A DNA stretch of 64,000 bases. Origin: an archaeon. GTDB lineage: Archaea > Undinarchaeota > Undinarchaeia > Undinarchaeales > JBDRKL01. The number at the start of each line of letters is the position of its first letter. Position 1 is the first letter of the stretch. Under the pieces are notes generated by a model that saw only the letters and a list, made by a program, of their open reading frames with translations, searched no databases and was not told the origin of the DNA. Where the stretch lies: assembly GCA_043814055.1 (NCBI GenBank), contig JBDRKL010000012.1, positions 8,596 through 72,595 on the forward strand. Direction: 5' to 3'. This document shows, one piece after another, positions 1 to 64,000 of this stretch. A program made the position numbers and the translations under genes.

Positions 1-281
1 TACCTTGTTTGGCCGTTAACTTCAATCTCAGCGCAGCCACCGTTGCATGGGTATGGGTCCAGCGTAAGAGTGACGTCACCGCAAAGACCGCCGGAACATA
101 ATACTTCAGCGCTGTAACCGAATGCCTGCTGTTGTATGACAGTTGCCGACGTTGAAAGCGGTGTTACAGTCACAACACCGGTAGCGGGAACAGAGCTTTC
201 AATTTGCGCAGATACAGAACCAGCGCAAAGCGTTAAAACTAATACCAAAACCATTATTGAACTCAATACTAAATTCTTCAT
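1..281 (-). CDS. exported protein, N-terminal fragment (gene continues past window start)
   Basis: Own minus-strand translation. ATG at 281-279 is preceded by GGGGAGGT (rc of 284-293). MKNLVLSSIMVLVLVLTLCAGSVSAQIESS... looks like a signal peptide. The frame stays open to position 1. It is absent from the ORF track because the window edge truncates it. Confidence 0.55.
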   Translation of the reverse strand, partial: MKNLVLSSIMVLVLVLTLCAGSVSAQIESSVPATGVVTVTPLSTSATVIQQQAFGYSAEVLCSGGLCGDVTLTLDPYPCNGGCAEIEVNGQTR

Positions 282-479
282 TTGTACCTCCCCAGGTAAA
301 CAATCTCTCAGAGAGAAACTGTGTAGTTAGAGAAGTATGAGTGTGTTTATAAAGATTGTTATTCTCCGGCTGATCCAAACCCACGTAGTGGGTTGGACAA
401 CTCACAAACCCGCCAAAGCGGGTTGCGCAACGCACATCAGTGCGTTTGCGCTGTCGCGAGTTTGTCCCGGAGGAAGAGC

Positions 480-583
480 GTCCCGCATGACGTTGGTTAT
501 GCTGCACAATGAAACGCCAGAGATTTTTAACAGTTTATATTGCTGGCGATTCATTGTGGCGGGACTGCTGAGTAAGTTGAGTG
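480..583 (-). repeat. R-family two-hairpin element (copy R5) in the 23S trailer, carrying a nested 54-nt hairpin (505-558)
   Basis: Minus strand reads CAACTTACTCAGCAGTCCCGC[CACAATGAATCGCCAG...CTGGCGTTTCATTGTG]CAGCATAACCAACGTCATGCGGGAC. It has the same GTCCCGC/GCGGGAC stem and AGCAUAAC-type loop as the copies at 26271-26301 and 26499-26529. Confidence 0.5.
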
Positions 584-660
584 CCATTGGTTAAAGCTCA
601 CGCTCAACTTTGGATCAATTCTAAAAAAATTTTAGAGTGGTCCCGCATAGAGTATGTATT

Positions 661-3610
<2,950 letters not shown>

Positions 3611-3828
3611 AAGTCTACGTCTATGCGGGACCAATGTTACATATTCCCGTGCAGACTAAAGCACGGAATGTAAGGCCGGTCATCGGGCATTGGGCTGTCG
3701 GGAGCCGTACCCTCGAGAACCTCTTCACTCCCACCCCAATAGATCTGGGAGTTGTGTCATCAATGAATTGATGATTGTGATTTCGAAGCGTGAGCTTCGA
3801 AAGACACCCAATTATTTGGGTGTGATGT

Positions 3829-4152
3829 TTAGTCAATTACCCGGCGAGCCACATCTTTTATTTTCTTCGCAGTGTCGTCGTGAAGGTCTTTTGCTGCTTT
3901 CGCTGCTTCGACCATTTTAGTAAGGAGCTTGTCTGCATCTGGCGCCTGCATTAGAGTATGAGATGCCAATGCATCGCTCTCTAGAGAGACTGCAGCTGTA
4001 AGTGCAAGATCTGTTCGGTTCAATGCCAAAATAAGGGACTCAAAATGTTCCCCTGCATCTCTGACATCCTTTTCAGATTCTGTAAGATCTTTTTCTACTT
4101 TGATTAGTGCATCTCTAAATGATTCAATTACTCTTTCTATATCTTCAGACAT
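3829..4152 (-). CDS. hypothetical 107-aa helical acidic protein encoded inside the tRNA-Ala/23S spacer
   Basis: Intact ORF on the same strand as the rRNAs. GAGGTGA lies 7 nt upstream of the ATG (rc of 4160-4166) and a CTTTAAAG box lies ~45 nt upstream. No motif recognised. Confidence 0.6.
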   Translation of the reverse strand: MSEDIERVIESFRDALIKVEKDLTESEKDVRDAGEHFESLILALNRTDLALTAAVSLESDALASHTLMQAPDADKLLTKMVEAAKAAKDLHDDTAKKIKDVARRVID

Positions 4153-4249
4153 TTTTATTTCACCTCGTTGATAGAGTTTCCTCTACTTAATTCTTTAAAG
4201 AACACGCCTTGTATCAGAGGGCGTTACTGCATTATGCAGCTTATTTGAC

Positions 4250-4331
4250 TATGATATGTGCCGAGCAAAGCGAGGCACACAAATTTCGCGTTAGCGAAAT
4301 TTCTTTTGGTCAAACTTTTCGTGAAAAGTTT
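4250..4331 (-). repeat. hairpin + TTGACCAAAAGAAA module (copy M1) directly after tRNA-Ala
   Basis: Minus strand: AAACTTTTCacgAAAAGTTT hairpin (4312-4331), TTGACCAAAAGAAA (rc of 4300-4313), then hairpins ATTTCGCtaacGCGAAAT and TGTGCC..GGCACA. Confidence 0.5.
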
Positions 4332-4334
4332 GAA

Positions 4335-4408
4335 TGGACCCAACGTGATTTGAACACGTGGCCTTCTGCTTGCAAAGCAGACGATCTACCGGACTGATCT
4401 ATGGGCCC
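4335..4408 (-). tRNA. tRNA-Ala (anticodon UGC), no intron, no encoded CCA
   Basis: Hand-folded cloverleaf GGGCCCA-TA-GATC..GATC-G-TCTGC-TTTGCAA-GCAGA-AGGCC-ACGTG-TTCAAAT-CACGT-TGGGTCC-A. The G3:U70 alanine identity pair is present. It sits at the canonical position between 16S and 23S. Confidence 0.92.
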
Positions 4409-4513
4409 AGTTTATGAACCCAGCCTCGGGCTCCAATATGATTATTATTGAGTGACCTGGTGAGAAAAAGACTCCCCCTGTTTAGCCCACAGACTTAGCT
4501 GTGGTGCTTTCTT

Positions 4514-5978
<1,465 letters not shown>

Positions 5979-6268
5979 AATGGGAGAGTTCTTTCTCACC
6001 AGGCCAATTTTTCAGATTCATTCCCCTTAAGGAGAAAGTCCTCACATTTTTTCCCGCGGCCTTGATACAACACGCATACGCCAAGGCATATGCATGTGTG
6101 TCATTCGCCGAAGGCGAACGACAGGTACCCCTCACAGCTTGAAAGAATGAGTGTCGCCACTCCCCGATTTCAGTAGCTAAGGGCCTTCGAAATACGAGAG
6201 GGCCGCGAGTTCTCGTGTAAACGAGAAATTAAAAGCTCTGTTAATATAGAAGGTGGGGTATATAAAGT

Positions 6269-6865
6269 TTACTTCAAAACCGTTCCTGTCTCGCAAAACC
6301 ACAAATACATGTCTAGTTCTGCAAGGTTCATGCCCAGAGTGTCAGCCAATTGCTTCAACTGGGCTTCAATCTCTAAATATCGTGTTCTGCTTAGCGATTT
6401 CGGCTTTTCAATTATGCCATGCACAGCGAGCAAATCAAGTATATGAAAGTCAATTATTGCATAATTCTCATACCCAATATTTCGTAAAAAATGGCTCGCC
6501 TCTTTCATGCCGAGGCCCTTCACATTTTGTACAAGCCAGTCGCGTTCTAAAACCAAATTGTCTTTGAGTTTTCTGGCGTTTACAATATAATTTGCTCTTG
6601 TATTTGGGAATCTATGACCGAGCTCCTTGAGCTTTTTCGCTAGTTGTTTCTCGCTGAGTTTTAGAAAGCCATCTCCAATTTCTTTTTGAATCCTAATCCC
6701 ACCCTCGGCTGTGTAATTCGCGGTGAGGATGCAGAAGCACAATTCTTTGAAAATTTCGTTGCTTGATTTTTTCCCAAGCGATTTGAACTCCTGTAGTCTT
6801 TCAGATATTTGCGAGCTTATATCGTTCGCTTTTAAATTTTCAACCCTGCAAATCAGCTCTTCCAT
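6269..6865 (-). CDS. ogg: N-glycosylase/DNA lyase, Ogg2-type 8-oxoguanine DNA glycosylase (HhH-GPD)
   Basis: 198 aa with a helix-hairpin-helix region, VKGLGMKEASHFLRNIGY, then IIDFHIL. Last gene of the oxidative-stress operon, overlapping dfx by 13 nt. Confidence 0.75.
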   Translation of the reverse strand: MEELICRVENLKANDISSQISERLQEFKSLGKKSSNEIFKELCFCILTANYTAEGGIRIQKEIGDGFLKLSEKQLAKKLKELGHRFPNTRANYIVNARKLKDNLVLERDWLVQNVKGLGMKEASHFLRNIGYENYAIIDFHILDLLAVHGIIEKPKSLSRTRYLEIEAQLKQLADTLGMNLAELDMYLWFCETGTVLK

Positions 6866-7227
6866 AACCCGTGCACGTTGCAGTATGCCTTGACAGTGTA
6901 GTTGTCGCCAATCTTGCAGAACTCCGCCTCAGGCGTATCCCCTGGCTTTAGGTGCTTTATTGTCATCTTGCCGTCTGCAATAATTTCAACCCACTCAATG
7001 TAGTGCTTTTCCTCCATCGGGTGCGGCACTTCGCCGACCTTTACGCGGATTTTTCCACCAACTTCTTCAACCACAGGCACGTGTTTCTCCTTGCCCTCGT
7101 CCTCGGTCTTCGCTACCTGGAGTTCCATGGGCTGGCCGCAGCAGATCAACTGGCCCACTCCGTCGTGCACTACAGCCACAATGTTGCCGCAGATATTGCA
7201 TTTGTAGAGTTCACCTTGGTTTGTCAT
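6853..7227 (-). CDS. dfx: desulfoferrodoxin (2Fe superoxide reductase)
   Basis: 124 aa. The N-terminal desulforedoxin Cys pattern is CNICGN...CCG. The C-terminal neelaredoxin-type domain has KHVPV...H...CNVHGLW. Confidence 0.85.
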   Translation of the reverse strand: MTNQGELYKCNICGNIVAVVHDGVGQLICCGQPMELQVAKTEDEGKEKHVPVVEEVGGKIRVKVGEVPHPMEEKHYIEWVEIIADGKMTIKHLKPGDTPEAEFCKIGDNYTVKAYCNVHGLWKS

Positions 7228-7742
7228 TTTAATCTCACCTCTGACAGTTCAAGATGGTCTTTTTCAACTTCTATGAAAGCTGTGAATATTTCCTTCACGC
7301 GCTCGTTGTCTGCTTCCGCAGCCGCTGCCTTGTAGAACTCTATCGCGCGAGTTTCTCTAGCGTGAGAATTCTCAAGGTTTTCTTTGTTCTCTACTGCGCA
7401 CTCGTCGTCCGCTTTCGGCACAGCATCAAGCTTGAGAATTTTTTTCCATACACTAGCATGCTCTGCCTCAACCTTGCCAAGAGCTTTGAAGAGTTTTTTC
7501 CCTTCCTCGTCATTAGTATCCTCGGCTGCGCAGAAATAAAATGCTGCATTACTGACTTCAACCTGCAGTGCCTTCTCAACATTTGCCTGGTCTTTCTCAG
7601 TCAGCTCAACGTCAAAGTTGACCTTCGCGTCCTGGATTTCCAGTATGTATTTCTTGTGCGCCCCGCAAAAAGGGCAGTTGTCCGGCGCAGACTCTCCGAT
7701 ATAGGGGTCTCCGCAAATTTCACATCTCCAAAGTTTTACCAT
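7224..7742 (-). CDS. rbr: reverse rubrerythrin (N-terminal rubredoxin-like CxxC..CxxC plus ferritin-like diiron domain)
   Basis: 172 aa with CEICGD...CPFCGA at the N-terminus and ExxH-type motifs (EAEHASVW, EVEKDHLE). AAGGAGGT SD precedes the ATG. Confidence 0.8.
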   Translation of the reverse strand: MVKLWRCEICGDPYIGESAPDNCPFCGAHKKYILEIQDAKVNFDVELTEKDQANVEKALQVEVSNAAFYFCAAEDTNDEEGKKLFKALGKVEAEHASVWKKILKLDAVPKADDECAVENKENLENSHARETRAIEFYKAAAAEADNERVKEIFTAFIEVEKDHLELSEVRLK

Positions 7743-7754
7743 TTTATTACCTCC

Positions 7755-7826
7755 TTACTTCTTTTTCTTAGTAACCTTCTTTTTCTTTTTGGTTGTGCAA
7801 CCACATCCGCATCCGCATTCTGGCAT
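7755..7826 (-). CDS. candidate 23-aa micro-ORF MPECGCGCGCTTKKKKKVTKKKK
   Basis: It fills the 89-nt gap between the Fur/PerR stop (7832) and the rbr start (7742). GGTGA lies 6-7 nt upstream of its ATG, and its stop overlaps the rbr SD (TAAGGAGGT). It is only visible as the tail of track ORF 7755..7976. Confidence 0.35.
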   Translation of the reverse strand: MPECGCGCGCTTKKKKKVTKKKK

Positions 7827-7831
7827 TTTAG

Positions 7832-8212
7832 TCACCGCCCTCCGCACTTTTTGCAAGTGCCGTGGAACATGATGCAGACGCAGTTCGCCGCGAAGTCTTG
7901 CTGGCTGAATTTTTTTAGCGCCTGCCTTGAAATTTCCTCTTGGAATGAATTGCATATTTTGTTGCATTTCCCGCACACACAGTGCTGGTGCGCGCAGGTG
8001 TTCCCATCGTAATGGTACTCGCTGTTTATCTCAAGCCGGAGTATTTCGCCGTGCTCAGCCATCTTGTTAAGGTTTCTGTAAACCGTGGCGAGCGTGATTG
8101 TGGGAATTTCCTTTTTCACTGCGGCGTGGACCATCTCTGCAGTTGGGTGTGTCTTGACGCTCTTGAGGTATTCAAGGATTTTGAGCTTCTGCGGGGTGTT
8201 TCTGCAGTTCAT
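7832..8212 (-). CDS. Fur-family (PerR-like) metal-dependent transcriptional regulator
   Basis: 126 aa with an N-terminal wHTH (ATVYRNLNKMAEHGEI), an HxH/CxxC metal site (HQHCVCGKC) and a C-terminal CKKCG. First gene of the peroxide/superoxide operon. Confidence 0.8.
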   Translation of the reverse strand: MNCRNTPQKLKILEYLKSVKTHPTAEMVHAAVKKEIPTITLATVYRNLNKMAEHGEILRLEINSEYHYDGNTCAHQHCVCGKCNKICNSFQEEISRQALKKFSQQDFAANCVCIMFHGTCKKCGGR

Positions 8213-8216
8213 ATTA

Positions 8217-8233
8217 TTAATAATGATTATTAA
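8217..8233. promoter_or_regulatory. perfect 8-1-8 palindrome TTAATAATgATTATTAA, Fur/PerR-box-like operator
   Basis: It lies 5-21 nt upstream of the Fur/PerR ATG and downstream of a TTTTATATA box (rc of 8251-8259). It resembles the 7-1-7 Fur/PerR box architecture (TnATAATnATTATnA). Confidence 0.55.
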
Positions 8234-8250
8234 ATGATAAAGAATACTAG

Positions 8251-8259
8251 TATATAAAA
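8251..8259 (-). promoter_or_regulatory. TATA box (TTTTATATA) of the oxidative-stress operon
   Basis: AT-rich octamer ~40-47 nt upstream of the ATG at 8212 on the minus strand. Confidence 0.4.
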
Positions 8260-8333
8260 GTTGTGGAGAAGTGGTGAAGACGCAACATTCTCTTGGTTTA
8301 ATTTGAACTAAAGTTAATAATAGGAGAGAATGA

Positions 8334-8460
8334 TGCGGGAGACAGGACTTGAACCTGCGAAGGCACTAAGCCATTGGATGTCTTAATCATCGAGCACTGA
8401 GCTCTCAGCACTCAAGATTTCTCTTGAGTCCAACCCATTTGGCCGCTTTGGTACTCCCGC
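8334..8460 (-). tRNA. tRNA-Leu (anticodon CAA) with 43-nt intron at 37/38 (intron about 8380-8422)
   Basis: Hand fold: GCGGGAG-TA-CCA..TGG-G-TTGGA-CTCAAG|intron|A-TCCAA, a long variable arm TGGCTTAGTGCCTTC, then GCAGG-TTCAAGT-CCTGT-CTCCCGC-A. The intron start AGAAATCTTGAG pairs back onto the anticodon region. Confidence 0.85.
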
Positions 8461-8720
8461 TTAGAGTGATTAATGTAATAACCCCTTAAAATTGCTTTTC
8501 ATATGGATTAGAGACCCATACCACCCCTTCACAAACCACTTCATACCCCAAAATAATGATAATGTAATTCGTTGTGGTAGTTATAGGGGCCATCACAAGG
8601 AAAACCTGGTAGTGGCCGGAGGTTCGCCTCCGGTTGCACTCTTTCTTTTAAATTGCTGTCGCAAGCAGTGATTTAAAAGCGCACACGTTCCGCGAAGCGG
8701 AATGTGTCGTGTTTCAAGAA

Positions 8721-8999
8721 TTAGAATCCGAATGCATCTATGAACTTTTTCAACTTGTTGTATTCGGCCATAAACTCGTCGCCAGCCTCGGTTATTGCAT
8801 AGTTCTTGCCTTCTTTGGTTTCAGTTTCTGTTATGAGTGTTTTTTCCAGCAATTCATTCACATACTCCATCATTTTCTTGTGCGAGAGATTTGACTTGTA
8901 CATCAAGTGAGTTGGTTTTATTGAGCCGCCTTTTGCGCGGATAGAGCCCAGCATGTCATAAATGATTTCCATCTTGGTTCGTCTTGTTGAGGGGCTCAT
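8721..8999 (-). CDS. small winged-helix DNA-binding protein
   Basis: 92 aa with the pattern EIIYDML....KPTHLMYKSNLSHKKMMEYVNELLEKTLI...YAITEAGDEF, typical of archaeal wHTH proteins. It overlaps the upstream membrane-protein gene by 4 nt. Confidence 0.55.
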   Translation of the reverse strand: MSPSTRRTKMEIIYDMLGSIRAKGGSIKPTHLMYKSNLSHKKMMEYVNELLEKTLITETETKEGKNYAITEAGDEFMAEYNKLKKFIDAFGF

Positions 9000-9673
9000 C
9001 TTTTGAATACTGATATTATGTTAAACAATAGTATGCCGTAACCAATTAGCTGTGCGACCATTCCGAGCGCGTAGAGCGTTGGCTCAAGTATCATGAACAC
9101 GAACGCGGCCTGGCTCACCAAAATGAAGAAAAACGCCAGCATAATCTGGAGAGCCGGACCGGACTTCTTCTTTGCATAGTTGTACTGGAAGAACGAGAAT
9201 ATGAAAAGCAGGAACGCCGCAGCGACCATATGGAAAACGCTGTAATATGTGAAGCTGAGCTCGGTTGAAATTACAGCGAACATCATCAGCAAAGCGAGCA
9301 CTCTCTTGTCCTTTGTCTTGAGTGTAAGCCAGAAGAGCAGGGCGAGCGAGAACAGGAAGCCTGCGCGGTAGAAGAACACGCCGAGCAAGTAGACGTTCAC
9401 AACGCTGGCCGAGGTCACTGCGGTTACCACAGACTCCATTGGAGCTCTGACTGAGCTGTAATACCTGGCGAAGTTCGCGAAAATCTTGATTAGGAACGAG
9501 AACGCAATCATCGCAAAGGAGTAGAACATTATGCTGTAGCTCTTGGCGCCGATAACTTTCCACGCGCGGTAGCTGAAGTAGAATATGCCCACTGCGACAA
9601 GCAGTGAAATTATGTCAAATATTATGTCATAGCCCGAGAACCAGACCGGGGTAAAGGTTAATGGAACGCCCAT
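8996..9673 (-). CDS. polytopic membrane protein (about 7 TM), unknown function
   Basis: The track ORF 8996..9859 was trimmed to the Met at 9673 (MGVPLTFTPVWF...) because the longer N-terminus runs through tRNA-Glu (9724-9798). Confidence 0.6.
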   Translation of the reverse strand: MGVPLTFTPVWFSGYDIIFDIISLLVAVGIFYFSYRAWKVIGAKSYSIMFYSFAMIAFSFLIKIFANFARYYSSVRAPMESVVTAVTSASVVNVYLLGVFFYRAGFLFSLALLFWLTLKTKDKRVLALLMMFAVISTELSFTYYSVFHMVAAAFLLFIFSFFQYNYAKKKSGPALQIMLAFFFILVSQAAFVFMILEPTLYALGMVAQLIGYGILLFNIISVFKR

Positions 9674-9723
9674 GGAGTAGGATAAAGGACAGAAGTATTT
9701 AAGGGTTTTTAAGTGAGAAGAAA

Positions 9724-9798
9724 TGCCCCAGCCGGGATTCGAACCCGAGTCTCCGCCTTGAAAGGGCGGAATGATTGGCCGGACTACACCACCGGGGC
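9724..9798 (-). tRNA. tRNA-Glu (anticodon UUC)
   Basis: GCCCCGG-TG-GTGTAGTCCGGCCAATCAT-TCCGCC-CTTTCAA-GGCGGA-GAC-TCGGG-TTCGAAT-CCCGG-CTGGGGC-A. No intron and no encoded CCA. Confidence 0.9.
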
Positions 9799-9990
9799 AG
9801 GTTTTTACCAATGTGCACCGAGATACAAAGCTTTTTTCGTCAACGTTTTTGCGAAGCAAAAAGGTTGGACTTCACACCACCGGGGCAACTTTATGTGCGC
9901 CAGGCAATGTACTTTTCTTTTGGTCAAGCTTTTCTTCGTAAAGAAAAGATTGCCGTTGAGTACACCACCGGGGCAACTTTAAGCTATAGG
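9799..9990 (-). repeat. two tandem 88-bp units, each starting with a copy of the tRNA-Glu 5' end (GCCCCGGTGGTGT)
   Basis: The exact 13-mer occurs at 9786-9798 (real tRNA), 9874-9886 and 9962-9974, a spacing of exactly 88 and 88 nt. Each unit has the tRNA 5' fragment, an A/T hairpin, TTGAC(C/G)AAAA, and a ~41-45 nt spacer. Confidence 0.8.
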
Positions 9991-10022
9991 GAGTATGCAT
10001 TAACGAATTTAAAGGTTGCTAT

Positions 10023-10098
10023 TTAGTTCAACTTGCTTGGTAGTTCCGTAGCATCACAAATGTAATGCGGAACCGCGTGTCAACTTCGCGAGAAGTTG
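10023..10098 (+). repeat. R-family two-hairpin element (copy R3)
   Basis: TAGTTCAACTTGCTTGGTAGTTCCGTAGCATCACAAATGTAATGCGGAACCGCGTGTCAACTTcgcgagAAGTTG. It is homologous to 26251-26327, with compensatory stem changes. Confidence 0.6.
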
Positions 10099-10101
10099 TA
10101 A

Positions 10102-10213
10102 TGGGCCCGTCGTGATTCGAACACGAGACCTCACGCTTTCGCAAGCGTGCCCGCATTTTGTGCGGAACACAGCCATATAAGGCGTGCGCTCCACCAGGCT
10201 GAGCTACGGGCCC
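10102..10213 (-). tRNA. tRNA-Ile (anticodon UAU) with 38-nt intron at 37/38 (intron about 10138-10175)
   Basis: GGGCCCG-TA-GCTC-AGCCTGGTG-GAGC-G-CACGC-CTTATA|intron|A-GCGTG-AGGTC-TCGTG-TTCGAAT-CACGA-CGGGCCC-A. The GGGCCCGTAGCTCAG start is typical of archaeal tRNA-Ile. The anticodon TAT reads from 10179-10177. Confidence 0.8.
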
Positions 10214-10349
10214 AAACTTTTATTTAGCCTATGGTTTTGGTTTCCGATGAACTGACCCGATAAGGCCGCAGCATCACCAAAGTGATGCGGCCTAACGCCC
10301 CTCCGCCGCTGTGCGGAGAGCTCCACGGGCCCAAACTTTTATTTAGCCT
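10206..10349 (-). repeat. 25-nt perfect direct repeat (10206-10230 and 10325-10349) bracketing a 94-nt R-family insertion (copy R4, 10231-10324)
   Basis: ACGGGCCCAAACTTTTATTTAGCCT occurs twice. It comprises the last codons and stop of ileS, 6 nt, and the first 8 nt of tRNA-Ile. The intervening sequence holds the hairpins GGCCGCAGCATCACcaaaGTGATGCGGCC and CTCCGCcgctgtGCGGAG. Confidence 0.85.
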
Positions 10350-13269
10350 TGTCAAACCCAATGCTTATCTCCTTGTCCTCGAATTTGCACTCGCCGGAAA
10401 CTTTTGCTTTTACTGGTAGTTCGGCTATATCAATCTTTTCAGCGCCGACTTTCAGCACGATTTCCTCGCGGAACTTGTTCAGTGCCCTGCGTGCAAATTC
10501 GTCTGAACTGGAGAATGTGACGTTGATTTTCTCATCAACCTTGAATTCGTTCTTCTTTCGCAACACCTGGACTGCGCGCATTACCTCGCGGGCTAGCGCT
10601 TCTTCCAGAATTGCTGGGGTGAGCTCGTTGTCCAGCACGAGCTTGCCGAACTCAAATTCTTTTTCAATTCCTTTTGTGCTTCCTGCCTTGAGCTCTTTCA
10701 CATTTGCCTGTGTTTTTATGACTTGCTCAAATGTTTTCAAGGCCTTCTTGACTTTGTCATCACCTTCAACTGCTAGAGTCTTGAGCGGCCAGCGGAGTTT
10801 TACTTTTGCTTCCTCGCGGGCAAAGAATGATGCTTCCACAATGCTGCGCGCGATTTTCATTTCTTCCTCAAGCTTTGCGTCTATTTTCTTTGAGTCCGGT
10901 TTTGGCCAGCTGAGCATGTGGATTGATTCCGGAGCTTTCTTGTCCAAAGGTTTTACAATTGCCTGGTATAGTTCCTCTGTGAGTATTGGGAGGATTGGCG
11001 CGGCTAAAATAAGGTACTGCTTGAGCACGTCATACAAGACCTTGAAAGCTGTGAGCTTGTCCGAGCCCTTTGCCGAAACCCAGGTTCGGTCGCGTATTAA
11101 TTTAATATACCAGCGCGAGAGATCCTCAACCATAAAGTCGCGCAGGAGCGGCGGAGCGTCAGGGAATTCCATATCCTCAAACGCCTGCGTAACCTGCTGG
11201 TTTAGAGTATTTATTCTTGAGATTATCCACTTGTCCTCGGGCTTGAGCTTTTTCGTGTCAAGCTTGAACTCTTCTGGGTTGAAGCCTTCAACATCCATGT
11301 ATTTCGCGAACTGCGCAACGTTCCAGAGAATGTTCAACGCTTTGTAAGCCTCGTCCATGTCTTTCCAATTCACGCGCAGGTCTTCGCCAGACCGCGAAGC
11401 TCCGAGGCAGTAAAGCCTCCAGGCTTCTGAGCCGATTTTTTCAATTACTTCAGAAGGTTCAATTACATTGCCAAGTGATTTTGACATCTTCGCGCCTTTC
11501 TCGTCCGAGATAAAGCCGTGCATGTAAACGTTCTTGTAAGGAGTTACGCCGTGAGAGACCATTGAGAGGCAGAGCTGAGAGTTGAACCAGCCGCGGATTT
11601 GATCCTTTCCTTCTGTGATGAAATCTGCAGGCCAGAGCTTCTTGAACTCCGTTTCATCTTTTGGGAATCCGAGCGATGCCCAGGTCGCTGCGCCTGAGTC
11701 CAGCCACACGTCAAGAATGTCCGGGATTCTGCGCATTTCCTTGCCGCACTCTTCGCACTTGAATGTTACCTTGTCAACGTGAGGCCTGTGGAGCTCTTTC
11801 ACGTCTGCATTGAGCTCTGCGCGTGAGCCGATTACTTTCACGTGGTTGTTCTCACAGCGCCAAATTGGCAATGGAATGCCCCAGTATCGTTGTCTTGAAA
11901 TGCACCAGTCCTGAATGTTCTCAAGCCAGTCGCGGAACCATCGCTCGCCAGCCCAGTCCGGACTCCACTTGACTTTCTTGTTCTCCGCAATGAGCTTATC
12001 CTTCATTTTTGAAACGCCGAGATACCACTGCTCTGTGGCTCTGTAAATAATCGGAGACTTGCAGCGCCAGCAGTGCGCGTACTCGTGCGAAACAGGGGTT
12101 TTCATCGCGAGAATTCCTTTTTCCTTGAGAACGTCAATGAATTTCGTGTTGTCCTTGCTCGCGTTCCAGCCTTGGTATTTCCCGCCGAGCTCGTTGAAGT
12201 CCCCGTTCTCTTCAACAACTGTAAATGCTGGAATGTCCAATTTCCTGCCAACATCAAAGTCCTCTGCGCCGCAGCCAGGGGCTGTGTGCACGCAACCTGA
12301 GCCTGCGCTGAGAGTTACGAAACCGTAGAACATCTCGTCTGAGACCGGCTGGATTGTGTAGGCGTTCGGGTATTTCTTGTGCATTTCCTCATGGACTGGC
12401 ATGTCCCCTGCGAATGGGTTGACATATTCAATTCCTTTCAGTTCACTGCCTTTCAGGGTTTCAACAACCTCGTACTTCTTCTCCATCATACCCATCAATG
12501 CAATTACGAACGGCTTTGCAAGAATCCAATACTCGTCTCCGACTTTGATTTTTGCATAGTCAAAATCAGGGTGCACCGCGACCATCATATTCATCGGGAG
12601 CGTCCAAGGTGTGGTTGTCCAGATTAAAACATACTCGTTCTTTTTTCCGCGGAGCTGGAACTTGACGTAAACTGAAGAGTCTGTTACTGTTTCGTATTCA
12701 AGCTCGTGCTTCGCGAGCGCAGTTGCGCAGCGCCAGCACCAGGTGACTGAGCGCGGGCCTGTGAAGAGAAGACCTTTGTCATGTGCTTTTTTGAGCGCCC
12801 ACCAGGCGCCTTCAATATAGGAGTCGTCAATTGTGCGGTATGGCTTGTCCCAGTCCATCCACACGCCGAGCCGGGCGAACTGCTCATTCATCTTCGCGAG
12901 ATTGTCAAGCGCGAATTTCCTGCAGTTGTCAATGAACTTGTCCATGCCAACGCCGGTTTCAATTTCTTTCTTGTTCTTGATGCCCATCAGCTCTTCAACT
13001 TTCACTTCAATCGGTAGGCCGTGCATGTCGTAGCCCGGCTGGGACCTGACGCTGTAGCCCTGCATTCGCTTGTAGCGCAGAATTGAATCCTTGAGAACTT
13101 TGTTCCAGGCGGTTCCAAGGTGGATGTTCCCGGTTGTGTATGGCGGGCCATCGTTGAAGTACCATTTCTTGTCCTTCTCGTGGAGCTTCTGGACTTTTTC
13201 AAAAATTTTCCCGTCTTTCCAGTACTTGAGAATCTTTTCCTCGGTTTCCTGCGGCTTGAATTGTTCCAT
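10339..13269 (-). CDS. ileS: isoleucyl-tRNA synthetase
   Basis: 976 aa with class I motifs PPYTTGNIHLGTAWN (HIGH-type) and KGAKMSKSLGN (KMSKS), plus a CP1 editing-domain-sized insertion. Confidence 0.95.
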   Translation of the reverse strand: MEQFKPQETEEKILKYWKDGKIFEKVQKLHEKDKKWYFNDGPPYTTGNIHLGTAWNKVLKDSILRYKRMQGYSVRSQPGYDMHGLPIEVKVEELMGIKNKKEIETGVGMDKFIDNCRKFALDNLAKMNEQFARLGVWMDWDKPYRTIDDSYIEGAWWALKKAHDKGLLFTGPRSVTWCWRCATALAKHELEYETVTDSSVYVKFQLRGKKNEYVLIWTTTPWTLPMNMMVAVHPDFDYAKIKVGDEYWILAKPFVIALMGMMEKKYEVVETLKGSELKGIEYVNPFAGDMPVHEEMHKKYPNAYTIQPVSDEMFYGFVTLSAGSGCVHTAPGCGAEDFDVGRKLDIPAFTVVEENGDFNELGGKYQGWNASKDNTKFIDVLKEKGILAMKTPVSHEYAHCWRCKSPIIYRATEQWYLGVSKMKDKLIAENKKVKWSPDWAGERWFRDWLENIQDWCISRQRYWGIPLPIWRCENNHVKVIGSRAELNADVKELHRPHVDKVTFKCEECGKEMRRIPDILDVWLDSGAATWASLGFPKDETEFKKLWPADFITEGKDQIRGWFNSQLCLSMVSHGVTPYKNVYMHGFISDEKGAKMSKSLGNVIEPSEVIEKIGSEAWRLYCLGASRSGEDLRVNWKDMDEAYKALNILWNVAQFAKYMDVEGFNPEEFKLDTKKLKPEDKWIISRINTLNQQVTQAFEDMEFPDAPPLLRDFMVEDLSRWYIKLIRDRTWVSAKGSDKLTAFKVLYDVLKQYLILAAPILPILTEELYQAIVKPLDKKAPESIHMLSWPKPDSKKIDAKLEEEMKIARSIVEASFFAREEAKVKLRWPLKTLAVEGDDKVKKALKTFEQVIKTQANVKELKAGSTKGIEKEFEFGKLVLDNELTPAILEEALAREVMRAVQVLRKKNEFKVDEKINVTFSSSDEFARRALNKFREEIVLKVGAEKIDIAELPVKAKVSGECKFEDKEISIGFDKAK

Positions 13270-13441
13270 TTATTTGTCTCAGGTTTGGCGCGCTTTTATT
13301 TATACTCAACCGTGCCCCAGAAATTTTGAAAAAAGGAGCACAGTTTCCACTAAAACTATCGTATTATGATAATTTCAGAGTCTGTGTTCATTAGATTACA
13401 AATGGGCTCGGTGGTTTAAATAAGTTTCTTCAGCAGAGTAG

Positions 13442-14806
13442 CTATTTCCTATACCTAACTTTTATCTCAACGCTTTCAAAGAACTCATACCACTTGTAGA
13501 ATACAAAGCCGATTAGGATTAGAATTATGCCGCCTTCAATTACGAAGCGCTGAAGCTGCATTATTAGGAACAGGCACATGAATATTCCAAGCAGGGCAGT
13601 GACTGGAAACCTGCCGATGTTAAGCGGAGCTCTGAACTTGCCCTGATAATGGTGCGACTTGTACCTGAGCACGATGAGCGAGAGGTTCACCAAGATAAAA
13701 GTCACGAAGATTGTGAAGTTCGTGAGCTCTGCGATTAAGTTTAGGTCACCACCGAGCATGAAGAGGATTGAAATTATGAGTATACAGAGTATCGCAACCC
13801 AAGGAGTCCTGTGCTTGTTGTGAATTCTTGAAAGAACTGAAGGGAGTGAGCGGGCGTGACTCATTCCATAAGCGATTCGGGAAGTTGAGAGAAGGGTTAT
13901 GAGAACTGTGTTCGCGGTTGAGATTAATGCAACGATGCCGAGAACCAGAAATGCTTTGGTGCCAAGCACAGATGCCGCGACATCAGCAAGCGGAGCTTTT
14001 GATGCTGCCAGATTTTCCCAGCCCATAACGCTCACGGCAGAGATTCCTACAAAAATATAGAGGATTGTTGTAATTGCAATTGAGAGTAACAATGCCTGAG
14101 GAATTACTTTTTCAGGATTCTTGGTTTCCTCAGAAAGTTTTACAACGCTTTCAAAGCCGATGAATGCGAAGAAAATCAATGCCGCGGCGCTGAACACGCC
14201 GGGAAAGCCGTTCGGCATTTCAGTGTAGCTCACAGAGCCGATTGAGGTGAGAGCGAGCACGATGATTGCAATAAGACCGCCGACTTCTATGATTGTGAAA
14301 ATAACGTTGAGGTTTGCGGATTGTCTAACCCCAATGAAATTGACATATGACAAAATTGCGAGCATTGCAATTGCTGGTGCAAGAACCGGAGTTCCAAACA
14401 GGGCAGAGAAATAACTGCCGAACCCAATTGCAACCACTGCCGCAGAGATTATTCCTGCGCTTAAAATCAACCAGCCGACCAAGTGCGCGAGCTTTTTTCC
14501 GAACGCGTGTTCTGCGTAAACATACTCGCCCGCGTCTTTTGGGAAAATTGAGGAAAGTTCAGCGTAACTAAAAGCTGTGAATAATGCAACCACGGATGCG
14601 ATAAGGAATGAGAGCCAGACTGAGTTGCCTGCGAGTCCGGCTGCTGAGCCGATGAGAACGTAAATTCCAGCGCCTGAAATTATGCCAACCCCACAAGAGG
14701 TGGCTTGGAGCAAACCAAGGTCACGACGCAGCGTGATTTCTTTATGCTCACGCTTCCGCTTGTGGTGATGTTCTGGATGCGTTCTGATTCGTTTTGGGTG
14801 TGTCAT
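13442..14806 (-). CDS. APC-superfamily amino acid/polyamine permease
   Basis: 454 aa with ~12 TM segments and the N-terminal signature LGLLQATSCGVGIISGAGIYVLIG. Confidence 0.75.
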   Translation of the reverse strand: MTHPKRIRTHPEHHHKRKREHKEITLRRDLGLLQATSCGVGIISGAGIYVLIGSAAGLAGNSVWLSFLIASVVALFTAFSYAELSSIFPKDAGEYVYAEHAFGKKLAHLVGWLILSAGIISAAVVAIGFGSYFSALFGTPVLAPAIAMLAILSYVNFIGVRQSANLNVIFTIIEVGGLIAIIVLALTSIGSVSYTEMPNGFPGVFSAAALIFFAFIGFESVVKLSEETKNPEKVIPQALLLSIAITTILYIFVGISAVSVMGWENLAASKAPLADVAASVLGTKAFLVLGIVALISTANTVLITLLSTSRIAYGMSHARSLPSVLSRIHNKHRTPWVAILCILIISILFMLGGDLNLIAELTNFTIFVTFILVNLSLIVLRYKSHHYQGKFRAPLNIGRFPVTALLGIFMCLFLIMQLQRFVIEGGIILILIGFVFYKWYEFFESVEIKVRYRK

Positions 14807-14919
14807 TGATTAGAGTGTCATAGGCAGTTCTATTTAAGCATTTTGAAGTCTGCAGTCCGCAAACAGATAATATATTATATTCGTTTTGGTTTATTGTAGC
14901 ATCGCCTTAAGGCAGAAAA

Positions 14920-17607
14920 ATGGCTGAATATTATAGTTTAAGCGCATCAGAAGCAATCAAAACCCTGAAGAGCTCTGGGAAAGGTCTGACCAGCCAAGAG
15001 GCTAGAAAGCGGCTGGAAGAGTTTGGACCAAATGAGCTGAAAAAAGAGACTGGGGCAACTGTTTTGCACATTTTTTTGAACCAGTTCACAAACGCGCTTA
15101 TTTTATTGCTAGTATTTGCAGGCGTTCTGTCCCTGGCCTTGGGGGAGATGATAGAGGCAGTGGCAATTTTTATAATAATACTGCTCAACGCAGTTCTTGG
15201 GTTTTTTCAGGAGTACAGGGCGGAAAAATCAATTGAGACCCTTGAAAGGATGTCAGCCCCCACGGCAAGGGTTCTGCGCGACGGGAAAGAGCAGAAAATT
15301 CCGGCAAGGGAAGTCGTGCCAGGGGACATTCTTTTGCTTGAGGCAGGGGACATTGTTTCAGCGGAAACGCGGCTCGTGGAGGTTTCAAGCCTGCAGATAG
15401 ACGAGGCGTCGCTGACCGGGGAATCCGTACCATCAGCCAAAACCACGGAGCAGTTTGGGCCTGGCACTTCAGTGGCTGATCAGGAGAACATCGCCTTTAT
15501 GGGAACCACAGTAACGTATGGGAAGGGGAAAGGCATTGTAATCAGCACGGGCATGAAAACAGAGTTCGGAAAAATTGCCGCTTCCCTGCAGGAAACAAAA
15601 GAAACTGAAACCCCGCTGCAGAGGAAATTTTCAGAGCTCGCTAGGCAGATAGGCATCATAACAATCGTCCTTATTGCAATAGTTTTTGTCTCCGGCACAA
15701 TCCAGGGGACTTTGTCAGTTGCAAAAATGCTTTTGCTGGCTCTGGTGCTCACCGTGTCCACAATTCCAAATTCATTGCCTCTGGTTGTTACTGTCGGGCT
15801 GTCAATGGGGACAAACCGGCTGGCAAAGAAGAACATGCTCGTCAAGAAGCTTTCCGCAGCGGAAAGCCTAGGCGCGGCAACCATTATTTGCAGCGACAAG
15901 ACCGGGACTATAACGAAAAACCAGATGACCATAACGGAAATGTTTTACAGCGACCAACGAATCAAGGTGAGCGGGGCCGGCTATGAGCCAGAAGGTAGTT
16001 TTTACGCCAGAGGCAAAAGGATTGACCCTGAGCAGCTTGAACTGCCCCTGCGCATAGGCTGCTTGTGCAACAATGCAAAGCTGGTTGAAAAAAGCGGCGA
16101 GTGGGGGATTCTCGGTGACCCGACCGAGGGCGCCTTGGCAGTCCTTGGAAAAAAGGGAGGGCTTGAAGAGGATGAATTGCTCCGCAATTTCTCTTTTGTT
16201 ACAGAGCTGCCATTTGACTCGGACAGGAAAAAAATGTCCGTCATATTTAAAAATGAGGTCAGCAAGAAGACAGAGGTCTATGTTAAAGGAGCCCCTGACC
16301 TTCTTCTGGATTCGTGCAGCAGGATAATTGAGAACGGCAAAGTGAGGAAACTCACAAAGAGGGACAGGGAAAAAATTCTTGAGACGAACGATTCTTTTGC
16401 AGGAAGAGCGCTGCGGGTTCTTGCCCTTGCATACAGGGAGCTTCCAGCGTCCAGTAAGTACAGCATTGAAAGCGTGGAAAAGGACCTAATATTCGCCGGG
16501 CTTGTAGGCATGATTGACCCGCCGAGAGATGGGGTCAGGCAGGCGGTTAAGGAGTGCTGGGAGGCGGGGATAAAAGTTATGGTGATAACAGGGGACCATG
16601 CCCTAACGACCAAGGCAGTGGCCCAAAAAATCGGATTGTTCAGGCGCGGGGACATTGTGCTCACAGGGGACGAAGTTGAAAAAATGAGCGATGCCGAGCT
16701 TGAGGGAAAGATTGAAAAAGTCAGGATTATTGCCAGAGCCCTGCCCATCCAGAAATTAAGAATTGTTGACATCCTGCAAAAGGGTGGGCACATTGTGGCA
16801 ATGACAGGTGACGGGGTGAACGACGCGCCCGCCCTGAAGAAGGCCGACATTGGGATATCAATGGGCATCACTGGCACTGACGTGGCCAAGGAAGTTTCAA
16901 AAGCGATCCTTGTGGACGATAATTTTGCCACAATAGTGAACGCCATTGCAGAGGGGAGGAACATCTACAACACTTTAATCCGGTCTGCCAGGTTCTTCCT
17001 TTCATGCAACACAGGGGAGATAACTGCGGTGTTTGTTGCGATAATGCTTGCATTTCCGCTCCCCCTGCTGCCGCTGCAGATTCTGCTCATGAACATGCTT
17101 ACTGACAATTTCCCGGCTCTAGGTCTTGGGTTTGAGCCGAGAGAGGAGGGGATTATGAAACGGAAGCCAAGGGACCCAAAAGAGAAGCCGATTACGAGGA
17201 GAGTATTCCTGTCAATAATTATCTTTGGATTAATAATGGGGCTGGGAACTTTGTTCATGTTCGTGCAATACGTAGACATTCACCTGGGCAAAGCACAGAC
17301 AGTGGCGTTCACAACGCTTGTAATGTTCCAGATGTTTGCCGTAATGAGTAGCAGGACGCTGTACCCCTCAAGAAAGCACCTTAATCCTCTCTCAAACATG
17401 TGGCTGTTCAGCGCGGTTTGCCTGTCGCTAGTCATACAACTGGCGGTTATTTACTGGTCTCCGCTGCAGTTAATCTTCGGAACCGTCCCTCTGCTTGGGG
17501 TTGACTGGCTCAAAATCATCGGCATCTCAAGCATGGGATTCGTGATGATGGAGATAAGCAAGCTTTTTGTTGGGGAGAGCAAGCCTCAGGCGGTTTGCCT
17601 CGTGTAG
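14920..17607 (+). CDS. P-type cation-transporting ATPase (type II, Ca2+/cation-like)
   Basis: 895 aa with the phosphorylation motif CSDKTGTITKN, TGES, and the hinge MTGDGVNDAPALKKADIGISMG. Confidence 0.9.
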   Translation: MAEYYSLSASEAIKTLKSSGKGLTSQEARKRLEEFGPNELKKETGATVLHIFLNQFTNALILLLVFAGVLSLALGEMIEAVAIFIIILLNAVLGFFQEYRAEKSIETLERMSAPTARVLRDGKEQKIPAREVVPGDILLLEAGDIVSAETRLVEVSSLQIDEASLTGESVPSAKTTEQFGPGTSVADQENIAFMGTTVTYGKGKGIVISTGMKTEFGKIAASLQETKETETPLQRKFSELARQIGIITIVLIAIVFVSGTIQGTLSVAKMLLLALVLTVSTIPNSLPLVVTVGLSMGTNRLAKKNMLVKKLSAAESLGAATIICSDKTGTITKNQMTITEMFYSDQRIKVSGAGYEPEGSFYARGKRIDPEQLELPLRIGCLCNNAKLVEKSGEWGILGDPTEGALAVLGKKGGLEEDELLRNFSFVTELPFDSDRKKMSVIFKNEVSKKTEVYVKGAPDLLLDSCSRIIENGKVRKLTKRDREKILETNDSFAGRALRVLALAYRELPASSKYSIESVEKDLIFAGLVGMIDPPRDGVRQAVKECWEAGIKVMVITGDHALTTKAVAQKIGLFRRGDIVLTGDEVEKMSDAELEGKIEKVRIIARALPIQKLRIVDILQKGGHIVAMTGDGVNDAPALKKADIGISMGITGTDVAKEVSKAILVDDNFATIVNAIAEGRNIYNTLIRSARFFLSCNTGEITAVFVAIMLAFPLPLLPLQILLMNMLTDNFPALGLGFEPREEGIMKRKPRDPKEKPITRRVFLSIIIFGLIMGLGTLFMFVQYVDIHLGKAQTVAFTTLVMFQMFAVMSSRTLYPSRKHLNPLSNMWLFSAVCLSLVIQLAVIYWSPLQLIFGTVPLLGVDWLKIIGISSMGFVMMEISKLFVGESKPQAVCLV

Positions 17608-19508
17608 TTCAGCTTGCCACCAGCCAGGAGGATTTGCATGAACCTTTTGGTCAGGCTATGCCTAACCTTGATTGGCCCGCCGTTGTATTTTATTGTAAAC
17701 TCTGCACTACAGTTCTTCATATGCGCCTTGATGCCCAGGATTTCAATTTTGCCGCCCTGCTTTATTTTGTTGTAGTCAGATTTGTCCGCAAACTCCAGGG
17801 GAATTATGCCAAAGTTGATTAGGTTGTCCTTGTGGATTCGCGCAAAGGATTTTGCAATCACTGCCTTGACCCCTAAGTACATTGGAGCGAGGGCTGCGTG
17901 CTCCCTTGAGGAGCCCTGACCATAATTTTCTCCGCCGATTATGAAGCCGCCCTTGTTCTTCTTTGCGCGGTTCACAAATTCCGGGTCAACCTGCTCAAAT
18001 ACATAGTCTGAAATTGCAGGAAGGTTGCTGCGCAGAGGAAGAAGTTTTGCCCCTGCCGGCATTATGTGGTCTGTGGTTATGTCATCACCAACTTTTAGAA
18101 GGACTTTTCCTGTGAGCACTGCAGGGAGCGGGTTCATTTTTGGGAGAGGCTTGATGTTTGGGCCGCGGATTATTTTGATATTTGAATTGGATTTTGGCGG
18201 CTTGATTATCATTCTGTCATCGATTGTGAATTTTGCAGGCAGTTTTACATCAGGGCACTTGCCGAGCTTTCTCGGGTCTGTGATTTTTCCAGTTAATGCG
18301 CAGGCAACTGCAGTTTCAGGGCTGCACAGGTATGCTTTCGCGCTTTTTGTCCCGCATCGGCCCTCAAAGTTGCGGTTGAAAGTCCTGATTGTAACCGCGT
18401 TTGTTTGCGGTGCCTGGCCCATTCCAATGCAAGGCCCGCAGGCGCACTCCAGAACTCTTGCGCCTGATGCAATTATGTGGGAAAGTTCTCCTGTCTCAGC
18501 AAGTTCATTTAAGACTTGTTTGGAGCCTGGGCTGATTGTGAGTGAAACATCAGGGTGAACTGTTTTTCCTTTGAGCATTGCAGCAACTGTCTTGAGGTCT
18601 TTGAGCGATGAGTTTGTGCAGGAGCCAATGCAGACTTGCTGGACTGGGGTTCCTGCGACTTGGCTGACTTTCACAACATTGCCTGGGCTGTGCGGCTTTG
18701 CGATTAAAGGTTCAAGCTTACTGAGATTTATTTCAATTGTTTCATCGTATTTCACCCCAGAATCTGCGCTCAACGCCTGCCAGTCTTTTGCGCGACCCTG
18801 CGCAGTAAGGAATTTCTTTGTAATATTGTCTGAGGGGAAGATTGATGTGGTTGCTCCGGTCTCGGTGCCCATATTCGTGATTGTGCCGCGCTCAGGAACT
18901 GTGAGCGTTAAGATGCCTGGGCCGTAGTATTCCAATATTTTTCCAACTGCGCCTTTCACCCCGAGTTTTCTGAGCACTTCAAGTATCACATCTTTGGCTG
19001 CAACGCAGTTCGGGAGTTTTCCTGTGAGTTTTACCCCTACAATTTTTGGAACTTTCACGTAGAATTCCCCGCCGCCCATTGCAACTGCAACATCCAAACC
19101 TCCAGCGCCGATTGCGATTGAGCCAACTCCGCCTGCAGTTGGAGTGTGCGAGTCTGAGCCGAGGAGAGTTCTGCCAGGTCTTGCGAAGCGCTCAAGATGG
19201 AGCTGATGACAGATTCCGTTACCGGCTCTTGAGAGAAGAATTCCATACTTTTCGGCAATGCTCTGCAGGAACTTGTGGTCGTCCGCGTTGCGGAAGTCGC
19301 TCTGGAGCGTGTTGTGGTCAATGTAAGAAACCGAGAGCTCGGTCTTGACTTTCTTGACACCCATTGCCTCAAATTGGAGGTAGGCCATTGTGCCTGTTGC
19401 GTCCTGGGTGAGCGTTTGGTCTATCCGTATTGCAATCTCGCTGTCCGGCTCCCACTTGCCTTTCACTATGTGCTTTTCAAGGATTTTTTGAGCCAGGGAT
19501 TTTGCCAT
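17586..19508 (-). CDS. acn: aconitate hydratase (fused aconitase catalytic plus swivel domains)
   Basis: 640 aa with Fe-S ligand motifs IGSCTNSS and CGPCIGMG and a C-terminal swivel GENYGQGSSREHAA. Confidence 0.85.
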   Translation of the reverse strand: MAKSLAQKILEKHIVKGKWEPDSEIAIRIDQTLTQDATGTMAYLQFEAMGVKKVKTELSVSYIDHNTLQSDFRNADDHKFLQSIAEKYGILLSRAGNGICHQLHLERFARPGRTLLGSDSHTPTAGGVGSIAIGAGGLDVAVAMGGGEFYVKVPKIVGVKLTGKLPNCVAAKDVILEVLRKLGVKGAVGKILEYYGPGILTLTVPERGTITNMGTETGATTSIFPSDNITKKFLTAQGRAKDWQALSADSGVKYDETIEINLSKLEPLIAKPHSPGNVVKVSQVAGTPVQQVCIGSCTNSSLKDLKTVAAMLKGKTVHPDVSLTISPGSKQVLNELAETGELSHIIASGARVLECACGPCIGMGQAPQTNAVTIRTFNRNFEGRCGTKSAKAYLCSPETAVACALTGKITDPRKLGKCPDVKLPAKFTIDDRMIIKPPKSNSNIKIIRGPNIKPLPKMNPLPAVLTGKVLLKVGDDITTDHIMPAGAKLLPLRSNLPAISDYVFEQVDPEFVNRAKKNKGGFIIGGENYGQGSSREHAALAPMYLGVKAVIAKSFARIHKDNLINFGIIPLEFADKSDYNKIKQGGKIEILGIKAHMKNCSAEFTIKYNGGPIKVRHSLTKRFMQILLAGGKLNYTRQTA

Positions 19509-19543
19509 GCGTGATGTCCGTAAGATTTATTTATATATGTTAG

Positions 19544-19563
19544 TATGAAGCGTCAGCTTCATA
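19544..19563. promoter_or_regulatory. perfect inverted repeat TATGAAGCgtcaGCTTCATA in the divergent acn/regulator intergenic region
   Basis: An 8-bp arm, 4-nt spacer palindrome sits between two TATA-like boxes (TTTATTTATATAT and AAGTATATAAAGG). Candidate operator for the adjacent wHTH protein. Confidence 0.4.
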
Positions 19564-19612
19564 TGTGATGAGGTAAAAAAGTATATAAAGGAGAATTAAT
19601 ACCGCTATACAT

Positions 19613-19990
19613 ATGACAAAGGAAACGCTTTCAGTGCTGAGCGAGAAAGTCAGGGAAGAGGAAGACCCTGAGGTTTTGCTTAGCGAGATTTTTAAGTTCA
19701 TAAACCTGGAACCGGCGATGATTGCGATTTATTTCAAGCTGCTTCATTCTGAAAAAGCAATGACTGTTACCGATTTGAAGGGCGCGCTGACTTATTCCGA
19801 GCGGACGATTAGAAAGTATCTCAAGGACATGCTGGACACCGGGTACATCAAGCGGACCACTATTGAGGAGGAAAGACCGTGCTATGCGTACTTTGCGGTT
19901 TCCCCGAAGAAGGTTTGGCAGAAACTAGTAAGTGAAGTTAGAAAGGTGAGGAAAAGAGCTACAAAGGCATTTGGGAAATATAACGGTTAA
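19613..19990 (+). CDS. wHTH transcriptional regulator (TrmB/MarR-like)
   Basis: 125 aa with MTVTDLKGALTYSERTIRKYLKDMLDTGYIKR, a helix-turn-helix plus wing pattern. Confidence 0.55.
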   Translation: MTKETLSVLSEKVREEEDPEVLLSEIFKFINLEPAMIAIYFKLLHSEKAMTVTDLKGALTYSERTIRKYLKDMLDTGYIKRTTIEEERPCYAYFAVSPKKVWQKLVSEVRKVRKRATKAFGKYNG

Positions 19991-21201
19991 GCCTGGTATT
20001 TCTTAAACTTCTGCTCAAGTTTTGGGTCCTGCAAAGTGTTCATCACGTACTCTGCGAATTTTGCGCCTGTTGCTCCGGACTTGTGCCCGGTTACCTTGAG
20101 TTTTTTCTCATACTGCTCACAGATGTCAAGAGCCATGTCAAGTTTTTTGGATTTTTCCCCAAAGCCGATGTGGTTTAATAGCATTGCAGTTGCTTTCATC
20201 ATGCTTGATGGGTCTGCGTATTCGCCGCGGCCTTCCTCAACCATTCGCGGAGCGGTTCCGTGGATTGCCTCAAACATCGCGTACTGCTTTCCAATGTTCG
20301 CGCTGCCAGCGCTCCCGACCCCGCCCTGAATTTGCGCTGCCTCGTCCGTGATTATGTCGCCGTAAAGATTTGGAAGCACTACAACTTTGAATTCTTTCTG
20401 CCGCGCCGGGTCTATGAGCTTCGCAGTCATTATGTCTATGAACCAGTCGTCCCATTTTACCATAGGATAGTTCTTCGCGATGCGCTCTGCAGTGTCAAGG
20501 AACTTGCCGTCAGTTGCCTTGACCACGTTGGCTTTTGTCACAACGCTTACCTTGTTAATTTTATTTTTCTTTGCGTACTCAAATGCGAGCTTGATTATGC
20601 GCTCCGAGCCCTGGGTTGTGATTACCTTGAAGTCAATTGCAAGGTCCTTTGTTACATTGATTCCTTTGCTGCCGAGTATGTAAGCGCCTTCTGTGTTTTC
20701 CCTGAAGAATATCCAGTCAATTCCCTTGTCCGGAACGCTGATTGGCCGCACATTCGCGAACAGGTCAAGCTCGCGGCGCATTGCCACGTTCGCGCTTTCA
20801 ATGTTCGGCCACTTGTCGCCCTTCTTTGGCGTGAGTGTTGGGCCTTTGAGAATGATGTGGCAGGCTTTGAGCTGCTTGAGCACGTCGTCCGGGATTGCCT
20901 TTTTGGCTTTTGCGCGGTTTTCAATTGTGAGCCCGGTTATCTCGCGGATTTCAATCTTGCCGCTCTTTATTTCATCCGCGAGCAGGAATTCAAGAATTGT
21001 TCGCGCTGGCTTGCAGATGTACGGGCCGATTCCGTCTCCGCCTGCTATGCCGATTATGATTGGGTTAAGCTTGCTGTAGTCTGTCCACTTCTGCCCCTTC
21101 TTGAGCTTGTCAACTCGAGCGAGCTGTTCTTCAAGAACTTTTCCAAAATGGTTCTTCGCTTTTGTGATTGCTTGTTTATTCATCGTGCATGTATGCGACA
21201 T
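19987..21201 (-). CDS. icd: isocitrate dehydrogenase (isocitrate/isopropylmalate dehydrogenase family)
   Basis: 404 aa with NLYGDIITDEAAQIQGGVGSAGSANIG. An alternative start at 21183 (MNKQ...) would give an 8-nt overlap with the aclA stop. Confidence 0.85.
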   Translation of the reverse strand: MSHTCTMNKQAITKAKNHFGKVLEEQLARVDKLKKGQKWTDYSKLNPIIIGIAGGDGIGPYICKPARTILEFLLADEIKSGKIEIREITGLTIENRAKAKKAIPDDVLKQLKACHIILKGPTLTPKKGDKWPNIESANVAMRRELDLFANVRPISVPDKGIDWIFFRENTEGAYILGSKGINVTKDLAIDFKVITTQGSERIIKLAFEYAKKNKINKVSVVTKANVVKATDGKFLDTAERIAKNYPMVKWDDWFIDIMTAKLIDPARQKEFKVVVLPNLYGDIITDEAAQIQGGVGSAGSANIGKQYAMFEAIHGTAPRMVEEGRGEYADPSSMMKATAMLLNHIGFGEKSKKLDMALDICEQYEKKLKVTGHKSGATGAKFAEYVMNTLQDPKLEQKFKKYQA

Positions 21202-23002
21202 CGTCCTGCGGATGCCTGTAAAGTCCTTGCTTGAGCCTGTACTGGTCCAGGATGTGACCGATTATGCCGATGCTCCTCCCAAGCAGGAAGAATGAGTTTA
21301 GGACTCCGGTGTTTACCATTTCATCAATCTCAGCGTCTTTGAACTGACCTGTGCTTTTCATCAGGTCAAGGAATGTTACTCCGATGCAGCCGTCCACGTT
21401 CAGGATGAGCGTGCCTTTCTTCTGGGTTGTGATTTTTTCAACTGCGAGCGCGTAGTCAAGGTACTCAGTTGACTTGAAGTTCTTCTTTGCGAACTTGACG
21501 AGCACTGTGACTCGCTTGTCAGGATTTCCTATGCTCTTGATGCGGTGACCGATGCCGGGGATGTATTTGCCCTGCTTTTTCATTTCCTTGACAAAGTCCT
21601 CTGGCTTTGTGCCAGCGTCCTTTGCCTGCTTGAAGAACATTGCGGCGTCGCTGATTGCCCCGCCAAATCTTGGACCAATTGTGAGTATGCCTGAAGCGAG
21701 TGATGACATAACATCTCTGCCTGCGCGGGCTGCAACTATCGCGTTATGAGCGCCTGAGACGCATGGACCGTGGTCTGCTGTGGTTTTCAAAATCATTTCA
21801 ATGTAGTCGTTAGCGTACTTCGGAAGCTTTTTCTTGAACCAGAGCTGGGCGATTGTTTCACCAAGGGTTCCTTTCTCAACGAATTCGCTTATCGGACGGT
21901 CTCCGTAGGTTGCTTCCTCGCCGCGGTCATCAGAAATCGTGCAGATGAAATTTGTCGGCCTTCTTACTTTGCCTTCTTTCACAGCTTTTTTGTAGTCCAT
22001 TGGAACGTTTGGAAGATTTTCAGGGATTGGAATCTCCTTGTACTTATTGCCTGAAACCCGTTCATAAGTCTTGCGTATTTTTTCCCCGAAGTCGTTGAAT
22101 GAGTTTGGTACTATTGCTCCGGCTTCTACAAGGGCTTTGTTCTTCGCGTCCGCGGTTTCCTTGTTGCTTCCTGCTTTCGCACCAGCGTGGCCGAACTGGA
22201 CTTCAGTCAGGAACATTTTCGCGCAGGTTCCAGTCACCCACATCACCAAGGGCTTCTTGAGCTGTTTCTTTTTGAGTGCTTCCGCAATATCGTACTCCTC
22301 AGTTCCGCCAACTTCGCCAAGGCAGACCATCATTTTCACTTTTGGATTATTTTCATAGCGGAGTAGATGTGAAAGTAAAGTTGAGCCGGGGTATTTGTCC
22401 CCGCCGATTGCCATTCCCTCGTAAACTCCGTCCGAGTTGTGCGAGACAATGTTGAAGAGCTCGTTTATCATTCCGCCGGATTTTGAAACCAAGCCAACTG
22501 AGCCCTGCTGGAATAGGCGGGAGGCGATTATGTTGTCTATTGTTCCGCCTGTGTTCCCAATCTTGAAAGCGCCTGCTGTCATTCCACCGACTGTTGCAGG
22601 TCCGATTATTACTTTGCCGAGCTTTTTCGCAAGCGCGGCAAGCTCGCGTTCCCTGCGCTCAGGCACTCCTTCTGCAATTACTGCGATTGTCTTGATTTTT
22701 TTGTGCTCAAGGGCTTCCTTGGTGGTTGAGTATGCTGAGCGGAATGAGGCGAAGTTCAGCATCACACTAACGTCAGGGTGCTTTTGCATTGCCTCGTTGA
22801 TTGTGCGGTACATTGGAATGAGAATTTCGTTTGGACCGAAGAAATATTTCTGAAGACCGGCGCGGGTTTCGTTCACAATCGCTGCTATGCTTGGTTTTTT
22901 TCGTCCGCAGACATAGTCAAAGTCCAGCATTCTCTGGATTGCGTTTTCGCGGTTGCCGTACATTATTGCTCGGGTGTCTTTTGTGAAGAGTGAGGCGCTC
23001 AT
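21176..23002 (-). CDS. aclA: ATP-citrate lyase alpha subunit (CoA-ligase domains fused to a citrate-synthase-like lyase domain)
   Basis: 608 aa with the phosphohistidine loop VQFGHAGAKAG and a C-terminal citrate-synthase-type GPRFGGA and GHRIKSIGNPDKR. Confidence 0.85.
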   Translation of the reverse strand: MSASLFTKDTRAIMYGNRENAIQRMLDFDYVCGRKKPSIAAIVNETRAGLQKYFFGPNEILIPMYRTINEAMQKHPDVSVMLNFASFRSAYSTTKEALEHKKIKTIAVIAEGVPERRERELAALAKKLGKVIIGPATVGGMTAGAFKIGNTGGTIDNIIASRLFQQGSVGLVSKSGGMINELFNIVSHNSDGVYEGMAIGGDKYPGSTLLSHLLRYENNPKVKMMVCLGEVGGTEEYDIAEALKKKQLKKPLVMWVTGTCAKMFLTEVQFGHAGAKAGSNKETADAKNKALVEAGAIVPNSFNDFGEKIRKTYERVSGNKYKEIPIPENLPNVPMDYKKAVKEGKVRRPTNFICTISDDRGEEATYGDRPISEFVEKGTLGETIAQLWFKKKLPKYANDYIEMILKTTADHGPCVSGAHNAIVAARAGRDVMSSLASGILTIGPRFGGAISDAAMFFKQAKDAGTKPEDFVKEMKKQGKYIPGIGHRIKSIGNPDKRVTVLVKFAKKNFKSTEYLDYALAVEKITTQKKGTLILNVDGCIGVTFLDLMKSTGQFKDAEIDEMVNTGVLNSFFLLGRSIGIIGHILDQYRLKQGLYRHPQDDVAYMHDE

Positions 23003-24237
23003 TTAACCCCCAGAGCGATTGGAACAACTGCAGTCATGTGAGATTCAGGACCGTGCACTTTAATTGGAATTCCGGTTTCCTTGCCGAGCTTACGCATGTT
23101 GTCCAGGCCTTCCTTGAAGTTCGGCCCTCCGCGGCGCACGTAGATTTTTACTTTATTTTTCTTTAGCTTTGGTGCGTACTCGCGCAGGGCCTGAATTATT
23201 CCTGTGAAAGTTTTTGCAACATCAGTGAAGTTCGCGATGCCTCCGCCTATGATTAGGATTTTGCCGTTGTTTCGCGTCATTAAGTCCAGGATTGTTTTCG
23301 CGTAGTTGTAAGTTTCCTCAGTGCTCGGGTTGCCACTATACTCGCCGTAGTTCGCAAGCTCTTTGCTAAAGCCCAGGTCGCATACTGTGTCTGAGTAAAT
23401 CACGGACGCTCCGCCGCCTGCGACCATTGTCCAGACTTTTCCTTTTGGATTAAGGATTGTTAATTTCAAAGAAGCGCCTGAATCCTCATCAATCTTTTTT
23501 ATGTAATGCTCTTCGCGCGTAAGCTTTCTTCCGAATGGAGCTGGGAATTCCAAATCACCCCAGATTGCTGCATTTTCAAAGAACGCGGTGTCGTCAAGCT
23601 TTGCGACAAGGTCCAGCGGGACTATGTTTTTGCCTGAGAACACGAACGGGTTGAATTCTATGTATGTGAAGCCGAGTTCTGTGAAAGTTTTGTAAACTGA
23701 TTTTATGAAATTGATTATTTGCTCTCGATTCTTAACTCCGGCTGGGACAAGTTTTTTAAAATCCACATTGCTCAAAGAGCCTAGGATTGGCACTTTCGTG
23801 GTTTTCACATTAGCCCAATTTTCTTCAACGTCAACTCCGCCCTTTGTTGAGAAGTAAATATTATCGCCATCGCGGTCCATCTTCATCGCGAGGTAATACT
23901 CTTCGTCGTGCGGCACAAAAGGTTCAATGAGGAAGTGCGTGAGAACTCCGGTTGTTTTCCCAACCGTGGCTGTGCGGTTCATATTTTTCTTGATGAAGGC
24001 GGTTGCTTGAGCTAGGTTCGCGTTGAGCAGGATGAGTTTGTTCTTGCCGCGCTTTCCGAATAGCTGGTCTGGCTTTACAACAAGCTTGGTCTTTTTGAGC
24101 CACTGGTTCTTTTCGCCGAGCTGACCGAGCTTGGTTTCAGGAGTTACAAGAACGAGCTTGCCTGGGATTGAAGAATTCTTAATGTATTTTGCCAGGAGTA
24201 GTTTTCCGTCGTACTCCCGAATGCCGCGTTCTGCCAT
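22999..24237 (-). CDS. aclB: ATP-citrate lyase beta subunit (ATP-grasp)
   Basis: 412 aa, N-terminus MAERGIREYDGKLLLAKY..., ATP-grasp succinyl-CoA-synthetase-beta-like. 4-nt overlap with aclA. Confidence 0.8.
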   Translation of the reverse strand: MAERGIREYDGKLLLAKYIKNSSIPGKLVLVTPETKLGQLGEKNQWLKKTKLVVKPDQLFGKRGKNKLILLNANLAQATAFIKKNMNRTATVGKTTGVLTHFLIEPFVPHDEEYYLAMKMDRDGDNIYFSTKGGVDVEENWANVKTTKVPILGSLSNVDFKKLVPAGVKNREQIINFIKSVYKTFTELGFTYIEFNPFVFSGKNIVPLDLVAKLDDTAFFENAAIWGDLEFPAPFGRKLTREEHYIKKIDEDSGASLKLTILNPKGKVWTMVAGGGASVIYSDTVCDLGFSKELANYGEYSGNPSTEETYNYAKTILDLMTRNNGKILIIGGGIANFTDVAKTFTGIIQALREYAPKLKKNKVKIYVRRGGPNFKEGLDNMRKLGKETGIPIKVHGPESHMTAVVPIALGVK

Positions 24238-24795
24238 TTATTCTAACACCAATTCGTATTTGTGCGGGTTGTGCATCTGCATTCCGTGGACAGCAGAGTA
24301 TGAGATTGAAGTCCCTATGCACACAGTCACTTCGCCGCTAAGGTCTTTTGGTACATCATTAAAGAGCAGATAGCCGGTTCTCGTCTCGTTTGGCTCAACA
24401 TCTAAGCCGTCAAAGTTCCAGCCGGTTATCTCGTATTTGTCCGGGATTTTCTGCACGTATGCGTTCTCTGAGTAGAAAGTGAGTGGAGCTGTTCCAACGT
24501 TCTTGACCTCAATTGAGGCGCGGAACTCTGTAACTTCAGAGCCGGTTGAGTCAAGGTGCGTGAAATAGCCGATATCAATGAGCTTGGTCTCGAACATTCC
24601 GTAATTGTGCTCCTTGTTTATCCAGGCGTAGTTGTATTCCTCTTCAAATTCAGGCTCAGGTTCTGACTCATCTGCTGGCGCAGAAACCTCTACTGGAGAT
24701 GGCTCTGCCGCTGGTTCCTCCATTGGGAATTGGATACAGCCTGATGCTGACACTACAAGGATTAAAATAAGTGCAAAGAGAGCGAGTTTTCTCAT
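24238..24795 (-). CDS. lipoprotein-like exported protein (Ig-like/DUF4352-like C-terminal domain)
   Basis: Track ORF 24238..25242 was trimmed to the Met at 24795: MRKLALFALILILVVSASGC (signal plus lipobox-like Cys), then an acidic linker. Its stop abuts the aclB start. Confidence 0.6.
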   Translation of the reverse strand: MRKLALFALILILVVSASGCIQFPMEEPAAEPSPVEVSAPADESEPEPEFEEEYNYAWINKEHNYGMFETKLIDIGYFTHLDSTGSEVTEFRASIEVKNVGTAPLTFYSENAYVQKIPDKYEITGWNFDGLDVEPNETRTGYLLFNDVPKDLSGEVTVCIGTSISYSAVHGMQMHNPHKYELVLE

Positions 24796-24858
24796 AGCTG
24801 GAGGTAGGGAAGGATAATATTTAAAGTTGTTTGTATAATCAAATGGAGAGGTGAAAGA

Positions 24859-25551
24859 ATGGAATTGAAACAAGCTCCAGCGATAATACCAGCACTGGAT
24901 TTGCCGATTGCAGAGGCAGGGGAATTGGTCGCGAAGCTGAAGGATGTTGAGGACAAGATTGCCGCTTACAAGATTAGCTCGCTTCACGCGTTTGAGTGCG
25001 GGCTGAAGGTTGCGGTTGATGAGCTCAGAAAGCACACTGAGCTGCCGATAATTTATGACCACCAGAAGGGCTGTACTGATATCCCTGCGATTACTGAAAA
25101 GCAGGTCAGGCTTGCCAAGAAACTGGGAGTTGATGCTTTCATCGCGGTTCCGCTTGGTGCAGGAGGGGGGACGCTTAGCGCTTTTGTTAATACTGCGAAA
25201 GAAGTTGAGGTTCTGCCGATTGTTTTGCTTGAAATGACCCACTCAGGGGCAAATGACTTTTTGAAAGATGACACGCCGAAATTGGTTTTTGAAAAAGCAA
25301 GCGCGCTCGGAGTGAAATATTATGTTGCTCCGGGAAATAAGCCGGACAAACTAAAGGAGTACAAGGCAATGATTGGCGATGCTTTAATAATGAGCCCGGG
25401 AATTGGAGTTCAAGGCGGCGGAGCTGAGGAAGCAGTAGCTGCGGGGACTGATTACCCGATTGTCGGCGGGGCGATTTACAAGGCAGATGATCCTGTTGCT
25501 GCGGTTAATGAGTTGTATGAGCAGGCGAAAAGGGGGTATGAAACAAGATGA
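24859..25551 (+). CDS. pyrF: orotidine 5'-phosphate decarboxylase
   Basis: 230 aa with IIPALDL and IIYDHQKGCTDIP (Asp-x-Lys-x-x-Asp type). GGAGAGGTGA SD precedes the start. Confidence 0.8.
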   Translation: MELKQAPAIIPALDLPIAEAGELVAKLKDVEDKIAAYKISSLHAFECGLKVAVDELRKHTELPIIYDHQKGCTDIPAITEKQVRLAKKLGVDAFIAVPLGAGGGTLSAFVNTAKEVEVLPIVLLEMTHSGANDFLKDDTPKLVFEKASALGVKYYVAPGNKPDKLKEYKAMIGDALIMSPGIGVQGGGAEEAVAAGTDYPIVGGAIYKADDPVAAVNELYEQAKRGYETR

Positions 25552-26186
25552 CAAAAAAAGAAATTGCTGAGATTCTGCTGAAGATAAAAGCTGTAACGCT
25601 GAACGTGAAGGAGCCGTACACTTACGCGTCCGGAATAAGAAGCCCGATTTACACTGACAACAGGCTGCTGATGTCGCACGTTCCTGAGCGCAGGAGGATT
25701 GTTGAAATAATGCAGGAGGCTCTTAAGGAAAAGGGAATTGACTTTGACGTGATTGCAGGCACAGCGACCGCGGGGATACCGCACGCTGCGTGGCTCTCTG
25801 AGCTTGAAAATTCCCCTATGATTTATGTGCGCGGGAAGCAGAAGGAGCACGGCAAGCAGAACAAGGTTGAGGGCAATCTTGAGACCGGGCAGACCGTGAT
25901 TGTGGTTGAGGATTTGATAAGCACAGGCGGGAGCTCAATTGAAACTGTTGAGGCAATCCGAAGCGCAGGCGGGATTGTTGAGAATGTTCTTGTGATTTTC
26001 ACCTATGACATGAAGAAAGCAAAGGACGCGTTTGAGAAGGCGAAGTGCAATGTGATTGCTCTTTGTGATTTTGGCTCAATGATTGAAGAGGCAGCTGAGC
26101 GAAAATACATTACAGAAAAAGAGGCTGAGATTGCGAAAGAGTGGAATAAGGATCCTGAGAATTGGGGTAAGAAGTATGGGTTTTGA
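25548..26186 (+). CDS. pyrE: orotate phosphoribosyltransferase
   Basis: 212 aa with the PRPP-binding loop VIVVEDLISTGGSS. 4-nt overlap with pyrF. Confidence 0.85.
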   Translation: MTKKEIAEILLKIKAVTLNVKEPYTYASGIRSPIYTDNRLLMSHVPERRRIVEIMQEALKEKGIDFDVIAGTATAGIPHAAWLSELENSPMIYVRGKQKEHGKQNKVEGNLETGQTVIVVEDLISTGGSSIETVEAIRSAGGIVENVLVIFTYDMKKAKDAFEKAKCNVIALCDFGSMIEEAAERKYITEKEAEIAKEWNKDPENWGKKYGF

Positions 26187-26250
26187 ATAAGAAAAGGTTT
26201 AAATTATATAGTAATTACCAATATAGCTCCCTTAGTGGGCAAATAGCAAA

Positions 26251-26327
26251 GTAGTTTGACTTGCTTGGCAGTCCCGCAGCATCACAAACTTAACGCGGGA
26301 CAATTTGTCAACTGAATTTGCAGTTGT
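26251..26327 (+). repeat. R-family two-hairpin element (copy R1), abutting the tRNA-Asn 5' end
   Basis: GTAGTTTGACTTGCTTGGCA-GTCCCGC-agcatcacaaacttaac-GCGGGAC-aatttgt-CAACTGaatttgCAGTTG-t. Hairpin 1 is 26271-26301 and hairpin 2 is 26309-26326. Confidence 0.65.
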
Positions 26328-26452
26328 GCCTCTGTAGCTCAGCGGTAGAGCGTCTGGCTGTTATCACAAAGCGCGCTTTGTGAATCATCACGAAGCGCAG
26401 CGAAGTGATGGGTACCAGAAGGTCGCAGGTTCAAATCCTGCCGGAGGCGCCA
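26328..26452 (+). tRNA. tRNA-Asn (anticodon GUU) with 50-nt intron at 37/38 (26364-26413); CCA encoded
   Basis: GCCTCTG-TA-GCTC-AGCGGTA-GAGC-G-TCTGG-CTGTTA|intron|A-CCAGA-AGGTC-GCAGG-TTCAAAT-CCTGC-CGGAGGC-G-CCA. The intron forms two hairpins (TCACAAAGCgcGCTTTGTGA and CATCAC..GTGATG). Confidence 0.88.
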
Positions 26453-26477
26453 ATCTTATTTTCATTTATTTAACCAA

Positions 26478-26556
26478 AGGCAAACAAATAGCTTGGCAGT
26501 CCCGCAGCATAACAAACTTAACGCGGGACAATTTGCCGGCGTAATTTGACGCCGAT
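26478..26556 (+). repeat. R-family two-hairpin element (copy R2), 3' of tRNA-Asn
   Basis: GGCAAACAAATAGCTTGGCA-GTCCCGC-agcataacaaacttaac-GCGGGAC-aatttg-CCGGCGtaatttgaCGCCG. Hairpin 1 is nearly identical to R1, and hairpin 2 has a completely different but still complementary stem. Confidence 0.65.
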
Positions 26557-26651
26557 TTATGCAAAAACCTGAATAATTTGAATAGAAAGGAAAAATCCAG
26601 AAAGATTTAAAAACTCAACCGCCATATGAGGCAATCTAAATAGGCTAAGCA

Positions 26652-27932
26652 ATGACATCCAATCCTTTTGAAAACGCGCTAAAACAGCTTGAGAAAGCTA
26701 ACTCCATCGAGCCCATAGACCCGGGCATATACGAGATTCTGAAGACACCGCAGAGGATTTATGAAGTTTCCGTTCCAGTCCAGAAGGACGACGGGAGCAT
26801 AGAAAACTGCAAGGGCTACCGCGTCCAGTACAACGACGCGCGCGGACCCACGAAAGGTGGCATAAGGTTCCACCCGAACGTGACGCTTGACGAGGTCAAG
26901 GCGCTCTCGGCGTGGATGACCTGGAAGTGCGCGGTTGTTAATGTTCCATTCGGCGGAGCCAAGGGCGGGGTAACCTGTAATCCCAAGGGAATGAGTGAGA
27001 CTGAGCTTGAGAGCCTGAGCAGGGGATTTATGCGCGAGATTGCCGGGTTCATAGGCCCGGACACGGACATTCCAGCTCCTGATGTTTACACCAATCCGAA
27101 GATAATGAACTGGATGAGAGATGAATACTCAAAGATAGTCGGCAAGGACACGCCGGCTATTATCACTGGAAAGCCAATTGAGCAGGGAGGTTCTGAAGGC
27201 AGGGGTGCAGCAACCGCGAAGGGCGGTGTTTTTGTCCTGACCGAGGCGTGCAAGCACGTTTCAAACTGCCCGCCTGAGGTTGTTGCGAAGTGCAAGCAGA
27301 GCGGAAAGTGCCAGACCCATGCCAAGGTTGTTGTGCAGGGCTACGGGAACGCAGGAGCTCACGTGGCTGAGATTCTTGACAAGCTCGGCTACAAGGTGAT
27401 TTCAGTCAGTGACTCGCACGGCGGCATAGTCAATGAAGATGGCTTGGACCTGAAAAAAGTAGATGAGCACAAGAAGGAAACCGGCTCAGTTATTGGTTTG
27501 GAAGGTGCAAAAGATATTTCTGACGAGGAACAGCTTGAGCTGGACTGCCACATACTCGTTCCTGCCGCGCTGGAGAACCAGATTACGGAAGAGAACGCGG
27601 ACAAGATAAAAGCGAACATAATTCTTGAGCTCGCGAACGGGCCGACAACTCCTGAGGCGGACAAGATACTCTGGGAAAAGAAGAAATTTTTGATACCGGA
27701 TATTCTCGGAAATGCGGGCGGCGTGACTGTGAGCTATTACGAGTGGTTGCAGAACAAGAGCGGAGAGCACTGGACCGAGGAGGATGTTTTCGCAAAGCTC
27801 AAGATAGTTATGGAGAAGGCATTCCACGACGTGTGGGCTGTTTCAAAAGAGTATGATATTGATATGAGAACTGCGGCATTCGTGCTCGCGGTTAGAAGAG
27901 TTTCTGAGGCTGAAAAAGCTAGGCAGAAGTAG
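26652..27932 (+). CDS. gdhA: glutamate dehydrogenase
   Basis: 426 aa with KGGIRFHP and the active-site PFGGAKGG, plus the Rossmann VVVQGYGNAG. Confidence 0.92.
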   Translation: MTSNPFENALKQLEKANSIEPIDPGIYEILKTPQRIYEVSVPVQKDDGSIENCKGYRVQYNDARGPTKGGIRFHPNVTLDEVKALSAWMTWKCAVVNVPFGGAKGGVTCNPKGMSETELESLSRGFMREIAGFIGPDTDIPAPDVYTNPKIMNWMRDEYSKIVGKDTPAIITGKPIEQGGSEGRGAATAKGGVFVLTEACKHVSNCPPEVVAKCKQSGKCQTHAKVVVQGYGNAGAHVAEILDKLGYKVISVSDSHGGIVNEDGLDLKKVDEHKKETGSVIGLEGAKDISDEEQLELDCHILVPAALENQITEENADKIKANIILELANGPTTPEADKILWEKKKFLIPDILGNAGGVTVSYYEWLQNKSGEHWTEEDVFAKLKIVMEKAFHDVWAVSKEYDIDMRTAAFVLAVRRVSEAEKARQK

Positions 27933-28877
27933 TTACCAATCAACAGCCCGAGTTTTCATTCCTGTTTTCTGCTCCAAGTATTTCACAGCGTGCAGGGCTG
28001 CTTTTGTTCCGTTGCCCACCGCAGTTGTGATTTGTTTTGTCCCGCCAATCACGTCACCGGCTGCGTAGAGCCCTGGTATGCTTGTTGCGCCTTCCCTGGA
28101 AACTTTCACGTGACCTTCCTCGTCCAGCTTCGCGCCAATCTTGCCGGCCATTTCAGAGGCTGGGTTTACTCCAATGTTTATGAAAACTCCGTCTGTTTCT
28201 ATGATTTTTTCCTCGTTTGTTTTTGTGTTGTGGACTTTGAGCCCGGTAACTAGCTTGCCGCCGAGCACTTCCAGCGCGGCGGTGTTAATTATGAGCTCCA
28301 CATTGCTTTGCTTTAGGTTTTTAAGCGTTGCCGCGTCAGCGCGGAACTCCTCCCGCCTGTGGATGAGATAAACTTTCTTCGCGATTTTGCTTAGCAGGAG
28401 AGCTGAGTCAACAGCTGTGTTCCCGCCTCCGATTACAGCGACTGTTCTGCCTCTGAAAAATTGAGCGTCGCACGTGGTGCAGTAGCTGACCCCCTTGCCG
28501 CGGAACTCTTCCTCACCAGGGATGCCGAGCTTGCGGTGCTCTGCGCCTGTTGCGAAAATCACAACCCAGGCCTTGTACTCAGCCTTGGCTGTCTTGAGTA
28601 TGAACTGCTCGTTGTCCATCTTGAGCTCGGTTACCGGCTCCATAAGGACCTTTGCGCCGGCCTTCTCTGCCTGTTCCTTCATTTTTTGAGATAAAGTTGT
28701 GCCAGCGATGCCTTCAGGATAACCAGGATAGTTCTCTATGAACGGGGTCTGCGCCATCTGCCCTCCTGGTATCTTTGACTCAAATAGGATGGTCTTCACT
28801 TCCTGGCGGGCTGCATAGATTCCAGCGGTCATTCCAGCTGGTCCGCAGCCAACGATTAGTATGTCGTATTTGTCCAT
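27933..28877 (-). CDS. trxB: thioredoxin-disulfide reductase
   Basis: 314 aa with FAD motif ILIVGCGPAGMTA, redox-active CTTCDAQ, NADPH motif VAVIGGGNTAVD and AAGDV. Confidence 0.88.
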   Translation of the reverse strand: MDKYDILIVGCGPAGMTAGIYAARQEVKTILFESKIPGGQMAQTPFIENYPGYPEGIAGTTLSQKMKEQAEKAGAKVLMEPVTELKMDNEQFILKTAKAEYKAWVVIFATGAEHRKLGIPGEEEFRGKGVSYCTTCDAQFFRGRTVAVIGGGNTAVDSALLLSKIAKKVYLIHRREEFRADAATLKNLKQSNVELIINTAALEVLGGKLVTGLKVHNTKTNEEKIIETDGVFINIGVNPASEMAGKIGAKLDEEGHVKVSREGATSIPGLYAAGDVIGGTKQITTAVGNGTKAALHAVKYLEQKTGMKTRAVDW

Positions 28878-29055
28878 AGCTCAAGAATGGGACGCGGTTT
28901 TAATATAGTTTGCGCAAGAAAAACCTTAAATACGGGGAACAACACTGATAGTCTTACAAATGAAACTAAGTGAGTGTCTTCACAGCTAGAGAAATGATTT
29001 CACTTAGTTTGGATTCTGGAAAATTTTTAAAGAGCTTTAGCTGTAAAATTAAAGC

Positions 29056-29197
29056 AAAAAATGGCCCGGGTAGTTCATTGGCAACCTTTTTCTTTTCACA
29101 AAAGAAAAAGCTCGAACGCGCACAGCGCGTTGAGCAACTCGCTGTCGCGAGTTTGTTTGACCAAAAAGAAAACTTCGGACCGATTTGCGAAAAAAAT
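29056..29197 (+). repeat. 135-bp unit beginning with a 20-nt copy of the tRNA-His start region (pseudo 5' fragment), then a hairpin module (copy M4)
   Basis: AAAAAATGGCCCGGGTAGTT occurs at 29056-29075 and again at 29191-29210, where it is the real tRNA start. After the first copy comes CATTGGCAACC + CTTTTTCTTTTcacAAAAGAAAAAG + two GC hairpins (29110-29135, 29136-29153) + TTGACCAAAAAGAAAA (29157-). Confidence 0.8.
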
Positions 29198-29273
29198 GGC
29201 CCGGGTAGTTTAGTGGTTAGAATTGGAGACTGTGGATCTTCAGACGCGAGTTCAATTCCCGCCCTGGGCCCCA
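29198..29273 (+). tRNA. tRNA-His (anticodon GUG) with genome-encoded G-1, C73 and CCA
   Basis: G(-1)-GCCCGGG-TA-GTTTAGTGGTTAGAAT-T-GGAGA-CTGTGGA-TCTTC-AGAC-GCGAG-TTCAATT-CCCGC-CCTGGGC-C-CCA. One A.C mismatch in the T stem. Confidence 0.85.
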
Positions 29274-29276
29274 TTC

Positions 29277-29360
29277 AACCTTTTTTCCCTTGCGATTGGG
29301 GGAAAAAGCTTGACCAAAAATCAGGGGCGTTCGCTCGCTACGCTTGCGAAGCCCCACTTC
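29277..29360 (+). repeat. hairpin + CTTGACCAAAAA module (copy M5) plus a 32-nt GC hairpin in the hisS leader
   Basis: AACCTTTTTTCCCttgcgattGGGGGAAAAAG-CTTGACCAAAAA (29309-29320), then GGGGCGTTCGC..GCGAAGCCCC (29324-29355). Confidence 0.6.
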
Positions 29361-29378
29361 TTTTTACAGGTGATTTAG

Positions 29379-30668
29379 ATGGATAAATTTGAAGCCACCC
29401 GCGGAATGAGGGATTTCCTTCCAGAGGAGATGGAGAAGAGAAGGTATGTTATTGATATTATTAGGACGACCTTCAAGACCTATGGCTTTGGCGAGATTTG
29501 GACTCCTGCGCTTGAGAGCCTTGGGCTGCTAAGCGCAAAGAGTGGAGGCGGGGACGAGATTGCAAAGACAATATTCACGCTCAAGGACCAAGGAGGAAGG
29601 ATGCTCGGGCTCAAGTTTGACCAGACTGTTCCAACCTCAAGGGTTATCGCGAACAACCCGCAGCTTACAAAGCCATTCAAGCGATTCATAATCAGCCCGG
29701 TTTGGAGGTATGAGAGACCGCAAGCAGGGCGATATAGGGAATTCTGGCAGGCGGATGTGGATATTTTCGGCTCGAAAAACCCAGAGGCAGATGTTGAGAC
29801 TGTTGCGTGCACAGCCGCTGTTCTTACTGCGCTTGAGTTTGAGGAGTATGAGATAATCATAAACAACAGAAAACTGCTCAAGGGGCTTGCGATGCAGTTC
29901 GGATTCAAGGAGAACCAGGTTGTGGACCTGCAGAGGTGCATTGACAAGCTGGACAAGAACAGCGAGGGTGAAGTTGTGCGCGAAGCAGCTGAGAAAGGGC
30001 TTGACGAGGACTTGGTAAGGGACTTTATAGCCACGATAAGCATGGAAGGGAAGCCGGAGGATGTTTTGAAAAAGATAAAGCCAAGTTTGAAAGATACACT
30101 TGCGCTGGAAGGGCTTGGCGAACTAGAGGAGTTTATTTCACTTTCAAAGCCGTATGGCATTTATGAGAAGCTCAAGCTGAACTTGAGCATGGTAAGAGGC
30201 TTGGATTATTACACCGGCACGATTTTTGAGTTCAAGGCAACTGACGCCAAGATTGGCTCGTTTATGGGCGGCGGAAGGTTTGACAAGCTTGTTTCAGCTG
30301 CAGGCGGAGAAGCGATTGCAGCCACCGGGCTTTCAATAGGCGTGGACAGGCTTGTTGAAATTTTGAGAACTAAAGAGAAACTCAAGGCAAGCGGCGGGTG
30401 CAGGGTTCTTGTAGGCTATTTCCCTAACTGCAGGGAGAAAGCAATTGAGATTGCGCAGGGATTGAGGAAGGCTGGGGTTGAAACTGATTTTGACACAAAG
30501 CGCAGGAGCGTTTCAAAAGTTCTGGACTATGCGAACGCGAAGAAGATTCCTTACGTGGTTCTTGTTGGAGAGAAAGAGCTGAAGGAGAACAAGGTTGCGC
30601 TTAAGAATATGGAAACAGGAGAGCAGAAGTTGGTTAAGGAGAGCGAGCTGTTAAAAAGTTTAAAGTAG
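29379..30668 (+). CDS. hisS: histidyl-tRNA synthetase (complete, with anticodon-binding domain)
   Basis: 429 aa with class II motif 2 VWRYERPQAGRYREFWQ, the HisRS motifs RGLDYYTG and GGGRFDKL, motif 3 ATGLSIGVDR, and a C-terminal alpha/beta anticodon-binding domain. AGGTGAT SD. Confidence 0.9.
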   Translation: MDKFEATRGMRDFLPEEMEKRRYVIDIIRTTFKTYGFGEIWTPALESLGLLSAKSGGGDEIAKTIFTLKDQGGRMLGLKFDQTVPTSRVIANNPQLTKPFKRFIISPVWRYERPQAGRYREFWQADVDIFGSKNPEADVETVACTAAVLTALEFEEYEIIINNRKLLKGLAMQFGFKENQVVDLQRCIDKLDKNSEGEVVREAAEKGLDEDLVRDFIATISMEGKPEDVLKKIKPSLKDTLALEGLGELEEFISLSKPYGIYEKLKLNLSMVRGLDYYTGTIFEFKATDAKIGSFMGGGRFDKLVSAAGGEAIAATGLSIGVDRLVEILRTKEKLKASGGCRVLVGYFPNCREKAIEIAQGLRKAGVETDFDTKRRSVSKVLDYANAKKIPYVVLVGEKELKENKVALKNMETGEQKLVKESELLKSLK

Positions 30669-30698
30669 TGGGAAAAACATAGGTAATGATTATGGCAA

Positions 30699-30887
30699 GT
30701 GAGTATCTTCACATGGATATGCAAACTGGACACGAAGTCCCGTCTAGTTATACCTTTTAAGGCGCGGAAAGAGCTTGAGATTTCTGATTCTGTTCTTTTG
30801 AAACTTACAGAAGACGGACTAGTTGTTACAAAATCTAATGGAGAAGAGGGAAGGCCAATTTCTAAGATGTGTAGGAGAGTAGAATGA
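30699..30887 (+). CDS. AbrB/SpoVT-type small DNA-binding protein (GTG start)
   Basis: 62 aa with SRLVIPFKARKELEISDSVLLKLTEDGLVV, matching the swapped-hairpin AbrB-type pattern. It lies between hisS and hisG. Confidence 0.45.
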   Translation: MSIFTWICKLDTKSRLVIPFKARKELEISDSVLLKLTEDGLVVTKSNGEEGRPISKMCRRVE

Positions 30888-30935
30888 AAAATTCAGCAGA
30901 GTGTCTTCATTTTAGGAATACCAAATAAGGGGCGT

Positions 30936-31508
30936 TTGAAAGAGCCAGCAGTAGAACTTTTAAAAAAGGCAGGTTTGATTCTTGGCGAGAATGGGAGGTG
31001 CCTGAGCAACAAGGTAGAGGGGGAGAATATTGTTGTGCAGTCTTTCAGGGCAAAGGACATTCCGCTCTATATTGCAGAGGGCGCTGTGGATGTGGGAATT
31101 ACAGGATATGACATTTGGAAAGAGTCCAGATTAGAGCTGAAAGAATTGCTTGACCTGAAATTCGGTTACTGCGACTTGATTTTGGCAGGGGTGGCTGGGA
31201 AAAAAATAAAGAGAGGGGTGAGGGTTGGAACTTCATTTCCCATGCTTACTGCAAATTACTTCGCAAGGCAGGGAATCGCAGCGAGGATTATTGAAGTTTC
31301 AGGCGCAGTTGAGATTCTTCCAAAGTTAGGAATTGCCGATTTTGTAGTTGACTTGACCAGCACGGGCGCCACCTTGAGGGAGAACGGGCTGGTTGTGCTT
31401 GACAAAATTTTGAGCTCTTCAGCAAGATTGCTGTGCAGGCGGATGAAAGAAAAAAACGTAAAATTTGCTGAGCGACTCAGGGAGGTTATTGAAAATGAAA
31501 ATTTATGA
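30936..31508 (+). CDS. hisG: ATP phosphoribosyltransferase, short form (true start probably upstream at a non-canonical codon, 30891-30918)
   Basis: 190 aa from the TTG. The conserved HisG N-terminus ILGIPNKGRL is encoded in-frame just upstream of that TTG. PRPP-binding DLTSTGATLRENGL is present. There is no C-terminal regulatory domain, so this is the short form. Confidence 0.85.
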   Translation: MKEPAVELLKKAGLILGENGRCLSNKVEGENIVVQSFRAKDIPLYIAEGAVDVGITGYDIWKESRLELKELLDLKFGYCDLILAGVAGKKIKRGVRVGTSFPMLTANYFARQGIAARIIEVSGAVEILPKLGIADFVVDLTSTGATLRENGLVVLDKILSSSARLLCRRMKEKNVKFAERLREVIENENL

Positions 31509-32772
31509 GATGGGGGAAGTCCCGAAAACAATAATGATGCGAGCTAAGACTGACGTTGACTCTGTTAAAGAAAGTGTAGGAGAAACAATAAAAAATATCA
31601 GAAAAAATGGGGATACAGCGCTTCGCAAGTATACTGAGAAGTTTGACAGGGTTTTGATAGAGGATTTCAAAACCAGTGAGGACGAGATTAGGGAAGCATA
31701 TGAGGAGATAGATCCGCTTGTTCTTGAAAAAATCAAAGAGCAAATTGAGTATTCAAAAAAGTTCGCGAGCGCAGACAAGAAGAATTTAAAAGAGGAGTGG
31801 AGCGTTCAGCTTGGGGAAGGAATTGAAGGTGGTTTGAAACTTACTCCGATTGAAAGTGTTGGGCTCTACGTGCCAGGCGGGAAAAACCCGTTCCCGACTG
31901 TGATGCAGATTCTTGCGATTCCTGCAAAGATTGCTGGGGTGGAGAAGATTGTTGCGTGCACTCCACCACAGAAAGACGGAAAAATACTAGCAGAGGTTTT
32001 GGTTGCTGCAGATTTGTGCGGCGTGGATGAGGTTTACAAGATGGGCGGGGCGCAGGCAGTTGCTGCTTTTGCTTACGGGACTGAGAGCGTGCCAAAGGTT
32101 TTGAAAGTTGTGGGGCCGGGGAATCCATATGTTACTGCTGCAAAGCTGCTGTGCTTTGGGGAAATTGGGATTGACATGCCAGCAGGACCGAGCGAAGCAT
32201 TGATTATTGCAGATGAAGGCGCAACTCCAAGTTGGCTTGCAGCAGATATCCTTGCAAGGGCAGAGCACGGACCGGATTCTGCCGCTGTGCTTGTAACCTG
32301 GAAAAGGGAAATTGCTGAGAAAACCTTGGAGGAAGTTGGAAGGCAGAAGAAAGAGCGTTCAAGGCAGGAGTATATTGAAACTGCGCTAGAAAAATACTGC
32401 GCGGTTGTTCTTGTCAAGGATTTAAGAGAAGCTGTTGATTTTGCAAACGAATATGCTCCGGAGCACTTGGAGCTACAGGTGGAGAGCCCAAGAGAGATTC
32501 TGCCCTTGATAAATAATGCAGGGTCAGTGTTTCTCGGTTATTACAATCCAGTGGCTGTTGGCGACTACGCAAGCGGCGTGAACCACATATTGCCAACCGG
32601 TCAGTGGGCCAAGATGTTCTCGCCTGTAAGCGTTGAGACATTTATGAAGCGCGTGCAGTTTTCGTATGTGAACAAAACCGGGCTTGAGAAGCTGAAAGGA
32701 ATTGTTGACACGATTGCTGATATTGAAGGTTTGGACGCGCACAGGGAGAGCGTAGATATTAGGCTCCGCTGA
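31495..32772 (+). CDS. hisD: histidinol dehydrogenase
   Basis: Track ORF trimmed to the ATG at 31495 (GGGAGG 10-15 nt upstream). 425 aa with ARAEHGPDSAAVLVT and SVFLGYY..VAVGDYASGVNHILPT. Confidence 0.9.
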   Translation: MKIYEMGEVPKTIMMRAKTDVDSVKESVGETIKNIRKNGDTALRKYTEKFDRVLIEDFKTSEDEIREAYEEIDPLVLEKIKEQIEYSKKFASADKKNLKEEWSVQLGEGIEGGLKLTPIESVGLYVPGGKNPFPTVMQILAIPAKIAGVEKIVACTPPQKDGKILAEVLVAADLCGVDEVYKMGGAQAVAAFAYGTESVPKVLKVVGPGNPYVTAAKLLCFGEIGIDMPAGPSEALIIADEGATPSWLAADILARAEHGPDSAAVLVTWKREIAEKTLEEVGRQKKERSRQEYIETALEKYCAVVLVKDLREAVDFANEYAPEHLELQVESPREILPLINNAGSVFLGYYNPVAVGDYASGVNHILPTGQWAKMFSPVSVETFMKRVQFSYVNKTGLEKLKGIVDTIADIEGLDAHRESVDIRLR

Positions 32773-32801
32773 GAACAGCGGGGTTCGATTGGAGGTGAAA
32801 A

Positions 32802-33407
32802 ATGAAAATTGAGGAAAAAAGGAAGACCAGCGAGTCTGAAATAAAAGTGGTTTTGGAAGATGGTCAGAGAAGAGATATGAAAATTGATACTGGCTTGAAC
32901 TTTTTGAACCACCAAGTGAAGCAGATAGCGTGGCGGCTGTGCATGAACATAGACGCGAGCATAAAGAACACAACTGAGTACAGGAGCACGCACACGATGT
33001 CAGAGGATTTGGGAATAGTGCTAGGCAGGGCTTTGCTCAAGATGTACGAACAGAAAGCAAAAGAAGGTGTGAATGGGTTCGGCGCAGCGTATGGAGTGAT
33101 TGACGAGGCGCGGGCTTTCGCAGCGGTGAGCATAGAAGGCAGGGCAAACTCGTTTGTGGAGATGTGCCCTGAAATTGAGCGGCTTGAACTTGTTGAGGAT
33201 ATGCTGTGCTGGGACTTGGTCGCATTCCTTGAAGGGCTTGCGCAGGGCATGAAAGCAACTGTGCAGGTGAACATTGAGCGTGGCAGAGACCCCCACCACT
33301 CCTGGGAAGCTACGTACAGGGCACTCGGAGAGGCGCTCAAAATAGCACTTCAGAAGAATGAATGGAGGAAAGGCACAATTGCAGGAGTAAAAGGAACACT
33401 AGAATGA
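32802..33407 (+). CDS. hisB: imidazoleglycerol-phosphate dehydratase
   Basis: 201 aa with RGRDPHHSWEATYRALGEAL (the second His-His-x-x-Glu motif) and an upstream TGLNFLNHQ. Confidence 0.8.
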   Translation: MKIEEKRKTSESEIKVVLEDGQRRDMKIDTGLNFLNHQVKQIAWRLCMNIDASIKNTTEYRSTHTMSEDLGIVLGRALLKMYEQKAKEGVNGFGAAYGVIDEARAFAAVSIEGRANSFVEMCPEIERLELVEDMLCWDLVAFLEGLAQGMKATVQVNIERGRDPHHSWEATYRALGEALKIALQKNEWRKGTIAGVKGTLE

Positions 33408-34063
33408 AAGCTGTAATTTTTGACATGGACGGGGTGCTGGTCAAGGAGGACCGGTACTGGAAAGTGGCCAGTGAAGTGGCATTTGACCTAGCGGGGAGAA
33501 GGATTCCTTTTGCTTTCGTTCAAGAGTGCAAAAGCAGGGGAATGAATTCAAACTGGGAAATCTGCTACGAGTTCGTCAAAGGGACTGGGATTGATTATGA
33601 AGGAGTCAAAGAACTTTTTCAGAAAAAGTTGGCAGAATTAAATCCAAAAAATGAGCTTGTAATAAGTAGAGAGGCTTTCCTTGATGTTTTCTTTAGCCTG
33701 AAGCCCTTGTACTCAATGTACATAGCGACCAGCAGACCGAGGAAAGAAGCGCTGGAGGCGGTTGAGCAGACTGTTCTTTCAGAATTTTTCAATGAGGATT
33801 CGGTTTATGGAATGGAAGATGCCGCACCTGAGAAAAATCTGAAAGAAGCCCTGTTCTCCATGGTCAGGGAGAAAAACAAATTAGGGGACTGCATCGTGGT
33901 TGGGGATACTGTTTCAGATGTCCTGGCAGGAAAGCGCCTTGGGTTCATGGCAGTTGGAGTTTATGGCAGTTTGGACAATAGGGCAGACCTTGAAAAAGCC
34001 AGGGCGGATATTTTGGCAGAGAACCTATCGGAGCTTTGGATTTTGTTGGATGGAATCAAATGA
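33404..34063 (+). CDS. HAD-superfamily hydrolase, candidate histidinol-phosphate phosphatase
   Basis: ATGA overlap with the hisB stop. MKAVIFDMDGVLV (HAD motif I) and VVGDTVSDVLAG (motif IV). Its position inside the his operon suggests the missing phosphatase step. Confidence 0.6.
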   Translation: MKAVIFDMDGVLVKEDRYWKVASEVAFDLAGRRIPFAFVQECKSRGMNSNWEICYEFVKGTGIDYEGVKELFQKKLAELNPKNELVISREAFLDVFFSLKPLYSMYIATSRPRKEALEAVEQTVLSEFFNEDSVYGMEDAAPEKNLKEALFSMVREKNKLGDCIVVGDTVSDVLAGKRLGFMAVGVYGSLDNRADLEKARADILAENLSELWILLDGIK

Positions 34064-34731
34064 AAATTTATCCTGCAATTGATTTGCTTGGCGGAAGAGC
34101 AGTGCAATTGGTTGGCGGAGATCCAACTAAGCTTTTGTTTAGCAGGGATGCTCTTGAGCAGGCTGAGAAATTCAAAGAAGTGACCTTGTGGCTGATTGAT
34201 TTGAATTCTGCACTAGGCAATGGATCTAACCTCAAACTTATAAAAAAAATACTCACTAAAAGCCCTGCTTGCGTTGGAGGAGGCATTCGAACCATAGAAA
34301 AAGCCAATGAAATGTTAGAAGCAGGGGCTGAAAAAATAATCATTGGAACAAAAGCAGTTGAAGACCCTGAGTTTTTGAAAAACTTCGATCCAGAAAAGGT
34401 GATAGTTGCACTTGACTGCAAGAAGGGGAAAGTATGCATTGATGCGTGGCAATCTGAGACTGGGCGCGAAGTTGAAGACATTGGAGCAAAATATTACCTT
34501 GTAACAAATATTGATGTTGAGGGACGGCAGGAAGGACTTGACTTTTCTTTTGTTGAGAATGTTTTGGACAAATTGCCTAATGTGATAATTTCTGGCGGAA
34601 TTTCTTCCCCAGAAGATGTTTTTAAAATTAAAAAAATGGGCGCGTACGGTGTCGTTATAGGCAGCGCGCTTTATTCTGGAAAAATAAAACTTGAGGAGGT
34701 TTTAAATGAAAAAAATAATGCCATGCCTTGA
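34060..34731 (+). CDS. hisA: ProFAR isomerase
   Basis: ATGA overlap with the HAD gene. MKIYPAIDLLGGRAVQLVGG, then ...VIISGGISS...GVVIGSALY. Confidence 0.88.
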   Translation: MKIYPAIDLLGGRAVQLVGGDPTKLLFSRDALEQAEKFKEVTLWLIDLNSALGNGSNLKLIKKILTKSPACVGGGIRTIEKANEMLEAGAEKIIIGTKAVEDPEFLKNFDPEKVIVALDCKKGKVCIDAWQSETGREVEDIGAKYYLVTNIDVEGRQEGLDFSFVENVLDKLPNVIISGGISSPEDVFKIKKMGAYGVVIGSALYSGKIKLEEVLNEKNNAMP

Positions 34732-35455
34732 CACTTTTGATGGAAAGCTTGTCAAAGGCGTGAAGTTTGAGATAAACAAAGAATTTGGAGACCCAGTAGA
34801 GTATGCAAAGAAGTATTGTGAAGATGGTGCTGACGAGCTTGCTGTGCTGGACATTAACGCGACTCCTGAAGGGAGAGCTACATTGCTCGAGGTTGTGAAG
34901 AACATTTCAGCAGTGTGCACTGTGCCGCTCACAGTTGGGGGCGGAATACGGAGTGTTGAAGAGATTGAAAAAGTGCTTGATGCAGGCGCTGACAAGGTTT
35001 CAATAAACACCGCTGCTGTGAATCGACCTGAGTTGATTAAAGAAGCTGCTGAAAAATTTGGCTCTGAAAAAATTGTTGTAGCAATTGACTTCACCAAGAA
35101 AGATGGAACTTGGAAAGTGCTTGTTAATGCAGGAAAAACAATTGTTGACAAAGACGTGATTGAATGGGCCAAAGAAGCTGAGGAGTTGGGCGCAGGAACT
35201 TTGCTTCCAACTAGTTTGGATGCTGATGGGACAAAAAAGGGCTTTGATTTAGAGGCAACCCGGCTGATAAAAGAGTCTGTTTCAGTGCCAGTAATCGCAA
35301 GTGGCGGCGCAGGAACTCTTGAGGACATGTACAAAGTGCTGACAGAGGGTAAAGCGGATGTTGCATTGGCAGCAAGTATTTTCCACTACGGAGAATACAC
35401 AGTACGGGATGTCAAGAAGTATCTAAAAGAAAAAGGAGTTGAGGTGAATCTATGA
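34706..35455 (+). CDS. hisF: imidazole glycerol phosphate synthase cyclase subunit
   Basis: 249 aa with [27 protein letters not shown] and VIASGGAG. Confidence 0.92.
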
Positions 35456-36009
35456 ATTTGAAACCAGTTATTGCTCAGGACGCCAGCACAAAAGAAGTGC
35501 TTATGCTAGCGTGGGCCAATGAAGAAGCGCTTGAGAAAACAAAGGAAACCGGGTATGCCTGGTATTGGTCAAGAAGCAGAAATAAACTGTGGAAGAAGGG
35601 TGAGAGCTCAGGAAATGTGCAGAAGATTGTTGAGGTTATGGAAGACTGTGACAAGGATGCTCTGCTGTACATTGTTGAGCAGAAAGGAAATGCCTGCCAC
35701 ACTGGGAAATATTCCTGCTTCAAAAAGGAAAAACCATTTACGCTTGAAGTTTTGGAAAAAGTGATTGAGCAGAGGAAGCTGGAGAAACAAGAAGGCAGTT
35801 ATACTGTGAAGCTTTTGGAGGATGAGGAATTGGCGTGTGAGAAAGTTTTGGAAGAGGCAGGAGAAGTTGTGCAGGCGGTGAAGAAAGAGGGAAAACAGAG
35901 AACAATTGAAGAGGCCGCTGACGTGCTGTATCACTTGATGGTTTTGCTCGCTGGGAAAGGTATAAAATGGATAGAGGTTGTTGGGGAATTAAGCAATAGG
36001 TCTAAATAA
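35452..36009 (+). CDS. hisI: bifunctional PR-AMP cyclohydrolase / PR-ATP pyrophosphatase
   Basis: 185 aa. HisI part: [17 protein letters not shown]...CDKDALL...GNACHTG..SCF. HisE part: EEAGEV......[14 protein letters not shown]. Confidence 0.88.
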
Positions 36010-37567
36010 ACACCTTAATATCATCATTATACCGCAGGGCTCTTTCAACTATCTTTCCGAGCTTGGTCCTTCTGTTAAGGCGGATTTCAGTGATTCTTCC
36101 TATTTTTGTCTTTAGGAGGAAGTTCTTGCCGGCGTAGAGCGTGACCTCCTTGTTCGCGCACTCATTATCAAGCGTTATTATGTAATCGCTCTTGGTTTGC
36201 TGCACCACGGCTTTTGAGCCCTTTGGCGCGTCACCGGCTGGCATCACGACTGTTTCCTCGCCGAAGGTGTAGATTTCATACTCAAGCCGGCCGGACTCAA
36301 AGTCAAGCACTTCAACAACCGGGCGCGCAAGGTCAGCTTCCATCATCCCTGCAGGAACTTTGACCTTCATTTTGGTCTCGTAGACTGTTTGGATTTTCGC
36401 GTCCTTTATGAAAATTACAGTGTCAACTATGTGCGCGATCTGACCGAGCTCTAATCGCCCAACTAATCTTTGTATCGCGTTAACAGGCTCGCTTGAGTGA
36501 GTGACTCCAACCATTCCGACCCCAGCTAGGCGCATATCCGCGAAGACCGTGAAGTCAGAGCTCTTCCTTAGCTCGTCGTAGATTGTATAGTCAGGCCGGA
36601 CAAGGAGGAGTATGTCAGCGGACTTTGCCATTGAGCCCTCAAGCGGACCGTATTGCGTGATTTCTTTTCCAACCTGAAGATCGCGGGGGCTCTCAAGGGT
36701 TTTAACAATTGTTCCTTTTTCCTGGTAGTGCTCGGCAAGTGCTGCAGCGAATGAGGATTTGCCTGCGCCAGGGGAGCCGCAGATGAATATGCCCTCGGCT
36801 TTCCCGTCCAAGCGCTCGCGAAGCTTGTCTGACATTAAGTATGAGTCCAAGGTTGGTTTTTTGATTGGATGCGCAGCTGTGATTTCCATTACGTTCGTGA
36901 AAGGCGGTTCTGTAATTACGATGCGATAGTTCCCATCCTGCACAACTGTGGCACCGTTCGCGCTTATCTCGGTTGTGCGGGTCGCGCGGGCCTTGTCCAT
37001 TATACCGCGGTAGAGCCCGTCAAGCTCTTCGTCTTTCATTGGCTCCTCGCGGATTGCAGCGAACTCAACCTTGCCTGGCATTCCTTTCTTTGCCATTGGG
37101 GAAAGCCCTGCCTTGAGGTGCACGCTCATTGTCTCCTTGTCAAAGAACTGCTCAATGCCCGGCGCGTCCTTTAGCTTTGTCTCAATGTGCTTGCACTCTA
37201 TGCCGCGGGCTTTTGCCGCGAGGTACATTATGTAATCACCGGTTAGAAGAGTTGCGCCGAGTTTTGTGGCTGCCTCGCGTATCATGCCATCAATTGAGCC
37301 GAAGCGCGCTGCCTTGATTTCCTCAACGCTCGGCCGCTCGCCGTGATAGTTCAAAGTGATTTTGCCTTTCTTCTCAAGCTCCTTGAGCTTGGCGAGCTCC
37401 TCAAGCCCGTCAAAGCCGATTGTGCGTCCTTTGTTCGCCTGGTTCTCCAGCTCGGAAATTACTGATTCAAGAATTATGACTTCGCCATTGAGCTTGCCGG
37501 ACTCAATAAGCTCTGAAATTTTGCCGATTATGATAATGCTTGTGTCCGGCAGAGTCTTCTTATCCAT
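36002..37567 (-). CDS. PIN-domain / PilT-like ATPase fusion protein (COG1855-like)
   Basis: 521 aa with an N-terminal PIN-like region, Walker [13 protein letters not shown], and a C-terminal KH/TRAM-sized extension. Confidence 0.6.
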
Positions 37568-37663
37568 ACAAAGCTTTAAAAGACCAGAGTATTAATTTGT
37601 TTCTATGAGACACACACTAAGAAATTGGTTTTGCGTGTTCATCAACATCGGAGGCCGATGTTG

Positions 37664-38140
37664 ATGATTTCAAAAGCGGTTTTTCTCAAACTGAAGCAGG
37701 ACCAGAAAGAGCGCGTGCTCGCAGCGCTTTTTGAGGCAAAGTTCAAGAGCTTCAGCATTTTGAAGGAGAGCGTTGTTATTGATGTTCCAGCCGGCTACAG
37801 CGTTCGCGTTGCGGCTGTGCTTCAGTGCGAGGAGCAGGACGAAATAGTCAAGAGAATTTTCGTTGTTATGGAAGAGTTCAACGACTTCCTGACCACAAAG
37901 GACATTAATGAGATTTACACCCACGTGGACGAGCTTGCCAAGACCGGCGAGTTTGTTCCGGAGCGGGATGATTTCTGGGTTGTGACGAACGAGAAGTGGA
38001 CCTACGAAGCGTATGAATACGCGCGCGGCAAGGTTGCACTAATGGACGCGGACGCGGTTATTGAGGGCATTGAAAAATACTACGACAAGTCGCGAGAGCT
38101 ACGAGATGCTGTGAGGCACTTCGGGCTTGTAAAGGAATAA
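37664..38140 (+). CDS. hypothetical protein
   Basis: GGAGG at 37650-37654 favours the ATG at 37664 (9-nt spacing) over 37658 or the track start at 37625. No recognisable motif. Confidence 0.5.
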   Translation: MISKAVFLKLKQDQKERVLAALFEAKFKSFSILKESVVIDVPAGYSVRVAAVLQCEEQDEIVKRIFVVMEEFNDFLTTKDINEIYTHVDELAKTGEFVPERDDFWVVTNEKWTYEAYEYARGKVALMDADAVIEGIEKYYDKSRELRDAVRHFGLVKE

Positions 38141-38142
38141 AA

Positions 38143-38577
38143 CTAAGAACTCATCTGAGTGTTTTCAGAATTTGGCAGGTTCAGGTTTACCAGGACATCC
38201 TGGAACTCAGGGCCATTGAGTATCAGCTCAACTTCAGTAAGTATGCCAACGAGCTCGGTGCCGTTTACCACAGGGAGCTTTTTTATCTTGTACTCCGCCA
38301 TTAGCTTTGCCGCGTCCTGCAGGGTTGTCTCAGGGGTTGTCACAACGAGGGGTGAGCTCATTATTTCTCCGACTGTTGTCGCATTCGGCTTTTTGTCCTT
38401 CGCGATGACCTTGTACATTAGGTCAGTGCTCGTCACGATGCCGAGCGCCTCTGTTTCACTAACTATTATCACACAGCTGAGCTGGTGCTTTTCCATTTCC
38501 TTGACCGCCTTGACCACGCTGGTTTCCTTCGTGGTGGTGTAAACATTCCTAGACATTACTTCTGCAACTGTTGTCAT
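38143..38577 (-). CDS. CBS-domain pair protein
   Basis: 144 aa with two CBS repeats (VMSRNVYT...GIVTSTDL and IMSSPLVV...GILTEVEL). Confidence 0.8.
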   Translation of the reverse strand: MTTVAEVMSRNVYTTTKETSVVKAVKEMEKHQLSCVIIVSETEALGIVTSTDLMYKVIAKDKKPNATTVGEIMSSPLVVTTPETTLQDAAKLMAEYKIKKLPVVNGTELVGILTEVELILNGPEFQDVLVNLNLPNSENTQMSS

Positions 38578-38600
38578 AAATTCATCTTTGATTTTGGGTT

Positions 38601-39020
38601 TTATATGCTTGCGGGTTCGCGGAGCTTTAGCCCCAGCTTCTGCTCAAGCTTCTTGATGAGCTTGTCGTCCGGAACCATTGAGCCTGACATTAACTTGTTT
38701 ATCACAGATTCTTTCTCGTTGAGCATCTGCGCGAACTCGTCCTTCTTCTTCCCACTTCTATTCCATACGTTGCGGATTAGCTCAGAGTAGTTTTCAACAA
38801 GCTCCAGCTCGCCGGGCTCGTCAGAATATGAAGGTTGGGATTGGGGCTGAGAGAACTTTGGCGCAGAAACGCTTTTAGAAGATTTTGAAACCGGCTGCGG
38901 CACTGAGAACTGAACCTCTTCACCATATCTCACGCAGTCGTCGCAAACGCTGAGAATTGAGCCCTCTGTTTTTATCTTCCTGACTCTTCTAAGTTCCTTG
39001 CCGCAAAGTTCGCAGTCCAT
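38601..39020 (-). CDS. mbf1: archaeal multiprotein bridging factor 1 (zinc ribbon plus cro/C1 HTH)
   Basis: 139 aa with an N-terminal CELCG...CDDC zinc ribbon and a C-terminal HTH KKDEFAQMLNEKESVINKLMSG. Confidence 0.75.
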   Translation of the reverse strand: MDCELCGKELRRVRKIKTEGSILSVCDDCVRYGEEVQFSVPQPVSKSSKSVSAPKFSQPQSQPSYSDEPGELELVENYSELIRNVWNRSGKKKDEFAQMLNEKESVINKLMSGSMVPDDKLIKKLEQKLGLKLREPASI

Positions 39021-39027
39021 TTCTTCC

Positions 39028-39849
39028 TTAAACCAATTTTACAGTAATTTTTCCCTTTGTGTCGCTGTCAAAATCATGACTGAAATAGTATATCCTTGGA
39101 CCATAGAAGGTGTGGCTCCACTCTTCCCCGGGGTCAATCTTGACCGGAGCGGTTCCCTGTTCAAAATTTATTTTGTGAGGATATTCGTCCATGTTAACCC
39201 AAGTTATGCGTGCAGGGGAGTTCACTATCAGGACATCTGGCTCAAAACTCCATCTGTACATGTAGATTGTTTCAGAACTAGCGGGTTCAATTTCTGTTGC
39301 ATCTGCATAGGAAGGGATTGAATATGCTGTTGAGAGAGTCACACGAATTCGGCCATTCAAACGCGGGTAAAGGCTGCAATCGTAACTGTAAATTTTTGGA
39401 CCAATGAAAGAATAGGTCCAGGATTCACCTTGCGCCAGTTTTGGGGACTCCGCATAATTATTGCCGAATCTTACCCTGTGATACTTGGTGTCAGTGTTCA
39501 CCCAAGTAACTTCAACGAGATTGGCAGCATCAATAACTTCTGGCTTAAAGCCCTTTGCAGTTATTTCCACTGTGGCAGTGGCAACTTTAATTTCCGCACC
39601 AAGTTCTTCTTTTTCTTCTGTTTTCACGAGTTTTATTGCTGTTTTTGGAGTTTCAGGGGTTTTTAGCTCAGCAGGTTTGATTGGATTCACCACAAGGCTG
39701 ACCTCGGCAATGTTTGATGGTGTGGCTGATGTTTCCTGATAACCCATTCCAGCAAGGGAGTTTAAAGGGAAGTATGAGAACTGCACCCCGATTACTATAA
39801 TGAGTATTCCGATGATAAGACCAGTTGCAACGGCGTCGTATTTGTCCAT
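39028..39849 (-). CDS. membrane-anchored protein with two cupredoxin-like repeats lacking obvious Cu ligands
   Basis: 273 aa with one N-terminal TM. The repeats F(K/E)P(E/D)V(I/L).....V.WVN.D...H..(R/N)F....... are typical of the cupredoxin fold, but no Cys-His-Met ligand set was seen. Confidence 0.45.
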   Translation of the reverse strand: MDKYDAVATGLIIGILIIVIGVQFSYFPLNSLAGMGYQETSATPSNIAEVSLVVNPIKPAELKTPETPKTAIKLVKTEEKEELGAEIKVATATVEITAKGFKPEVIDAANLVEVTWVNTDTKYHRVRFGNNYAESPKLAQGESWTYSFIGPKIYSYDCSLYPRLNGRIRVTLSTAYSIPSYADATEIEPASSETIYMYRWSFEPDVLIVNSPARITWVNMDEYPHKINFEQGTAPVKIDPGEEWSHTFYGPRIYYFSHDFDSDTKGKITVKLV

Positions 39850-39924
39850 AATTACGAATAGGAAAAGGTGGTTTATATTCGTTTCTGGCGTTAGGTATTT
39901 ATTAGAGGAGGGCGAAAAGGGGTT

Positions 39925-40479
39925 ATGGAATATAGGGATGTCTGGGTTGTTTCAGCGTTTTCAATACTGTCGGCGTTATCGTATTTGTTTTTTGACACGC
40001 TCGGGCCGTTTAATGGGAATTATTACCTGGATGCTTTTATGGAATTGCTTTCACAACTTGGCGGGGTTTACATTTACTTCGCGCTCGGCGGGGCCCTCGT
40101 GGGCTACGCGTTCCTCTACGGCAGGGGCGAGATGAAGCAAAAGGGCGCATTTTTCATGTTCGCGCTCCTCGTGGACACCCTGCTCATACTCGCGCTCAAG
40201 GACCTGATTGGCAGGGAGCGGCCGATTCCTGAAACACATTACACAAAGGCGTTCCCGAGCGGGCACGCAGCGAACGGAATATTCACCGCGAAGATGCTCG
40301 GTGACTGGTATCCAAAGTTCAGGGGCGGGTTGTACGCGTTTATGCTGCTCTGCGTCTCAAGCAGGATTTATTTTGGAGCTCATTATCTTTCAGATATTTT
40401 CGCAGGGTTTGCGATAAGCTATGGGACCGCGGTGCTGTGGATGTGGGTTTATGGGAAGTATGTTGAGAAGTCTGAATAG
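39925..40479 (+). CDS. PAP2-family membrane phosphatase
   Basis: 184 aa with KDLIGRERP, PSGHAANG and SRIYFGAHYLSD, the three PAP2 motifs. Confidence 0.85.
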   Translation: MEYRDVWVVSAFSILSALSYLFFDTLGPFNGNYYLDAFMELLSQLGGVYIYFALGGALVGYAFLYGRGEMKQKGAFFMFALLVDTLLILALKDLIGRERPIPETHYTKAFPSGHAANGIFTAKMLGDWYPKFRGGLYAFMLLCVSSRIYFGAHYLSDIFAGFAISYGTAVLWMWVYGKYVEKSE

Positions 40480-40481
40480 CC

Positions 40482-40562
40482 GAGCGTTAGCGAAGCTCCG
40501 AATCGCTCTGCGATTCGTTTTTTGGTCAAGCTTTTTTCACAAATATAACCAATAAAAAGGTT
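40482..40562 (-). repeat. hairpin + CTTGACCAAAAA module (copy M6), no downstream gene on its strand
   Basis: Minus strand: AACCTTTTTattggttatatttgtgAAAAAAG-CTTGACCAAAAAAC + GAATCGCagaGCGATTC + GAGCttcgctaacGCTC. Confidence 0.55.
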
Positions 40563-40669
40563 GTCTCAGATCGCCCATCACTCATCACCTTATCAGATCG
40601 ATGTCGGATCTTCATTGACAGCTTATGTTAATAAATAAACTAATATAAATAGTGTTTTAAGTTGCGGTT

Positions 40670-40894
40670 TTATGCTGTTTCTTCTTCAGATTCTTCTTCA
40701 GCCGGCGCTTCCGGTTCGGATGATTCCCCTTCTGCAGGTGTCTCGTCCTCAATGGATTCGTCGTCGCAGCAATCGCAAGAATCGTCAGTTGACTCTTCTG
40801 CAGGTGCCTCGTTTGAAGTTTCTTCAGAAGTCTCTTTGGTGGTCTCTTCTGCAGTTGCGTCCACAGATGTTTCGTTTTGTGTTTCTTCTTCCAT
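40670..40894 (-). CDS. hyper-acidic 74-aa protein with a central DDSCDCCDDES motif
   Basis: A strong SD, AAAGGAGGAAATCAAAATG, and a position 29 nt downstream of the ferredoxin stop on the same strand. Alternative plus-strand Ser-rich ORFs lack any SD. Confidence 0.6.
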   Translation of the reverse strand: MEEETQNETSVDATAEETTKETSEETSNEAPAEESTDDSCDCCDDESIEDETPAEGESSEPEAPAEEESEEETA

Positions 40895-40923
40895 TTTGAT
40901 TTCCTCCTTTAATTGATTATGAG

Positions 40924-41163
40924 TTATGCCTCAACCGCTGTGTCTTCTGCAGGGACTTCAGTTGGTAGGGTCTTTGGCTTTATTTCAATTGCAGTCTGCG
41001 GGCAGGCTGAAACACATGCTCCACATTCTACACAGACATTTGGATTTGCCTGTGGCTTGCCGTCCGGGCCTTTGCTGTCTTCCATCGCTTTAGGGTCAAG
41101 CGGGCATACTGCTACGCACGCTTTGCAATTTATGCATAGTTCATAGTTTACTATTGCTGGCAT
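40924..41163 (-). CDS. 2x[4Fe-4S] ferredoxin
   Basis: 79 aa with CINCKACVAVCP and CVECGACVSACP. GGAGAGGTGAT SD. Confidence 0.9.
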   Translation of the reverse strand: MPAIVNYELCINCKACVAVCPLDPKAMEDSKGPDGKPQANPNVCVECGACVSACPQTAIEIKPKTLPTEVPAEDTAVEA

Positions 41164-41275
41164 TTTTCAATCACCTCTCCGACTTTAAAATTTTAATCAT
41201 ATATAAAACTATTGCAACCTGTATGCAGTGAAGTTGCAGAAAAGGTTATTAAAGCATTAGGGCAAAATTGGCTGT

Positions 41276-41824
41276 ATGAAGCTCATTGTTGGAGTCACAG
41301 GAGCGTCTGGAATGCCTCTAGCCCAGCGGCTGCTTGAAGTTCTCGCTGAGAAAAAGGTTGAGGTTCATTTGATTGTTTCTGAGAGCGCGAAGAAAGTTAT
41401 GGAGTTTGAGGAAACCAAGCTGGAGAATTTGGAGAAACTCGCTGCGGAAGTTCACAATGAGAAAGATATTTCGGCTTCAATCGCGTCCGGCTCGTTCAAG
41501 ACGGACGGTATGGTTGTGATTCCGTGCAGCATGAAAACCATTGGCGGCTTGGCGTCGGGCTACTCGGACAATTTGATTCTGCGCGCAGGGGATGTTTGTC
41601 TTAAGCAGGACAGGAAATTAATTCTTGTGCCGCGGGAGACTCCGCTGAGTTATATTCACTTGAAGAACTTGACCACACTGAAACAGGCCGGAGCTGTGAT
41701 TCTGCCGCCGGTGGTGGCGTTCTACCAGAAGCCGCGCACTTTGGAGGATATGACAGATTTTATAATAGGCAAAGTCTTAGATTCGCTTGAGATTGAACAT
41801 AAACTATACGAGAGGTGGAAGTAA
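41276..41824 (+). CDS. ubiX: flavin prenyltransferase UbiX (makes prenyl-FMN for UbiD enzymes)
   Basis: 182 aa with VGVTGASG and VVIPCSMKTIGGLASG. Confidence 0.88.
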   Translation: MKLIVGVTGASGMPLAQRLLEVLAEKKVEVHLIVSESAKKVMEFEETKLENLEKLAAEVHNEKDISASIASGSFKTDGMVVIPCSMKTIGGLASGYSDNLILRAGDVCLKQDRKLILVPRETPLSYIHLKNLTTLKQAGAVILPPVVAFYQKPRTLEDMTDFIIGKVLDSLEIEHKLYERWK

Positions 41825-43081
41825 ATGAAACCATTGAACTTTCAACAGGCAGTTGAGAAGCTCCGCGAGAAAGGAATGCTTGAGGTTGTTTCAGAAGAGC
41901 GCAGCATTGGAGAAATCGCTGAGAAGATTAAGGACTTGAAGCCGATTCTTTTTGAGAATACCGGGACAGATTATAAGGTTGCTGCGAACGTTTGTGGCAA
42001 GGAACTTTTTGAAGCTTACTTTGACGCGCCTTGGAAAGATATCCGCGCGCAGTTTGGGAAAGCTGCTGGAAGTCCTGGCACGGTTGAAGCAACTGACGAG
42101 TTTCCGTTTGAGGAAACCGATGATGATTTTGAAAGCCTGCCGATTCCAATGTACTACAAAGGCGACGGCGGGAAATACATCACTGCAGGGGTTTTCGTGA
42201 TTGAGCAGGATGGGGTGAGGAATTTGTCTTATCACAGGACTATGATTGTTGACGGCAAGACCGCGGTTGTGCGGTTGTGCAAGAGGCATTTGTGGGACGC
42301 GTATGAGAAGAATGGGAATGAATTGGATGTGGCGATTTGCATTGGATTAGATCCTGCGCTTCTTTCAGTTGCATCTTTCTCCACCAAGGAGCCGATGGAT
42401 GAGACTGAGATTGCAGCAGGGTTCTATGAACAGCCGCTGAAGATGGTCAAGATGAGCAACGGGATTTCAGTTCCGCGCTGTGCAGAGATTGTGATTCTTG
42501 GAAAGATTACAAAAGAGCAGGCAAAGGAAGGGCCATTTGTTGACTCAACCGGAACTATGGACGGGGAGAGGCAGCAACCGGTGTTCAAACTTGAGAAAGT
42601 TCTGCGCAAGAAAGATGCGATATTCTATGCACTCGTGCCAGGCCGCGGAGAGCACTCATTCCTGATGGGTGTGAGCAAGGAGCCGATTTTGTTCAACGAG
42701 ATTGCAAAGGTCGCGGACATTCAGGATATTTCATTCGCAGACGGCGGGATAGAATGGATGGGCGCTGTGGTGAGCATCAAGAAGAAGTCTGATGCTGATG
42801 TGAAGAAAGTTATTGAAACCGCGTTCGCTACACACAAGAGCCTGAAGCACGTCTGGGTGTTTGATGAGGACATTGACCTGCTGAACCATATGGACCGCGA
42901 ATGGGCGTTCACTACGCGGTTCCAGGGCGACAAGGACATTTACACTTATCCAGGCGAGCCAGGGTCAAGCCTTGACCCGAGCTCAGAGCCAGGTGATGAC
43001 AGGAGAAATACGTGCAAGGTTGGGTTTGACTGTACGATACCGATGGGGAAGGACAAGAAGGACTTTGAGAAGGTGGCGTGA
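41825..43081 (+). CDS. UbiD-family decarboxylase, candidate trans-anhydromevalonate-5-phosphate decarboxylase
   Basis: 418 aa with UbiD-like architecture. It starts 1 nt after the ubiX stop. The functional call rests on clustering with MVK, AcnX L/S and IPK. Confidence 0.7.
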   Translation: MKPLNFQQAVEKLREKGMLEVVSEERSIGEIAEKIKDLKPILFENTGTDYKVAANVCGKELFEAYFDAPWKDIRAQFGKAAGSPGTVEATDEFPFEETDDDFESLPIPMYYKGDGGKYITAGVFVIEQDGVRNLSYHRTMIVDGKTAVVRLCKRHLWDAYEKNGNELDVAICIGLDPALLSVASFSTKEPMDETEIAAGFYEQPLKMVKMSNGISVPRCAEIVILGKITKEQAKEGPFVDSTGTMDGERQQPVFKLEKVLRKKDAIFYALVPGRGEHSFLMGVSKEPILFNEIAKVADIQDISFADGGIEWMGAVVSIKKKSDADVKKVIETAFATHKSLKHVWVFDEDIDLLNHMDREWAFTTRFQGDKDIYTYPGEPGSSLDPSSEPGDDRRNTCKVGFDCTIPMGKDKKDFEKVA

Positions 43082-43881
43082 GGATGGATTTGCATAGTGA
43101 GACAGCAAATGAGCAAAAACGGCTTGAGTACCTGAGAGGCATTCTTCAAAAACTTGAAAAATGCCAGGGATATTGGGAAAAAGTAGCAAGTGCTGTTGTA
43201 GATTCAAATAAATACAAAATTGGTGCATTTTTAAAAGAGAATAAAGAGCTGGGACGGGATGTCGAACAGATTATGATTACAGAGCTGAACGACGACCCTG
43301 GACTAAACAACGGTAATTACCTGTGGATGCTAAAGCTCACATATAAATTATATGAGGAGATTAATAGGATACTAGGGAAGGCGGACTCAGACGAGATTAC
43401 TAATATAGATGCAGATGCGAAAATTAAGAGTTTGTACCGCAGGACGAAGATGTTGCGGGTAAAGGAACTTCGAAAAATCAAGACACGCCCTGTGCCGGAA
43501 TCTGCGCATGGAATGACATTAGAACTTTTGAAAGCACTCAACAAGGAAATTTCTAGAATCACTGAGGAAATAGAAAGGGAACAGAACAAGCTTGAAAAAC
43601 TTGAGAATAGGCGGAAGAAGGCATCCTTGACGAAGAAAAGGAAACCCAAAACCCCTGAGAAACTCCACCCAAAAGGTATGGAGCTTGAGGATCTCCGCGC
43701 TCTTGTTTTGAAAAAATACCAGTGGTACATGAGGTATATGAACGACGAGCAGGAGTTCCCAAGCTTCACAGAAGATAGTATAAAGAATGCGGAAAAAAAG
43801 TATACGTTGGTGGATATGAACAAGGAGATGGACTTCCTGCTTAAGCACAAGAGCAGGAAGGATTTTGAAGAGGAAGCGTAG
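43078..43881 (+). CDS. hypothetical Lys/Glu-rich coiled-coil protein (267 aa) inserted between the UbiD-type gene and mvk
   Basis: GTGA overlap with the UbiD stop (or ATG at 43084). Its stop lies 1 nt before the mvk ATG. It is markedly A/T-rich relative to flanks (hand count 43141-43260 about 33% GC versus 55% for 42961-43020). Confidence 0.6.
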   Translation: MRMDLHSETANEQKRLEYLRGILQKLEKCQGYWEKVASAVVDSNKYKIGAFLKENKELGRDVEQIMITELNDDPGLNNGNYLWMLKLTYKLYEEINRILGKADSDEITNIDADAKIKSLYRRTKMLRVKELRKIKTRPVPESAHGMTLELLKALNKEISRITEEIEREQNKLEKLENRRKKASLTKKRKPKTPEKLHPKGMELEDLRALVLKKYQWYMRYMNDEQEFPSFTEDSIKNAEKKYTLVDMNKEMDFLLKHKSRKDFEEEA

Positions 43882-43882
43882 C

Positions 43883-44854
43883 ATGGCAGAAGGCAGTGGC
43901 TTTGGAAAAGTGATTTTGTTCAACGAGCACTTCGTTGTTTATGGAGTTCCAGCTATTGCGAGCGCGATTTCTAACAAGACTGTTGCAAAGGTTACTGAAG
44001 CTGAGAGCCTGAAGCCGAGTGGCAACGAGGGCTCAATGGTCGGGAACGGCTGGGTGCTTGAGGACAACAGGGATGCGAACGAGGGCTATAAAACCAAGAA
44101 GCTTGAGCACCAGAAAGAATCAATTGAGCTTGTCCTGAACGCTGCAGATTTTATTGCAGATGAAACTCCAATTAAGATTGAGCTCGGCGGGGACTTGAAA
44201 GCCGTGGGCGGAGTTGGGGCGAGCGCTGCGGTCTGCGTTTCAATCGCGCGGGCTTTGAGCAAGGAATTTGAACTGGGCTTTGATGATGATAAAATAAATG
44301 AGATTGCCTATGAAGGAGAAAAAGCATATGCTGGAACCCCTAGCGGGATTGACAACACTGCTTCAACTTATGGCGGGCTTCTGTGGTTTGTGAAGAATAC
44401 TGAGGGCGGGGCTAACACAATGGATTTGATGGAGCTCAAGGAGCCTTTGGAAATTGTGATGGGAAATACTGGGATTACTACTGATACCAAAGCAGCGGTT
44501 GAGGGAGTTCGGGAAAGGAAAGAGGGGAATCCTGAGTATGAGAAAATATTTGCGCGGGCGCACGAGCTTGGGAAAGAAGCGCTCATCGCGTTGAATGATT
44601 TTAATTTGGAGAAAGTTGGGGCGTTGATGAATGAGAATCACGGAATGCTTCAGAAGATTGGAGTTTCGCACGAGAAGCTTGACGAGCTCGTGGAAATTGC
44701 GCAGGAGAACGGAGCTCTTGGAGCGAAGATGACTGGCGGCGGAATGGGCGGATATATGCTTGCGCTTACTCCGGGCAAGGAACTGCAGGAGAAAGTTGCG
44801 AAGGCGATGGAAGACACGGGTTATGAAGCTTTGAGGACTAAGATTGGGGTTTAA
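43883..44854 (+). CDS. mvk: mevalonate kinase
   Basis: Trimmed to MAEGSGFGKVILFNEHFVVYG (GHMP motif I). Motif II VGGVGASAAV, catalytic SGIDNTASTYGG, motif III GAKMTGGGMGG. Confidence 0.85.
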   Translation: MAEGSGFGKVILFNEHFVVYGVPAIASAISNKTVAKVTEAESLKPSGNEGSMVGNGWVLEDNRDANEGYKTKKLEHQKESIELVLNAADFIADETPIKIELGGDLKAVGGVGASAAVCVSIARALSKEFELGFDDDKINEIAYEGEKAYAGTPSGIDNTASTYGGLLWFVKNTEGGANTMDLMELKEPLEIVMGNTGITTDTKAAVEGVRERKEGNPEYEKIFARAHELGKEALIALNDFNLEKVGALMNENHGMLQKIGVSHEKLDELVEIAQENGALGAKMTGGGMGGYMLALTPGKELQEKVAKAMEDTGYEALRTKIGV

Positions 44855-46048
44855 ATGAACTTAACAAAAGACGAAGAGGCAATGCTCAATGGAGAGCATG
44901 GGAACGCGAAGAAAAAGTCAATGGAAATTCTAGTTGCGCTGGGGAAGATTTTTGGAGCTGAGCGGTTGATTCCTGTAAAGAGTGTTCAAGTTGCAGGGGT
45001 TTCATATTCAAATTTAGGCGAGCCAGGCTTGGAGTACTTGTCCGAGCTTGCGAAGGATGGTAAGGTTGAAGTTTTGACTACGCTGAATCCAGCAGGGATG
45101 GATTTGAAGAACTGGGAAGAATTGGGGTTTGCGCCTGAGTTTGCTGAGAAGCAGAAGCGAGTTATTAATGCGTTCACTGCGATGGGGATTCAAGCGACTT
45201 GCACCTGCACTCCTTATTTGATTGGTAACAAGCCAAAGCTTGGCGAGCACATTGCGTGGAGTGAGTCGAGCGCGGTGACTTATGCGAACTCTATGCTTGG
45301 CGCGAGGACTAATCGGGAAGGTGGGCCGAGCGCTTTGGCTGCGGCGCTGACTGGGAAAACGCCTGAGTATGGTTTGCACTTGGATGAGAACAGGAAACCG
45401 CATATTCATTTTAAGGTTGAAGTGAAATTGGAAAAGCTTTCGGACTATGGGGCTTTGGGCTATGCGATTGGACAGAAGTGCGAGAACAAGATTGCTTATA
45501 TCAGCGGCGTGGAAAAGCCGAGTGTGGATGAGCTCAAGACACTCTGTGCTTCGATTGTAACTTACGGAGCTCAGCCGATTTTCCATATGGAAGGGGTTAC
45601 ACCTGAAACTACAAACTACGAACTACCAACTACAAACTACACAATCACAGAGGCAGACATCAAAGAAGCCTACGAGGCGTTGACTGATGAAGGAACTGAT
45701 GTTGACTTTGTAAGTATTGGTTGTCCGCACGCGAGCATTGAGGAGATTGAAAAAGTTGCAGAGCTGTTGGAAGGTAAACAGGTTAAGGTTGATACTTGGA
45801 TTGCAACTGCGCGGCCTATCAAAGTTGAAGCAGACAAGTTGGGCTTTTCAAAAACTATTGAAGATGCAGGAGCGAAGTTTTCGTGCGATACCTGTATGGC
45901 AGTAGCTCCGCTCAAGGGCAGGTTCAAAACTTGTGCGACTACGAGCGCGAAGGCGTGCTACTACGCGAGGAACAAGAACGCGATGAAGATGCGGATTGGA
46001 AGCTTGGAGCAATGCATTGATGCGGCGGTGAGTGGGGAATGGAGATGA
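44855..46048 (+). CDS. aconitase-X (DUF521-like) catalytic subunit, candidate phosphomevalonate dehydratase large subunit
   Basis: 397 aa. The N-terminus LTKDEEAMLNGEHGNAKKKSMEILVALG is typical of the AcnX large subunit, with Cys residues for an Fe-S cluster. Operon context supports the call. Confidence 0.7.
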   Translation: MNLTKDEEAMLNGEHGNAKKKSMEILVALGKIFGAERLIPVKSVQVAGVSYSNLGEPGLEYLSELAKDGKVEVLTTLNPAGMDLKNWEELGFAPEFAEKQKRVINAFTAMGIQATCTCTPYLIGNKPKLGEHIAWSESSAVTYANSMLGARTNREGGPSALAAALTGKTPEYGLHLDENRKPHIHFKVEVKLEKLSDYGALGYAIGQKCENKIAYISGVEKPSVDELKTLCASIVTYGAQPIFHMEGVTPETTNYELPTTNYTITEADIKEAYEALTDEGTDVDFVSIGCPHASIEEIEKVAELLEGKQVKVDTWIATARPIKVEADKLGFSKTIEDAGAKFSCDTCMAVAPLKGRFKTCATTSAKACYYARNKNAMKMRIGSLEQCIDAAVSGEWR

Positions 46049-46335
46049 AAGAGCAGATAAAGAATTTCTTAATGCCGGATTTGAAGAGGGTTGTACTATT
46101 TTCCCTAATCAGTCTAGGCATGTATATTATAGCTTTTCATATTTTTAAGGGGTATTTAGCAACTTATGGCTACCCATTGCCATTCGGTTATGCTAAGACA
46201 GTGCCGGGAAGCATATTTGCAGGCCCATTGTATATAGCTTGGAGCATACCGAATATACTGGCGAATCTCTTGATTTATTACTTGATTGCGTGCCTATTTT
46301 CTTTTGCTTATGAGAATCTGCGAGGTTCAAAATGA
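46039..46335 (+). CDS. small hydrophobic protein (2-3 TM) between the two AcnX subunit genes
   Basis: 98 aa (or a start at 46045, giving an ATGA overlap with the upstream stop). Its end overlaps the downstream ATG by 4 nt. A/T-rich. Confidence 0.5.
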   Translation: MEMKEQIKNFLMPDLKRVVLFSLISLGMYIIAFHIFKGYLATYGYPLPFGYAKTVPGSIFAGPLYIAWSIPNILANLLIYYLIACLFSFAYENLRGSK

Positions 46336-46715
46336 AAGGCAGAACAATAGTTAAAGGAATCGCAGAAGGCATTGCCCTGGTCAGCCAAGAGCCCATCTCA
46401 TTCTACGGCGGAGTTGACCCGGACACTGGAATTGTGGTTGAAAAAGGGCATGCCCTTGAAGGAAAAGAACTGACTGGGAAGATTCTCGTGTTCCCGCAGG
46501 GCAAAGGGAGCACAGTCGGGTCCTATGTTATTTACGCGCTGAAGAAAAATGGCAAGGCGCCTGCGGCGATTGTTTGCAGGGAAACCGAGACCATTGTCGC
46601 GGTCGGGGCGATTATCGCAGAGATTCCAATGGTGGATAAAGTAGATATATCAGGAATTAATAGTGGCGATAAGCTTAAAGTGGATGGAGACCAAGGGGAA
46701 GTAATCATATTATGA
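46332..46715 (+). CDS. aconitase-X swivel (DUF126-like) subunit, candidate phosphomevalonate dehydratase small subunit
   Basis: 127 aa with GRTIVKGIAEG.ALVS.EPISFYGGVDP.TG and LVFPQGKGSTVGSYV. Confidence 0.7.
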   Translation: MKGRTIVKGIAEGIALVSQEPISFYGGVDPDTGIVVEKGHALEGKELTGKILVFPQGKGSTVGSYVIYALKKNGKAPAAIVCRETETIVAVGAIIAEIPMVDKVDISGINSGDKLKVDGDQGEVIIL

Positions 46716-47620
46716 TAAAAGCATCTGCACCTTCAAAATTAATGCTGTTTGGGGAGCACGCGCTACTCTACGGCGAGCCCGCGATAGCCACTGCGGTTGA
46801 CAAGCGGGCGCACGTCACAGCCTGCGAACTTGAAAAGCCGCGGATTGTGATTGAGCGCAAGGAATCAGATGAGAGCATAGATATTTCTATCAAAGACAAG
46901 TCAGACCACCCAATTGCAAAAGCTGTCCAGGCAACGTTGAAGCACCTTAACAAGAATGTCGGCATTGGAATTGAAATTGACAACGGCGTCACGGACAGCG
47001 CTGCCATAATCAGCGCGACCACGGGCGCAGTGATGAAGCTTCTTACTGACAACTTGATAAAGCCCGAGGTGGCTGAGGTCTCGTATGAAACAGGAAAACT
47101 GCTGAACAACGGAACGAATGGCATAGACAGCACTGTCACGACTTTTGGGGGCACTGTCATGTTTGAGAAGGGGCAGGGCAGGACTGTTCCAATTCATAAT
47201 GACCTGAGCTTTGTCATAGGAGACACAGGAATAAGGAGCGACCCGAACGAGCTTATTGCAAAAATAAAGACAGTGGCGGAGGACCCAAAAGTTGCGCTCA
47301 TGGTATTCAGCATCGGCTCGCTTGTGCGGCGCGCGAATAACGCGCTCATAGCAGGGAACCCGCTTGAGATTGGCCGTCTGATGGATATGAACCACGTGTT
47401 TCTCAGGAATCTTGGCGTGAGCAACCAGTCGCTGGAAAACATAATTGAAGCGGCGAAGGAGACCGGCGCATTCGGAGCCAAGATAACAGGGACAGGCGGC
47501 GAGGGCACGGTAATTGCGCTCACAGACAAGCCAAACGAAGTTGCAAAGGCGATGAAAGAGGCGGGAGCAGTGAAAGCATTCTCAATAAAAAGCAACCAGG
47601 AGGGAGTGAGAATTGAATAA
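46712..47620 (+). CDS. second GHMP-kinase-fold protein, MVK-like but with degenerate phosphate-binding loops
   Basis: 302 aa. Motif I is intact (APSKLMLFGEHALLYG) and the catalytic NGIDSTVTTFGG is intact. Motif II reads DNGVTDSAA instead of PxGSGLGSSAA, and motif III reads TGTGGEG. Confidence 0.7.
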   Translation: MIKASAPSKLMLFGEHALLYGEPAIATAVDKRAHVTACELEKPRIVIERKESDESIDISIKDKSDHPIAKAVQATLKHLNKNVGIGIEIDNGVTDSAAIISATTGAVMKLLTDNLIKPEVAEVSYETGKLLNNGTNGIDSTVTTFGGTVMFEKGQGRTVPIHNDLSFVIGDTGIRSDPNELIAKIKTVAEDPKVALMVFSIGSLVRRANNALIAGNPLEIGRLMDMNHVFLRNLGVSNQSLENIIEAAKETGAFGAKITGTGGEGTVIALTDKPNEVAKAMKEAGAVKAFSIKSNQEGVRIE

Positions 47621-48407
47621 CGGAAAGGATTTAGTTTTCATAAAGCTGGGAGGTTCTGCAATAACTTTCAAGGACCAGCCAGGGAAGGCGAATTTTAAAG
47701 TGCTTGACAGGAGCGCGGCGGAGATTGCAGAAATTGCCATAGATTATAATTTATTGGTCGGCCACGGCGGAGGTTCGTTTCCGCACCCGGTCGCACAGGA
47801 GTACAAGGTGCAGGAGGGAATTAAGATATGCGGAACAAAAGGATTCGTGGAGACGCAGAATGCGGTGCGCAAGATTAACTCTCTCGTGGTGAAGAGTCTT
47901 GTGGACAAGGGAGTTCCTGTTGTTCCTATACAAACCTCCGCGTGCGCTGTGATGTCAAAGGGCGAGATAACCGAGATGTATCTTGACCCGATAAAAGAGG
48001 CGTTAAAGAACAGGATGGTTCCTGTGCTAAATGGGGACGTGCTATTTGACCTGACAACAGGCTGCGGCATAGCTTCCACTGAGATGATATTTAATTACCT
48101 TGCGAAAAAGCTCGGGCCAAAGCGCATCATACTTGGGGCGAATGTTGACGGGGTTTACGCAGGCGGGGCTGATGGCGGCAAGCTCATAGCAAGAATAGAC
48201 AAGAACAACAAGCGGAAAATTATTGAAGAACTTAAAGAAGTTGAGCCAGCAGTCCCGGATGTTACTGGAAGCATGGCTCACAAGGTTGAAGAGCTTTATA
48301 ATTTGAGCAAACTGGATATTGGAATACAAATAGTAAACATGCTGAAGGAGGGGTACCTGAAAAGGGCAGTGCAAGGCGAGCACCTGGGCACTATTATTCA
48401 CGTGTAA
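47613..48407 (+). CDS. ipk: isopentenyl phosphate kinase
   Basis: 264 aa from a TTG start, amino-acid-kinase fold with VFIKLGGSAITFK and VGHGGGSFPH. Confidence 0.85.
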   Translation: MNNGKDLVFIKLGGSAITFKDQPGKANFKVLDRSAAEIAEIAIDYNLLVGHGGGSFPHPVAQEYKVQEGIKICGTKGFVETQNAVRKINSLVVKSLVDKGVPVVPIQTSACAVMSKGEITEMYLDPIKEALKNRMVPVLNGDVLFDLTTGCGIASTEMIFNYLAKKLGPKRIILGANVDGVYAGGADGGKLIARIDKNNKRKIIEELKEVEPAVPDVTGSMAHKVEELYNLSKLDIGIQIVNMLKEGYLKRAVQGEHLGTIIHV

Positions 48408-48408
48408 A

Positions 48409-49458
48409 ATGGCAAGCAAAACTGAGAACAGAAAACTGGACCACATCAACATATGCTCTGATGAGGGCGTTGAGGCGAAGGAGAAGAGCACAATGCTTGA
48501 GCTCGTGGACTTTGTGCACGAGGCGCTTCCTGAGATAAATATTGATGAAATTGATTTGTCAGTTGAGCTGTTCGGGAAAAAACTCAACGCGCCAATCATA
48601 ATCAGCGCAATGACCGGCGGGCACGCAGTAGCTGAAAAAATAAACAAAAACCTCGCGAAGGCGGCGCAGAAGCTCGGGGTCGGGTTTGGGGTTGGCTCGC
48701 AGAGGGCGATGATTGAGGATGAAAAGCTCGCATACACTTACCAGGTGCGGGATGTTGCACCGGACATACTTGTGATTGGGAATATTGGCGCGCCACAGAT
48801 TCGCGAATATGAAAAAGGCGAGGTGCAGAAAGCGGTTGAGGATATTGAAGCGGATGTTCTCGCAGTGCACTTGAACGCATTGCAGGAAGTGATACAGCCG
48901 GAGGGCGACACGGATTTCAAGGGATTCGCTGATGATATTGGAAAGCTTGTGAAGAAAATGAAAGTGCCGGTGATTGTAAAGGAAACCGGAGCTGGAATTT
49001 CAAAAGAGGCGGCTAAAGAGCTGATAGAAAAAGGAGTCGCAGGCATAGACACTGGCGGGGCAGGAGGAACTTCCTTCGCAGCGGTTGAATACAAGCGGAC
49101 CAAGGGAAAGGACACGGGCTTGTGGGACTGGGGCATACCAACCGCAGCCTCAATACTTGAGGTCAGGAGCGTTTCAAAAGACATCCCGCTTATTGCAACA
49201 GGAGGAATACGGACAGGGATGAGTGTTGCAAAGACGATTGCGCTCGGCGCGGACGCGGCGGGAATTGGATTGCCTCTGCTCAACGCGGCAAGGGAAAGCT
49301 CGGAGAAAGTTGAGGAAGAGCTTGAAAAAATAATTGACAGCCTGAAAAAAGCCATGTTCCTGACAGGTTCTGCCAGCTTGGGAGAATTGAAGAAGAAAAA
49401 AATTGTCCTCAAAGGCGAACTATATAACTGGGCAGTGCAAAGGGGGCTGAATGGCTAA
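48409..49458 (+). CDS. fni: type 2 (FMN-dependent) isopentenyl-diphosphate delta-isomerase
   Basis: 349 aa with IIISAMTGG, VKETGAGIS, GGAGGTSFA and ATGGIRTG. Confidence 0.9.
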   Translation: MASKTENRKLDHINICSDEGVEAKEKSTMLELVDFVHEALPEINIDEIDLSVELFGKKLNAPIIISAMTGGHAVAEKINKNLAKAAQKLGVGFGVGSQRAMIEDEKLAYTYQVRDVAPDILVIGNIGAPQIREYEKGEVQKAVEDIEADVLAVHLNALQEVIQPEGDTDFKGFADDIGKLVKKMKVPVIVKETGAGISKEAAKELIEKGVAGIDTGGAGGTSFAAVEYKRTKGKDTGLWDWGIPTAASILEVRSVSKDIPLIATGGIRTGMSVAKTIALGADAAGIGLPLLNAARESSEKVEEELEKIIDSLKKAMFLTGSASLGELKKKKIVLKGELYNWAVQRGLNG

Positions 49459-50341
49459 GAAAAAGGGCGTGGAGAAGATAGAGGTTACACTTGCGGAGAA
49501 GGCAAAAACGCTCATTGAGATAACCCGGCCGGTGAACTGCGGAATGATAGGAATTTCAGTTGCCATCGCAATGTGGGTTGGGTTTGGAGGAATGCCTCTG
49601 TTTGTCCTGCTGATTGCTGCGCTGGTGGCTGCGATAGGCATAAACGCCGCAGGGAACGCGCTTAATGATTATTATGACATTGATATTGACAGGATAAACA
49701 AACCGGGCAAGGCGCTTCCATCAGGGAAGATAACCAAGGTTGGGCTTTGGATTTATGCCACTTTGTTGTTCGCTATGGGAAATACGGTTGCGATGCTCTA
49801 CTTGACCAAAATCCCAATAATAATTGCAGTAATTAATTCTGTCCTCCTCATAGTCTATGCGATAAAAGTCAAGAAGTCAGGATTCCTGGGGAACATAATG
49901 ATAAGCTACCTTGTTGCTTCTGTGTTTGCGTTCGCGGCCGCGGTTGTTGACGCGCTCATGATAGGAATATTCCTTTCAATAGCTGCGTTCTTCACGAATG
50001 CAGCACGTGAAATTCTGAAGGACCTTGAGGATGTCAGGGGGGACGAGCTTGGCGGAGCGCAGACGCTTCCGCTAGCAGAGGGCGGCAAAAAGACCATGAT
50101 AGTTGTTGCGTCATTCCTGATACTCGCGATAATATTGAGCCCGCTGCCATACCTGCTTGAAATACTTTCAATGTACTACATAGCAATAATACTCGTGGCT
50201 GACACAATATTGCTCGGTGTGATATACTCAGTCCTGAATAAGCGGACAAGAAAAAGCGCCACGGTCAACCAGAGGCGCATAAAGTTCGCAGCGATAATAG
50301 GAATTCTCGCGTTCCTCGCGGGAACTGTTCCATGGCCATAA
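49451..50341 (+). CDS. UbiA-family prenyltransferase, digeranylgeranylglyceryl phosphate synthase-like
   Basis: 296 aa with ~8 TM and Asp-rich motifs NALNDYYDIDIDRINKP and KDLEDVRGDE. Confidence 0.8.
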   Translation: MAKKKGVEKIEVTLAEKAKTLIEITRPVNCGMIGISVAIAMWVGFGGMPLFVLLIAALVAAIGINAAGNALNDYYDIDIDRINKPGKALPSGKITKVGLWIYATLLFAMGNTVAMLYLTKIPIIIAVINSVLLIVYAIKVKKSGFLGNIMISYLVASVFAFAAAVVDALMIGIFLSIAAFFTNAAREILKDLEDVRGDELGGAQTLPLAEGGKKTMIVVASFLILAIILSPLPYLLEILSMYYIAIILVADTILLGVIYSVLNKRTRKSATVNQRRIKFAAIIGILAFLAGTVPWP

Positions 50342-51363
50342 ATGAAACCTGCACCCCAAGGATTGTGATAGAAAACAACGCATTAGATGGGATTGGCGAT
50401 ATTGTTGAGGGGGGCAGGGCGCTCATAGTTGCTGACGAAACCACAATGAGGGTTGCAGGAGACCGGGTAAAAAAAGCGCTTGAGGAAAAGGGAATTGATG
50501 TTAGCGTTTATTTTGCAAAGATTTCTGATGAGAAAACTGTTTCCGAGGCAGTGGATGCTGTGAAAGAATCAGGCGCTGAGATTGTTCTGGGAATTGGGGG
50601 AGGAACTTGCATAGACATTGCAAAACTTAGCTCGTTCAGGAATAACGTGCCGTTTATTTCAGTTCCGACATCTGCCGCGCACGATGGGATCTGCTCGCCA
50701 GTTGCCTCAATAAAGCAGGCAGACGGGCTGAAGTCATATCCGGCAAAGCCGCCGATTGCGGTTGTTGCTGATATTTTAATCATAAAAAATGCACCTGAGA
50801 AATTTTACGCTGCAGGTGTGGGGGATTTAATCGCGAATTTCACTGCCGTGGCTGACTGGGAATTGGCAAGAGATGAAAAGGGCGACGAGTTCAATGAGGA
50901 ATCTGCCGAGCTTTCAAGGAAGAGCGCGCAGGCGATTTTGGAGGCAATTGATTCGGTTGCGGAGCGGAGTGATGAGGGAGTAAGAATTGTTATGGATGCT
51001 CTAATCAAGTCAGGGGTTTCAATGTGCATGGCAGGCTCCAGCAGACCGTGCTCTGGGGCTGAGCACTTGTTCTCGCACAACTTGGACAAGATTGCAGGCT
51101 TTCCAGCACTGCACGGCGCCCAGTGCGGGGTCGGCGCGATATTGATGGCAAAACTGCACGGGCTTGACTGGGAAAAATACAAGGAAGTGCTTGAGAAGGT
51201 TGGGGCTCCGACCACTGCAAAAGAGCTTGGGGTGAGTGAGGGGCAAATCGTGCAGGCACTCGTTAGTGCACACATGCTCCGGGATAGGTACACAATACTA
51301 CACAAGGCGCCGTTGAACGAAGAAAAAGCTAAAGAACTAGCAAAGATTACAGGTGTAATATGA
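50332..51363 (+). CDS. egsA: sn-glycerol-1-phosphate dehydrogenase
   Basis: 343 aa with LGIGGGTCIDIAK, AAHDG and SGAEHLFSH (metal ligands of the G1PDH/Fe-ADH fold). Confidence 0.85.
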   Translation: MAINETCTPRIVIENNALDGIGDIVEGGRALIVADETTMRVAGDRVKKALEEKGIDVSVYFAKISDEKTVSEAVDAVKESGAEIVLGIGGGTCIDIAKLSSFRNNVPFISVPTSAAHDGICSPVASIKQADGLKSYPAKPPIAVVADILIIKNAPEKFYAAGVGDLIANFTAVADWELARDEKGDEFNEESAELSRKSAQAILEAIDSVAERSDEGVRIVMDALIKSGVSMCMAGSSRPCSGAEHLFSHNLDKIAGFPALHGAQCGVGAILMAKLHGLDWEKYKEVLEKVGAPTTAKELGVSEGQIVQALVSAHMLRDRYTILHKAPLNEEKAKELAKITGVI

Positions 51364-52109
51364 AAGACGTAAGGAAGCACATATTTGACAAGCTCAAGAA
51401 AGAGAAACTTGTATTCACATTGCTAGACCCTGAAAAGCTTGACGCGAAAGAGGCCGGAAAGCTCGCGAAGAAGCTTGAGGACATTGGGTCTGATGCCATA
51501 ATGCTCGGCGGCTCAACAACTGGCTCAATAGATGATGTTGCAAAGGCGGTTAAGGATGCAGTGAGCATTCCGATAATACTTTTCCCAAGCTCTGCGATGT
51601 CACTCTCAAAGCACGCGGATGCTGTGTTCTTCATGAGCCTGATAAACTCTGAGAAGATTGAATACCTGATGGGGGAGCAATTGAAGGGCTCACTAATGGT
51701 CAAGAATTATGGCTTGGAACCGATAGGAATGGGCTACATCGTGATAAATACTGGTGAGCCAACAATGGTTGAGAAGGTTGCACAGATAAGGCGGCTCACG
51801 AACAAGGAAGCGGTATCGTGCGCGCTAGCCGCTGAGTACTTCGGGATGAAAGTGGTCTACCTTGAGGCAGGATCCGGGGCGCAGAGCCCTGTGCCAGACA
51901 GCATGATAAGCGCTGTGAAAAAGGAGATTGGAGTGCCGCTCATAGTTGGCGGCGGAATAAACGGCCCGCTGATGGCCAAGAAGAAGCTTGAGGCAGGGGC
52001 TGACATTATTGTAATAGGCACTGTGATAGAAAAGGCGTACGCAAAGGCCGCTGAGATAATTGACATTGTAAAAAAAATCCCGGTTGAAAAGAAAGGATTG
52101 AAAAAATGA
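51360..52109 (+). CDS. geranylgeranylglyceryl phosphate synthase (PcrB/GGGPS family)
   Basis: 249 aa with TLLDPEK, IMLGGSTTG, VYLEAGSGA and LIVGGGI. Confidence 0.85.
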   Translation: MKDVRKHIFDKLKKEKLVFTLLDPEKLDAKEAGKLAKKLEDIGSDAIMLGGSTTGSIDDVAKAVKDAVSIPIILFPSSAMSLSKHADAVFFMSLINSEKIEYLMGEQLKGSLMVKNYGLEPIGMGYIVINTGEPTMVEKVAQIRRLTNKEAVSCALAAEYFGMKVVYLEAGSGAQSPVPDSMISAVKKEIGVPLIVGGGINGPLMAKKKLEAGADIIVIGTVIEKAYAKAAEIIDIVKKIPVEKKGLKK

Positions 52110-52354
52110 GCTGGTTGTTCTCCTTAAGAATGAAACTGCACAGGGTTAAAAGGAGAAAGAAAACTATCCCAGACATTAAGGAAGAAATAGAGGAACTGAA
52201 ATCAGGAATAGTCCATCTAAATGATCAGTACATGCAGCGAACCATAGAAGACCGGGAGTACGAGAGAAAAAAGCAGGATGCTCTGCATAAAATTCATCAT
52301 CTTGAGGAGAGGATACTTGAGAAGAAGATGGAGAATATGGGCGAAAATATGTAA
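52106..52354 (+). CDS. small basic coiled-coil protein (82 aa)
   Basis: ATGA overlap with the GGGPS stop. No recognisable motif. Confidence 0.45.
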   Translation: MSWLFSLRMKLHRVKRRKKTIPDIKEEIEELKSGIVHLNDQYMQRTIEDREYERKKQDALHKIHHLEERILEKKMENMGENM

Positions 52355-52369
52355 ATTTTTGAGTAACAA

Positions 52370-53047
52370 ATGAAACTAGCAGTACTTTTTTCAGGGGGCA
52401 AGGACAGTACAATGGCTTTGCACAAGGTTCTGAAGCAGGGGCACGACGTTACTCATTTGGTTTCTGCGTTTCCGAAGAACCCAGAGAGCATGCTTTACCA
52501 CACTTCAAATATTGAGCTTACCAAGCTCGCGGCAGAAGCGATTGGAATTCCACTTTTGAAACTTGAGGTTGAAAGTTTGGAAGACACTGGGGAGGCGGCT
52601 GAGCTTGAGGAAGCTTTGGAGAAGCTGGATATTGAGGGAATTGTTGTTGGCGGAGTTAGCTCAAAATATCAGGCAAGGATTTTCAGTGCGATTGCAGACA
52701 AGCTTGGGATTGAGATGATTGCCCCGTACTGGGGAAAGCCGCACGAAGAATTGATTCGGGAGGCGATTGGAGCTGGGTATGATATCAGGATTACTTCTGT
52801 TTCTGCTGATGGGCTTGATGAGAATTGGCTTGGAAGGAAATTGGACTTGGAAACGCTTGAAGAGTTAAAGAAGCTTAAAGAAACGTATGGGGTTGATATT
52901 GGGGGCGAGGGCGGGGAGTACTGCACTGTGGTTGTTGCAGGGCCGATTTTCAAGAAGCGAATTAAGTTTTTGGAGTCTGAAAAGGTTTGGGAAGGGATGA
53001 GCGGGAAGCTTGTTGTGAAAAAGGCAGAGCTCGTGGCGAGCAAATAA
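52370..53047 (+). CDS. diphthine-ammonia ligase (Dph6 / MJ0570-type PP-loop ATPase)
   Basis: 225 aa with the PP-loop VLFSGGKDS and GEGGEYCT. Confidence 0.75.
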   Translation: MKLAVLFSGGKDSTMALHKVLKQGHDVTHLVSAFPKNPESMLYHTSNIELTKLAAEAIGIPLLKLEVESLEDTGEAAELEEALEKLDIEGIVVGGVSSKYQARIFSAIADKLGIEMIAPYWGKPHEELIREAIGAGYDIRITSVSADGLDENWLGRKLDLETLEELKKLKETYGVDIGGEGGEYCTVVVAGPIFKKRIKFLESEKVWEGMSGKLVVKKAELVASK

Positions 53048-53120
53048 TAATACACCGAGGCACGGGCGAGGAGAGCTTGGTTAAGGTTTATATAGCACTT
53101 TCAATTAATGGCAATCGGGA

Positions 53121-54209
53121 ATGACATTTAGCGAACGAACTAACAAGATACTGCACGCAGCAGTTTTGTTCCTTTCCCTGTACTTTTTCCTAGTTTCAAT
53201 AAAGCTCATGGGCGGGTCGTTCAAGCTTATGGGCTCAGGTTTTGCCGAGACGCTCCTGAGCGCGACTGCGAATCCGCTTACAGCACTCTTTATTGGAATT
53301 CTTGCAACTGCAATTATTCAAAGCTCATCTTCAACTACTTCAATTATTGTTGCGTTCGTTGGCGCTGGTATGCTGCCGCTTGAGGCAGCTATCCCTATGG
53401 TAATGGGTGCAAATATTGGAACAACAGTTACAAACACCTTGGTTTCATTTGCCCATCTTACGCGGCGGAGCGAGTTCAGATTGGCGTTTTCTTCTTCAAT
53501 TGTCCACTTATTTTTCAACGCGATTATTGTTATGATATTTTTCCCGCTTGAACAAGCTACTCATATTCTTCAGAGAACTGCGATTTATATGGCTGATATG
53601 ACTGTTGGAACTTCAGGCATGACTTTCACAAGCCCGTTGGATCAAGTAATTACGCCAGTTGTGAAAGCAGTGATACACGTTCTTCCTCCTCAGTACATGA
53701 TACTAATTTCAGTTGTGGTGCTTATGATTGCGCTGAAGTATCTTGTGACAGCAACAAAAGTCCTGTTCATTTCAGGCAGGGAGAATTTCCTGAGCAAGTA
53801 CTTGTTCAAGACTGCCAAAATAAGCTTTGTGTGCGGATTCCTACTTACTGCGCTTGTGCAAAGCAGTTCAATCACAACATCACTTGTAGTTCCATTTGCA
53901 GGGGCAGGCCTCTTGTCACTAGAGCAAATATTCCCATTCGCACTGGGCGCAAATATTGGAACTACGGTTACAGCGTTCCTTGCGGCTCTGGTTACTGGAA
54001 CAACAATGGCGCTGGCGCTTGCATATGTGCACATACTCTTCAATTCGCTTGGCGCAATTGTGATATGGCCAATTAGAAAATTGCCGATATGGATGGCGGA
54101 GAAGATGGGCGAGATAGTTGAGAAAAAGCGCAGGGTAGCTCTTATATACGTGGCAGTAATATTCTACATACTGCCCCTCATGGTCTTAATATTAAGCGGG
54201 GTGATTTAA
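53121..54209 (+). CDS. Na+/phosphate cotransporter family membrane protein
   Basis: 362 aa with a duplicated signature, QSSS.TTS..V......L......GANIGTTVT (53300s and 53860s). Confidence 0.8.
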   Translation: MTFSERTNKILHAAVLFLSLYFFLVSIKLMGGSFKLMGSGFAETLLSATANPLTALFIGILATAIIQSSSSTTSIIVAFVGAGMLPLEAAIPMVMGANIGTTVTNTLVSFAHLTRRSEFRLAFSSSIVHLFFNAIIVMIFFPLEQATHILQRTAIYMADMTVGTSGMTFTSPLDQVITPVVKAVIHVLPPQYMILISVVVLMIALKYLVTATKVLFISGRENFLSKYLFKTAKISFVCGFLLTALVQSSSITTSLVVPFAGAGLLSLEQIFPFALGANIGTTVTAFLAALVTGTTMALALAYVHILFNSLGAIVIWPIRKLPIWMAEKMGEIVEKKRRVALIYVAVIFYILPLMVLILSGVI

Positions 54210-54211
54210 AA

Positions 54212-54967
54212 ATGGAACTTTACAAAAGAATATATGATGCGTGGAAGAAGCGGCCGATACTGGAAGATGCATATAATCATGCAGCAGACATACTGAAGCG
54301 GGACCAGTACATGTTCAATGAGGTCTGCACTGCCCTAATAAGCGGCGGCTCCACAAGGGAGAGCAGTACTGATGAGGAGAGGGACATAGTTGAGATAATC
54401 ACAGAGGAAGACCACAAGATAAACGACATGGCGAGGAGCATCCGCCAGGAACTGCTGTCTTATCTTGCGCTGAACAGCTCGCCTGACCTGTCATCCTCGC
54501 TTGTGCTCACGAGCCTTGTGATATACCTTGAGCGGCTTGGGGATTACACAAAGGACCTTGCTCAGCTTACCCTGCTCAACGCGCCGAAGTTCAGGCAGAT
54601 GACTTACCATGGGGACATAGAAAAATATCAAAAGCACTTGATGGTAATGTTTGACCTTACAATAAAGGCATTTGAAAACGGGGACAAGGTTGCGGCGATG
54701 AAAGTAATGAACGAGAATGTCAAGCTCAGGAATGAGACTGATGTTTTGCTGCACAAAATCAATACTGACAAAAACATACGCGGCAGGGAGGCAATGACCT
54801 ACACTTTGTACACCCGATATTTCAGGAGAGTTGCCGGGCACTTGGAAAATGTCGCATCAAGCGTGATTTCGCCATTCCCTGACTTGGGGTTCAAGCACGC
54901 TGCAGGGGTTAAGCTCACGGAGAAGAGAACAAAGATGAGCAATATTGTGAAAAAGAGAGGGAAGTAG
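54212..54967 (+). CDS. PhoU-like regulatory protein (paralog 1)
   Basis: 251 aa with LERLGDYTKDLAQL and RRVAGHLENVASSV, the two PhoU-type helices. It starts 2 nt after the transporter stop. Confidence 0.65.
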   Translation: MELYKRIYDAWKKRPILEDAYNHAADILKRDQYMFNEVCTALISGGSTRESSTDEERDIVEIITEEDHKINDMARSIRQELLSYLALNSSPDLSSSLVLTSLVIYLERLGDYTKDLAQLTLLNAPKFRQMTYHGDIEKYQKHLMVMFDLTIKAFENGDKVAAMKVMNENVKLRNETDVLLHKINTDKNIRGREAMTYTLYTRYFRRVAGHLENVASSVISPFPDLGFKHAAGVKLTEKRTKMSNIVKKRGK

Positions 54968-55108
54968 ACAAAGTTCTTATACATAAAGATAAAAATCAAC
55001 TCGTATGGATGTTGTGATTCTAATACTGGCTTTTTTTACATAGGTCAGACAATAGATATACTCATAAGGAAGGCGATTGACAAGGAAAAGCCGCTGTGGC
55101 TACTTGTT

Positions 55109-55600
55109 TTGCCGGCTCTTCTCCTGCCGACGTATATCTTAAGCGATTTTTTCTTCAAGTTCATCCTCCTTTTCATACTCATAATGTGGAGCCGCGTATG
55201 CAGGAGCTCGGGTTATGGATTGAATTACCAGTTTCCGCTCATAGTTGCAGGCGGCATAGTGCTCGGACCTGCAGCAGGGGCAATCCTTGGTTTTGTGCCG
55301 CTGATCCTCGTGCCATTCATCCGGCCTGACGCACAGGTCGTGTCAATATACCAGAGCGCGGTGCTCCTGACTATAATAGGCGCAGTGAGCGGGTTCCTTG
55401 GCGGGTTTGGACCAGGGCTTTGGGTGGATTTTGCAATTTGGTCCCTGGTAGCGTTCAACATTGTCCGGCTGGTCCTGCTGTTCGGGCGTTTGCCGCCGAA
55501 GAATACTGTGTTCTTTTTCCCCATAAACGTGGGAATCAATTACTATCTAATTACCAATTATCTCGTTCCAATAATAACTTGGCTGGGTGGTAATGCTTAA
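55109..55600 (+). CDS. membrane protein, start uncertain
   Basis: 163 aa from a TTG. The frame is open from 54968 with no ATG, GTG or TTG before 55109. About 5 TM. Confidence 0.45.
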   Translation: MPALLLPTYILSDFFFKFILLFILIMWSRVCRSSGYGLNYQFPLIVAGGIVLGPAAGAILGFVPLILVPFIRPDAQVVSIYQSAVLLTIIGAVSGFLGGFGPGLWVDFAIWSLVAFNIVRLVLLFGRLPPKNTVFFFPINVGINYYLITNYLVPIITWLGGNA

Positions 55601-55620
55601 AGCATAGGAGGACAAATAAA

Positions 55621-56469
55621 ATGAAAATGATAGAAAAAATCAGGGAAAAAATCAAGGCTTACAAGGAGATGTATTACATCTGGAGGAAGCGGCCTACTGC
55701 AACGTTCCAGGAAATAACTGACATCTGGACCAAGGAACCTATGCTGAAGAAGGCAAGGAAGAACGCTGTAGACATGCTTAAGCGCGATCAGTTCATGTTC
55801 AACGAGGTTTCAAATGCACTCCTGACAGGCGAGATAATAAGGAAGACTTCAAAGGGCAAGACAGAGAGCATAGTTGACATCCTGCAGAGGGAAGACGAGA
55901 AGATAAACGAGTACACGCAACAGATAAGGAGAGAGGTAATGAATTATATGGCGGACAACTCTGCGCCGAATGTTGAAGCCTCGCTTGTGCTTACCAGCTT
56001 GGTAATAGACCTTGAAAGATTAGGAGACCAGACAAAGGACCTTGCAAAGCTCACACTTATTAGCAAACCTGATTTTGAGAAGCGGACATATATGAGGGAC
56101 ATAGAGAAACAGCAGAGGAGAATAATGGGAATGTTTGACAAGACCATCACGGCCTTTGAGAACAAGGACAAGGAAGTGGCGGGCGAGGTGATGGATGATA
56201 ACGTCTCACTCAGGAACGAGACCGACGTTTTGCTGCACACGCTAAGCACTGACAAAAACATACGCGGCAGGGAAATGCTGATGTACACGCTTTATATTCG
56301 GTTTTACAGAAGGGCTGCAGCGCACTTGGAGAACATCGCGTCAAGCGTGATTTCCCCGTTCCCATATCTGGGATTCAAGAGCGCGCCTGATGTGAAACTG
56401 CACAAGAAAAGGAAGAAGATGAGTAGGATTGTTAAAAAGAAGAGCAAGACTGCTAAAAGCCAATCCTAG
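55621..56469 (+). CDS. PhoU-like regulatory protein (paralog 2)
   Basis: 282 aa, clearly paralogous to 54212-54967 (LERLGDQTKDLAKL, RRAAAHLENIASSVISPFP). Confidence 0.65.
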   Translation: MKMIEKIREKIKAYKEMYYIWRKRPTATFQEITDIWTKEPMLKKARKNAVDMLKRDQFMFNEVSNALLTGEIIRKTSKGKTESIVDILQREDEKINEYTQQIRREVMNYMADNSAPNVEASLVLTSLVIDLERLGDQTKDLAKLTLISKPDFEKRTYMRDIEKQQRRIMGMFDKTITAFENKDKEVAGEVMDDNVSLRNETDVLLHTLSTDKNIRGREMLMYTLYIRFYRRAAAHLENIASSVISPFPYLGFKSAPDVKLHKKRKKMSRIVKKKSKTAKSQS

Positions 56470-57136
56470 TTCCGGTGAATTCCTGGTTTGAAAGAATTTT
56501 TTCTATGTTAGCCAGGTCTTTGCCATTTACAATAGCCATCTTGATTTTGCTCTCTGCGAGCATCTCCGCCGCGACCTTGTCCATTATGGTTGCCTTGTTG
56601 GCCTCGTGCTCCTGGTCGCCGAGCTTTTTCAGCTCTTCGTAGGAGATTGTTTCAAGTGGTTTCGCGTCCTTGTTCTTCTTTGGGTCTGAGTCGTAAACAT
56701 AATCAACGTCAGTTCCTTTCACAACAAGCTCTGCACCCCAGGTTTTTGCAATTTCCACAGCCACTGCGTCGGTTCTTTGCCCGGGCCTGAAGCCGCCAGC
56801 AACTATGATTTTGCCAGGGTGAGCTTTTGTGAGTGCAATAAATTCTGCCTCGCTTCGCGGGACTTCGGGGCAGGCGTTTTGGTCAAGGGCTGAGATTAGA
56901 GTTGAAGCAACGAATCGTGATGCTTGGATTCCGATTAGGTCAAGAAGACGCGGGTCCTTGGTGAATTTTTTCCCAGCCTTGCCAAATTCGCGGGAGAGTT
57001 TTCCGCCGCCGACAACAATTGCGAGCTCATGCTCTGCTGACCAATTTGAGACAGAAGAAGCTAGTTTTTCAAGAAATTCAAAGTCAACGGAATTCGGCGC
57101 GAGAATTGAGCCGCCGAATTTGAGGACTGCTTTCAT
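56453..57136 (-). CDS. pyrH: UMP kinase (archaeal type)
   Basis: Track ORF trimmed to MKAVLKFGGSIL at 57136. IVVGGG and GGFRPGQRTD are present. Confidence 0.85.
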   Translation of the reverse strand: MKAVLKFGGSILAPNSVDFEFLEKLASSVSNWSAEHELAIVVGGGKLSREFGKAGKKFTKDPRLLDLIGIQASRFVASTLISALDQNACPEVPRSEAEFIALTKAHPGKIIVAGGFRPGQRTDAVAVEIAKTWGAELVVKGTDVDYVYDSDPKKNKDAKPLETISYEELKKLGDQEHEANKATIMDKVAAEMLAESKIKMAIVNGKDLANIEKILSNQEFTGTRIGF

Positions 57137-57140
57137 TATA

Positions 57141-57347
57141 TTATATTGTTTCCTTGCCTGTTGCGCGCACCATGAACCCTGCAAGGCGGTTTCGCACTTT
57201 CTTGCTCGGGCAGTTGAGCTCGCGCGAGTCCATGAGCTCCTGGAGCGTTTTCTTGATTTGTTCAAAGTCAGGCTTGAACTTGGTTGGGTACTTCTCAATA
57301 AGGTCCTTACCTGCTCTTTTTATGAAAGTTTGTTTTATATTGCCCAT
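57141..57347 (-). CDS. rps17e: 30S ribosomal protein S17e
   Basis: Trimmed to MGNIKQTFIKRAGKDLIEKYP...KKVRNRLAGF. A TTTATAAA box lies 26-33 nt upstream, which suggests a leaderless mRNA. Confidence 0.85.
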   Translation of the reverse strand: MGNIKQTFIKRAGKDLIEKYPTKFKPDFEQIKKTLQELMDSRELNCPSKKVRNRLAGFMVRATGKETI

Positions 57348-57382
57348 TGTGGCACTTGTATCTATTAACTGCTTTATAAAGA

Positions 57383-57406
57383 TTGTCAAAGCGCAAGCTT
57401 TGACAA
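57383..57406. promoter_or_regulatory. perfect 10-bp inverted repeat TTGTCAAAGCgcaaGCTTTGACAA between rps17e and nop5
   Basis: It lies in the 111-nt divergent intergenic region, next to the palindromic TATA TTTATAAA (57373-57380). Confidence 0.4.
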
Positions 57407-57458
57407 ACAGCAGTTCACTCAGTGAATCGCTGGATTATTAAAGGAGAAGATACAGATA

Positions 57459-58247
57459 ATGCCTATGAATTTCTCAAAAGAACAGCTAGCAGAGCATGAG
57501 AAGAACTCGGCAATCACCAAGCGGGAGCTGAAGGAAGCTCTTTCTAGTTCAGACCAGAGGATTTCACAGATAGTGACCTCTATTAGCGAGCTGGATGAAT
57601 CAATTAATGTTAATGTTGAAAGGCTTAGGGAGTGGTATATGTTATATTACCCAGAGGTTGTGGCGAAGATAAAGAACAACGAGGCGTTCGTGAAGGCGAC
57701 TGCAAAAGCGAAGTCAAGGGATGATTTTCATGACGTGCCGAAGGACTCCATAGGCGCGGATTTCGCGCAGACTGATGTGGACACGATGAGGATTTTAGCG
57801 CGCTCAATTCAGGAGACCTACGAGCTTCAGGAGAAGTTTAGGAATGTTCTGAAGACCCTGATGAAGGCGAATTACCCGAACTTGCAGACAGTTGCTGGGG
57901 ATATTGTCGGCGCAAAGCTCATCGCGCATGCAGGAGATGCTGAGCGTTTGGCAAGGATGGCGAGCTCAACGATTCAAATTCTCGGCGCTGAGAAGGCTTT
58001 GTTCAGGCACATGACCACTGGAGCGAAATCTCCTAAATATGGAATTTTGCTCCAGCATCAACTGCTTCAGAGCGCAAGGCGCGGGGAGAAAGGCAAGGTT
58101 GCGCGGGCTGTGGCTGGGAAGATTTCAATTGCGGTGAAAGTGGATGTTTACGGCGGCGAGTACTGCGGGGACAAATTGAGAAAGGACATGGAACGGGCTG
58201 TGGAGAGGATTAAGGAGAAAGCTAAGAGGAAGGGGTTGAAAGGATGA
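57459..58247 (+). CDS. nop5: Nop5 (Nop56/58) C/D box sRNP core protein, short form
   Basis: 262 aa with LREWYMLYYPE (NOSIC-type), GAEKALFRH and PKYGILLQH (Nop domain). 4-nt overlap with fibrillarin. Confidence 0.85.
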   Translation: MPMNFSKEQLAEHEKNSAITKRELKEALSSSDQRISQIVTSISELDESINVNVERLREWYMLYYPEVVAKIKNNEAFVKATAKAKSRDDFHDVPKDSIGADFAQTDVDTMRILARSIQETYELQEKFRNVLKTLMKANYPNLQTVAGDIVGAKLIAHAGDAERLARMASSTIQILGAEKALFRHMTTGAKSPKYGILLQHQLLQSARRGEKGKVARAVAGKISIAVKVDVYGGEYCGDKLRKDMERAVERIKEKAKRKGLKG

Positions 58248-58897
58248 ATAAGAAATTTGACCAAATAAGATACATTGGAAAAGACGTTGCAACCGAGAAC
58301 ATTGTTCCAGGCAGCCGGGTATATGGTGAGAAGATTGAGAAGAAGGCTGGGGTTGAATTCAGGCTCTGGGACCCGTACCGCTCAAAGATGGCTGCAGCGC
58401 TCAGGCAGGGCGTCAAGACTTTCCCATTTAAGGAAGATTCAAAAGTTCTTTATCTCGGGGCTGGGAATGGAACCACGGTTTCGCACATTGCAGATGTTTG
58501 CAAACACGGTTTTGTTTACTCAGTTGAGTTCTCACCAAGAGCTGTGACTGACTTGATGATGGTTGCTGATGAGAGGAAAAACATAATTCCAATTCTGGCG
58601 AATGCGAAATTCCCAGAGAGATATGCAGAGAAGGTGCCGCAGGTTGATATTCTTTATGAGGATGTTGCGCAAAAGGGGCAGGTTGACATTCTGAAAGTGA
58701 ATGCGGACAAGTTCCTGAAGCAGGATGGGTATTTGTTTTTGATGGTTAAAGCAAGGTCAATTGATGTTACAAAGGAGCCAAAGTATGTGTTTGAAGTTGT
58801 GGCGAATGAATTGATGGAGAATTACAAAATTTTAGAACGCATTAAGCTTGACCCGTACGAGAAGGACCATATGTGCATTGTGATGCAGAAGAAATGA
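58244..58897 (+). CDS. flpA: fibrillarin-like rRNA/tRNA 2'-O-methyltransferase
   Basis: 217 aa with the SAM motif VLYLGAGNGTTVSHIAD. Confidence 0.92.
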   Translation: MNKKFDQIRYIGKDVATENIVPGSRVYGEKIEKKAGVEFRLWDPYRSKMAAALRQGVKTFPFKEDSKVLYLGAGNGTTVSHIADVCKHGFVYSVEFSPRAVTDLMMVADERKNIIPILANAKFPERYAEKVPQVDILYEDVAQKGQVDILKVNADKFLKQDGYLFLMVKARSIDVTKEPKYVFEVVANELMENYKILERIKLDPYEKDHMCIVMQKK

Positions 58898-58902
58898 TAC
58901 AA

Positions 58903-59012
58903 CCTTTTTCCGCGAAGGCGCGCAAAAAGCTCAAACACACAAAGTGTGTTGAGCAACACGCTGTCGCGTGTTTGCTTGACCAAAAAAATTCGCTTCGCTC
59001 GAAAGGTAGAAT
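58903..59012 (+). repeat. hairpin module (copy M7): CCTTTTT..AAAAAG hairpin, two covarying GC hairpins, then CTTGACCAAAAAAA
   Basis: AACCTTTTTCCGCGAAGGCGCGCAAAAAG + GCTCAAACACACaaaGTGTGTTGAGC (58929-58954) + AACACGCtgtcGCGTGTT (58955-58972) + TGCTTGACCAAAAAAA. TTGACC lies 37 nt before the ATG at 59013. Confidence 0.65.
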
Positions 59013-59930
59013 ATGATAAGAGAAGAACTGCTCAATAAGGTCTCGCAAACCCTGCGCGAGGCAGGCTACGAAGTTGCGCTCCAGTGCACGCCAAGCTGTT
59101 TTGACATACTCGCCCGCAGTGGGCACATTCTGCTCGTGAAAGTTTTGACAAATGTTGACTCGCTCTATGAGGAGCAGGCCGAGGATTTGAAAAGGATTGC
59201 GGATGTTCTGGACGCTTCGCCGCTGCTCGTTGGCGGCACTGCGCGGGGCGAGATGATGAAGGAGAGCACGATGTATGAGAGGCACGGGATTCCTGCTGTT
59301 TCGTTTGACACTTTTGCCGAGACCATAGTTGATAAAAGATTGCCTTTTGTTTACGCGAAGAAGGGCGGGTTCTACGCGCACATCAACGCGGACTTTTTGA
59401 AGAAGTTGCGGGAGAAGAAAGACCTTTCTTTGAATGATTTGGCGCGGGAAGCCGGGGTTTCAAAAGCAACGATTCAGAATTATGAGAAGGGTGAGGGCGC
59501 TGAGGTTGACAATATCTTCCGCCTGCAGGAAGCGCTGGGCGACTTGGTTCTGGATCCCATTGACTTATTTGACTTTGAGGAGAAACCTATAGAGGTTCAG
59601 CCGCGGACTGTCTACGAGCGCGAAATTCACGCGCAGCTTGGCGATATAGGTTTTAAAACAACTGCGGTTACAAAGGCGGCGTTTAGCATTGTTGGAAAGC
59701 ACAAGGATGATATTCTGCTCACTGGCTTGAGGAAGGAGTCAATTGAGAAAAAAGCGCAGGACATCCACGGGGCTTCAATGGCGCTTGAGCAGCACGGGAT
59801 GTTCGTTGTGAACAAGGCGGTGCAGAAAAGCGTTTCAGGAGTTCCTGTTCTTGAAAGGAAAGAGCTTGACAAGGTTGTTACATCAAGGGAATTACTTAAA
59901 ATACTGAAAGAACTAGAGGAGGAACAATGA
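59013..59930 (+). CDS. putative HTH (cro/C1-type) transcriptional regulator, COG1395-like
   Basis: 305 aa with a central HTH, KDLSLNDLAREAGVSKATIQNYEKG. The architecture is typical of the conserved archaeal regulator family. Confidence 0.6.
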   Translation: MIREELLNKVSQTLREAGYEVALQCTPSCFDILARSGHILLVKVLTNVDSLYEEQAEDLKRIADVLDASPLLVGGTARGEMMKESTMYERHGIPAVSFDTFAETIVDKRLPFVYAKKGGFYAHINADFLKKLREKKDLSLNDLAREAGVSKATIQNYEKGEGAEVDNIFRLQEALGDLVLDPIDLFDFEEKPIEVQPRTVYEREIHAQLGDIGFKTTAVTKAAFSIVGKHKDDILLTGLRKESIEKKAQDIHGASMALEQHGMFVVNKAVQKSVSGVPVLERKELDKVVTSRELLKILKELEEEQ

Positions 59931-60250
59931 GCGAAACCATTATTGTGCAGAAAGGATTCAGGAATTTGAAAGAGTTTATAGCAGGGCAGAATAATTTTTA
60001 CGCGTATTTCCTAAAAGGGAATGACTGGGGTGAGATTCGCAGGAGGCATCCTTGGTTCAAGAGATTCCAGAAAGAACATCCAGAGTTGGAAAAAGCACTG
60101 GTAAAGGCAGTGGGAAAAGCAGTAAAGGAACGGGACGAATATCCTTACGAGCAATTGTTTGAGGCGTACAAACTGATGTCAGAGATGGTGCATTCGGGCG
60201 ATTTCAAGAAGGGAAGATACAAGGAACCTAGCCGGATTTTGATTTCGTGA
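59927..60250 (+). CDS. hypothetical protein (107 aa)
   Basis: ATGA overlap with the upstream gene. No motif recognised. Confidence 0.5.
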   Translation: MSETIIVQKGFRNLKEFIAGQNNFYAYFLKGNDWGEIRRRHPWFKRFQKEHPELEKALVKAVGKAVKERDEYPYEQLFEAYKLMSEMVHSGDFKKGRYKEPSRILIS

Positions 60251-60271
60251 GTTGTTCAAATACCCCAAGGC

Positions 60272-61861
60272 TCACTCTTCACCCAACTTCTCAAGTATAG
60301 TGTCAAGTTTTGCATCAATCTCGTCAAGCCGCTTTTCAATATCCTCATCTGAAACAGCAGCAGGAGTTTCAACCACGGATTCTTCCGCCTCAACCACTTC
60401 AGCCCCACCGAACATTGTTTTCAGGAGCGCTGCGTGTACATCGTCAAGATTTGAATATTCCGCGGTCTTAATTACATAAGCCCGCTCCTCTTCGCCAAGC
60501 AAGTTGACCCCTGCAAGAGCCATTATCCTCTGGCCGCTGCCAGAGCCGCTCACGATTGATGACAGCGCATACAAATTCTTGTCTTCGTCCTGATAAATCT
60601 GAACCTGTTGCGGTATCCAGCCCTCAAAGTTCTGCACCTCTGCGCGCGCGAACCTGAATATCTTGTTCACTCCGGCGAGATTTCTCTCCAGCTTGTCAAG
60701 TTTTAATAGCGTGATTTCTCCAGAGTTCGTATGGTCTGCTCCAACGAGGAGTATTCCCGCAATCCTTGCGCCGCTTATCTCTCCGCCTATCGGCTCGTAA
60801 ACAACCACCCAGTATAACTTGTCATTGTATACTGTGAGGAAGGGGTATTTCTGCCACGTGCTGGAGCTGCTGCTGAGCTGACCGCCTGGAATCTCGTACA
60901 GGGATTCGCCATCTGATGAGCGCTGTGTGACGTGCTTAGCCCACCAGCCGAACCTGTTGTAACCGTATACATTGGCCTGCTGGAGCGCTAGGCTCTCTGG
61001 GTAGCAGCGGACGTCCCCACCCAGGAACTCTGAGAGCTCCTGAAGCTCGTCCGGGTTGTAATGCGTTATATCCGAATTTTTAGCGTTTACCAATGTGACG
61101 CCTTCAAATGATTTCTTGTATGTGAATATGAACCAGTTGATTGAGGTCCTTGGATAAACCCACCAGTACCCGCCGTCTGCGTCGGTTGTTATGTAGCCGT
61201 CATCAACCAGCCAAAGCCTGTTGTGGTACCAGGCACGGCGCTTTGAGTAATCCCAAAAGAGCTTGGCCTCTGTGTGCTCCAAGTCAATCTCTGTGACAAC
61301 AGGGCTGGCCTCTATCTCTGCCGAGGTTTGGGAAACGCCTGGTGCGCTTTTTGTGAGCTGGTTTATGAGGCCTCGCGGTTCTATTACTGCGCGCCACACG
61401 AGCTCTCCTTCTTCATAGACAGGGTCAGTGTCAATTACATCAGCCCAGCCAAAGCGGTTAGCGCGAAGCCTGATTCCTCCAGTGTTCTCCGGGACTTTTC
61501 TGACAACGCTCGTCTGGAAGAGGGTGGTTTCCTTTAGCTCAGCGAGGTCTACTTCCTGCGCGTTGAAGTCTGCGCCATCCTCCACGTTGTAGAAGCTTGG
61601 GGACATGCCGACCCAGAGAATGCTCCAGACGCCGCCGATAGCGATTACGGCGATGAAATATGCTATGATTAGCTTTGCAGAGTTGTTAATCTGCAGAGGG
61701 ACTGGCTCTTCAGAATCAAACTTGAGTACATTGAGAGCCAGGAGTATGCCGGGAATTCCGAAGAAGATTCCGAAGTACACGATTTGCACGTCCAGGGATT
61801 GCCACCATAGGAAATAAGTTATGAGCAAAAGCGGTATTACAAGAAATAGGTTTTTTTTCAT
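60272..61861 (-). CDS. membrane protein with a large extracytoplasmic domain and an acidic C-terminal tail
   Basis: 529 aa with three N-terminal TM segments, a Trp/Tyr-rich central domain and a C-terminal coiled/acidic tail. No family recognised. Confidence 0.6.
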   Translation of the reverse strand: MKKNLFLVIPLLLITYFLWWQSLDVQIVYFGIFFGIPGILLALNVLKFDSEEPVPLQINNSAKLIIAYFIAVIAIGGVWSILWVGMSPSFYNVEDGADFNAQEVDLAELKETTLFQTSVVRKVPENTGGIRLRANRFGWADVIDTDPVYEEGELVWRAVIEPRGLINQLTKSAPGVSQTSAEIEASPVVTEIDLEHTEAKLFWDYSKRRAWYHNRLWLVDDGYITTDADGGYWWVYPRTSINWFIFTYKKSFEGVTLVNAKNSDITHYNPDELQELSEFLGGDVRCYPESLALQQANVYGYNRFGWWAKHVTQRSSDGESLYEIPGGQLSSSSSTWQKYPFLTVYNDKLYWVVVYEPIGGEISGARIAGILLVGADHTNSGEITLLKLDKLERNLAGVNKIFRFARAEVQNFEGWIPQQVQIYQDEDKNLYALSSIVSGSGSGQRIMALAGVNLLGEEERAYVIKTAEYSNLDDVHAALLKTMFGGAEVVEAEESVVETPAAVSDEDIEKRLDEIDAKLDTILEKLGEE

Positions 61862-62020
61862 AAGAGTGGTGTAATGTGGAGGGGGTAATATAGTTTGGGG
61901 GATAGGGAGTTAGGAAAAAAGAGTTAGTTTTCTGCAAAGCCCCCCTCATTCGTAACACTTATATACTACTTTTAGTAGAGTATACAGTCCGATTAATTTT
62001 ACTGGGAGGTAAATAAACAA

Positions 62021-63670
62021 ATGACACAAATGGGAGGGCAGCCTGTCTACATTATGTCAGACAAGGCGCAGAGGACCATGGGCAGGGATGCCCAGCGAAT
62101 GAACATCATGGCCGGTCGAATAGTTGCCGAGACCGTGAGAACTACTTTAGGCCCGAAGGGAATGGACAAGATGCTTGTTGATTCTTTGGGCGATGTTGTG
62201 ATTACGAACGACGGCGCGACCATACTGACCGAGATGGACATAAACCACCCGGCAGCGAAGATGCTGGTTGAGGTCGCGAAGACCCAGGACAAAGAGGTCG
62301 GCGACGGAACAACTACAGCTGTTGTTATCGCAGGCGAGCTCCTGAAGAAGGCAGAGGAGCTTTTGGACCAGGGCATACACCCGACAGTCATAACAAGGGG
62401 TTACCGCCTGGCGAACGACAAGGCTCAGGAAGTGCTGGAGAGCATTGCCGAGAATGTCTCGCACACCGACAGGGACACGCTTGAGAAAATCGCAATGACC
62501 GCGATGACCGGAAAATCAGCTGAGAGGGCAAGAGAAAGTCTTGCGAAGCTCGCTGTTGAGGCAGTCACGCTGGTCGCTGATGAACGCGATGGAAAAAGGA
62601 CAGTGAACCAGGACAATATCAAGCTGGAGAAGAAGCAGGGCGGCTCAATTGACGACTCAGAGCTGATAAAAGGGATTATACTTGACAAGGAAAGAGCCCA
62701 CTCTGGAATGCCAGAGCGCGTTGAAAAAGCAAAGATCGCTTTGGTTGACGCTGCGATTGAAATCAAGAAGACAGAGACCGACGCTGAGATAAGCATCACA
62801 GACCCGAGCAAGCTCAAGGACTTCCTTGACCAGGAAGAGAACATGCTGAAAGAGATGGTTGAGAAGGTCAAGAAGTCTGGCGCGAACGTGCTGTTCTGCC
62901 AGAAGGGCATAGAGGACATTGCACAGCACTTCCTAGCAAAGGCAGGAATCCTGGCTGCGCGAAGGGTTAAGAAGAGCGACATGGACGCGCTCGCAAGGGC
63001 CACGGGCGGAAAGGTTGTTTCAAGCCTTGACAGCCTGACAGAAAAGGACCTTGGCTACGCAGGCATTGTTGAGGAGAAGAAAATTGCAGGCGACGAAATG
63101 ATGTTCGTGACCGGCTGCAAGTCCCCGAAAGCTGTTTCCGTTCTAGTGAGGGGCGGGACAGAGCACGTTGTGGACGAGGTTGAGCGCGCATTGAAGGACG
63201 CAGTCGGCGGAGTCGCATCTGCAATTGAGCTTGGAAAAATTGTTGGCGGCGGCGGGGCTGTTGAGATGGAAGTCGTGAAGGAGCTGAGAAAAGCTGCTGA
63301 GAAAACAGGCGGCAGGGAACAGCTCGCAATGACAGCTTTCGCAGACGCGCTGGAAATCATTCCAAGAACCCTTGCTGAGAACGCAGGTCTTGACACAATA
63401 GACAAGCTCGTTGAGCTCAGGAGCCAGCACGAGAAAGCAGGAAACAAATGGATCGGGCTTGACGTGTTCACTGGAAAGACTATGGACATGTACAAGGAAG
63501 GCGTCATAGAGCCGCTCAAGATAAAGACGCAGGCGATTAAGAGCGCGTCAGAAGCGGCAGAAATGATTCTGCGCATAGACGACATTATCAGCGCAAGGAA
63601 CATGAGTGAGTCCGGCGGTGGCGGTGGAATGCCGCCTGAAGGAATGGGTGGAATGCCAGGGATGATGTAA
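62021..63670 (+). CDS. ths: thermosome subunit (group II chaperonin)
   Basis: 549 aa with [28 protein letters not shown] and the C-terminal GGM-type tail [26 protein letters not shown]. Confidence 0.95.
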
Positions 63671-63761
63671 GGCCTCGGTCTGTTTAGCCCACTTCGCGAA
63701 GCGAATGTGGGTGCTCACCCTCCGCGAGCAGGCGGAGGTGTGGATGCCGGGGATGATGTAG
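63649..63761 (+). repeat. imperfect ~21-nt direct repeat of the thermosome 3' end bracketing a 70-nt two-hairpin insertion (copy R6)
   Basis: GGAATGCCAGGGATGATGTAA (ends at 63670) versus GGATGCCGGGGATGATGTAG (ends at 63761). Between them lie CCCACTTCGCgaaGCGAATGTGGG and CCTCCGCgagcagGCGGAGG. Confidence 0.7.
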
Positions 63762-63875
63762 ATACCCAATAAATAATCTGAAGAGGGGCTCAATACAAGG
63801 GCTCCTCTTTTTCTAATTTTTTAATCGTTATCATAAGCTTTAAATAGATACTTTCTTTATTCCGCAGTGGTAACA

Positions 63876-64000
63876 ATGCCGCTAAGAGAGGAAACTTACG
63901 AAATAGTCCCGATTGACCCTGTTCACAAGGCTGAGAGGAAGCACGAGAGCCTTGAGAAGGAAATTGCAGACATAAAAGCCGCGATGAGGGGGACTGTTGG
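63876..64000 (+). CDS. hypothetical protein, N-terminal fragment (runs off window end)
   Basis: Own translation from the ATG at 63876: MPLREETYEIVPIDPVHKAERKHESLEKEIADIKAAMRGT... The frame is open to the window edge and no SD is obvious. Confidence 0.35.
   Translation, partial: MPLREETYEIVPIDPVHKAERKHESLEKEIADIKAAMRGTV

Follow-up and report, generated by a model that had tools for sequence, protein, structure and literature searches.

A copied tRNA-His gene start and a 115-nt non-coding cassette in an Undinarchaeales genome: a probable insertion with long target duplication

Partial copies of tRNA genes in archaea are normally read as the scars of kilobase-sized viruses or plasmids. Partial tRNA-gene repeats border integrated elements of the SSV1/pNOB8 type, PYG1 of Pyrococcus yayanosii and, in Caldiarchaeum, a tRNA-Thr site (PMC9897764, PMC3293823, PMC8371274) with a 5' tRNA-Thr fragment 1.8 kb upstream (PMC3293823). 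The known archaeal fragments flank recombinase-encoding elements of 1.8-23 kb, and their repeats of ~44 bp are set by a fixed attP (PMC9897764, PMC3293823). In the genome described here, non-coding hairpin cassettes of ~100 nt give the same signature.

The MJRE elements of Methanocaldococcus are small palindromic mobile repeats. MITEs and other palindromic repeats, e.g., Correia/NEMIS, RPE and REP/BIME, have been reviewed (PMC2229807, PMC3184786), MITEs being marked by clear terminal inverted repeats and by a target duplication that is short and of fixed length, 2-10 bp (PMC2229807, PMC3184786). Casposons make a longer duplication, of 15 bp, by nicking at staggered positions and filling in; the duplicated DNA overlaps a tRNA-Pro 3' end, and the T-psi-C loop region takes part in recognition of the target (PMC5137440). 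In addition, archaeal tRNA introns have been transposed or acquired and tRNA genes disrupted (PMC4033280, PMC4390854). The mobility of C/D-box sRNAs (PMC6009581) was considered as well and set aside as not a close parallel. Our literature search found no description of such cassettes in Undinarchaeota.

The stretch of DNA analyzed here (the window; 64,000 nt, C12:8596-72595) is part of a genome of 979,685 bp in 14 contigs, with ~47% GC and an estimated completeness of 82%, in which many of the tRNA genes have introns. An exact 20-mer, AAAAAATGGCCCGGGTAGTT, was found at 29056-29075 and 29191-29210 of the window, at a spacing of 135 nt, and these two copies, both at tRNA-His, are the only ones in the whole 979,685-bp genome. 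Each comprises a 7-nt leader, the encoded G-1 (29063 and 29198, respectively) and positions 1-12 of tRNA-His, as a preliminary description of the locus had observed. The second copy is the start of an intact tRNA-His(GTG) gene with encoded G-1 and CCA (29198-29273, plus strand), identified by ARAGORN at 29199-29273 and by Rfam RF00005 with 57.2 bits. The first copy, on the same strand and referred to below as the stub, was not called as a tRNA by ARAGORN or Rfam. The repeat at tRNA-His is far beyond chance: we estimate the probability of a 20-nt exact repeat in a region of 520 nt at ~1e-7, and a copy of at least 12 nt of the locus's own 5' end within 400 nt upstream was present at only ~0.6% of 2000 random 75-nt loci. 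An assembly artefact was rejected as its source, the 115-nt spacer being unique and a comparable stub-plus-insert being present in four other genome records of the order.

Downstream of the intact gene, on the same strand, is hisS (29379-30668; ORF of 429 aa), the histidyl-tRNA synthetase gene, which served as the syntenic anchor and whose product is closest to the HisRS of a Candidatus Undinarchaeota MAG (62% identical). A location of tRNA-His directly upstream of its cognate hisS was seen across the order (window 29198-30668; L001, L083 and L085), and in the window hisS is followed by hisG-like and hisD-like ORFs. Because the two genes are only 14-24 nt apart in relatives, tRNA-His and hisS are probably co-transcribed. 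The gap is 105 nt here, compared to those 14-24 nt, and holds a second cassette (29274-29357, plus strand), consisting of a short variant, CAACCTTTTTT..AAAAAGCTTGACCAAAAA, and a GC hairpin, TCAGGGGCG..GAAGCCCCAC, with kin behind tRNA-Trp (a 30-nt stretch, 93%) and on C7.

Analyses of the 115 nt between the two repeat copies (29076-29190, plus strand) revealed no credible ORF and indicated that the insert is a member of a dispersed family of non-coding cassettes (alignments with z=29-39). It aligned to C3:23889-24003(-), which is just upstream of, or in the 5' end of, tRNA-Glu(CUC) (95 columns, 77 identical, z=34), to C4:51040-51150 (77 columns, 67 identical, z=39) and to C12:67493-67600, a copy between two protein genes (63 columns, 54 identical, z=29). 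The predicted fold of the cassette has a closing stem and three hairpins (-42 kcal/mol, z=-2.7), all of which were retained in the consensus fold of four cassette copies, where compensatory double changes were present in 9 of the 31 pairs of the whole cassette. Hairpin 1 (29086-29110) is terminator-like, a perfect 11-bp inverted repeat (CTTTTTCTTTT / AAAAGAAAAAG) with T5 and T4 runs, and in 17 genomes of the phylum the only other occurrence of its 25-mer, CCTTTTTCTTTTCACAAAAGAAAAA, is at the G003 tRNA-His stub. Hairpins 2 and 3 (29110-29153; GCTCGAACGCGC..GCGCGTTGAGC and AACTCGC..GCGAGTT), both kept in the four-copy fold, are followed by a TTGACCAAAAAGAAAACTTC box (29157-29176) that is at -42 to -23 from the intact gene, a TATA-like distance. 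The termini of the cassettes are fuzzy, and the sole terminal inverted repeat is the 5-bp closing stem, GCRAC / GTTTGC. A permissive Rfam 15 scan of 28880-29400 produced, tRNA aside, best matches of only 13-17 bits (E values no lower than 0.5), and the cassette belongs to no Rfam family by this test.

The preliminary description had taken the stub and the sequence behind it for the tRNA-His cassette with an internal deletion, on the grounds that the upstream copy continues into CATTGGCAACCTTTTT (29076-29091) and the real gene into CCATTCAACCTTTTTT (29271-29286). The short motifs it listed after both copies are indeed all present, each twice: CAACCTTTTT at 29082 and 29276, GAAAAAGCT at 29104 and 29302, and TTGACCAAAAA at 29157, within the cassette box, and at 29310. 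The upstream unit is also a true duplicate followed by a hairpin and a TTGACCAAAAA box, as had been described, but its reading as the same gene minus positions 13-72 is not supported. The sequence after the stub matched the gene's own 3' trailer only in the 11-nt TTGACCAAAAA (z=3.8), which is no better than its matches to the trailers of tRNA-Ile, Leu, Ser and Trp (z 2-4.5), and, despite the identity of the 20-nt repeats, the two trailers have unrelated loops in their hairpins. The apparent match to the 3' flank consists of motifs of 10-11 nt that are common to the whole cassette family and not specific to this gene; CAACCTTTTT occurs 32 times in the genome against ~2 expected, and the shorter motif AAAAAGYTTGAYCAAAAA occurs 18 times here against 0-2 in each of 40 relatives. 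In addition, CATTGGCAACC is the cassette's own left end, two Glu cassettes starting with CAACGGCAATC and AACGGCGACC. With a specific trailer match missing and CATTGGCAACC assigned to the cassette, the internal-deletion reading was therefore not supported.

Several other members of the family, and one further hairpin class, were observed outside the His locus. A long-variant cassette at window 58895-59010 (C12:67490-67605) is flanked by AGAAATGATA, which includes the stop codon of the upstream gene, and AGAATATGATA, which includes the start codon of the downstream gene; it looks as if insertion had duplicated an ancestral ATGA stop/start overlap. At C12:152935-153119, the 109-nt intron of an initiator-like tRNA-Met (A1..U72) opens, directly after the anticodon loop, with a short cassette, CAACCTTTTTCCGACCTTCGGCCGCAAAAAGCTTGACCAAAAAG; its start corresponds to CAACCTTTTT..AAAAAGCTTGACCAAAAA and includes CCTTTTTCC. 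One family is therefore present both in tRNA flanks and in an intron. Behind tRNA-Thr(CGU) (C8:32558-32780) and tRNA-Thr(UGU) (C10:138406-138660) there are two and three tandem CAAACTTTTTAGTAAAAAAGTTTGATCAAAAAC trailer units, with periods of 56 and 67 nt, which shows array expansion of cassette units. The second and more abundant hairpin class, found across the genome, consists of many CAAA-stem-loop-stem-TTG tandems joined by TTGCGCAAY and is partly common to hairpins 2 and 3 of the His cassette; in its examples (C4:24833, C4:41845, C8:32497, C12:9018 and C12:143519) the stems vary yet stay complementary.

Other genomes of the order, whose loci were compared by eye and by repeat finding, have the tRNA-His locus in both empty and filled states. 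The locus is syntenic across the order, with a divergent trxB-like gene, the conserved AAGTGAGTGTCTTCACAG, a TATA box, tRNA-His and hisS. An uninterrupted arrangement of TATA box, tRNA-His and hisS was found in L001/L100, G002 and G007; in L001/L100 it reads TTTTAAGT, ~35 nt, tRNA-His, 24 nt and hisS. A scan of metagenome contigs with HisRS returned nothing closer than 62% identity, and L100 equals L001 across the region read. G003, a member of the same genus as G007, has a stub, GGCCCGGGTGATC, and then a homologous insert, in the order ..aaatttGGCCCGGGTGATC, then tgagtgcgcCCTTTTTCTTTTCACAAAAGAAAAAcggcggcgAAAAAGAAAACTTCag..aaaatc, then GGCCCGGGTGGTCTAGTGG. Its breakpoint, at position 12/13, is identical to that in the window. 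Hairpin 1 is identical at 25/25 positions and the AAAAAGAAAACTTC box is common to the two inserts; the segment with hairpins 2 and 3 is absent from that of G003. In G004, G008 and G012 a different insert, of 38 nt, is bracketed by CAATAAAAATGGCCCGGAT, which amounts to a 19-nt duplication that is perfect in G008 and has 3 mismatches in G004. The leader variants CTG and ATG swap between stub and gene among these three genomes, which suggests exchange between the two repeat copies. Three families of the order have tRNA-His stubs, and at least two different inserts account for them. In G003, G004, G008 and G012, the DNA behind the stub is unlike their own tRNA-His 3' flank, which, like the uninterrupted site in the other relatives, speaks against a deleted gene copy. 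The "empty" site of G007 has a leader, ..acagaaaagaaaaagttt, that resembles the right part of the cassette, and it may therefore have arisen by secondary deletion. If the insert in the window and that of G003 are common by descent, the 20/20 identity of stub and gene here needs gene conversion or selection.

The palindromic AAGTGAGTGTCTTCACAG (window 28968-28985), between the divergent trxB-like gene and tRNA-His, is conserved nearly letter-for-letter in G003, G007, G004, G008 and G012, and as AAGGGATTGCCTTCACAG in L001, in intergenic DNA that has otherwise diverged. Candidate roles are a site for protein binding and a small RNA element.

To place the His locus among the other tRNA genes, we scanned all 40 tRNA genes called by ARAGORN for end copies of at least 12 nt, with 5' copies sought within 400 nt upstream. 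A copy of the 5' end was present upstream of 6 genes and a copy of the 3' end downstream of 7, compared to 0.5-0.7% of random loci. The single 5' copy found downstream (1/40) is a neighboring tRNA, and none of the 40 genes had a 3' copy upstream or a reverse-complement copy. The polarity is strict because only duplications that span a gene end leave an intact tRNA. The expectation in the preliminary description of a phenomenon general to tRNA loci was thus borne out, as was its count of duplicated 5' ends at three of the six tRNA genes in the window (Glu-UUC at 9723-9799, an intron-bearing tRNA at 10102-10213, and His). The genome-wide scan, the G007 data and the His sites of relatives agree that such loci are not rare and that the relatives' sequences are not unrelated.

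The inserts at tRNA genes are 14-250 nt in length and are hairpin cassettes of a few types, and the duplications vary between events from 13 to 31 nt. One cassette type has differing flanking duplications, -7..+12 at His and about -6..+17 at Glu(CUC). The type of insert also tracks the target: Ile and Ala-CGC, both with GGGCCCGT, carry GGAGCTCTCCGC.. inserts, and Leu-GAG and Tyr have in common ..ccgcaagcaggcggaSgttcct before AAATCC. The 3' duplications start mostly at position 57/58 of the T-loop (9/14). Comparable results were obtained for G007, which belongs to another family: end duplications were present at 7 of 23 scanned tRNA loci, all with the same polarity. In that genome one cassette (..CTTTTTCTTTTTGCGAAAAGAAAAAGGGCGG) follows both tRNA-Ile, with a 17-18-nt duplication, and tRNA-Glu, with a 27-nt duplication, and the 5' end of tRNA-Glu has tandem stub-plus-cassette units homologous to those at Glu-UUC of the present genome.

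A separate observation concerns tRNA-Ser(CGA) (C10:29028-29169 and downstream). The insert behind this gene ends in GCCGGAG, which is the 5' acceptor strand of the same tRNA and directly precedes the duplicated AATCCTGACTCCGGCGCCA. With these two sequences adjoining, a CCA-tailed mini-helix of the acceptor stem could form from the downstream fragment.

We think it likely that insertion of the 115-nt cassette near the start of the tRNA-His gene gave rise to a long target duplication, and the best explanation of the stub is that it is a by-product of this insertion rather than a decayed gene copy. In such an event, a structured non-coding cassette would have been pasted into the 5' part of the gene, and the 20-bp segment bounded by the two break points (-7 in the leader and +12 in the D-arm) would have come to stand on both sides of the insert. 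The resulting order would be the ancestral TATA box, a dead stub, the cassette, and an intact tRNA-His with only 7 nt of its old leader, with the second cassette between tRNA-His and hisS. The observations that argue for this reading are the identity of the stub to the gene start, the homology of the insert to cassettes that have different duplications elsewhere, the uninterrupted site in relatives, the strict polarity, and the recurrence. Exchange between the two repeats would presumably keep them alike. Splicing of the insert as a D-arm intron was rejected, given that a complete gene follows the insert and that inspection by eye identified no BHB at the junctions in the read-through fold.

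Our confidence in the enzymology of the insertion is much lower than in the event itself. Staggered breaks followed by gap fill-in appear to us a somewhat likelier source of the duplication than template switching by a polymerase. Fill-in is in keeping with the breakpoint preference and with a structured cassette, and polymerase template switching is equally compatible with the variable duplications of 13-31 nt, the mosaic inserts and the tandem arrays. Counting against cassette insertion, a duplication length that varies between events from 13 to 31 nt is unusual for one transposase. Profile searches of the 82%-complete genome produced no match for tyrosine integrase (PF00589), Cas1 (PF01867), Y1 HUH transposase (PF01797), reverse transcriptase (PF00078) or GIY-YIG (PF01541), so that the locus was not assigned to GIY-YIG hairpin cassettes, and for TnpB (PF07282) there was only a match of 16.5 bits, below the cut-off. 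We tentatively raise the possibility, on which we would not rely, that Undinarchaeales have an undescribed form of DNA movement in which structured cassettes are pasted at the D-arm or T-loop with 13-31-bp duplications, by none of the recognizable integrase, transposase, Cas1, HUH, GIY-YIG or reverse transcriptase enzymes, and in which the same cassettes supply the long tRNA introns of the lineage. If that were true, these loci would be living intermediates of archaeal tRNA-gene disruption, with displaced promoters, new leaders, introns and fragments.

An insertion of this kind would also have consequences for transcription of tRNA-His. A BRE/TATA-like box, AAAATTTTTAAAG (29020-29032, plus strand), is now before the dead stub, with its TATA core (29024-29031) 32-40 nt upstream of the stub G-1; the intact gene has TTGACCAAAAAGAAAA at the corresponding distance. 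TTTTAAGT is at about the same spacing before the intact tRNA-His of L001, and TTTAAAAG is upstream of the intact gene in G007. Based on these positions, we interpret AAAATTTTTAAAG as the putative ancestral promoter, and the TTGACCAAAAAGAAAACTTC box of the cassette is a candidate promoter as well. The intact tRNA-His would then be expressed either by read-through of the T5 run of hairpin 1 or from the A-rich TTGACCAAAAAGAAAA box. The iMet intron contains CCTTTTTCC, and T5 is therefore not an absolute terminator, making read-through from the old promoter possible. When the read-through RNA is folded, its minimum-energy structure has the stub paired to the 3' acceptor strand, a pairing that in this model would favor termination and re-initiation at the cassette box. 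A scan for sigma-70 promoters and intrinsic terminators, which is unsuited to an archaeon, gave one minus-strand hairpin match.

Among the alternatives to an element-specific insertion, the one that survives best, although we consider it unlikely, is template switching during replication or repair (FoSTeS/MMBIR-like). A strand stalled at the hairpin-prone D-arm would copy ~100 nt of a cassette elsewhere and return upstream of its departure point, producing a duplication and a templated insertion without a dedicated enzyme. The variable duplication lengths (13-31 nt) are consistent with this, as are mosaic inserts such as the G003 version without hairpins 2 and 3, the tandem arrays at Glu, Thr-CGU and Thr-UGU, breakpoints in the D-arm and T-loop, which are hairpin-capable in single-stranded DNA, and the finding of no mobility enzyme in searches for six families in the 82%-complete genome. 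However, the same cassette types recur, by our reading ~19 of ~27 family-A copies are within ~300 nt of tRNA genes, the 3' duplication starts are sharply preferred at T-loop 57/58, and the structure is conserved via compensatory changes. This recurrence, breakpoint preference and conserved fold look more like recognition by a factor than random switching.

It is improbable, in our view, that the stub and cassette are, whatever their origin, a selected regulatory unit, in which a short decoy transcript, begun at the old promoter and ended at the T-run, would insulate tRNA-His and hisS, or in which tRNA-His/HisRS output would be tuned by rivalry of the stub and the true 5' strand over the 3' acceptor strand. 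The presence of tRNA-His stubs in three families with at least two different inserts would fit such a role, together with the 20/20 identity of stub and gene, the pairing of the stub with the acceptor strand in the folded transcript and the compensatory changes in the hairpins. Against it, three relatives have neither stub nor cassette, the stub of G004 has 3 mismatches in 19, and the same architecture is present at many unrelated tRNAs and one protein-gene pair.

Direct repeats of a tRNA segment that bracket foreign DNA are the classical signature of attL/attR sites (PMC9897764; PMC3293823). The gene has been reconstituted here, the 3' duplications start in the T-loop, a known integrase crossover region, and the same hairpin is at tRNA-His in two families. 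We nevertheless regard it as quite improbable that a virus or plasmid with the tRNA-His 5' part as its attP was integrated and mostly deleted, or that a miniature element was mobilized in trans. The inserts, of 38-250 nt, have no ORF, a search of the 82%-complete genome for tyrosine integrase was negative, and the duplicated segment includes the locus-specific leader or trailer and varies in length. A fixed attP also cannot account for the occurrence of one cassette type at several tRNAs, each with its own duplication. Lastly, tandem duplication of the whole tRNA-His cassette followed by deletion of positions ~13-72 from the upstream copy is highly improbable: it would account for CATT after the stub where CCATT ends the real gene, and for the motifs shared by both trailers, but those motifs are generic, the loops differ completely, the best matches are to cassettes elsewhere (z=29-39 versus 3.8 for the own trailer), and the stubs of G003 and the G004 group are not followed by their own 3' flank.

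Cassette insertion with target duplication, our preferred reading, bears on how tRNA genes are broken and rebuilt. In two genomes of different families, roughly one tRNA gene in three has an end duplication, and the tRNA-His locus, with its empty and filled states across genomes of the order, offers a sequence-level system for studying the disruption and rebuilding of tRNA genes. The locus shows how a promoter can become cut off from its gene, and it suggests a route by which intron-like sequence reaches tRNA genes. Annotators of these DPANN genomes should expect decoy tRNA starts and displaced promoters to be common. A further question raised is what enzyme or replication process is behind target duplications of such length and variability.

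In comparison with the known systems, the outcome at these loci is like that of integrated elements and the size and copy number are like those of MITEs, and some defining features of each are lacking. As at integrated elements, an intact tRNA gene stands beside a same-strand copy of its end with foreign DNA between, 5' fragments are upstream and 3' fragments downstream, and 3' repeats begin in the T-loop. In contrast to them, the insert here is an ORF-less 115 nt, the repeat varies from event to event and includes locus-specific leader, and no integrase was detected. The cassettes resemble MITEs in being small, non-coding, multi-copy, dispersed, hairpin-forming, mostly intergenic and flanked by duplicated target, and in the possible presence of terminator-like or promoter-like motifs. 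They differ in having variable duplications of 13-31 bp, a strong tie to tRNA gene ends, and no cognate transposase found; as terminal inverted repeats they have only a 5-bp closing stem. REP/BIME with RAYT, or IS200/IS605, are further removed, with no Y1 HUH or TnpB above the cut-off here, and with duplications at these loci where those systems have none.

The casposon shares with the present events a long target duplication at a tRNA gene end. Unlike the cassettes it is multi-gene and has terminal inverted repeats and a fixed 15-bp duplication, whereas no Cas1 was found in the 82%-complete genome here and the His event is at the 5' end. Unlike an archaeal BHB intron, the His insert leaves the mature gene uninterrupted: a complete copy is regenerated by the duplication, splicing is unnecessary, and inspection by eye identified no BHB. 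The likeness to archaeal tRNA introns is that the same cassette family is inside the iMet intron, which links insertions in tRNA flanks with intron content.

Follow-up and report, generated by a model that had tools for sequence, protein, structure and literature searches.

The double hairpin (DH) described here is probably a lineage-specific palindromic DNA module of the REPIN/BIME kind or of the kind of the Rickettsia palindromic elements (RPEs), belonging to the protein-less hairpin repeat cassettes of an Undinarchaeota-like DPANN archaeon. The genome carrying it (980 kb, 14 contigs, 82% complete) is covered to roughly 92% of its ~1 Mb by crude ORF calls, and the cassettes populate its non-coding DNA and a few coding sites. 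Homologues of one protein encoded in it carry the label Candidatus Undinarchaeales. Three of the loci, copies A and B and a third copy at 404-451, lie within the window, by which the whole 64-kb (64,000-nt) stretch of DNA under analysis is meant. A DNA role of the structure, or one neutral to strand, is more likely than that of a dedicated structured RNA. A palindromic DNA repeat fits better than an RNA gene because the stems covary by Watson-Crick pairs only, both strands fold equally well, orientation is indifferent, the boundaries are sharp, copies are nested in other cassettes and found in ORFs, an empty site exists and the element is restricted to its lineage.

The first-pass annotation had described two copies of a 44-nt double hairpin, at 29110-29153 and 58929-58972, that differ almost only by compensatory base pairs. 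Both sequences sit exactly at these positions and DNA folding gave the two-hairpin structure that had been drawn for each of them, with energies of -19.2 kcal/mol for copy A and -16.5 kcal/mol for copy B (z = -4.3 and -4.5; 0 of 200 shuffles as stable). When 29110-29167 was aligned to 58929-58986, a block running into the TTGACCAAAAA box, 9 differences were found in 58 nt. Six of them form three compensatory pairs, two G-C to A-T in hairpin 1 and one T-A to A-T in hairpin 2, and the remaining three affect the bulge (G/A), one loop base and one linker base (T/C). A hand estimate gives ~1.5e-5 for the probability of six differences in the stems falling into three pairs that are all still complementary. 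The positions of these and the other features are collected in Table 1.

Table 1. Positions of the double hairpins, the cassettes that host them and the neighbouring repeats. R1 is the covariance model of the family.
Feature	Position	Strand	Remarks
DH copy A	29110..29156	+	R1 67.9 bits plus strand, 48.9 bits minus strand
Copy A hairpin 1	29110-29135	+	foot GCTC/GAGC, bulged G, stem AACGCGC, loop ACA
Copy A hairpin 2	29136-29153	+	stem AACTCGC, loop TGTC; tail TGT 29154-29156
T-module hosting copy A	29082..29167	+	CAACCTTTTT, variable inner hairpin, AAAAAGCT, DH, then TTGACCAAAAA
Left member of 20-nt duplication, AAAAAATGGCCCGGGTAGTT	29056..29075	+	tRNA-His leader and first ~13 nt; brackets cassette A
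Right member of 20-nt duplication	29191..29210	+	start of functional, intact tRNA-His (29199-29273)
DH copy B	58929..58975	+	R1 67.2 bits plus strand, 58.7 bits minus strand
Copy B hairpin 1	58929-58954	+	stem AACACAC, loop AAA
Copy B hairpin 2	58955-58972	+	stem AACACGC, loop TGTC; tail TGC 58973-58975
T-module hosting copy B	58900..58986	+	with spacer to 59012, a 115-nt insertion from fibrillarin stop to HTH-regulator start
AGAAATGATA, left member of duplicated gene junction	58890..58899	+	carries fibrillarin stop codon (58895-58897)
AGAATATGATA, right member of duplicated junction	59008..59018	+	carries ATG of downstream gene; HTH-regulator start 59013
Third DH copy (GCGC-A-AACGCAC...GCGC-AACCCGC...TGT)	404..451	-	R1 63.8 bits minus strand, 45.7 bits plus strand
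17-mer CGCTGTCGCGAGTTTGT	449..465	+	identical to loop, 3' arm and tail of copy A hairpin 2
Extra single hairpin of 'AAC...GTT' type (CCAACCCACtacGTGGGTTTGG)	375..396	-	just after third DH; weak partial R1 match, 19 bits
tRNA-Gly(GCC) and tRNA-Met, cassette in intron	C4:126247-126427 and C12:152935-153119		outside window
ctagcgtgtCAACTTCgctaGAAGTTG module	C13:17377-17412, C8:32523-32558, C8:36236-36261		outside window

A search for hairpins of the form AAC-NNNN-loop-NNNN-GTT revealed further double hairpins, and 14 copies were aligned as a family seed (A1) with the consensus GCKC-R-AAYNNRC-(A-rich loop)-GYNNRTT-GMGC-AACNCRC-(T-rich loop)-GYGNGTT-T-GY. Across the genome R1 matches 17 loci on eight contigs, with E values down to 8.6e-13. 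The third copy in the window lies ~200 nt beyond the 3' end of the 23S rRNA. A 17-nt fragment of copy A, CGCTGTCGCGAGTTTGT, had been seen to recur close to it; the repeat is exact, and 4 matches at <=3 mismatches were found against 0.12 expected. On the minus strand this fragment reads as a truncated single hairpin unit (AACTCGC-gaca-GCG) joined to the third DH. Repetition was likewise found for the TTGACCAAAAA box, with 10 matches at <=1 mismatch against 3.1 expected. A 'mini version' of the hairpin, TTGCtgtcGCAA, had been reported as well; it is actually positioned at 8663-8674, has a mere 4-bp stem and is undetected by R1, so its status as a version of the DH is not supported. Similarity among the copies ends at the DH edges and BLAST showed that the flanks match other loci independently. 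With E values reaching 1e-12 over loci on eight contigs, the excess of the 17-mer and the unique flanks, similarity arising by chance or as an assembly artefact can practically be dismissed.

In the 14 seed copies, 99.6% of the 252 stem cells are paired, the exceptions to Watson-Crick pairing being one G-U and one mismatch (A-C), and 8 of 18 pairs show a change on both sides. The covariation score was 0.42 against 0.12 in shuffles, of which 0 of 500 reached the observed value, and slid controls gave <=0.10. Non-compensatory changes at the same rate as compensatory ones would have spoken against selection on the structure; pairwise comparison gave 339 double-sided and 24 one-sided stem differences. 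The maintenance of structure that had been read from the compensatory pattern of two copies is thus supported by the pairing in 14 copies, by covariation and by the pairwise counts. The hairpin-1 stem AATTCGC is the same in five copies that have five different loops, so that the stems appear constrained while the loops drift. The stable DNA mini-hairpin GCGAAGC was not over-represented.

These counts must be read with some care since all copies come from one genome, so that they are not independent events, and they could also be inflated by the swapping of hairpins. Because a small pool of hairpin 'alleles' recurs in both positions and both orientations, the differences between A and B may in part reflect the exchange of whole hairpins and not double mutation in place. 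Within the four copies hosted by T-modules, the cassettes described below, the stem centres are more variable than some loops, a pattern that simple purifying selection explains less well than allele shuffling. Avoidance of the same allele by hairpins 1 and 2 of one DH, which would make a long palindrome, was considered and set aside: the two differ in 14 of 14 copies but P = 0.09 under random assortment.

Pairing could even be kept by hairpin-templated correction, an established mutational process at quasi-palindromes, instead of by functional selection. Template switching at the quasi-palindrome, or intrastrand repair, would copy one arm from the other, and each change would be erased or automatically made 'compensatory'. 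The near absence of one-sided intermediates, the single G-U and the stem centres, more variable than some unpaired positions, would all agree with such a by-product of mutation. However, the copies in an ELP3-like ORF and in a 358-aa ORF have lost their pairing, which argues that correction is not automatic everywhere, and constraint beyond mere identity of arms is suggested by the conservation of the AAC...GTT feet, of the bulge and of the loop type (RACA / TGTY). It is rather improbable that the pairing arose in this way.

Each DH is 44-47 nt long and has the form X-R-[AAYNNRC loop GYNNRTT]-X'-[AACNCRC loop GYGNGTT]-T-X, in which one bulged hairpin unit is present twice, in inverted orientation and with a common 4-nt foot X'. 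Read on the opposite strand, hairpin-2 alleles are identical to hairpin-1 alleles found elsewhere in the family; AACCCGC-tgtc-GCGGGTT of one copy, for instance, becomes the AACCCGC-gaca-GCGGGTT of another. The central 4-mer (GAGC, GCGC, GTGC, GCAC or GTAC) complements the 5' foot (GCTC, GCGC, GCAC, GTGC or GTAC) and largely the 3' flank too, and covaries with both, leaving no fixed flanking tetranucleotide. Because the DH is quasi-palindromic, the same two hairpins are formed from either DNA strand or from an RNA read either way. With R1, 15 of the 17 loci, including every strong locus, score on both strands at a 2-nt offset, and the opposite strands fold alike as DNA (-19.2 vs -19.5 kcal/mol for A, -16.5 vs -16.8 kcal/mol for B). 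An inverted doublet of a bulged unit with a common foot is therefore of REPIN/BIME layout. The two adjacent 7+7 palindromes with their conserved outer AAC/GTT bases, and the central GTTGCGCAAC that is itself palindromic in six copies, could alternatively be taken for paired operators that a dimeric regulator recognises in double-stranded DNA. This is very unlikely given that the inner four half-site positions vary freely yet always covary with their partner, as predicted by intrastrand pairing and not by protein read-out, and that copies are found in introns, in ORFs and behind genes, not at promoters.

The locations of the copies bear on whether the structure acts in RNA. Several must be transcribed or are placed where transcripts end: one copy lies inside the 193-nt intron of tRNA-Trp and one in the 23S trailer, one comes directly after the fibrillarin stop, and others are ahead of tRNA-His, tRNA-Glu and tRNA-Thr. 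Further copies are found downstream of tRNA-Phe and in the spacers that separate protein genes. A hairpin pair in a 3'-UTR, spacer or intron might block exonucleases, aid termination or processing, or bind a protein, and REP elements also act as mRNA stabilisers. The high stability of the hairpins (z = -4 to -5) and their covariation would suit such a functional RNA element. Since some copies are certainly transcribed, as in the tRNA-Trp intron, an RNA-level role such as that of a 3'-end protecting hairpin working in either orientation has to be entertained, though it seems unlikely. Only one G-U occurs in the 252 stem cells and the sole A-C mismatch corresponds to a G-U in the opposite strand, which leaves no strand asymmetry. 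Both strands score and fold equally, and relative to the neighbouring genes ~7 copies are sense and ~7 antisense. In copies A and B the DH is preceded by a T5 run, the usual archaeal termination signal. Further points against an RNA element are the copies within ORFs, the lack of a match to any Rfam family, and the absence of the DH from every relative searched, which speaks against a conserved function.

The copies in coding sequence resemble in-frame insertions. An MbhL-like hydrogenase subunit has an N-terminal extension of 34 residues in which an intact DH is found. Orthologues of this gene were sought within the order for an empty-site test and none were found, so the solved P. furiosus MbhL was used as the reference; its residue 9 aligns to residue 43 of the MbhL-like protein. 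Two decayed copies are also in frame, one as a 16-residue segment of the ELP3-like protein and another in a linker of the 358-aa ORF, and here the pairing is lost through A-C, G-T and other mismatches. In-frame insertion, as known from RPEs, is thus seen in three proteins.

Copies A and B are each nested in a larger terminal-hairpin cassette, the T-module, with the order CAACCTTTTT, inner hairpin, AAAAAGC and then TTGACCAAAAA. A regular expression found 35 T-modules genome-wide, 27 without an insert, 4 with a DH and 2 with another double hairpin, the inserts lying at one internal point. The insertion point of the DH is fixed between AAAAAGC and TTGACC. The second double hairpin (TCGGACGC-aca-GCGTCCGA + CCAACGCGC-ttc-GCGCGTCTGG), at C4:112600-112686 and C12:3599-3678, is unrelated to the DH. 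The internal junction of the T-module looks like an insertion hot spot because this unrelated element uses the same point in two T-modules. Of 16 other genomes in the phylum, 5 contain the T-module pattern and a reversed control gave no matches; the T-module is older than the DH.

The flanks of both cassettes are consistent with insertion. Cassette A is bracketed by a 20-nt duplication of the start of tRNA-His, while the 115-nt insert of copy B is bracketed by AGAAATGATA and AGAATATGATA, which match with one 1-nt indel. The site of copy B is empty in the nearest relatives (L100, L099), where the gap between the fibrillarin and HTH genes is 0-1 nt and the orthologues are 74% and 65% identical, and in three genomes of another family (f5) the two genes overlap by ATGA. 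An exact look-up of the fibrillarin protein gave no record. A clear target-site duplication around the DH itself was not found, as its flanks share at most GCT...GCT.

The T-module itself was seen in several other settings. The introns of tRNA-Gly(GCC) (106 nt) and tRNA-Met (109 nt) contain a complete CAACCTTTTT...TTGACCAAAA cassette from the 37/38 splice position. Since these introns start with it, the T-module that follows tRNA 3' ends is used within introns as well, its T5 run notwithstanding. At 9800-9990 (-), two truncated starts of tRNA-Glu(UUC) (GCCCCGGTGGTGT) lie upstream of the intact gene and each is followed by a T-module. In these read-through T-modules and in the copy in the 16S-23S spacer (4304-4332) the T-run is CTTTTC (T4) and not T5, which may indicate that termination is selected against at sites where transcription has to go on. 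A T-module also lies directly after a box C/D sRNA-like gene (aATGAAGA ... CTGA ... TGATGA ... CTGA) at 40540-40650 (-), which has an TTTATATT box ~30 nt upstream and gave no Rfam call at the gathering score. Two possible functions of the T-module were rejected. Its 3' box does not behave as an archaeal promoter at fixed distance, as TTGACC lies 17 to >150 nt from the next start and the canonical TATA TTTATATT occurs at other genes. A tRNA-like minihelix, with an ACCA tail and RNase P making the tRNA 3' end, is unsupported, the spacing from CCA to CAACC being -2 to +3 nt.

The core of the T-module, an exact 17-mer AAAAAGCTTGACCAAAA mostly accompanied by the complementary 5' arm CAAGCTTTT, was also present in ~20 families of viral contigs in IMG/VR with a GC content of 0.23-0.46 (contigs L108, L112, L113, L121, L123, L125-L127 and L133; L107, L110 and L115). 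In a bin labelled as a giant-virus MAG it forms tandem arrays, and contig L108 encodes ERF and YqaJ recombination proteins. These viral cores may be a widely shared element or may have arisen by convergence on a palindrome combined with a TTGACC box. Other small repeats were observed in the same genome. A 26-36-nt module (…ctagcgtgtCAACTTCgctaGAAGTTG) that immediately precedes the 5' ends of tRNA-Pro, tRNA-Thr and tRNA-Leu, with 100% identity among them, may be a common leader or a promoter-proximal hairpin. Two near-identical hairpins ttcatcAACATCGGAGG(C)CGATGTTGATGa, each after gagacacaca..., at ~37600-37680 (+) of the window and at C12:95635, look like another small conserved element.

R1 gave no match in 40 relatives and none in the orthologous loci. 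Pattern scans returned 23 single matches in unrelated bacteria among GTDB representatives, 18 stretches in JGI metagenomes (best model score 23 bits) and 6 stretches in IMG/VR (best score 21.5 bits), all at chance level. Rfam 15 gave no match at the gathering score, and permissive searches stayed at chance level (E >= 0.4). The DH is thus restricted to its lineage and was seen in one genome among the collections searched. A six-frame search of the whole genome (82% complete) for Y1/RAYT (PF01797) returned nothing at E <= 1, whereas it had matches in 10 of 14 control genomes, and TnpB, reverse transcriptase (RVT) and tyrosine integrase were all below the cut-off in the same 82%-complete genome. 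A tyrosine-integrase-like fragment with one in-frame TGA was noted at C4:139485-139730, with a non-significant score of 14 bits; its distances to tRNA-Phe and to a DH copy are ~400 nt and ~550 nt.

Among known systems, REPINs appear by analogy to be the closest to the DH. The 17 R1 loci comprise many extragenic palindromic units arranged as inverted hairpin doublets, as in REPINs. In common with REP, BIME and REPIN elements, the DH is a short, extragenic, imperfect palindrome in inverted doublets, with dozens of copies, lineage-specific and capable of alternative folds. A REPIN consists of two inverted REP sequences, for which folding in single-stranded DNA or mRNA is predicted and compensatory changes are common (PMC3116915), and REP/REPIN sequences are able to fold alternatively as a 'clover' or as a long hairpin (Bertels and Rainey 2011, PMC3116915). 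The DH differs from REP-RAYT systems in that no RAYT (Y1 transposase) and no GTAG-type 5' tetranucleotide were found. It differs from REPINs in its archaeal host, in units that overlap by a common 4-nt foot where REPINs have a spacer, in its nesting in other hairpin cassettes and in its presence in ORFs.

The RPEs are small palindromic repeats of a reduced genome, ~100-150 bp long and with a bacterial host, which are found between genes and in frame within protein genes, where they add a peptide segment. The DH is likewise an intergenic and in-frame palindromic repeat in a reduced genome, though its sequence is unrelated, its host is an archaeon and it is a strict doublet of 18-26-nt hairpins. 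Fungal and sponge mitochondria contain double-hairpin and other repetitive hairpin-forming elements that are gene-less, intergenic and sometimes within rRNA or protein genes; their copy number differs among close species, no enzyme is assigned and mobility via DNA or via RNA has been debated (PMC2800124 and papers cited there). These elements share with the DH the two hairpins, the lack of genes, the scattered distribution and the lack of an assigned enzyme, but they belong to organelle genomes and have no sequence relation to it, and neither nesting in a terminal-hairpin cassette nor a common foot has been reported for them.

Prokaryotic MITEs resemble the DH in being non-autonomous, short, structured, multi-copy and mainly intergenic. 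Unlike them the DH has no parent insertion sequence, no distinct terminal inverted repeats and no defined target-site duplication, in keeping with the enzyme searches and flanks described above. Two further comparisons were rejected. The archaeal bulge-helix-bulge motif has two 3-nt bulges and a 4-bp helix, whereas inspection of the DH showed a single 1-nt bulge per hairpin. For integron attC sites or the subterminal hairpins of IS200/IS605, the tyrosine recombinase or Y1 transposase was lacking over the cut-off.

If the DH is a palindromic DNA repeat, it would be copied as DNA into new places, preferably beside or within other hairpin modules, one target being the fixed AAAAAGC/TTGACC point of the terminal-hairpin cassette. 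Strict pairing may be kept because the hairpins would have to form while copying or repair leaves the DNA single-stranded, or to fold whichever strand is transcribed. We infer that the spread would proceed by replication- or repair-linked template switching between hairpin cassettes in preference to cut-and-paste transposition, since no transposase of the families searched was found and the flanking duplications vary, from 3 to 20 nt here. A bolder suggestion, offered as a tentative one with the odds against it, is that the DH and its sibling hairpins are cis-acting substrates of a transposase-free movement of DNA in DPANN archaea. The agent would then be a single-strand-DNA enzyme other than RAYT, or replication-linked templated insertion. 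The bulged 'AAC...GTT' hairpins would direct where cassettes are copied, namely to gene ends, into tRNA introns and into stems of other cassettes, and the duplications of variable length would keep the target genes intact.

Covariation alone would misflag the DH as a structured-RNA gene, and the test of symmetry, in which both strands score and G-U pairs are lacking, is a useful filter. Dozens of selfish-looking repeats are unexpected for reduced DPANN genomes. The DH is a clean, strongly covarying addition to the modular hairpin cassettes of this Undinarchaeota lineage, whose hairpins are kept as hairpins on both strands, nest at fixed points and are able to enter both coding regions and the introns of tRNAs. 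Should the mobilising mechanism prove new, it would bear on the origin and spread of archaeal tRNA introns and spacer elements.

Follow-up and report, generated by a model that had tools for sequence, protein, structure and literature searches.

Mevalonate and ether-lipid core genes in a predicted super-operon of mosaic ancestry in an Undinarchaeales genome

The window analyzed here is a 64,000-nucleotide stretch of a single contig from G000, the MAG of an uncultured Undinarchaeales archaeon (0.98 Mb, 82% complete), and positions are those of the window. At 41276-52354 lie 14 plus-strand ORFs that abut or overlap; their coordinates were checked, and all 14 are present on that strand in the order and at the positions listed in an earlier sequence-only reading. 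Family calls were made by Pfam and NCBIfam HMM searches with curated cut-offs, and for 11 of the 14 ORFs (UbiX, UbiD, MVK, AcnX-L/S, second MVK, IPK, IDI2, DGGGPS, G1PDH, and GGGPS) the HMM assignment is the one that reading had made. As judged by these models, every enzyme in the row is a member of a known family. The features are as follows, with bit scores given against the cut-off where there is one.

40924..41163, minus strand: ferredoxin gene, 2x[4Fe-4S], with CxxCxxCxxxCP motifs; a divergent neighbor outside the pathway
41239..41253, plus strand: promoter-like element, a purine-rich BRE-like stretch plus TATA-like box TTATTAAA; a consensus match only
41276..41824, plus strand: ubiX, flavin prenyltransferase making prFMN for UbiD (PF02441, E 3e-47; NF004685, 249 bits vs 188)
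41825..43081, plus strand: ubiD, UbiD-family decarboxylase (TIGR00148, 293 bits vs 245)
43078..43881, plus strand: orf267, K/E-rich, coiled-coil-like (GC 0.41; Shine-Dalgarno-like AAGGTGG upstream)
43883..44854, plus strand: mvk1, mevalonate kinase class A, Thermoplasmata/Bathyarchaeia type (TIGR00549, 229 bits vs 163)
44855..46048, plus strand: acnXL, AcnX large subunit, phosphomevalonate dehydratase, type IIb (PF04412, 525 bits)
46039..46335, plus strand: tm98, hydrophobic, between the two AcnX subunit genes (GC 0.38)
46332..46715, plus strand: acnXS, AcnX small (swivel) subunit (PF01989, E 9e-38)
46712..47620, plus strand: mvk2, mevalonate kinase class B, native Undinarchaeales type (TIGR00549, 175 bits vs 163)
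47613..48407, plus strand: ipk, isopentenyl phosphate kinase (NF040647, 199 bits vs 120)
48409..49458, plus strand: idi2, type 2 IPP isomerase (TIGR02151, 416 bits vs 281)
49451..50341, plus strand: dgggps, UbiA-family DGGGP synthase (PF01040, E 5e-34; best NCBIfam model NF009521 [DGGGPS], 242 bits, below the cut-off of 296)
50332..51363, plus strand: g1pdh, sn-glycerol-1-phosphate dehydrogenase, EgsA (NF002022, 399 bits, slightly short of the cut-off of 413)
51360..52109, plus strand: gggps, GGGP synthase (TIGR01769, 216 bits vs 162; NF003198, 270 vs 247)
52106..52354, plus strand: orf82, charged, between gggps and dph6 (GC 0.39)
52370..53047, plus strand: dph6, diphthine-ammonia ligase, Dph6 (TIGR03679, 245 bits vs 197)

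The row is tightly packed, as had been claimed, with 12 of the 13 junctions being overlaps or gaps of no more than 1 nt. Counting overlaps as negative, the junctions are 0 (ubiX/ubiD), -4 (ubiD/orf267), and 0 (mvk1/acnXL) at the front; -10 (acnXL/tm98), -4 (tm98/acnXS), and -4 (acnXS/mvk2) in the AcnX part; -8 (mvk2/ipk), +1 (ipk/idi2), and -8 (idi2/dgggps) in the middle; and -10 (dgggps/g1pdh), -4 (g1pdh/gggps), and -4 (gggps/orf82) at the back. The orf267/mvk1 junction is -17 with a TTG start at 43865 and +1 with an ATG at 43883, the latter being the start that agrees with orthologue N-termini. The TATA-like box lies 30 nt 5' of the ubiX ATG, and between 41000 and 55000 such a box is present 18 to 45 nt before a start codon only at ubiX and at a Na/Pi gene; given the position of this putative promoter, the ubiX transcript would be leaderless or near-leaderless. 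The divergent ferredoxin gene is also found upstream of the cluster in L052/L053 and in genomes G002 and G006 of family f3. At the other end, dph6 starts 15 nt past orf82 with no TATA-like box there, and probably closes the transcription unit that includes gggps. The arrangement suggests co-transcription, probably as one operon running from the ubiX promoter to gggps and likely on to dph6.

The mevalonate part contains the archaeal enzyme set that the sequence-only reading had proposed for conversion of mevalonate-5-P through trans-anhydromevalonate-5-P and isopentenyl-P to IPP, with MVK, AcnX-L/S, UbiD plus UbiX, and IPK all identified by HMM. The AcnX subunits match the type-IIb AcnX of T. 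kodakarensis over their full lengths (AcnX-L to 7cnr_A, E 5e-109; AcnX-S to 7cnr_B [TK1248], E 2e-45), far better than they match type-I cis-3-hydroxyproline dehydratase. AcnX-L has conserved residues Cys118, Cys290, Cys347, and Glu137, and so keeps the equivalents of ApPMDh C122, C297, and C356, the cluster ligands, and of E145; the three Cys ligands of the [4Fe-4S] cluster of A. pernix PMDh were shown by mutagenesis (PMC10040528). A search for a classical phospho- or diphosphomevalonate decarboxylase elsewhere in the genome found none: with TIGR01240, G000 yields nothing at E <= 0.01, and the one remaining GHMP kinase (C7:76561-77541) does not resemble MDD, although with a genome 82% complete the absence of a GHMP decarboxylase is no proof.

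The row codes for two mevalonate kinases of different types. Mvk1 is 60-65% identical to the MVKs of Thermoplasmata, Methanomassiliicoccales, and Hadesarchaea, belongs to class A, which forms its own clade apart from class B in a tree, and has an intact P-loop (GGVGASAA) and motif III (TGGGMGG). The product of mvk2 had been labeled a GHMP paralog, a description that has to be replaced: the gene is the lineage's native MVK with a damaged P-loop, and the upstream mvk is the second type. Mvk2 has a deletion of ~7 residues in the P-loop region (IDN-------GVTDSAA, compared with SEVPIGSGMGSSAA in the closest relative, L052) and, in motif III, Glu in place of Gly (TGTGGEG, compared with TGAGGGG in relatives). 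Its terminal branch is 0.55, compared with 0.24 for its sister; overall it has diverged from L052 (60% identity) no further than ipk has (58%). Mvk2 is possibly impaired, a decay reading for which the motif damage is the sole basis.

The mevalonate module had also been described as joined to G1PDH, GGGPS, and DGGGPS, and these genes do form one co-directional, overlap-coupled row with it. The DGGGPS carries an NDxxDxxxD motif, and its assignment is supported because synteny with g1pdh and gggps is conserved. For G1PDH the next-best family is glycerol dehydrogenase (104 bits), and the orthologues in relatives score 436-518 with NF002022. Between the lipid genes and their orthologues in families f2 and f4, identity is 48-68%, similar to that of neighboring housekeeping-type genes.

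Three low-GC ORFs at gene junctions, orf267, tm98, and orf82, appear to be lineage-specific and are absent from the clusters of relatives. Orf267 has no match in Pfam, NCBIfam, or PHROG, its only match among 1.84 billion representative proteins is to itself, and it is missing from relatives' clusters; an open frame of 267 codons is far longer than chance would give. It sits directly 3' of ubiD, where relatives L052 and L054 have an LpdD-like gene (PF21758). Genes for LpdD-type prFMN chaperones adjoin UbiD in archaeal MVA operons, but in G000 the unrelated orf267 fills this position and no LpdD homologue is found anywhere in the assembly, an absence that at 82% completeness is again no proof. 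Tm98 has no family in Pfam, NCBIfam, or PHROG and only a self-match among 5.8 billion clusters, and acnXL and acnXS are directly adjacent in relatives, without it. Orf82 has no Pfam or NCBIfam family and a faint PHROG match (E 3e-4) over a coiled-coil stretch; in relatives, gggps is followed directly by dph6.

The predicted activities can be arranged in a single route. MVK would phosphorylate mevalonate to mevalonate-5-P, which the AcnX-L/S [4Fe-4S] dehydratase would convert to trans-anhydromevalonate-5-P; UbiD, using the prFMN that UbiX supplies, would then decarboxylate this to isopentenyl-P, which IPK would convert to IPP, and IDI-2 would interconvert IPP and DMAPP. G1PDH would provide sn-glycerol-1-P, to which GGGPS would attach a first geranylgeranyl chain and DGGGPS a second, giving DGGGP, with GGPP coming from a GGPPS encoded elsewhere; CarS and CDP-alcohol phosphatidyltransferases, also encoded elsewhere, would complete the lipids.

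The archaeal MVA pathway was reportedly described by Hayakawa et al. (2018) and Yoshida et al. (2020) in Aeropyrum pernix and Methanosarcina mazei, with MVK, PMDh (AcnX type IIb), AMPD (UbiD) plus UbiX, and IPK. The system here resembles it in enzyme set, in a split AcnX with three Cys ligands, in UbiD plus UbiX, and in IPK and IDI-2, but differs in that the genes are contiguous, are fused to lipid-core genes, and include two MVKs of different origin. In a synteny survey of 80 named genomes, plus Undinarchaeota genomes, Bathyarchaeia, Asgard, and DPANN commonly have mvk-ubiD-acnXL-acnXS-ipk-idi2 clusters. The suggestion that such genes are usually scattered is wrong for the MVA part, in which ubiD lies by AcnX in 74 of the 80, whereas the rarity claimed for the lipid extension stands, GGGPS being adjacent in 0/80 and DGGGPS in 2/80 (one an Undinarchaeota genome). 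MVA genes are usually clustered (PMC11052028). Clusters in Bathyarchaeia, Promethearchaeota, Thor-/Hodarchaeota, and Iainarchaeota share the core order, orientation, and class A MVK and UbiD types, with AcnX-L 55-66% identical, but they end at idi2, and in many of them ubiX lies elsewhere or on the opposite strand. Thorarchaeota mvk-ubiD-acnXL-acnXS-g1pdh clusters also combine the MVA module with a glycerol-1-P dehydrogenase homologue, although G1PDH is the only lipid gene and the prenyltransferases, ipk, and idi2 are missing from the row.

Comparison among Undinarchaeota genomes suggests that the row is a mosaic. The back half, mvk-ipk-idi2-dgggps-g1pdh-gggps-dph6 with a class B mvk, looks ancestral within Undinarchaeota, and the gggps-dph6 adjacency is kept in f2 and f4 genomes. 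The front half, the mevalonate-5-P-to-isopentenyl-P genes, differs from family to family: G002 and G006 (f3) and G009 (f2) have in its place a GHMP-type decarboxylase, located upstream within the row; f3 retains a relic AcnX-L without one of the Cys ligands; and the front half in G000 includes the extra Thermoplasmata/Bathyarchaeia-type MVK. The directions of any gene transfers are inferred.

The whole is best read, with a probability of about 0.85, as an Undinarchaeales (DPANN) biosynthetic super-operon of mosaic evolutionary origin that combines the mevalonate pathway with the lipid core. The row could instead be a cluster that internal promoters or terminators divide into several units under separate control, such as ubiX-ubiD, mvk-acnX, and a third with mvk-ipk-idi2 and the lipid genes. 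Its modules occur separately in other genomes, the low-GC inserts sit exactly at module borders, promoters within coding DNA are possible, and five T5 runs inside the row offer possible attenuation; however, no T run in the row reaches 6, the internal starts have Shine-Dalgarno-like motifs upstream and none has a TATA-like box at promoter distance, and the tight junctions speak against splitting, which is unlikely. It is highly improbable that the UbiX/UbiD pair serves a role outside mevalonate metabolism, in decarboxylation of aromatic acids or quinone precursors, with another enzyme taking mevalonate-5-P to isopentenyl-P. This would fit the best matches of UbiD among solved structures (PDB), which are 6h6x/6h6v, presumably the furandicarboxylate decarboxylase HmfF, with no AMPD structure among the matches, and the JGI annotation of UbiD homologues as 2,5-furandicarboxylate decarboxylase. 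Against it stand the association of ubiD with acnXL/S across the survey, its presence as a single copy, the only UbiD of a ~1-Mb genome, and the failure to find an alternative decarboxylase in G000.

Thiolase, HMG-CoA synthase, HMG-CoA reductase, GGPP synthase, and CarS are outside the window, as had been noted, and all are encoded elsewhere in G000, along with DUF35, three CDP-OH transferases (head-group), and three GGR-family genes; a second operon provides HMGS-thiolase-DUF35-HMGR. With these upstream and downstream genes a full route from acetyl-CoA to archaeol is encoded, which suggests that the lineage is probably lipid-autonomous. Dombrowski et al. (2020) reported the archaeal MVA pathway for both orders and, for Naiadarchaeales, a complete pathway to ether lipids, but found Undinarchaeales to be missing the part between glycerone phosphate and archaetidylinositol phosphate and inferred lipid dependence for their Undinarchaeales MAGs (PMC7414124); the main text mentions neither "operon" nor "gene cluster." In contrast, G000 and families f2 and f4 carry G1PDH, GGGPS, DGGGPS, and CarS. 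Host lipids might still be needed, with the operon serving other isoprenoids or partly decaying, as that inferred dependence, the lack of AcnX, GGGPS, and G1PDH in family f5, the failure to find GGGPS in f3, and the motif damage in one gene of the row, mvk2, could indicate. This is distinctly unlikely, however, as the enzymes from acetyl-CoA to CDP-archaeol, the head-group transferases, and GGR are all intact ORFs in G000, AcnX-L retains its catalytic Cys ligands, and the lipid genes keep both their tight coupling and a level of identity to f2 and f4 orthologues like that of housekeeping-type neighbors. The row presents a known pathway, arranged with unusual completeness, in a lineage that can probably make its own membrane lipids.

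The row of genes at 41276-52354 consists of 14 consecutive plus-strand ORFs, all of them present where the sequence-only reading had placed them, and its functional reading, an archaeal-type mevalonate (MVA) route joined to assembly of the ether-lipid core, is judged right on the support of gene families and context. Adjacent ORFs overlap by 4-10 nt or are separated by gaps of 0-1 nt, as had been claimed, with the exception of orf267/mvk1, where an apparent 17-nt overlap turns into a gap of 1 nt when the mvk1 start is placed at ATG 43883, the start that agrees with orthologue N-termini. GGTG/GGAGG-like motifs precede most internal starts. The features referred to here are:

41276-52354, plus strand: the operon, from ubiX to orf82
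43078-43881, plus strand: orf267, an orphan ORF
43883-44854, plus strand: mvk1, a class A mevalonate kinase (mvkA)
46039-46335, plus strand: tm98, an orphan ORF
46712-47620, plus strand: mvk2, a class B mevalonate kinase (mvkB)
52106-52354, plus strand: orf82, an orphan ORF
52370-53047: dph6
53087-54967: genes for a Na/Pi cotransporter and PhoU, preceded by a separate TATA-like box (TTTATATA), 34 nt upstream of the ATG

Pfam and NCBIfam searches uphold all of the families named from the sequence, although DGGGP synthase and glycerol-1-P dehydrogenase are best matches that fall below cut-off. Above curated cut-offs are UbiX, UbiD, AcnX large and swivel, isopentenyl phosphate kinase, type-2 IPP isomerase, and GGGP synthase, as well as two proteins matching the mevalonate kinase equivalog TIGR00549. 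The UbiA-family protein has DGGGP synthases as its best NCBIfam models, with a score under their cut-off, and the Fe-ADH-family protein matches glycerol-1-P dehydrogenase far ahead of any other model (399 bits, with the cut-off at 413). Neither Pfam nor NCBIfam has a family that matches orf267, tm98, or orf82. The predicted pathway is a known one, as are all of its enzyme families; the row of ∼11 kb encodes each step from mevalonate to DGGGP, GGPP synthase excepted, and is thus a natural cassette with which archaeal lipid synthesis could conveniently be rebuilt in bacteria.

A BRE/TATA-like element matching the consensus (TTATTAAA) lies at 41246, 30 nt upstream of the ubiX ATG, and the next TATA-like element at promoter distance is the one before the Na/Pi transporter gene (53087). 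A consensus scan finds no BRE/TATA-like element at the internal starts, and there are no T runs of six or more inside the row. A gap of 15 nt separates orf82 from dph6, whose proximity to gggps is conserved, and on this consensus evidence the transcription unit probably spans 41276-53047. Further downstream, orf82, dph6, and the transporter and phoU genes separate gggps from a membrane protein gene at 55109-55600, whose homologue in a close relative (L054) directly follows gggps. Upstream, at 40728-40964, a ∼22-nt unit (TCTTCTGCAGG...) is present four times, at spacings of 51-98 nt, around the 3' end of a ferredoxin gene; ferredoxin orthologues in Undinarchaeales family f3 have a long Pro/Glu-rich tail, and the repeats may be a remnant of such a repetitive C-terminal tail.

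The AcnX proteins had been open to placement in a non-mevalonate group, but AcnX-L and AcnX-S align over their whole lengths with the type-IIb AcnX chains of Thermococcus kodakarensis (7cnr; E values of 5e-109 and 2e-45), and match type-I cis-3-hydroxyproline dehydratase far more weakly. AcnX-L keeps in context the three cysteines shown by mutagenesis to hold the [4Fe-4S] cluster of Aeropyrum pernix phosphomevalonate dehydratase, and also the one Glu tested there (PMC10040528). A GHMP-type mevalonate (di)phosphate decarboxylase has no model match elsewhere in the genome (G000), which is 82% complete. For UbiD, a PDB search returns no characterised trans-anhydromevalonate-5-P decarboxylase, the nearest structures being 6h6x/6h6v, which we take to be the furandicarboxylate decarboxylase HmfF, and its function is therefore assigned from context. 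Of the 80 named genomes with the closest AcnX-L, 74 have a ubiD orthologue no more than 10 kb from it, and the window's ubiD is the only one in a 1-Mb genome in which no other candidate decarboxylase was found. Closest relatives have a gene for an LpdD-type prFMN chaperone directly 3' of ubiD, the place occupied here by orf267, and an LpdD-like gene was not found in the G000 assembly. In two relatives a 175- to 190-aa ORF of no known family is situated between ubiX and ubiD (L052, 9477-10004; L054, 9286-9858), the two being alike near the C-terminus as judged by eye; G000 is without it, and its ubiX and ubiD abut (gap 0).

The window sits on a 153-kb contig of a 0.98-Mb assembly (14 contigs), the sole member of its family among the genomes compared. 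The earlier part of the route is encoded outside the window in a second overlap-coupled operon:

G000 C13:18594-22952: HMG-CoA synthase, thiolase, orf129, DUF35, HMG-CoA reductase

The 129-aa product of orf129 belongs to no family, and the ORF splits thiolase from its DUF35 partner in a known complex, as tm98 does AcnX-L and AcnX-S. Elsewhere in G000 are genes for GGPP synthase, CarS, three CDP-alcohol phosphatidyltransferases, and three members of the geranylgeranyl reductase family, so that the row, the C13 operon, and these scattered genes together encode a complete route from acetyl-CoA to polar archaeal lipids. An earlier reconstruction found the archaeal mevalonate pathway in both Undinarchaeota orders and judged the Undinarchaeales to be without the steps from glycerone phosphate to archaetidylinositol phosphate (PMC7414124); in contrast, G000, an Undinarchaeales (DPANN) genome, does encode the lipid steps reported missing. 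Undinarchaeales had been described as relying on partners for their membrane lipids; since two sister families also encode the whole route, such reliance on a host appears to be a trait of particular families.

The arrangement had been considered unusually complete, on the premise that these genes are usually scattered. The premise does not hold for the mevalonate part, which is commonly clustered both in a 2024 survey (PMC11052028) and among the same 80 genomes, where AcnX-L has mvk as a neighbour in 50, ipk and idi2 in 39 each, and ubiX in 26. The order mvk-ubiD-acnXL-acnXS-ipk-idi2 is typical of Bathyarchaeia, several Asgard phyla, Iainarchaeota, and others, and one Diapherotrites contig carries HMGR-HMGS-thiolase-DUF35-x-MVK-UbiX-UbiD-x-AcnXL-AcnXS-IPK-x-IDI2 in a single row. 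The lipid extension, however, is rare: GGGPS is adjacent in none of the 80, DGGGPS in two (one being Undinarchaeota), and a G1PDH homologue in seven, all Thorarchaeota (L099, L109, L112, L125, L126, L128, and L134) with a conserved mvk-ubiD-acnXL-acnXS-g1pdh row, which ties the MVA module to the glycerol-1-P step in a second, independent way. The operon looks unusually complete relative to other phyla, and ancestral within Undinarchaeota.

Such genes also occur under bacterial names. Nine bacterial genomes from Chloroflexota/Anaerolineae (L095, L096, L119, L122, L124, L127, L129, L135, and L137) have ubiD-acnXL-acnXS, in some cases together with ubiX or idi2. AcnX-L in these genomes shares 55-58% identity with that of the window, and the four in the tree (L095, L096, L119, and L129) form a single clade amid Asgard sequences. 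Archaeal-type MVA clusters on MAG contigs named 'Candidatus Sulfotelmatobacter' (L063, with a Bathyarchaeia-like order) and 'Candidatus Nanopelagicaceae' (L115, Asgard-like) are probably mis-binned.

Within the phylum, the row mvkB-ipk-idi2-dgggps-g1pdh-gggps, mostly followed by dph6, is present in family f2 (G001, G005, and G009), in the close relative L054, and in the sister-order genome G013; three further sister-order genomes (G014 to G016) have ipk-idi2-dgggps-gggps in a row, and in family f4 g1pdh-gggps-dph6 is relocated as a block. The window's lipid genes share 48-68% identity with those of f2 and f4, in line with neighbouring genes, which points to vertical descent, and the lipid extension looks ancestral in Undinarchaeota.

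Members of the order differ in the segment from mevalonate-5-P to isopentenyl-P. The arrangement ubiX-ubiD-(mvkA)-acnXL-acnXS is that of families f1 and f4 and of G005 (f2); family f5 is without AcnX, GGGPS, and G1PDH; and other members have a GHMP decarboxylase:

G009 (f2), L142 4993-7352: GHMP decarboxylase, TIGR01240 above cut-off, directly upstream of mvkB-ipk-idi2-dgggps-g1pdh-gggps-dph6
G002 (f3), L032 11826-14948: GHMP decarboxylase (TIGR01240 above cut-off), HAD hydrolase, AcnX-L
G006 (f3), L035 4334-7213: the same replacement block

The G009 locus keeps the operon scaffold and is a putative haloarchaeal-like or classical version of it. The f3 block, in the order decarboxylase-HAD-AcnXL-MVK-like-mvkB, occupies the place of ubiX-ubiD-acnXL-acnXS; its AcnX-L no longer has the conserved Glu or one of the Cys ligands, AcnX-S was not found in G002 or G006, and the locus looks like a pathway swap with a relic AcnX-L. 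In G003, two fragments of a geranylgeranyl reductase family gene lie on the opposite strand (L033, 1903-2726) in a 1.7-kb mvk1-acnXL gap, another sign that operon junctions accept insertions.

The two kinases of the row differ in origin. mvk1 is 60-65% identical to the kinases of Thermoplasmata, Methanomassiliicoccales, Hadesarchaea, and marine Euryarchaeota, and a long stem sets this class A clade off from class B, to which mvk2 belongs, a clade seen in Undinarchaeales alone and positioned beside ipk-idi2. Because L054 has class B only, and several outside genomes have class A only, beside ubiD/acnX, the classes look functionally equivalent. In class B, the GHMP P-loop is canonical and motif III rich in Gly in all relatives, including L052, the closest, but in G000 ∼7 P-loop residues of mvk2 are deleted and a motif-III Gly is replaced by Glu. 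G000 may be losing its native copy; mvk2 as a whole has diverged no more than ipk, so the motif damage is what argues for impairment and the reading is tentative.

UbiD of the window's family groups not with f2/f4 but with a Bathyarchaeia/Theionarchaea/Hodarchaeota clade; in these other phyla the homologue can stand alone, apart from MVA genes. Undinarchaeales monophyly is rejected (p-AU 0.0006) for a group chosen after the tree was seen and in a best-hit sample, and no direction of transfer is therefore claimed. The best AcnX-L tree splits Undinarchaeota into two types; horizontal transfer is not claimed, as monophyly is not rejected by the AU test (p = 0.08).

The orphan ORFs have a GC content of 38-41%, compared with 47-51% for the enzyme genes, and are not homologous to the differing extra ORFs at the same junctions in L052 and L054. 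orf267 matches only itself among 1.84 billion representative proteins, as does tm98 among 5.8 billion clusters; PHROGs gives no match apart from a faint coiled-coil one for orf82, and repeats or hairpins flanking the three inserts amount to short, chance-level matches. Coding-type periodicity, Shine-Dalgarno-like motifs, and retained overlap coupling suggest that they are probably translated.

Taken jointly, cassettes, kinase displacement, and orphan proteins could make this operon a record of a pathway being remodelled in place, in an Undinarchaeales lineage autonomous for lipids; we consider this reading unlikely as a whole (a probability of about 0.2). A conserved scaffold, mvkB-ipk-idi2-dgggps-g1pdh-gggps-dph6, would take interchangeable cassettes for mevalonate-5-P to isopentenyl-P: the native UbiX/UbiD/AcnX set, a Bathyarchaeia/Thermoplasmata-like mvkA-acnXL-acnXS block, or a GHMP decarboxylase. 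In G000, an acquired kinase would be displacing the native one with its deleted P-loop, and orphan ORFs wedged between partner subunits, such as tm98 and orf129, would not be junk but new accessory proteins that are expressed; tm98 could, for instance, be a membrane anchor of the AcnX dehydratase.

What is new here is an exchangeable decarboxylation module accompanied by a kinase that is redundant and damaged, the family-less ORFs at gene junctions, and genomic evidence suggesting lipid autonomy in an order for which its absence had been reported. At the same locus within one order, some genomes carry the archaeal-type module and others a GHMP decarboxylase, and relic genes remain; this series of loci is clean natural material for studying replacement among mevalonate pathway variants.

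Follow-up and report, generated by a model that had tools for sequence, protein, structure and literature searches.

A mevalonate and lipid operon with two mevalonate kinase genes

The window analyzed here, C12:8596-72595, is a stretch of 64,000 nucleotides from a draft, metagenome-assembled genome (~1 Mb, 14 contigs, 82% complete). To judge by named homologues, the host is probably a DPANN archaeon of the phylum Undinarchaeota (Undinarchaeales-like); homologues of its mevalonate kinases (MVKs) are labelled 'Ca. Undinarchaeales' in G007 and G002, and 'Ca. Naiadarchaeales' in P0010. The mevalonate and lipid genes, located on a 153-kb contig, form a single plus-strand operon with overlap coupling, which extends from UbiX to GGGPS:

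41276-41824, +, UbiX
41825-43081, +, UbiD-type decarboxylase
43078-43881, +, 267-aa ORF without family assignment
43883-44854, +, MVK_A, intact mevalonate kinase
44855-46048, +, AcnX large subunit
46039-46335, +, 98-aa membrane ORF
46332-46715, +, AcnX small subunit (phosphomevalonate dehydratase)
46712-47620, +, MVK_B, 302 aa, nucleotide-binding site destroyed
47613-48407, +, isopentenyl phosphate kinase (IPK)
48409-49458, +, IDI2
49451-50341, +, UbiA-type prenyltransferase
50332-51363, +, G1P dehydrogenase
51360-52109, +, GGGPS

Thus, two MVK genes lie 1.9 kb apart in one operon. The ATG of MVK_B overlaps the stop codon of the AcnX small subunit (ATGA), while the TTG start of IPK (47613) and its GGAGG ribosome-binding site are embedded in the 3' end of MVK_B.

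Genes encoding HMG-CoA synthase and HMG-CoA reductase were found outside the operon, elsewhere in the genome. No homologue of diphospho- or phosphomevalonate decarboxylase (MDD/PMD) was found in this genome or in the related family f4. As HMGS, HMGR, MVK_A, AcnX, UbiD/UbiX, IPK, and IDI2 are all present and MDD/PMD is missing, the archaeal (anhydromevalonate) route is complete. MVK_A retains all catalytic motifs, scores 228.8 bits against TIGR00549, and has a Leishmania-type MVK (2hfs) as its best solved relative; catalysis in the host is presumably performed by this protein. The possibility that MVK_B serves as the phosphomevalonate kinase of the classical route was rejected for this genome, as both MDD/PMD and the ATP site are absent.

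Two ORFs of the operon could not be assigned to families. The 267-aa ORF between UbiD and MVK_A (43078-43881) is Lys/Glu-rich, with the GC content of 41% compared to ~49% in its neighbours, and has no match in Pfam or NCBIfam. In relatives, its place is taken by an LpdD-type chaperone, by a large unassigned ORF (696-752 aa), or by both, and no LpdD-like gene was seen beside UbiD in the window. The 98-aa ORF between the genes for the AcnX large and small subunits (46039-46335) is hydrophobic, has the GC content of 38% and no family match, and is missing from the corresponding place in L034, L053, G007, and G011. In L051, three extra ORFs are found between AcnX-S and MVK_B, including one encoding a Cys-rich, secreted-looking protein of 315 aa.

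The genome also contains a third GHMP gene (G000:C7:76672-77451; L003 1390-2370, minus strand), which is HddA/fucokinase-like, unrelated to the mevalonate pathway, and adjoins UDP-glucose dehydrogenase-like and glycosyltransferase genes. It was considered as a further MVK paralogue and rejected as an HddA-like sugar kinase, and the same applies to the GHMP gene located upstream of the IPK-linked (B-type) MVK in family f5.

Fold, lesions, and conservation of MVK_B

The ORF at 46712-47620 on the plus strand is real and contains all motifs previously quoted for it: APSKLMLFGEHALLYG (residues 6-21, the N-terminal MVK motif), NGIDSTVTTFGG, DNGVTDSAA (residues 90-98), and TGTGGEG (residues 259-265). 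MVK_B passes the NCBIfam MVK model TIGR00549 with 174.9 bits (cut-off 163), its residues 1-302 align to positions 1-299 of 302 in PRK03926, and it aligns end-to-end with the Methanosarcina mazei MVK (6mde, E 2e-40). The N-terminal GHMP domain (Pfam GHMP_kinases_N) scores 20.3, under the cut-off of 22.3. The AlphaFold2 model built from the B-clade alignment (pLDDT 89.5, pTM 0.87) retains the GHMP/MVK fold, with TM scores of 0.87-0.89 to the M. mazei and M. burtonii MVKs in Foldseek. In place of the P-loop, however, the model has a mere five-residue link that joins strand 84-90 to helix 96-111. The functional sites of MVK_B are the following:

46724..46762, +, motif I on the mevalonate side (SAPSKLMLFGEHA); Lys9, Glu15, and His16 all kept
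46973..47005, +, motif II, P-loop remnant EIDNGVTDSAA; six residues deleted, Gly replaced by Thr94, Ser by Asp95
47093..47095, +, Gly128 where the Mg-ATP Glu (E193 of rat MVK) is expected
47117..47152, +, NGIDSTVTTFGG (residues 136-147); catalytic Asp139 kept, Asn136 in place of Ser
47480..47509, +, motif III, KITGTGGEGT; Gly264 replaced by Glu, Cys266 by Thr

The mevalonate-side residues defined by the M. mazei MVK structures, Lys9, His16, and Asp138 (PMC6283576), are all kept in MVK_B as K9, H16, and D139, together with E15. In general, MVK_B is collinear with this archaeal short-type enzyme (4HAC, 6MDE, 6MDF) over the full length at ~33-40% identity, and the two also share the linkage to ipk and idi2. 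The differences are that the P-loop of MVK_B has lost six residues together with the GLGSS core, Gly stands in for the Mg-binding Glu, Glu for a Gly of motif III, and Asn for Ser135. While the original prediction of the Gly loss and Asp gain in motif II, relative to PxGSGLGSSAA, is confirmed, the change goes beyond substitution, since the closest relatives have IEIDSxxPxxxGLGSSAA aligned to IEIDN------GVTDSAA in MVK_B. The predicted gain of Glu in motif III is equally real, and TGTGGEG departs from the expected glycine-rich loop GxGGGG. Given these sites, binding of Mg-ATP by MVK_B seems very unlikely.

To estimate how rare these changes are, we aligned 450 family proteins: the B clade, 120 MVKs of the A type, and the top 150 representatives retrieved when 1.84 billion proteins were searched exhaustively. 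The motif II loop has 12 residues in 442 of the 450 sequences and six residues in MVK_B only; the core GxG[SATG][SGTA] is missing in just six. Position 264 is Gly in 447 sequences and Glu in MVK_B only, 433 sequences have Glu or Asp at position 128, where MVK_B has Gly, and position 136 is Ser in 441, the replacement of Ser by Asn being common to MVK_B and its sister P0002 only. The combination of the loop deletion, Gly128, and GTGGEG is unique among the 450. This answers the concern that such loop substitutions could be common in active GHMP kinases, as the states seen in MVK_B are rare or unique.

The B clade itself is tiny: in the exhaustive search of representatives it yielded P0007 and P0009 only, after which the identity falls to 37%, with no closer sister of MVK_B. 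A scan of metagenome contigs with the B alignment produced distant MVKs only (30-38% identity) and no new close relatives among the matches listed. We found no report in the literature of MVKs that are degenerate or duplicated, either in Undinarchaeota or in other archaea.

MVK_B is 45-61% identical to its relatives, similar to the 50-59% observed for IPK. To describe how conservation is distributed along the protein, we considered 69 alignment columns invariant in ten intact B orthologues, 18 of which (motifs II and III, the Glu/Lys helix, and Ser136) form the nucleotide site. Outside this site MVK_B keeps 49 of 51 invariant columns (96%), compared to 11 of 18 inside (Fisher p=0.0008, with the ATP-site columns picked from known motifs, but after the alignment had been seen). 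P0002 keeps 50 of 51 columns outside and 11 of 18 inside (p=0.0002 in the same test). In the leave-one-out control, 84-100% of the columns that are invariant in the remaining sequences are retained by the intact sequence set aside. At variable columns, MVK_B matches the consensus in just 33% of cases. By this comparison, the predicted loss of the nucleotide site in MVK_B is targeted rather than protein-wide.

P0002, a full-length ORF on a 1.1-kb contig, is 55% identical to MVK_B and has lesions of its own: its P-loop reads GEDWRSAV, and six residues are deleted at the Glu/Lys helix. The lesions of the two proteins differ, with Ser136 to Asn as the sole common one. Different lesions at the same site indicate that the constraint on the nucleotide site had been lost before the two split, after which each lineage drifted separately in this site, the remainder of the protein being preserved.

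Origin of the two kinases and altered B copies in related lineages

The order AcnX-L, AcnX-S, MVK_B, IPK, IDI2, UbiA is also observed in relatives that have the B-type gene only. In particular, the IPK-linked MVK is the sole MVK in f2 (G001, G005, G009), f5 (G004, G008, G012), and contigs L034 and L141. All B copies of the order group together in one fully supported clade (100%), and MVK_B falls inside it, with P0002 as its sister (96/94) and L051_B as the next branch (100/99). MVK_A belongs to a separate clade (96-100% support), among MVKs labelled Thermoplasmata, Methanomassiliicoccales, Hadesarchaea, and 'Euryarchaeota'.

MVK_A is 72% identical to the MVKs of contigs L054 and L136-L139, where an A-type MVK leads a MVK-UbiD-LpdD-AcnX-UbiX cluster. 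The UbiD proteins of these contigs are 37-40% identical to the window UbiD, and L21e, Rpb4, and DUF655 of L137 are 41-42% identical to the host proteins. For comparison, S17e and fibrillarin of L034, a relative from within the order, are 59-61% identical to those of the host, and Nop is 46% identical. The identity of 72% for MVK_A against ~41% for other L137 proteins, together with its placement in the tree, indicates that MVK_A is a horizontally acquired xenologue. Transfer of the whole block from the A-type MVK to AcnX was rejected, as AcnX-L is just 50-54% identical to its counterparts in the donor-like contigs, compared to 72% for MVK_A; for the same reason, the transfer signal is clear for MVK_A alone. 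Synteny and phylogeny together show MVK_B to be the vertically inherited orthologue from the syntenic mvk-ipk-idi2 locus, and MVK_A the horizontally transferred gene.

These results modify the original prediction, which described MVK_B as a second MVK-like paralog next to a canonical MVK and pointed to its translational coupling between the AcnX small subunit and IPK. The intact MVK at 43883-44854 is indeed there, and the copies do fall into two distinct MVK clades, but the roles are opposite: the IPK-linked copy is the ancestral one and MVK_A is the newcomer, so 'paralog' is not the appropriate term. Similarly, the overlaps are real but nothing special to this copy, as the arrangement is ancestral for the entire order.

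The arrangement with A followed by B is also present in five other assemblies. Among carriers of the A-type gene, three independent clades have an altered B. In the first, comprised of the window and P0002, the latter known from its 1.1-kb contig alone, the nucleotide site is lost. In f4 (G003, G007, G011), the catalytic Asp is replaced by Asn (D138N), and in L053 and P0206 the changes are K9M plus D138V. In these two clades the lesioned B copies are under strong purifying selection: dN/dS is 0.043 in f4 (G003 vs. G007), the lowest in the operon (0.093 for MVK_A, 0.113 for IPK), and 0.072 between L053 and P0206. Between MVK_B and L051, dS is saturated, and for the lineage of the window the sign of constraint is the column comparison described above.

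L051 carries both the A-type gene and an intact B, hence replacement does not always inactivate B. In the B-only lineages, f2, f5, L034, and L141, B is intact. It is therefore suggestive that carrying A goes with a lesioned B, in three of four lineages compared to none of about five, although the independent lineages are few and the association is not strongly significant. For the canonical residue set, a careful tree requires five independent departures, two of which are not counted as dead copies. Family f3, with Asp replaced by Glu in B, was left out of the dead-copy count, as it has a different pathway and the replacement may retain activity. The other uncounted departure is a pair of B-clade MVKs from short contigs, P0008 and P0218, which have Lys9 replaced by Arg (SAPSRVILFGEHA), and their remaining motifs are intact.

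The marine f3 contains a tandem MVK-like pair (L037 6310-8235, L039 8225-10141, L140 4947-6939, and L142). In its IPK-linked gene the replacement of the catalytic Asp by Glu is clade-wide (TGVE), and one member also has Lys9 replaced by Gln. The IPK-linked gene is the better conserved of the pair (80-85% vs. 54-61% identity), and one of the two may be a phosphomevalonate kinase. The f3 cluster also contains a divergent AcnX, an MDD-like gene, and a HAD hydrolase. More generally, the lower mevalonate route is mosaic within the order, as seen in relatives G001-G012 and contigs L140 and L141: f1 (the family of this genome), f4, and G005 have AcnX without an MDD-like gene, while G001, G009, and f5 have an MDD/PMD-like gene without AcnX, possibly a haloarchaeal-type route. 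In L040 (713-2851; G011:C115), UbiD and MVK_A form one frame of 712 aa with masked or unknown residues, which could be either a real fusion or an assembly artefact.

Possible roles of MVK_B

Our preferred explanation, to which we assign a probability of about 60%, is that MVK_B has become a kinase-dead pseudoenzyme and is retained for a role outside catalysis, either ligand binding or scaffolding in the operon. We infer that it cannot bind Mg-ATP and has no kinase activity, and that its role requires the fold and probably the mevalonate cleft rather than phosphoryl transfer. This agrees with the original suggestion of a non-kinase subunit (regulatory, scaffold, or substrate-channelling). A non-kinase role, whether regulatory, scaffold, or ligand-binding, is the best-supported reading of the sequences, a normal ATP-dependent kinase being very unlikely.

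Under this explanation, MVK_B would have begun as a vertically inherited archaeal MVK at the conserved AcnX-mvk-ipk-idi2 position. Once the foreign intact MVK_A was acquired, selection on ATP-dependent phosphoryl transfer by MVK_B would have lapsed and its nucleotide site would have been dismantled: half of the P-loop is gone, acidic residues occupy the ATP-phosphate positions, and the Mg-binding Glu is lost. At the same time, purifying selection would have held the fold, Lys9, Glu15, His16, and Asp139, and nearly all other family-invariant positions. The retained role would most plausibly be binding of mevalonate or 5-phosphomevalonate, or service as a structural partner of the pathway enzymes. 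The damaged sub-sites vary among lineages, with the nucleotide site lost here and the catalytic dyad elsewhere. Ligand sensing is thus no more likely than a structural or partner-binding role, and the B copies need not have one ligand-binding role in common.

More tentatively, and in our opinion with somewhat less than even odds, the B-type MVK may have an indispensable second, ATP-independent function, exposed wherever a foreign MVK took over in Undinarchaeales. Such a function could be, for example, binding of mevalonate or 5-phosphomevalonate to feed or regulate AcnX or IPK, or holding the enzymes together.

Alternatively, MVK_B could be a redundant, functionless gene in slow decay, kept open by the short time elapsed or by the embedded start and ribosome-binding site of IPK. 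MVK_B has a terminal branch of 0.40-0.46, ~3-4 times the length found for the intact L051_B (0.15-0.17), a sign that the constraint is partly relaxed; moreover, it has accumulated several independent inactivating changes, and an intact MVK_A is available. Still, we consider decay unlikely. A decaying protein would not be expected to keep 96% of the invariant columns outside the nucleotide site while matching the consensus at only a third of the variable ones, and the need for translational coupling would not preserve the amino-acid sequence. The loss also seems to be old, as P0002 shares S136N and has independent lesions at the same site, yet both proteins are full-length. Finally, the lesioned B copies of the two other clades have dN/dS of 0.04-0.07.

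Even less probable is that MVK_B is still an enzyme, one that uses another phosphate donor or performs an ATP-independent reaction on mevalonate or phosphomevalonate. All substrate-side residues (Lys9, Glu15, His16, Asp139) are kept, the acidic residues gained, Asp95 and Glu264, might serve as metal ligands, and the pathway provides a precedent of an ATP-independent GHMP-fold enzyme, mevalonate-3,5-bisphosphate decarboxylase (PMC9254496). However, no new conserved motif replaces the P-loop, as NGVTDSAA in the window corresponds to GEDWRSAV in P0002, which also has the deletion in the Glu/Lys helix, and this weakens the earlier proposal of a kinase with a different donor or acceptor. In addition, the archaeal route is already complete and needs no extra step, and the loss of Lys9 or Asp138 in other A carriers speaks against a new catalytic use of this site shared by all. 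An artefact of assembly or binning, that is, sequencing errors or MVKs from two organisms, is highly improbable despite the draft state of the metagenome-assembled genome, as both genes belong to the same overlap-coupled operon of a 153-kb contig, the same architecture recurs in five other assemblies, and the more than nine changes are in-frame, with P0002 from another sample degenerating likewise.

A pseudoenzyme origin of MVK_B would resemble that of Gal3p of Saccharomyces, a GHMP galactokinase paralogue of Gal1p that has turned into a non-catalytic ligand sensor. Gal3p has lost catalysis via a small active-site deletion or substitutions, still binds ATP and galactose, and has Gal80 as its known partner. 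By analogy, MVK_B may be another catalysis-deficient GHMP copy kept by selection beside an active kinase for the same substrate. Unlike Gal3p, which binds ATP, MVK_B has lost the ATP site, and the active kinase beside it is a xenologue gained by horizontal transfer, not a duplicate.

Another system to compare is mevalonate-3,5-bisphosphate decarboxylase of Thermoplasmatales, which has lost both kinase activity and ATP binding, its former ATP pocket binding GGPP (PMC9254496). Like MVK_B, it has the GHMP fold, belongs to the mevalonate pathway, and lost the use of ATP in the course of pathway remodelling. However, it originated in the decarboxylase branch and kept the decarboxylase half-reaction, while MVK has no second half-reaction to keep. 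According to work cited in PMC6283576, the D204N/A replacements in the human and rat MVKs abolish activity but not substrate binding. The B copies of f4 and the L053 type are natural mimics of this Asp loss, whereas MVK_B keeps the catalytic Asp and has lost the nucleotide site instead.

In isoprenoid and archaeal lipid synthesis, MVK is usually regarded as an enzyme with a single job. That an apparently kinase-dead B has long persisted beside an imported MVK, both in this lineage and in no fewer than two others, points to a hidden role outside catalysis; within the recently discovered anhydromevalonate route, candidates are ligand sensing, hand-over of substrates, and assembly of a complex. 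The intact, dyad-less, and P-loop-less B copies provide a natural separation-of-function series. The case also serves as a warning for annotation: with a score above the NCBIfam equivalog cut-off, MVK_B would be called 'mevalonate kinase'. It is, moreover, a documented case of xenologous replacement inside a DPANN lipid operon.
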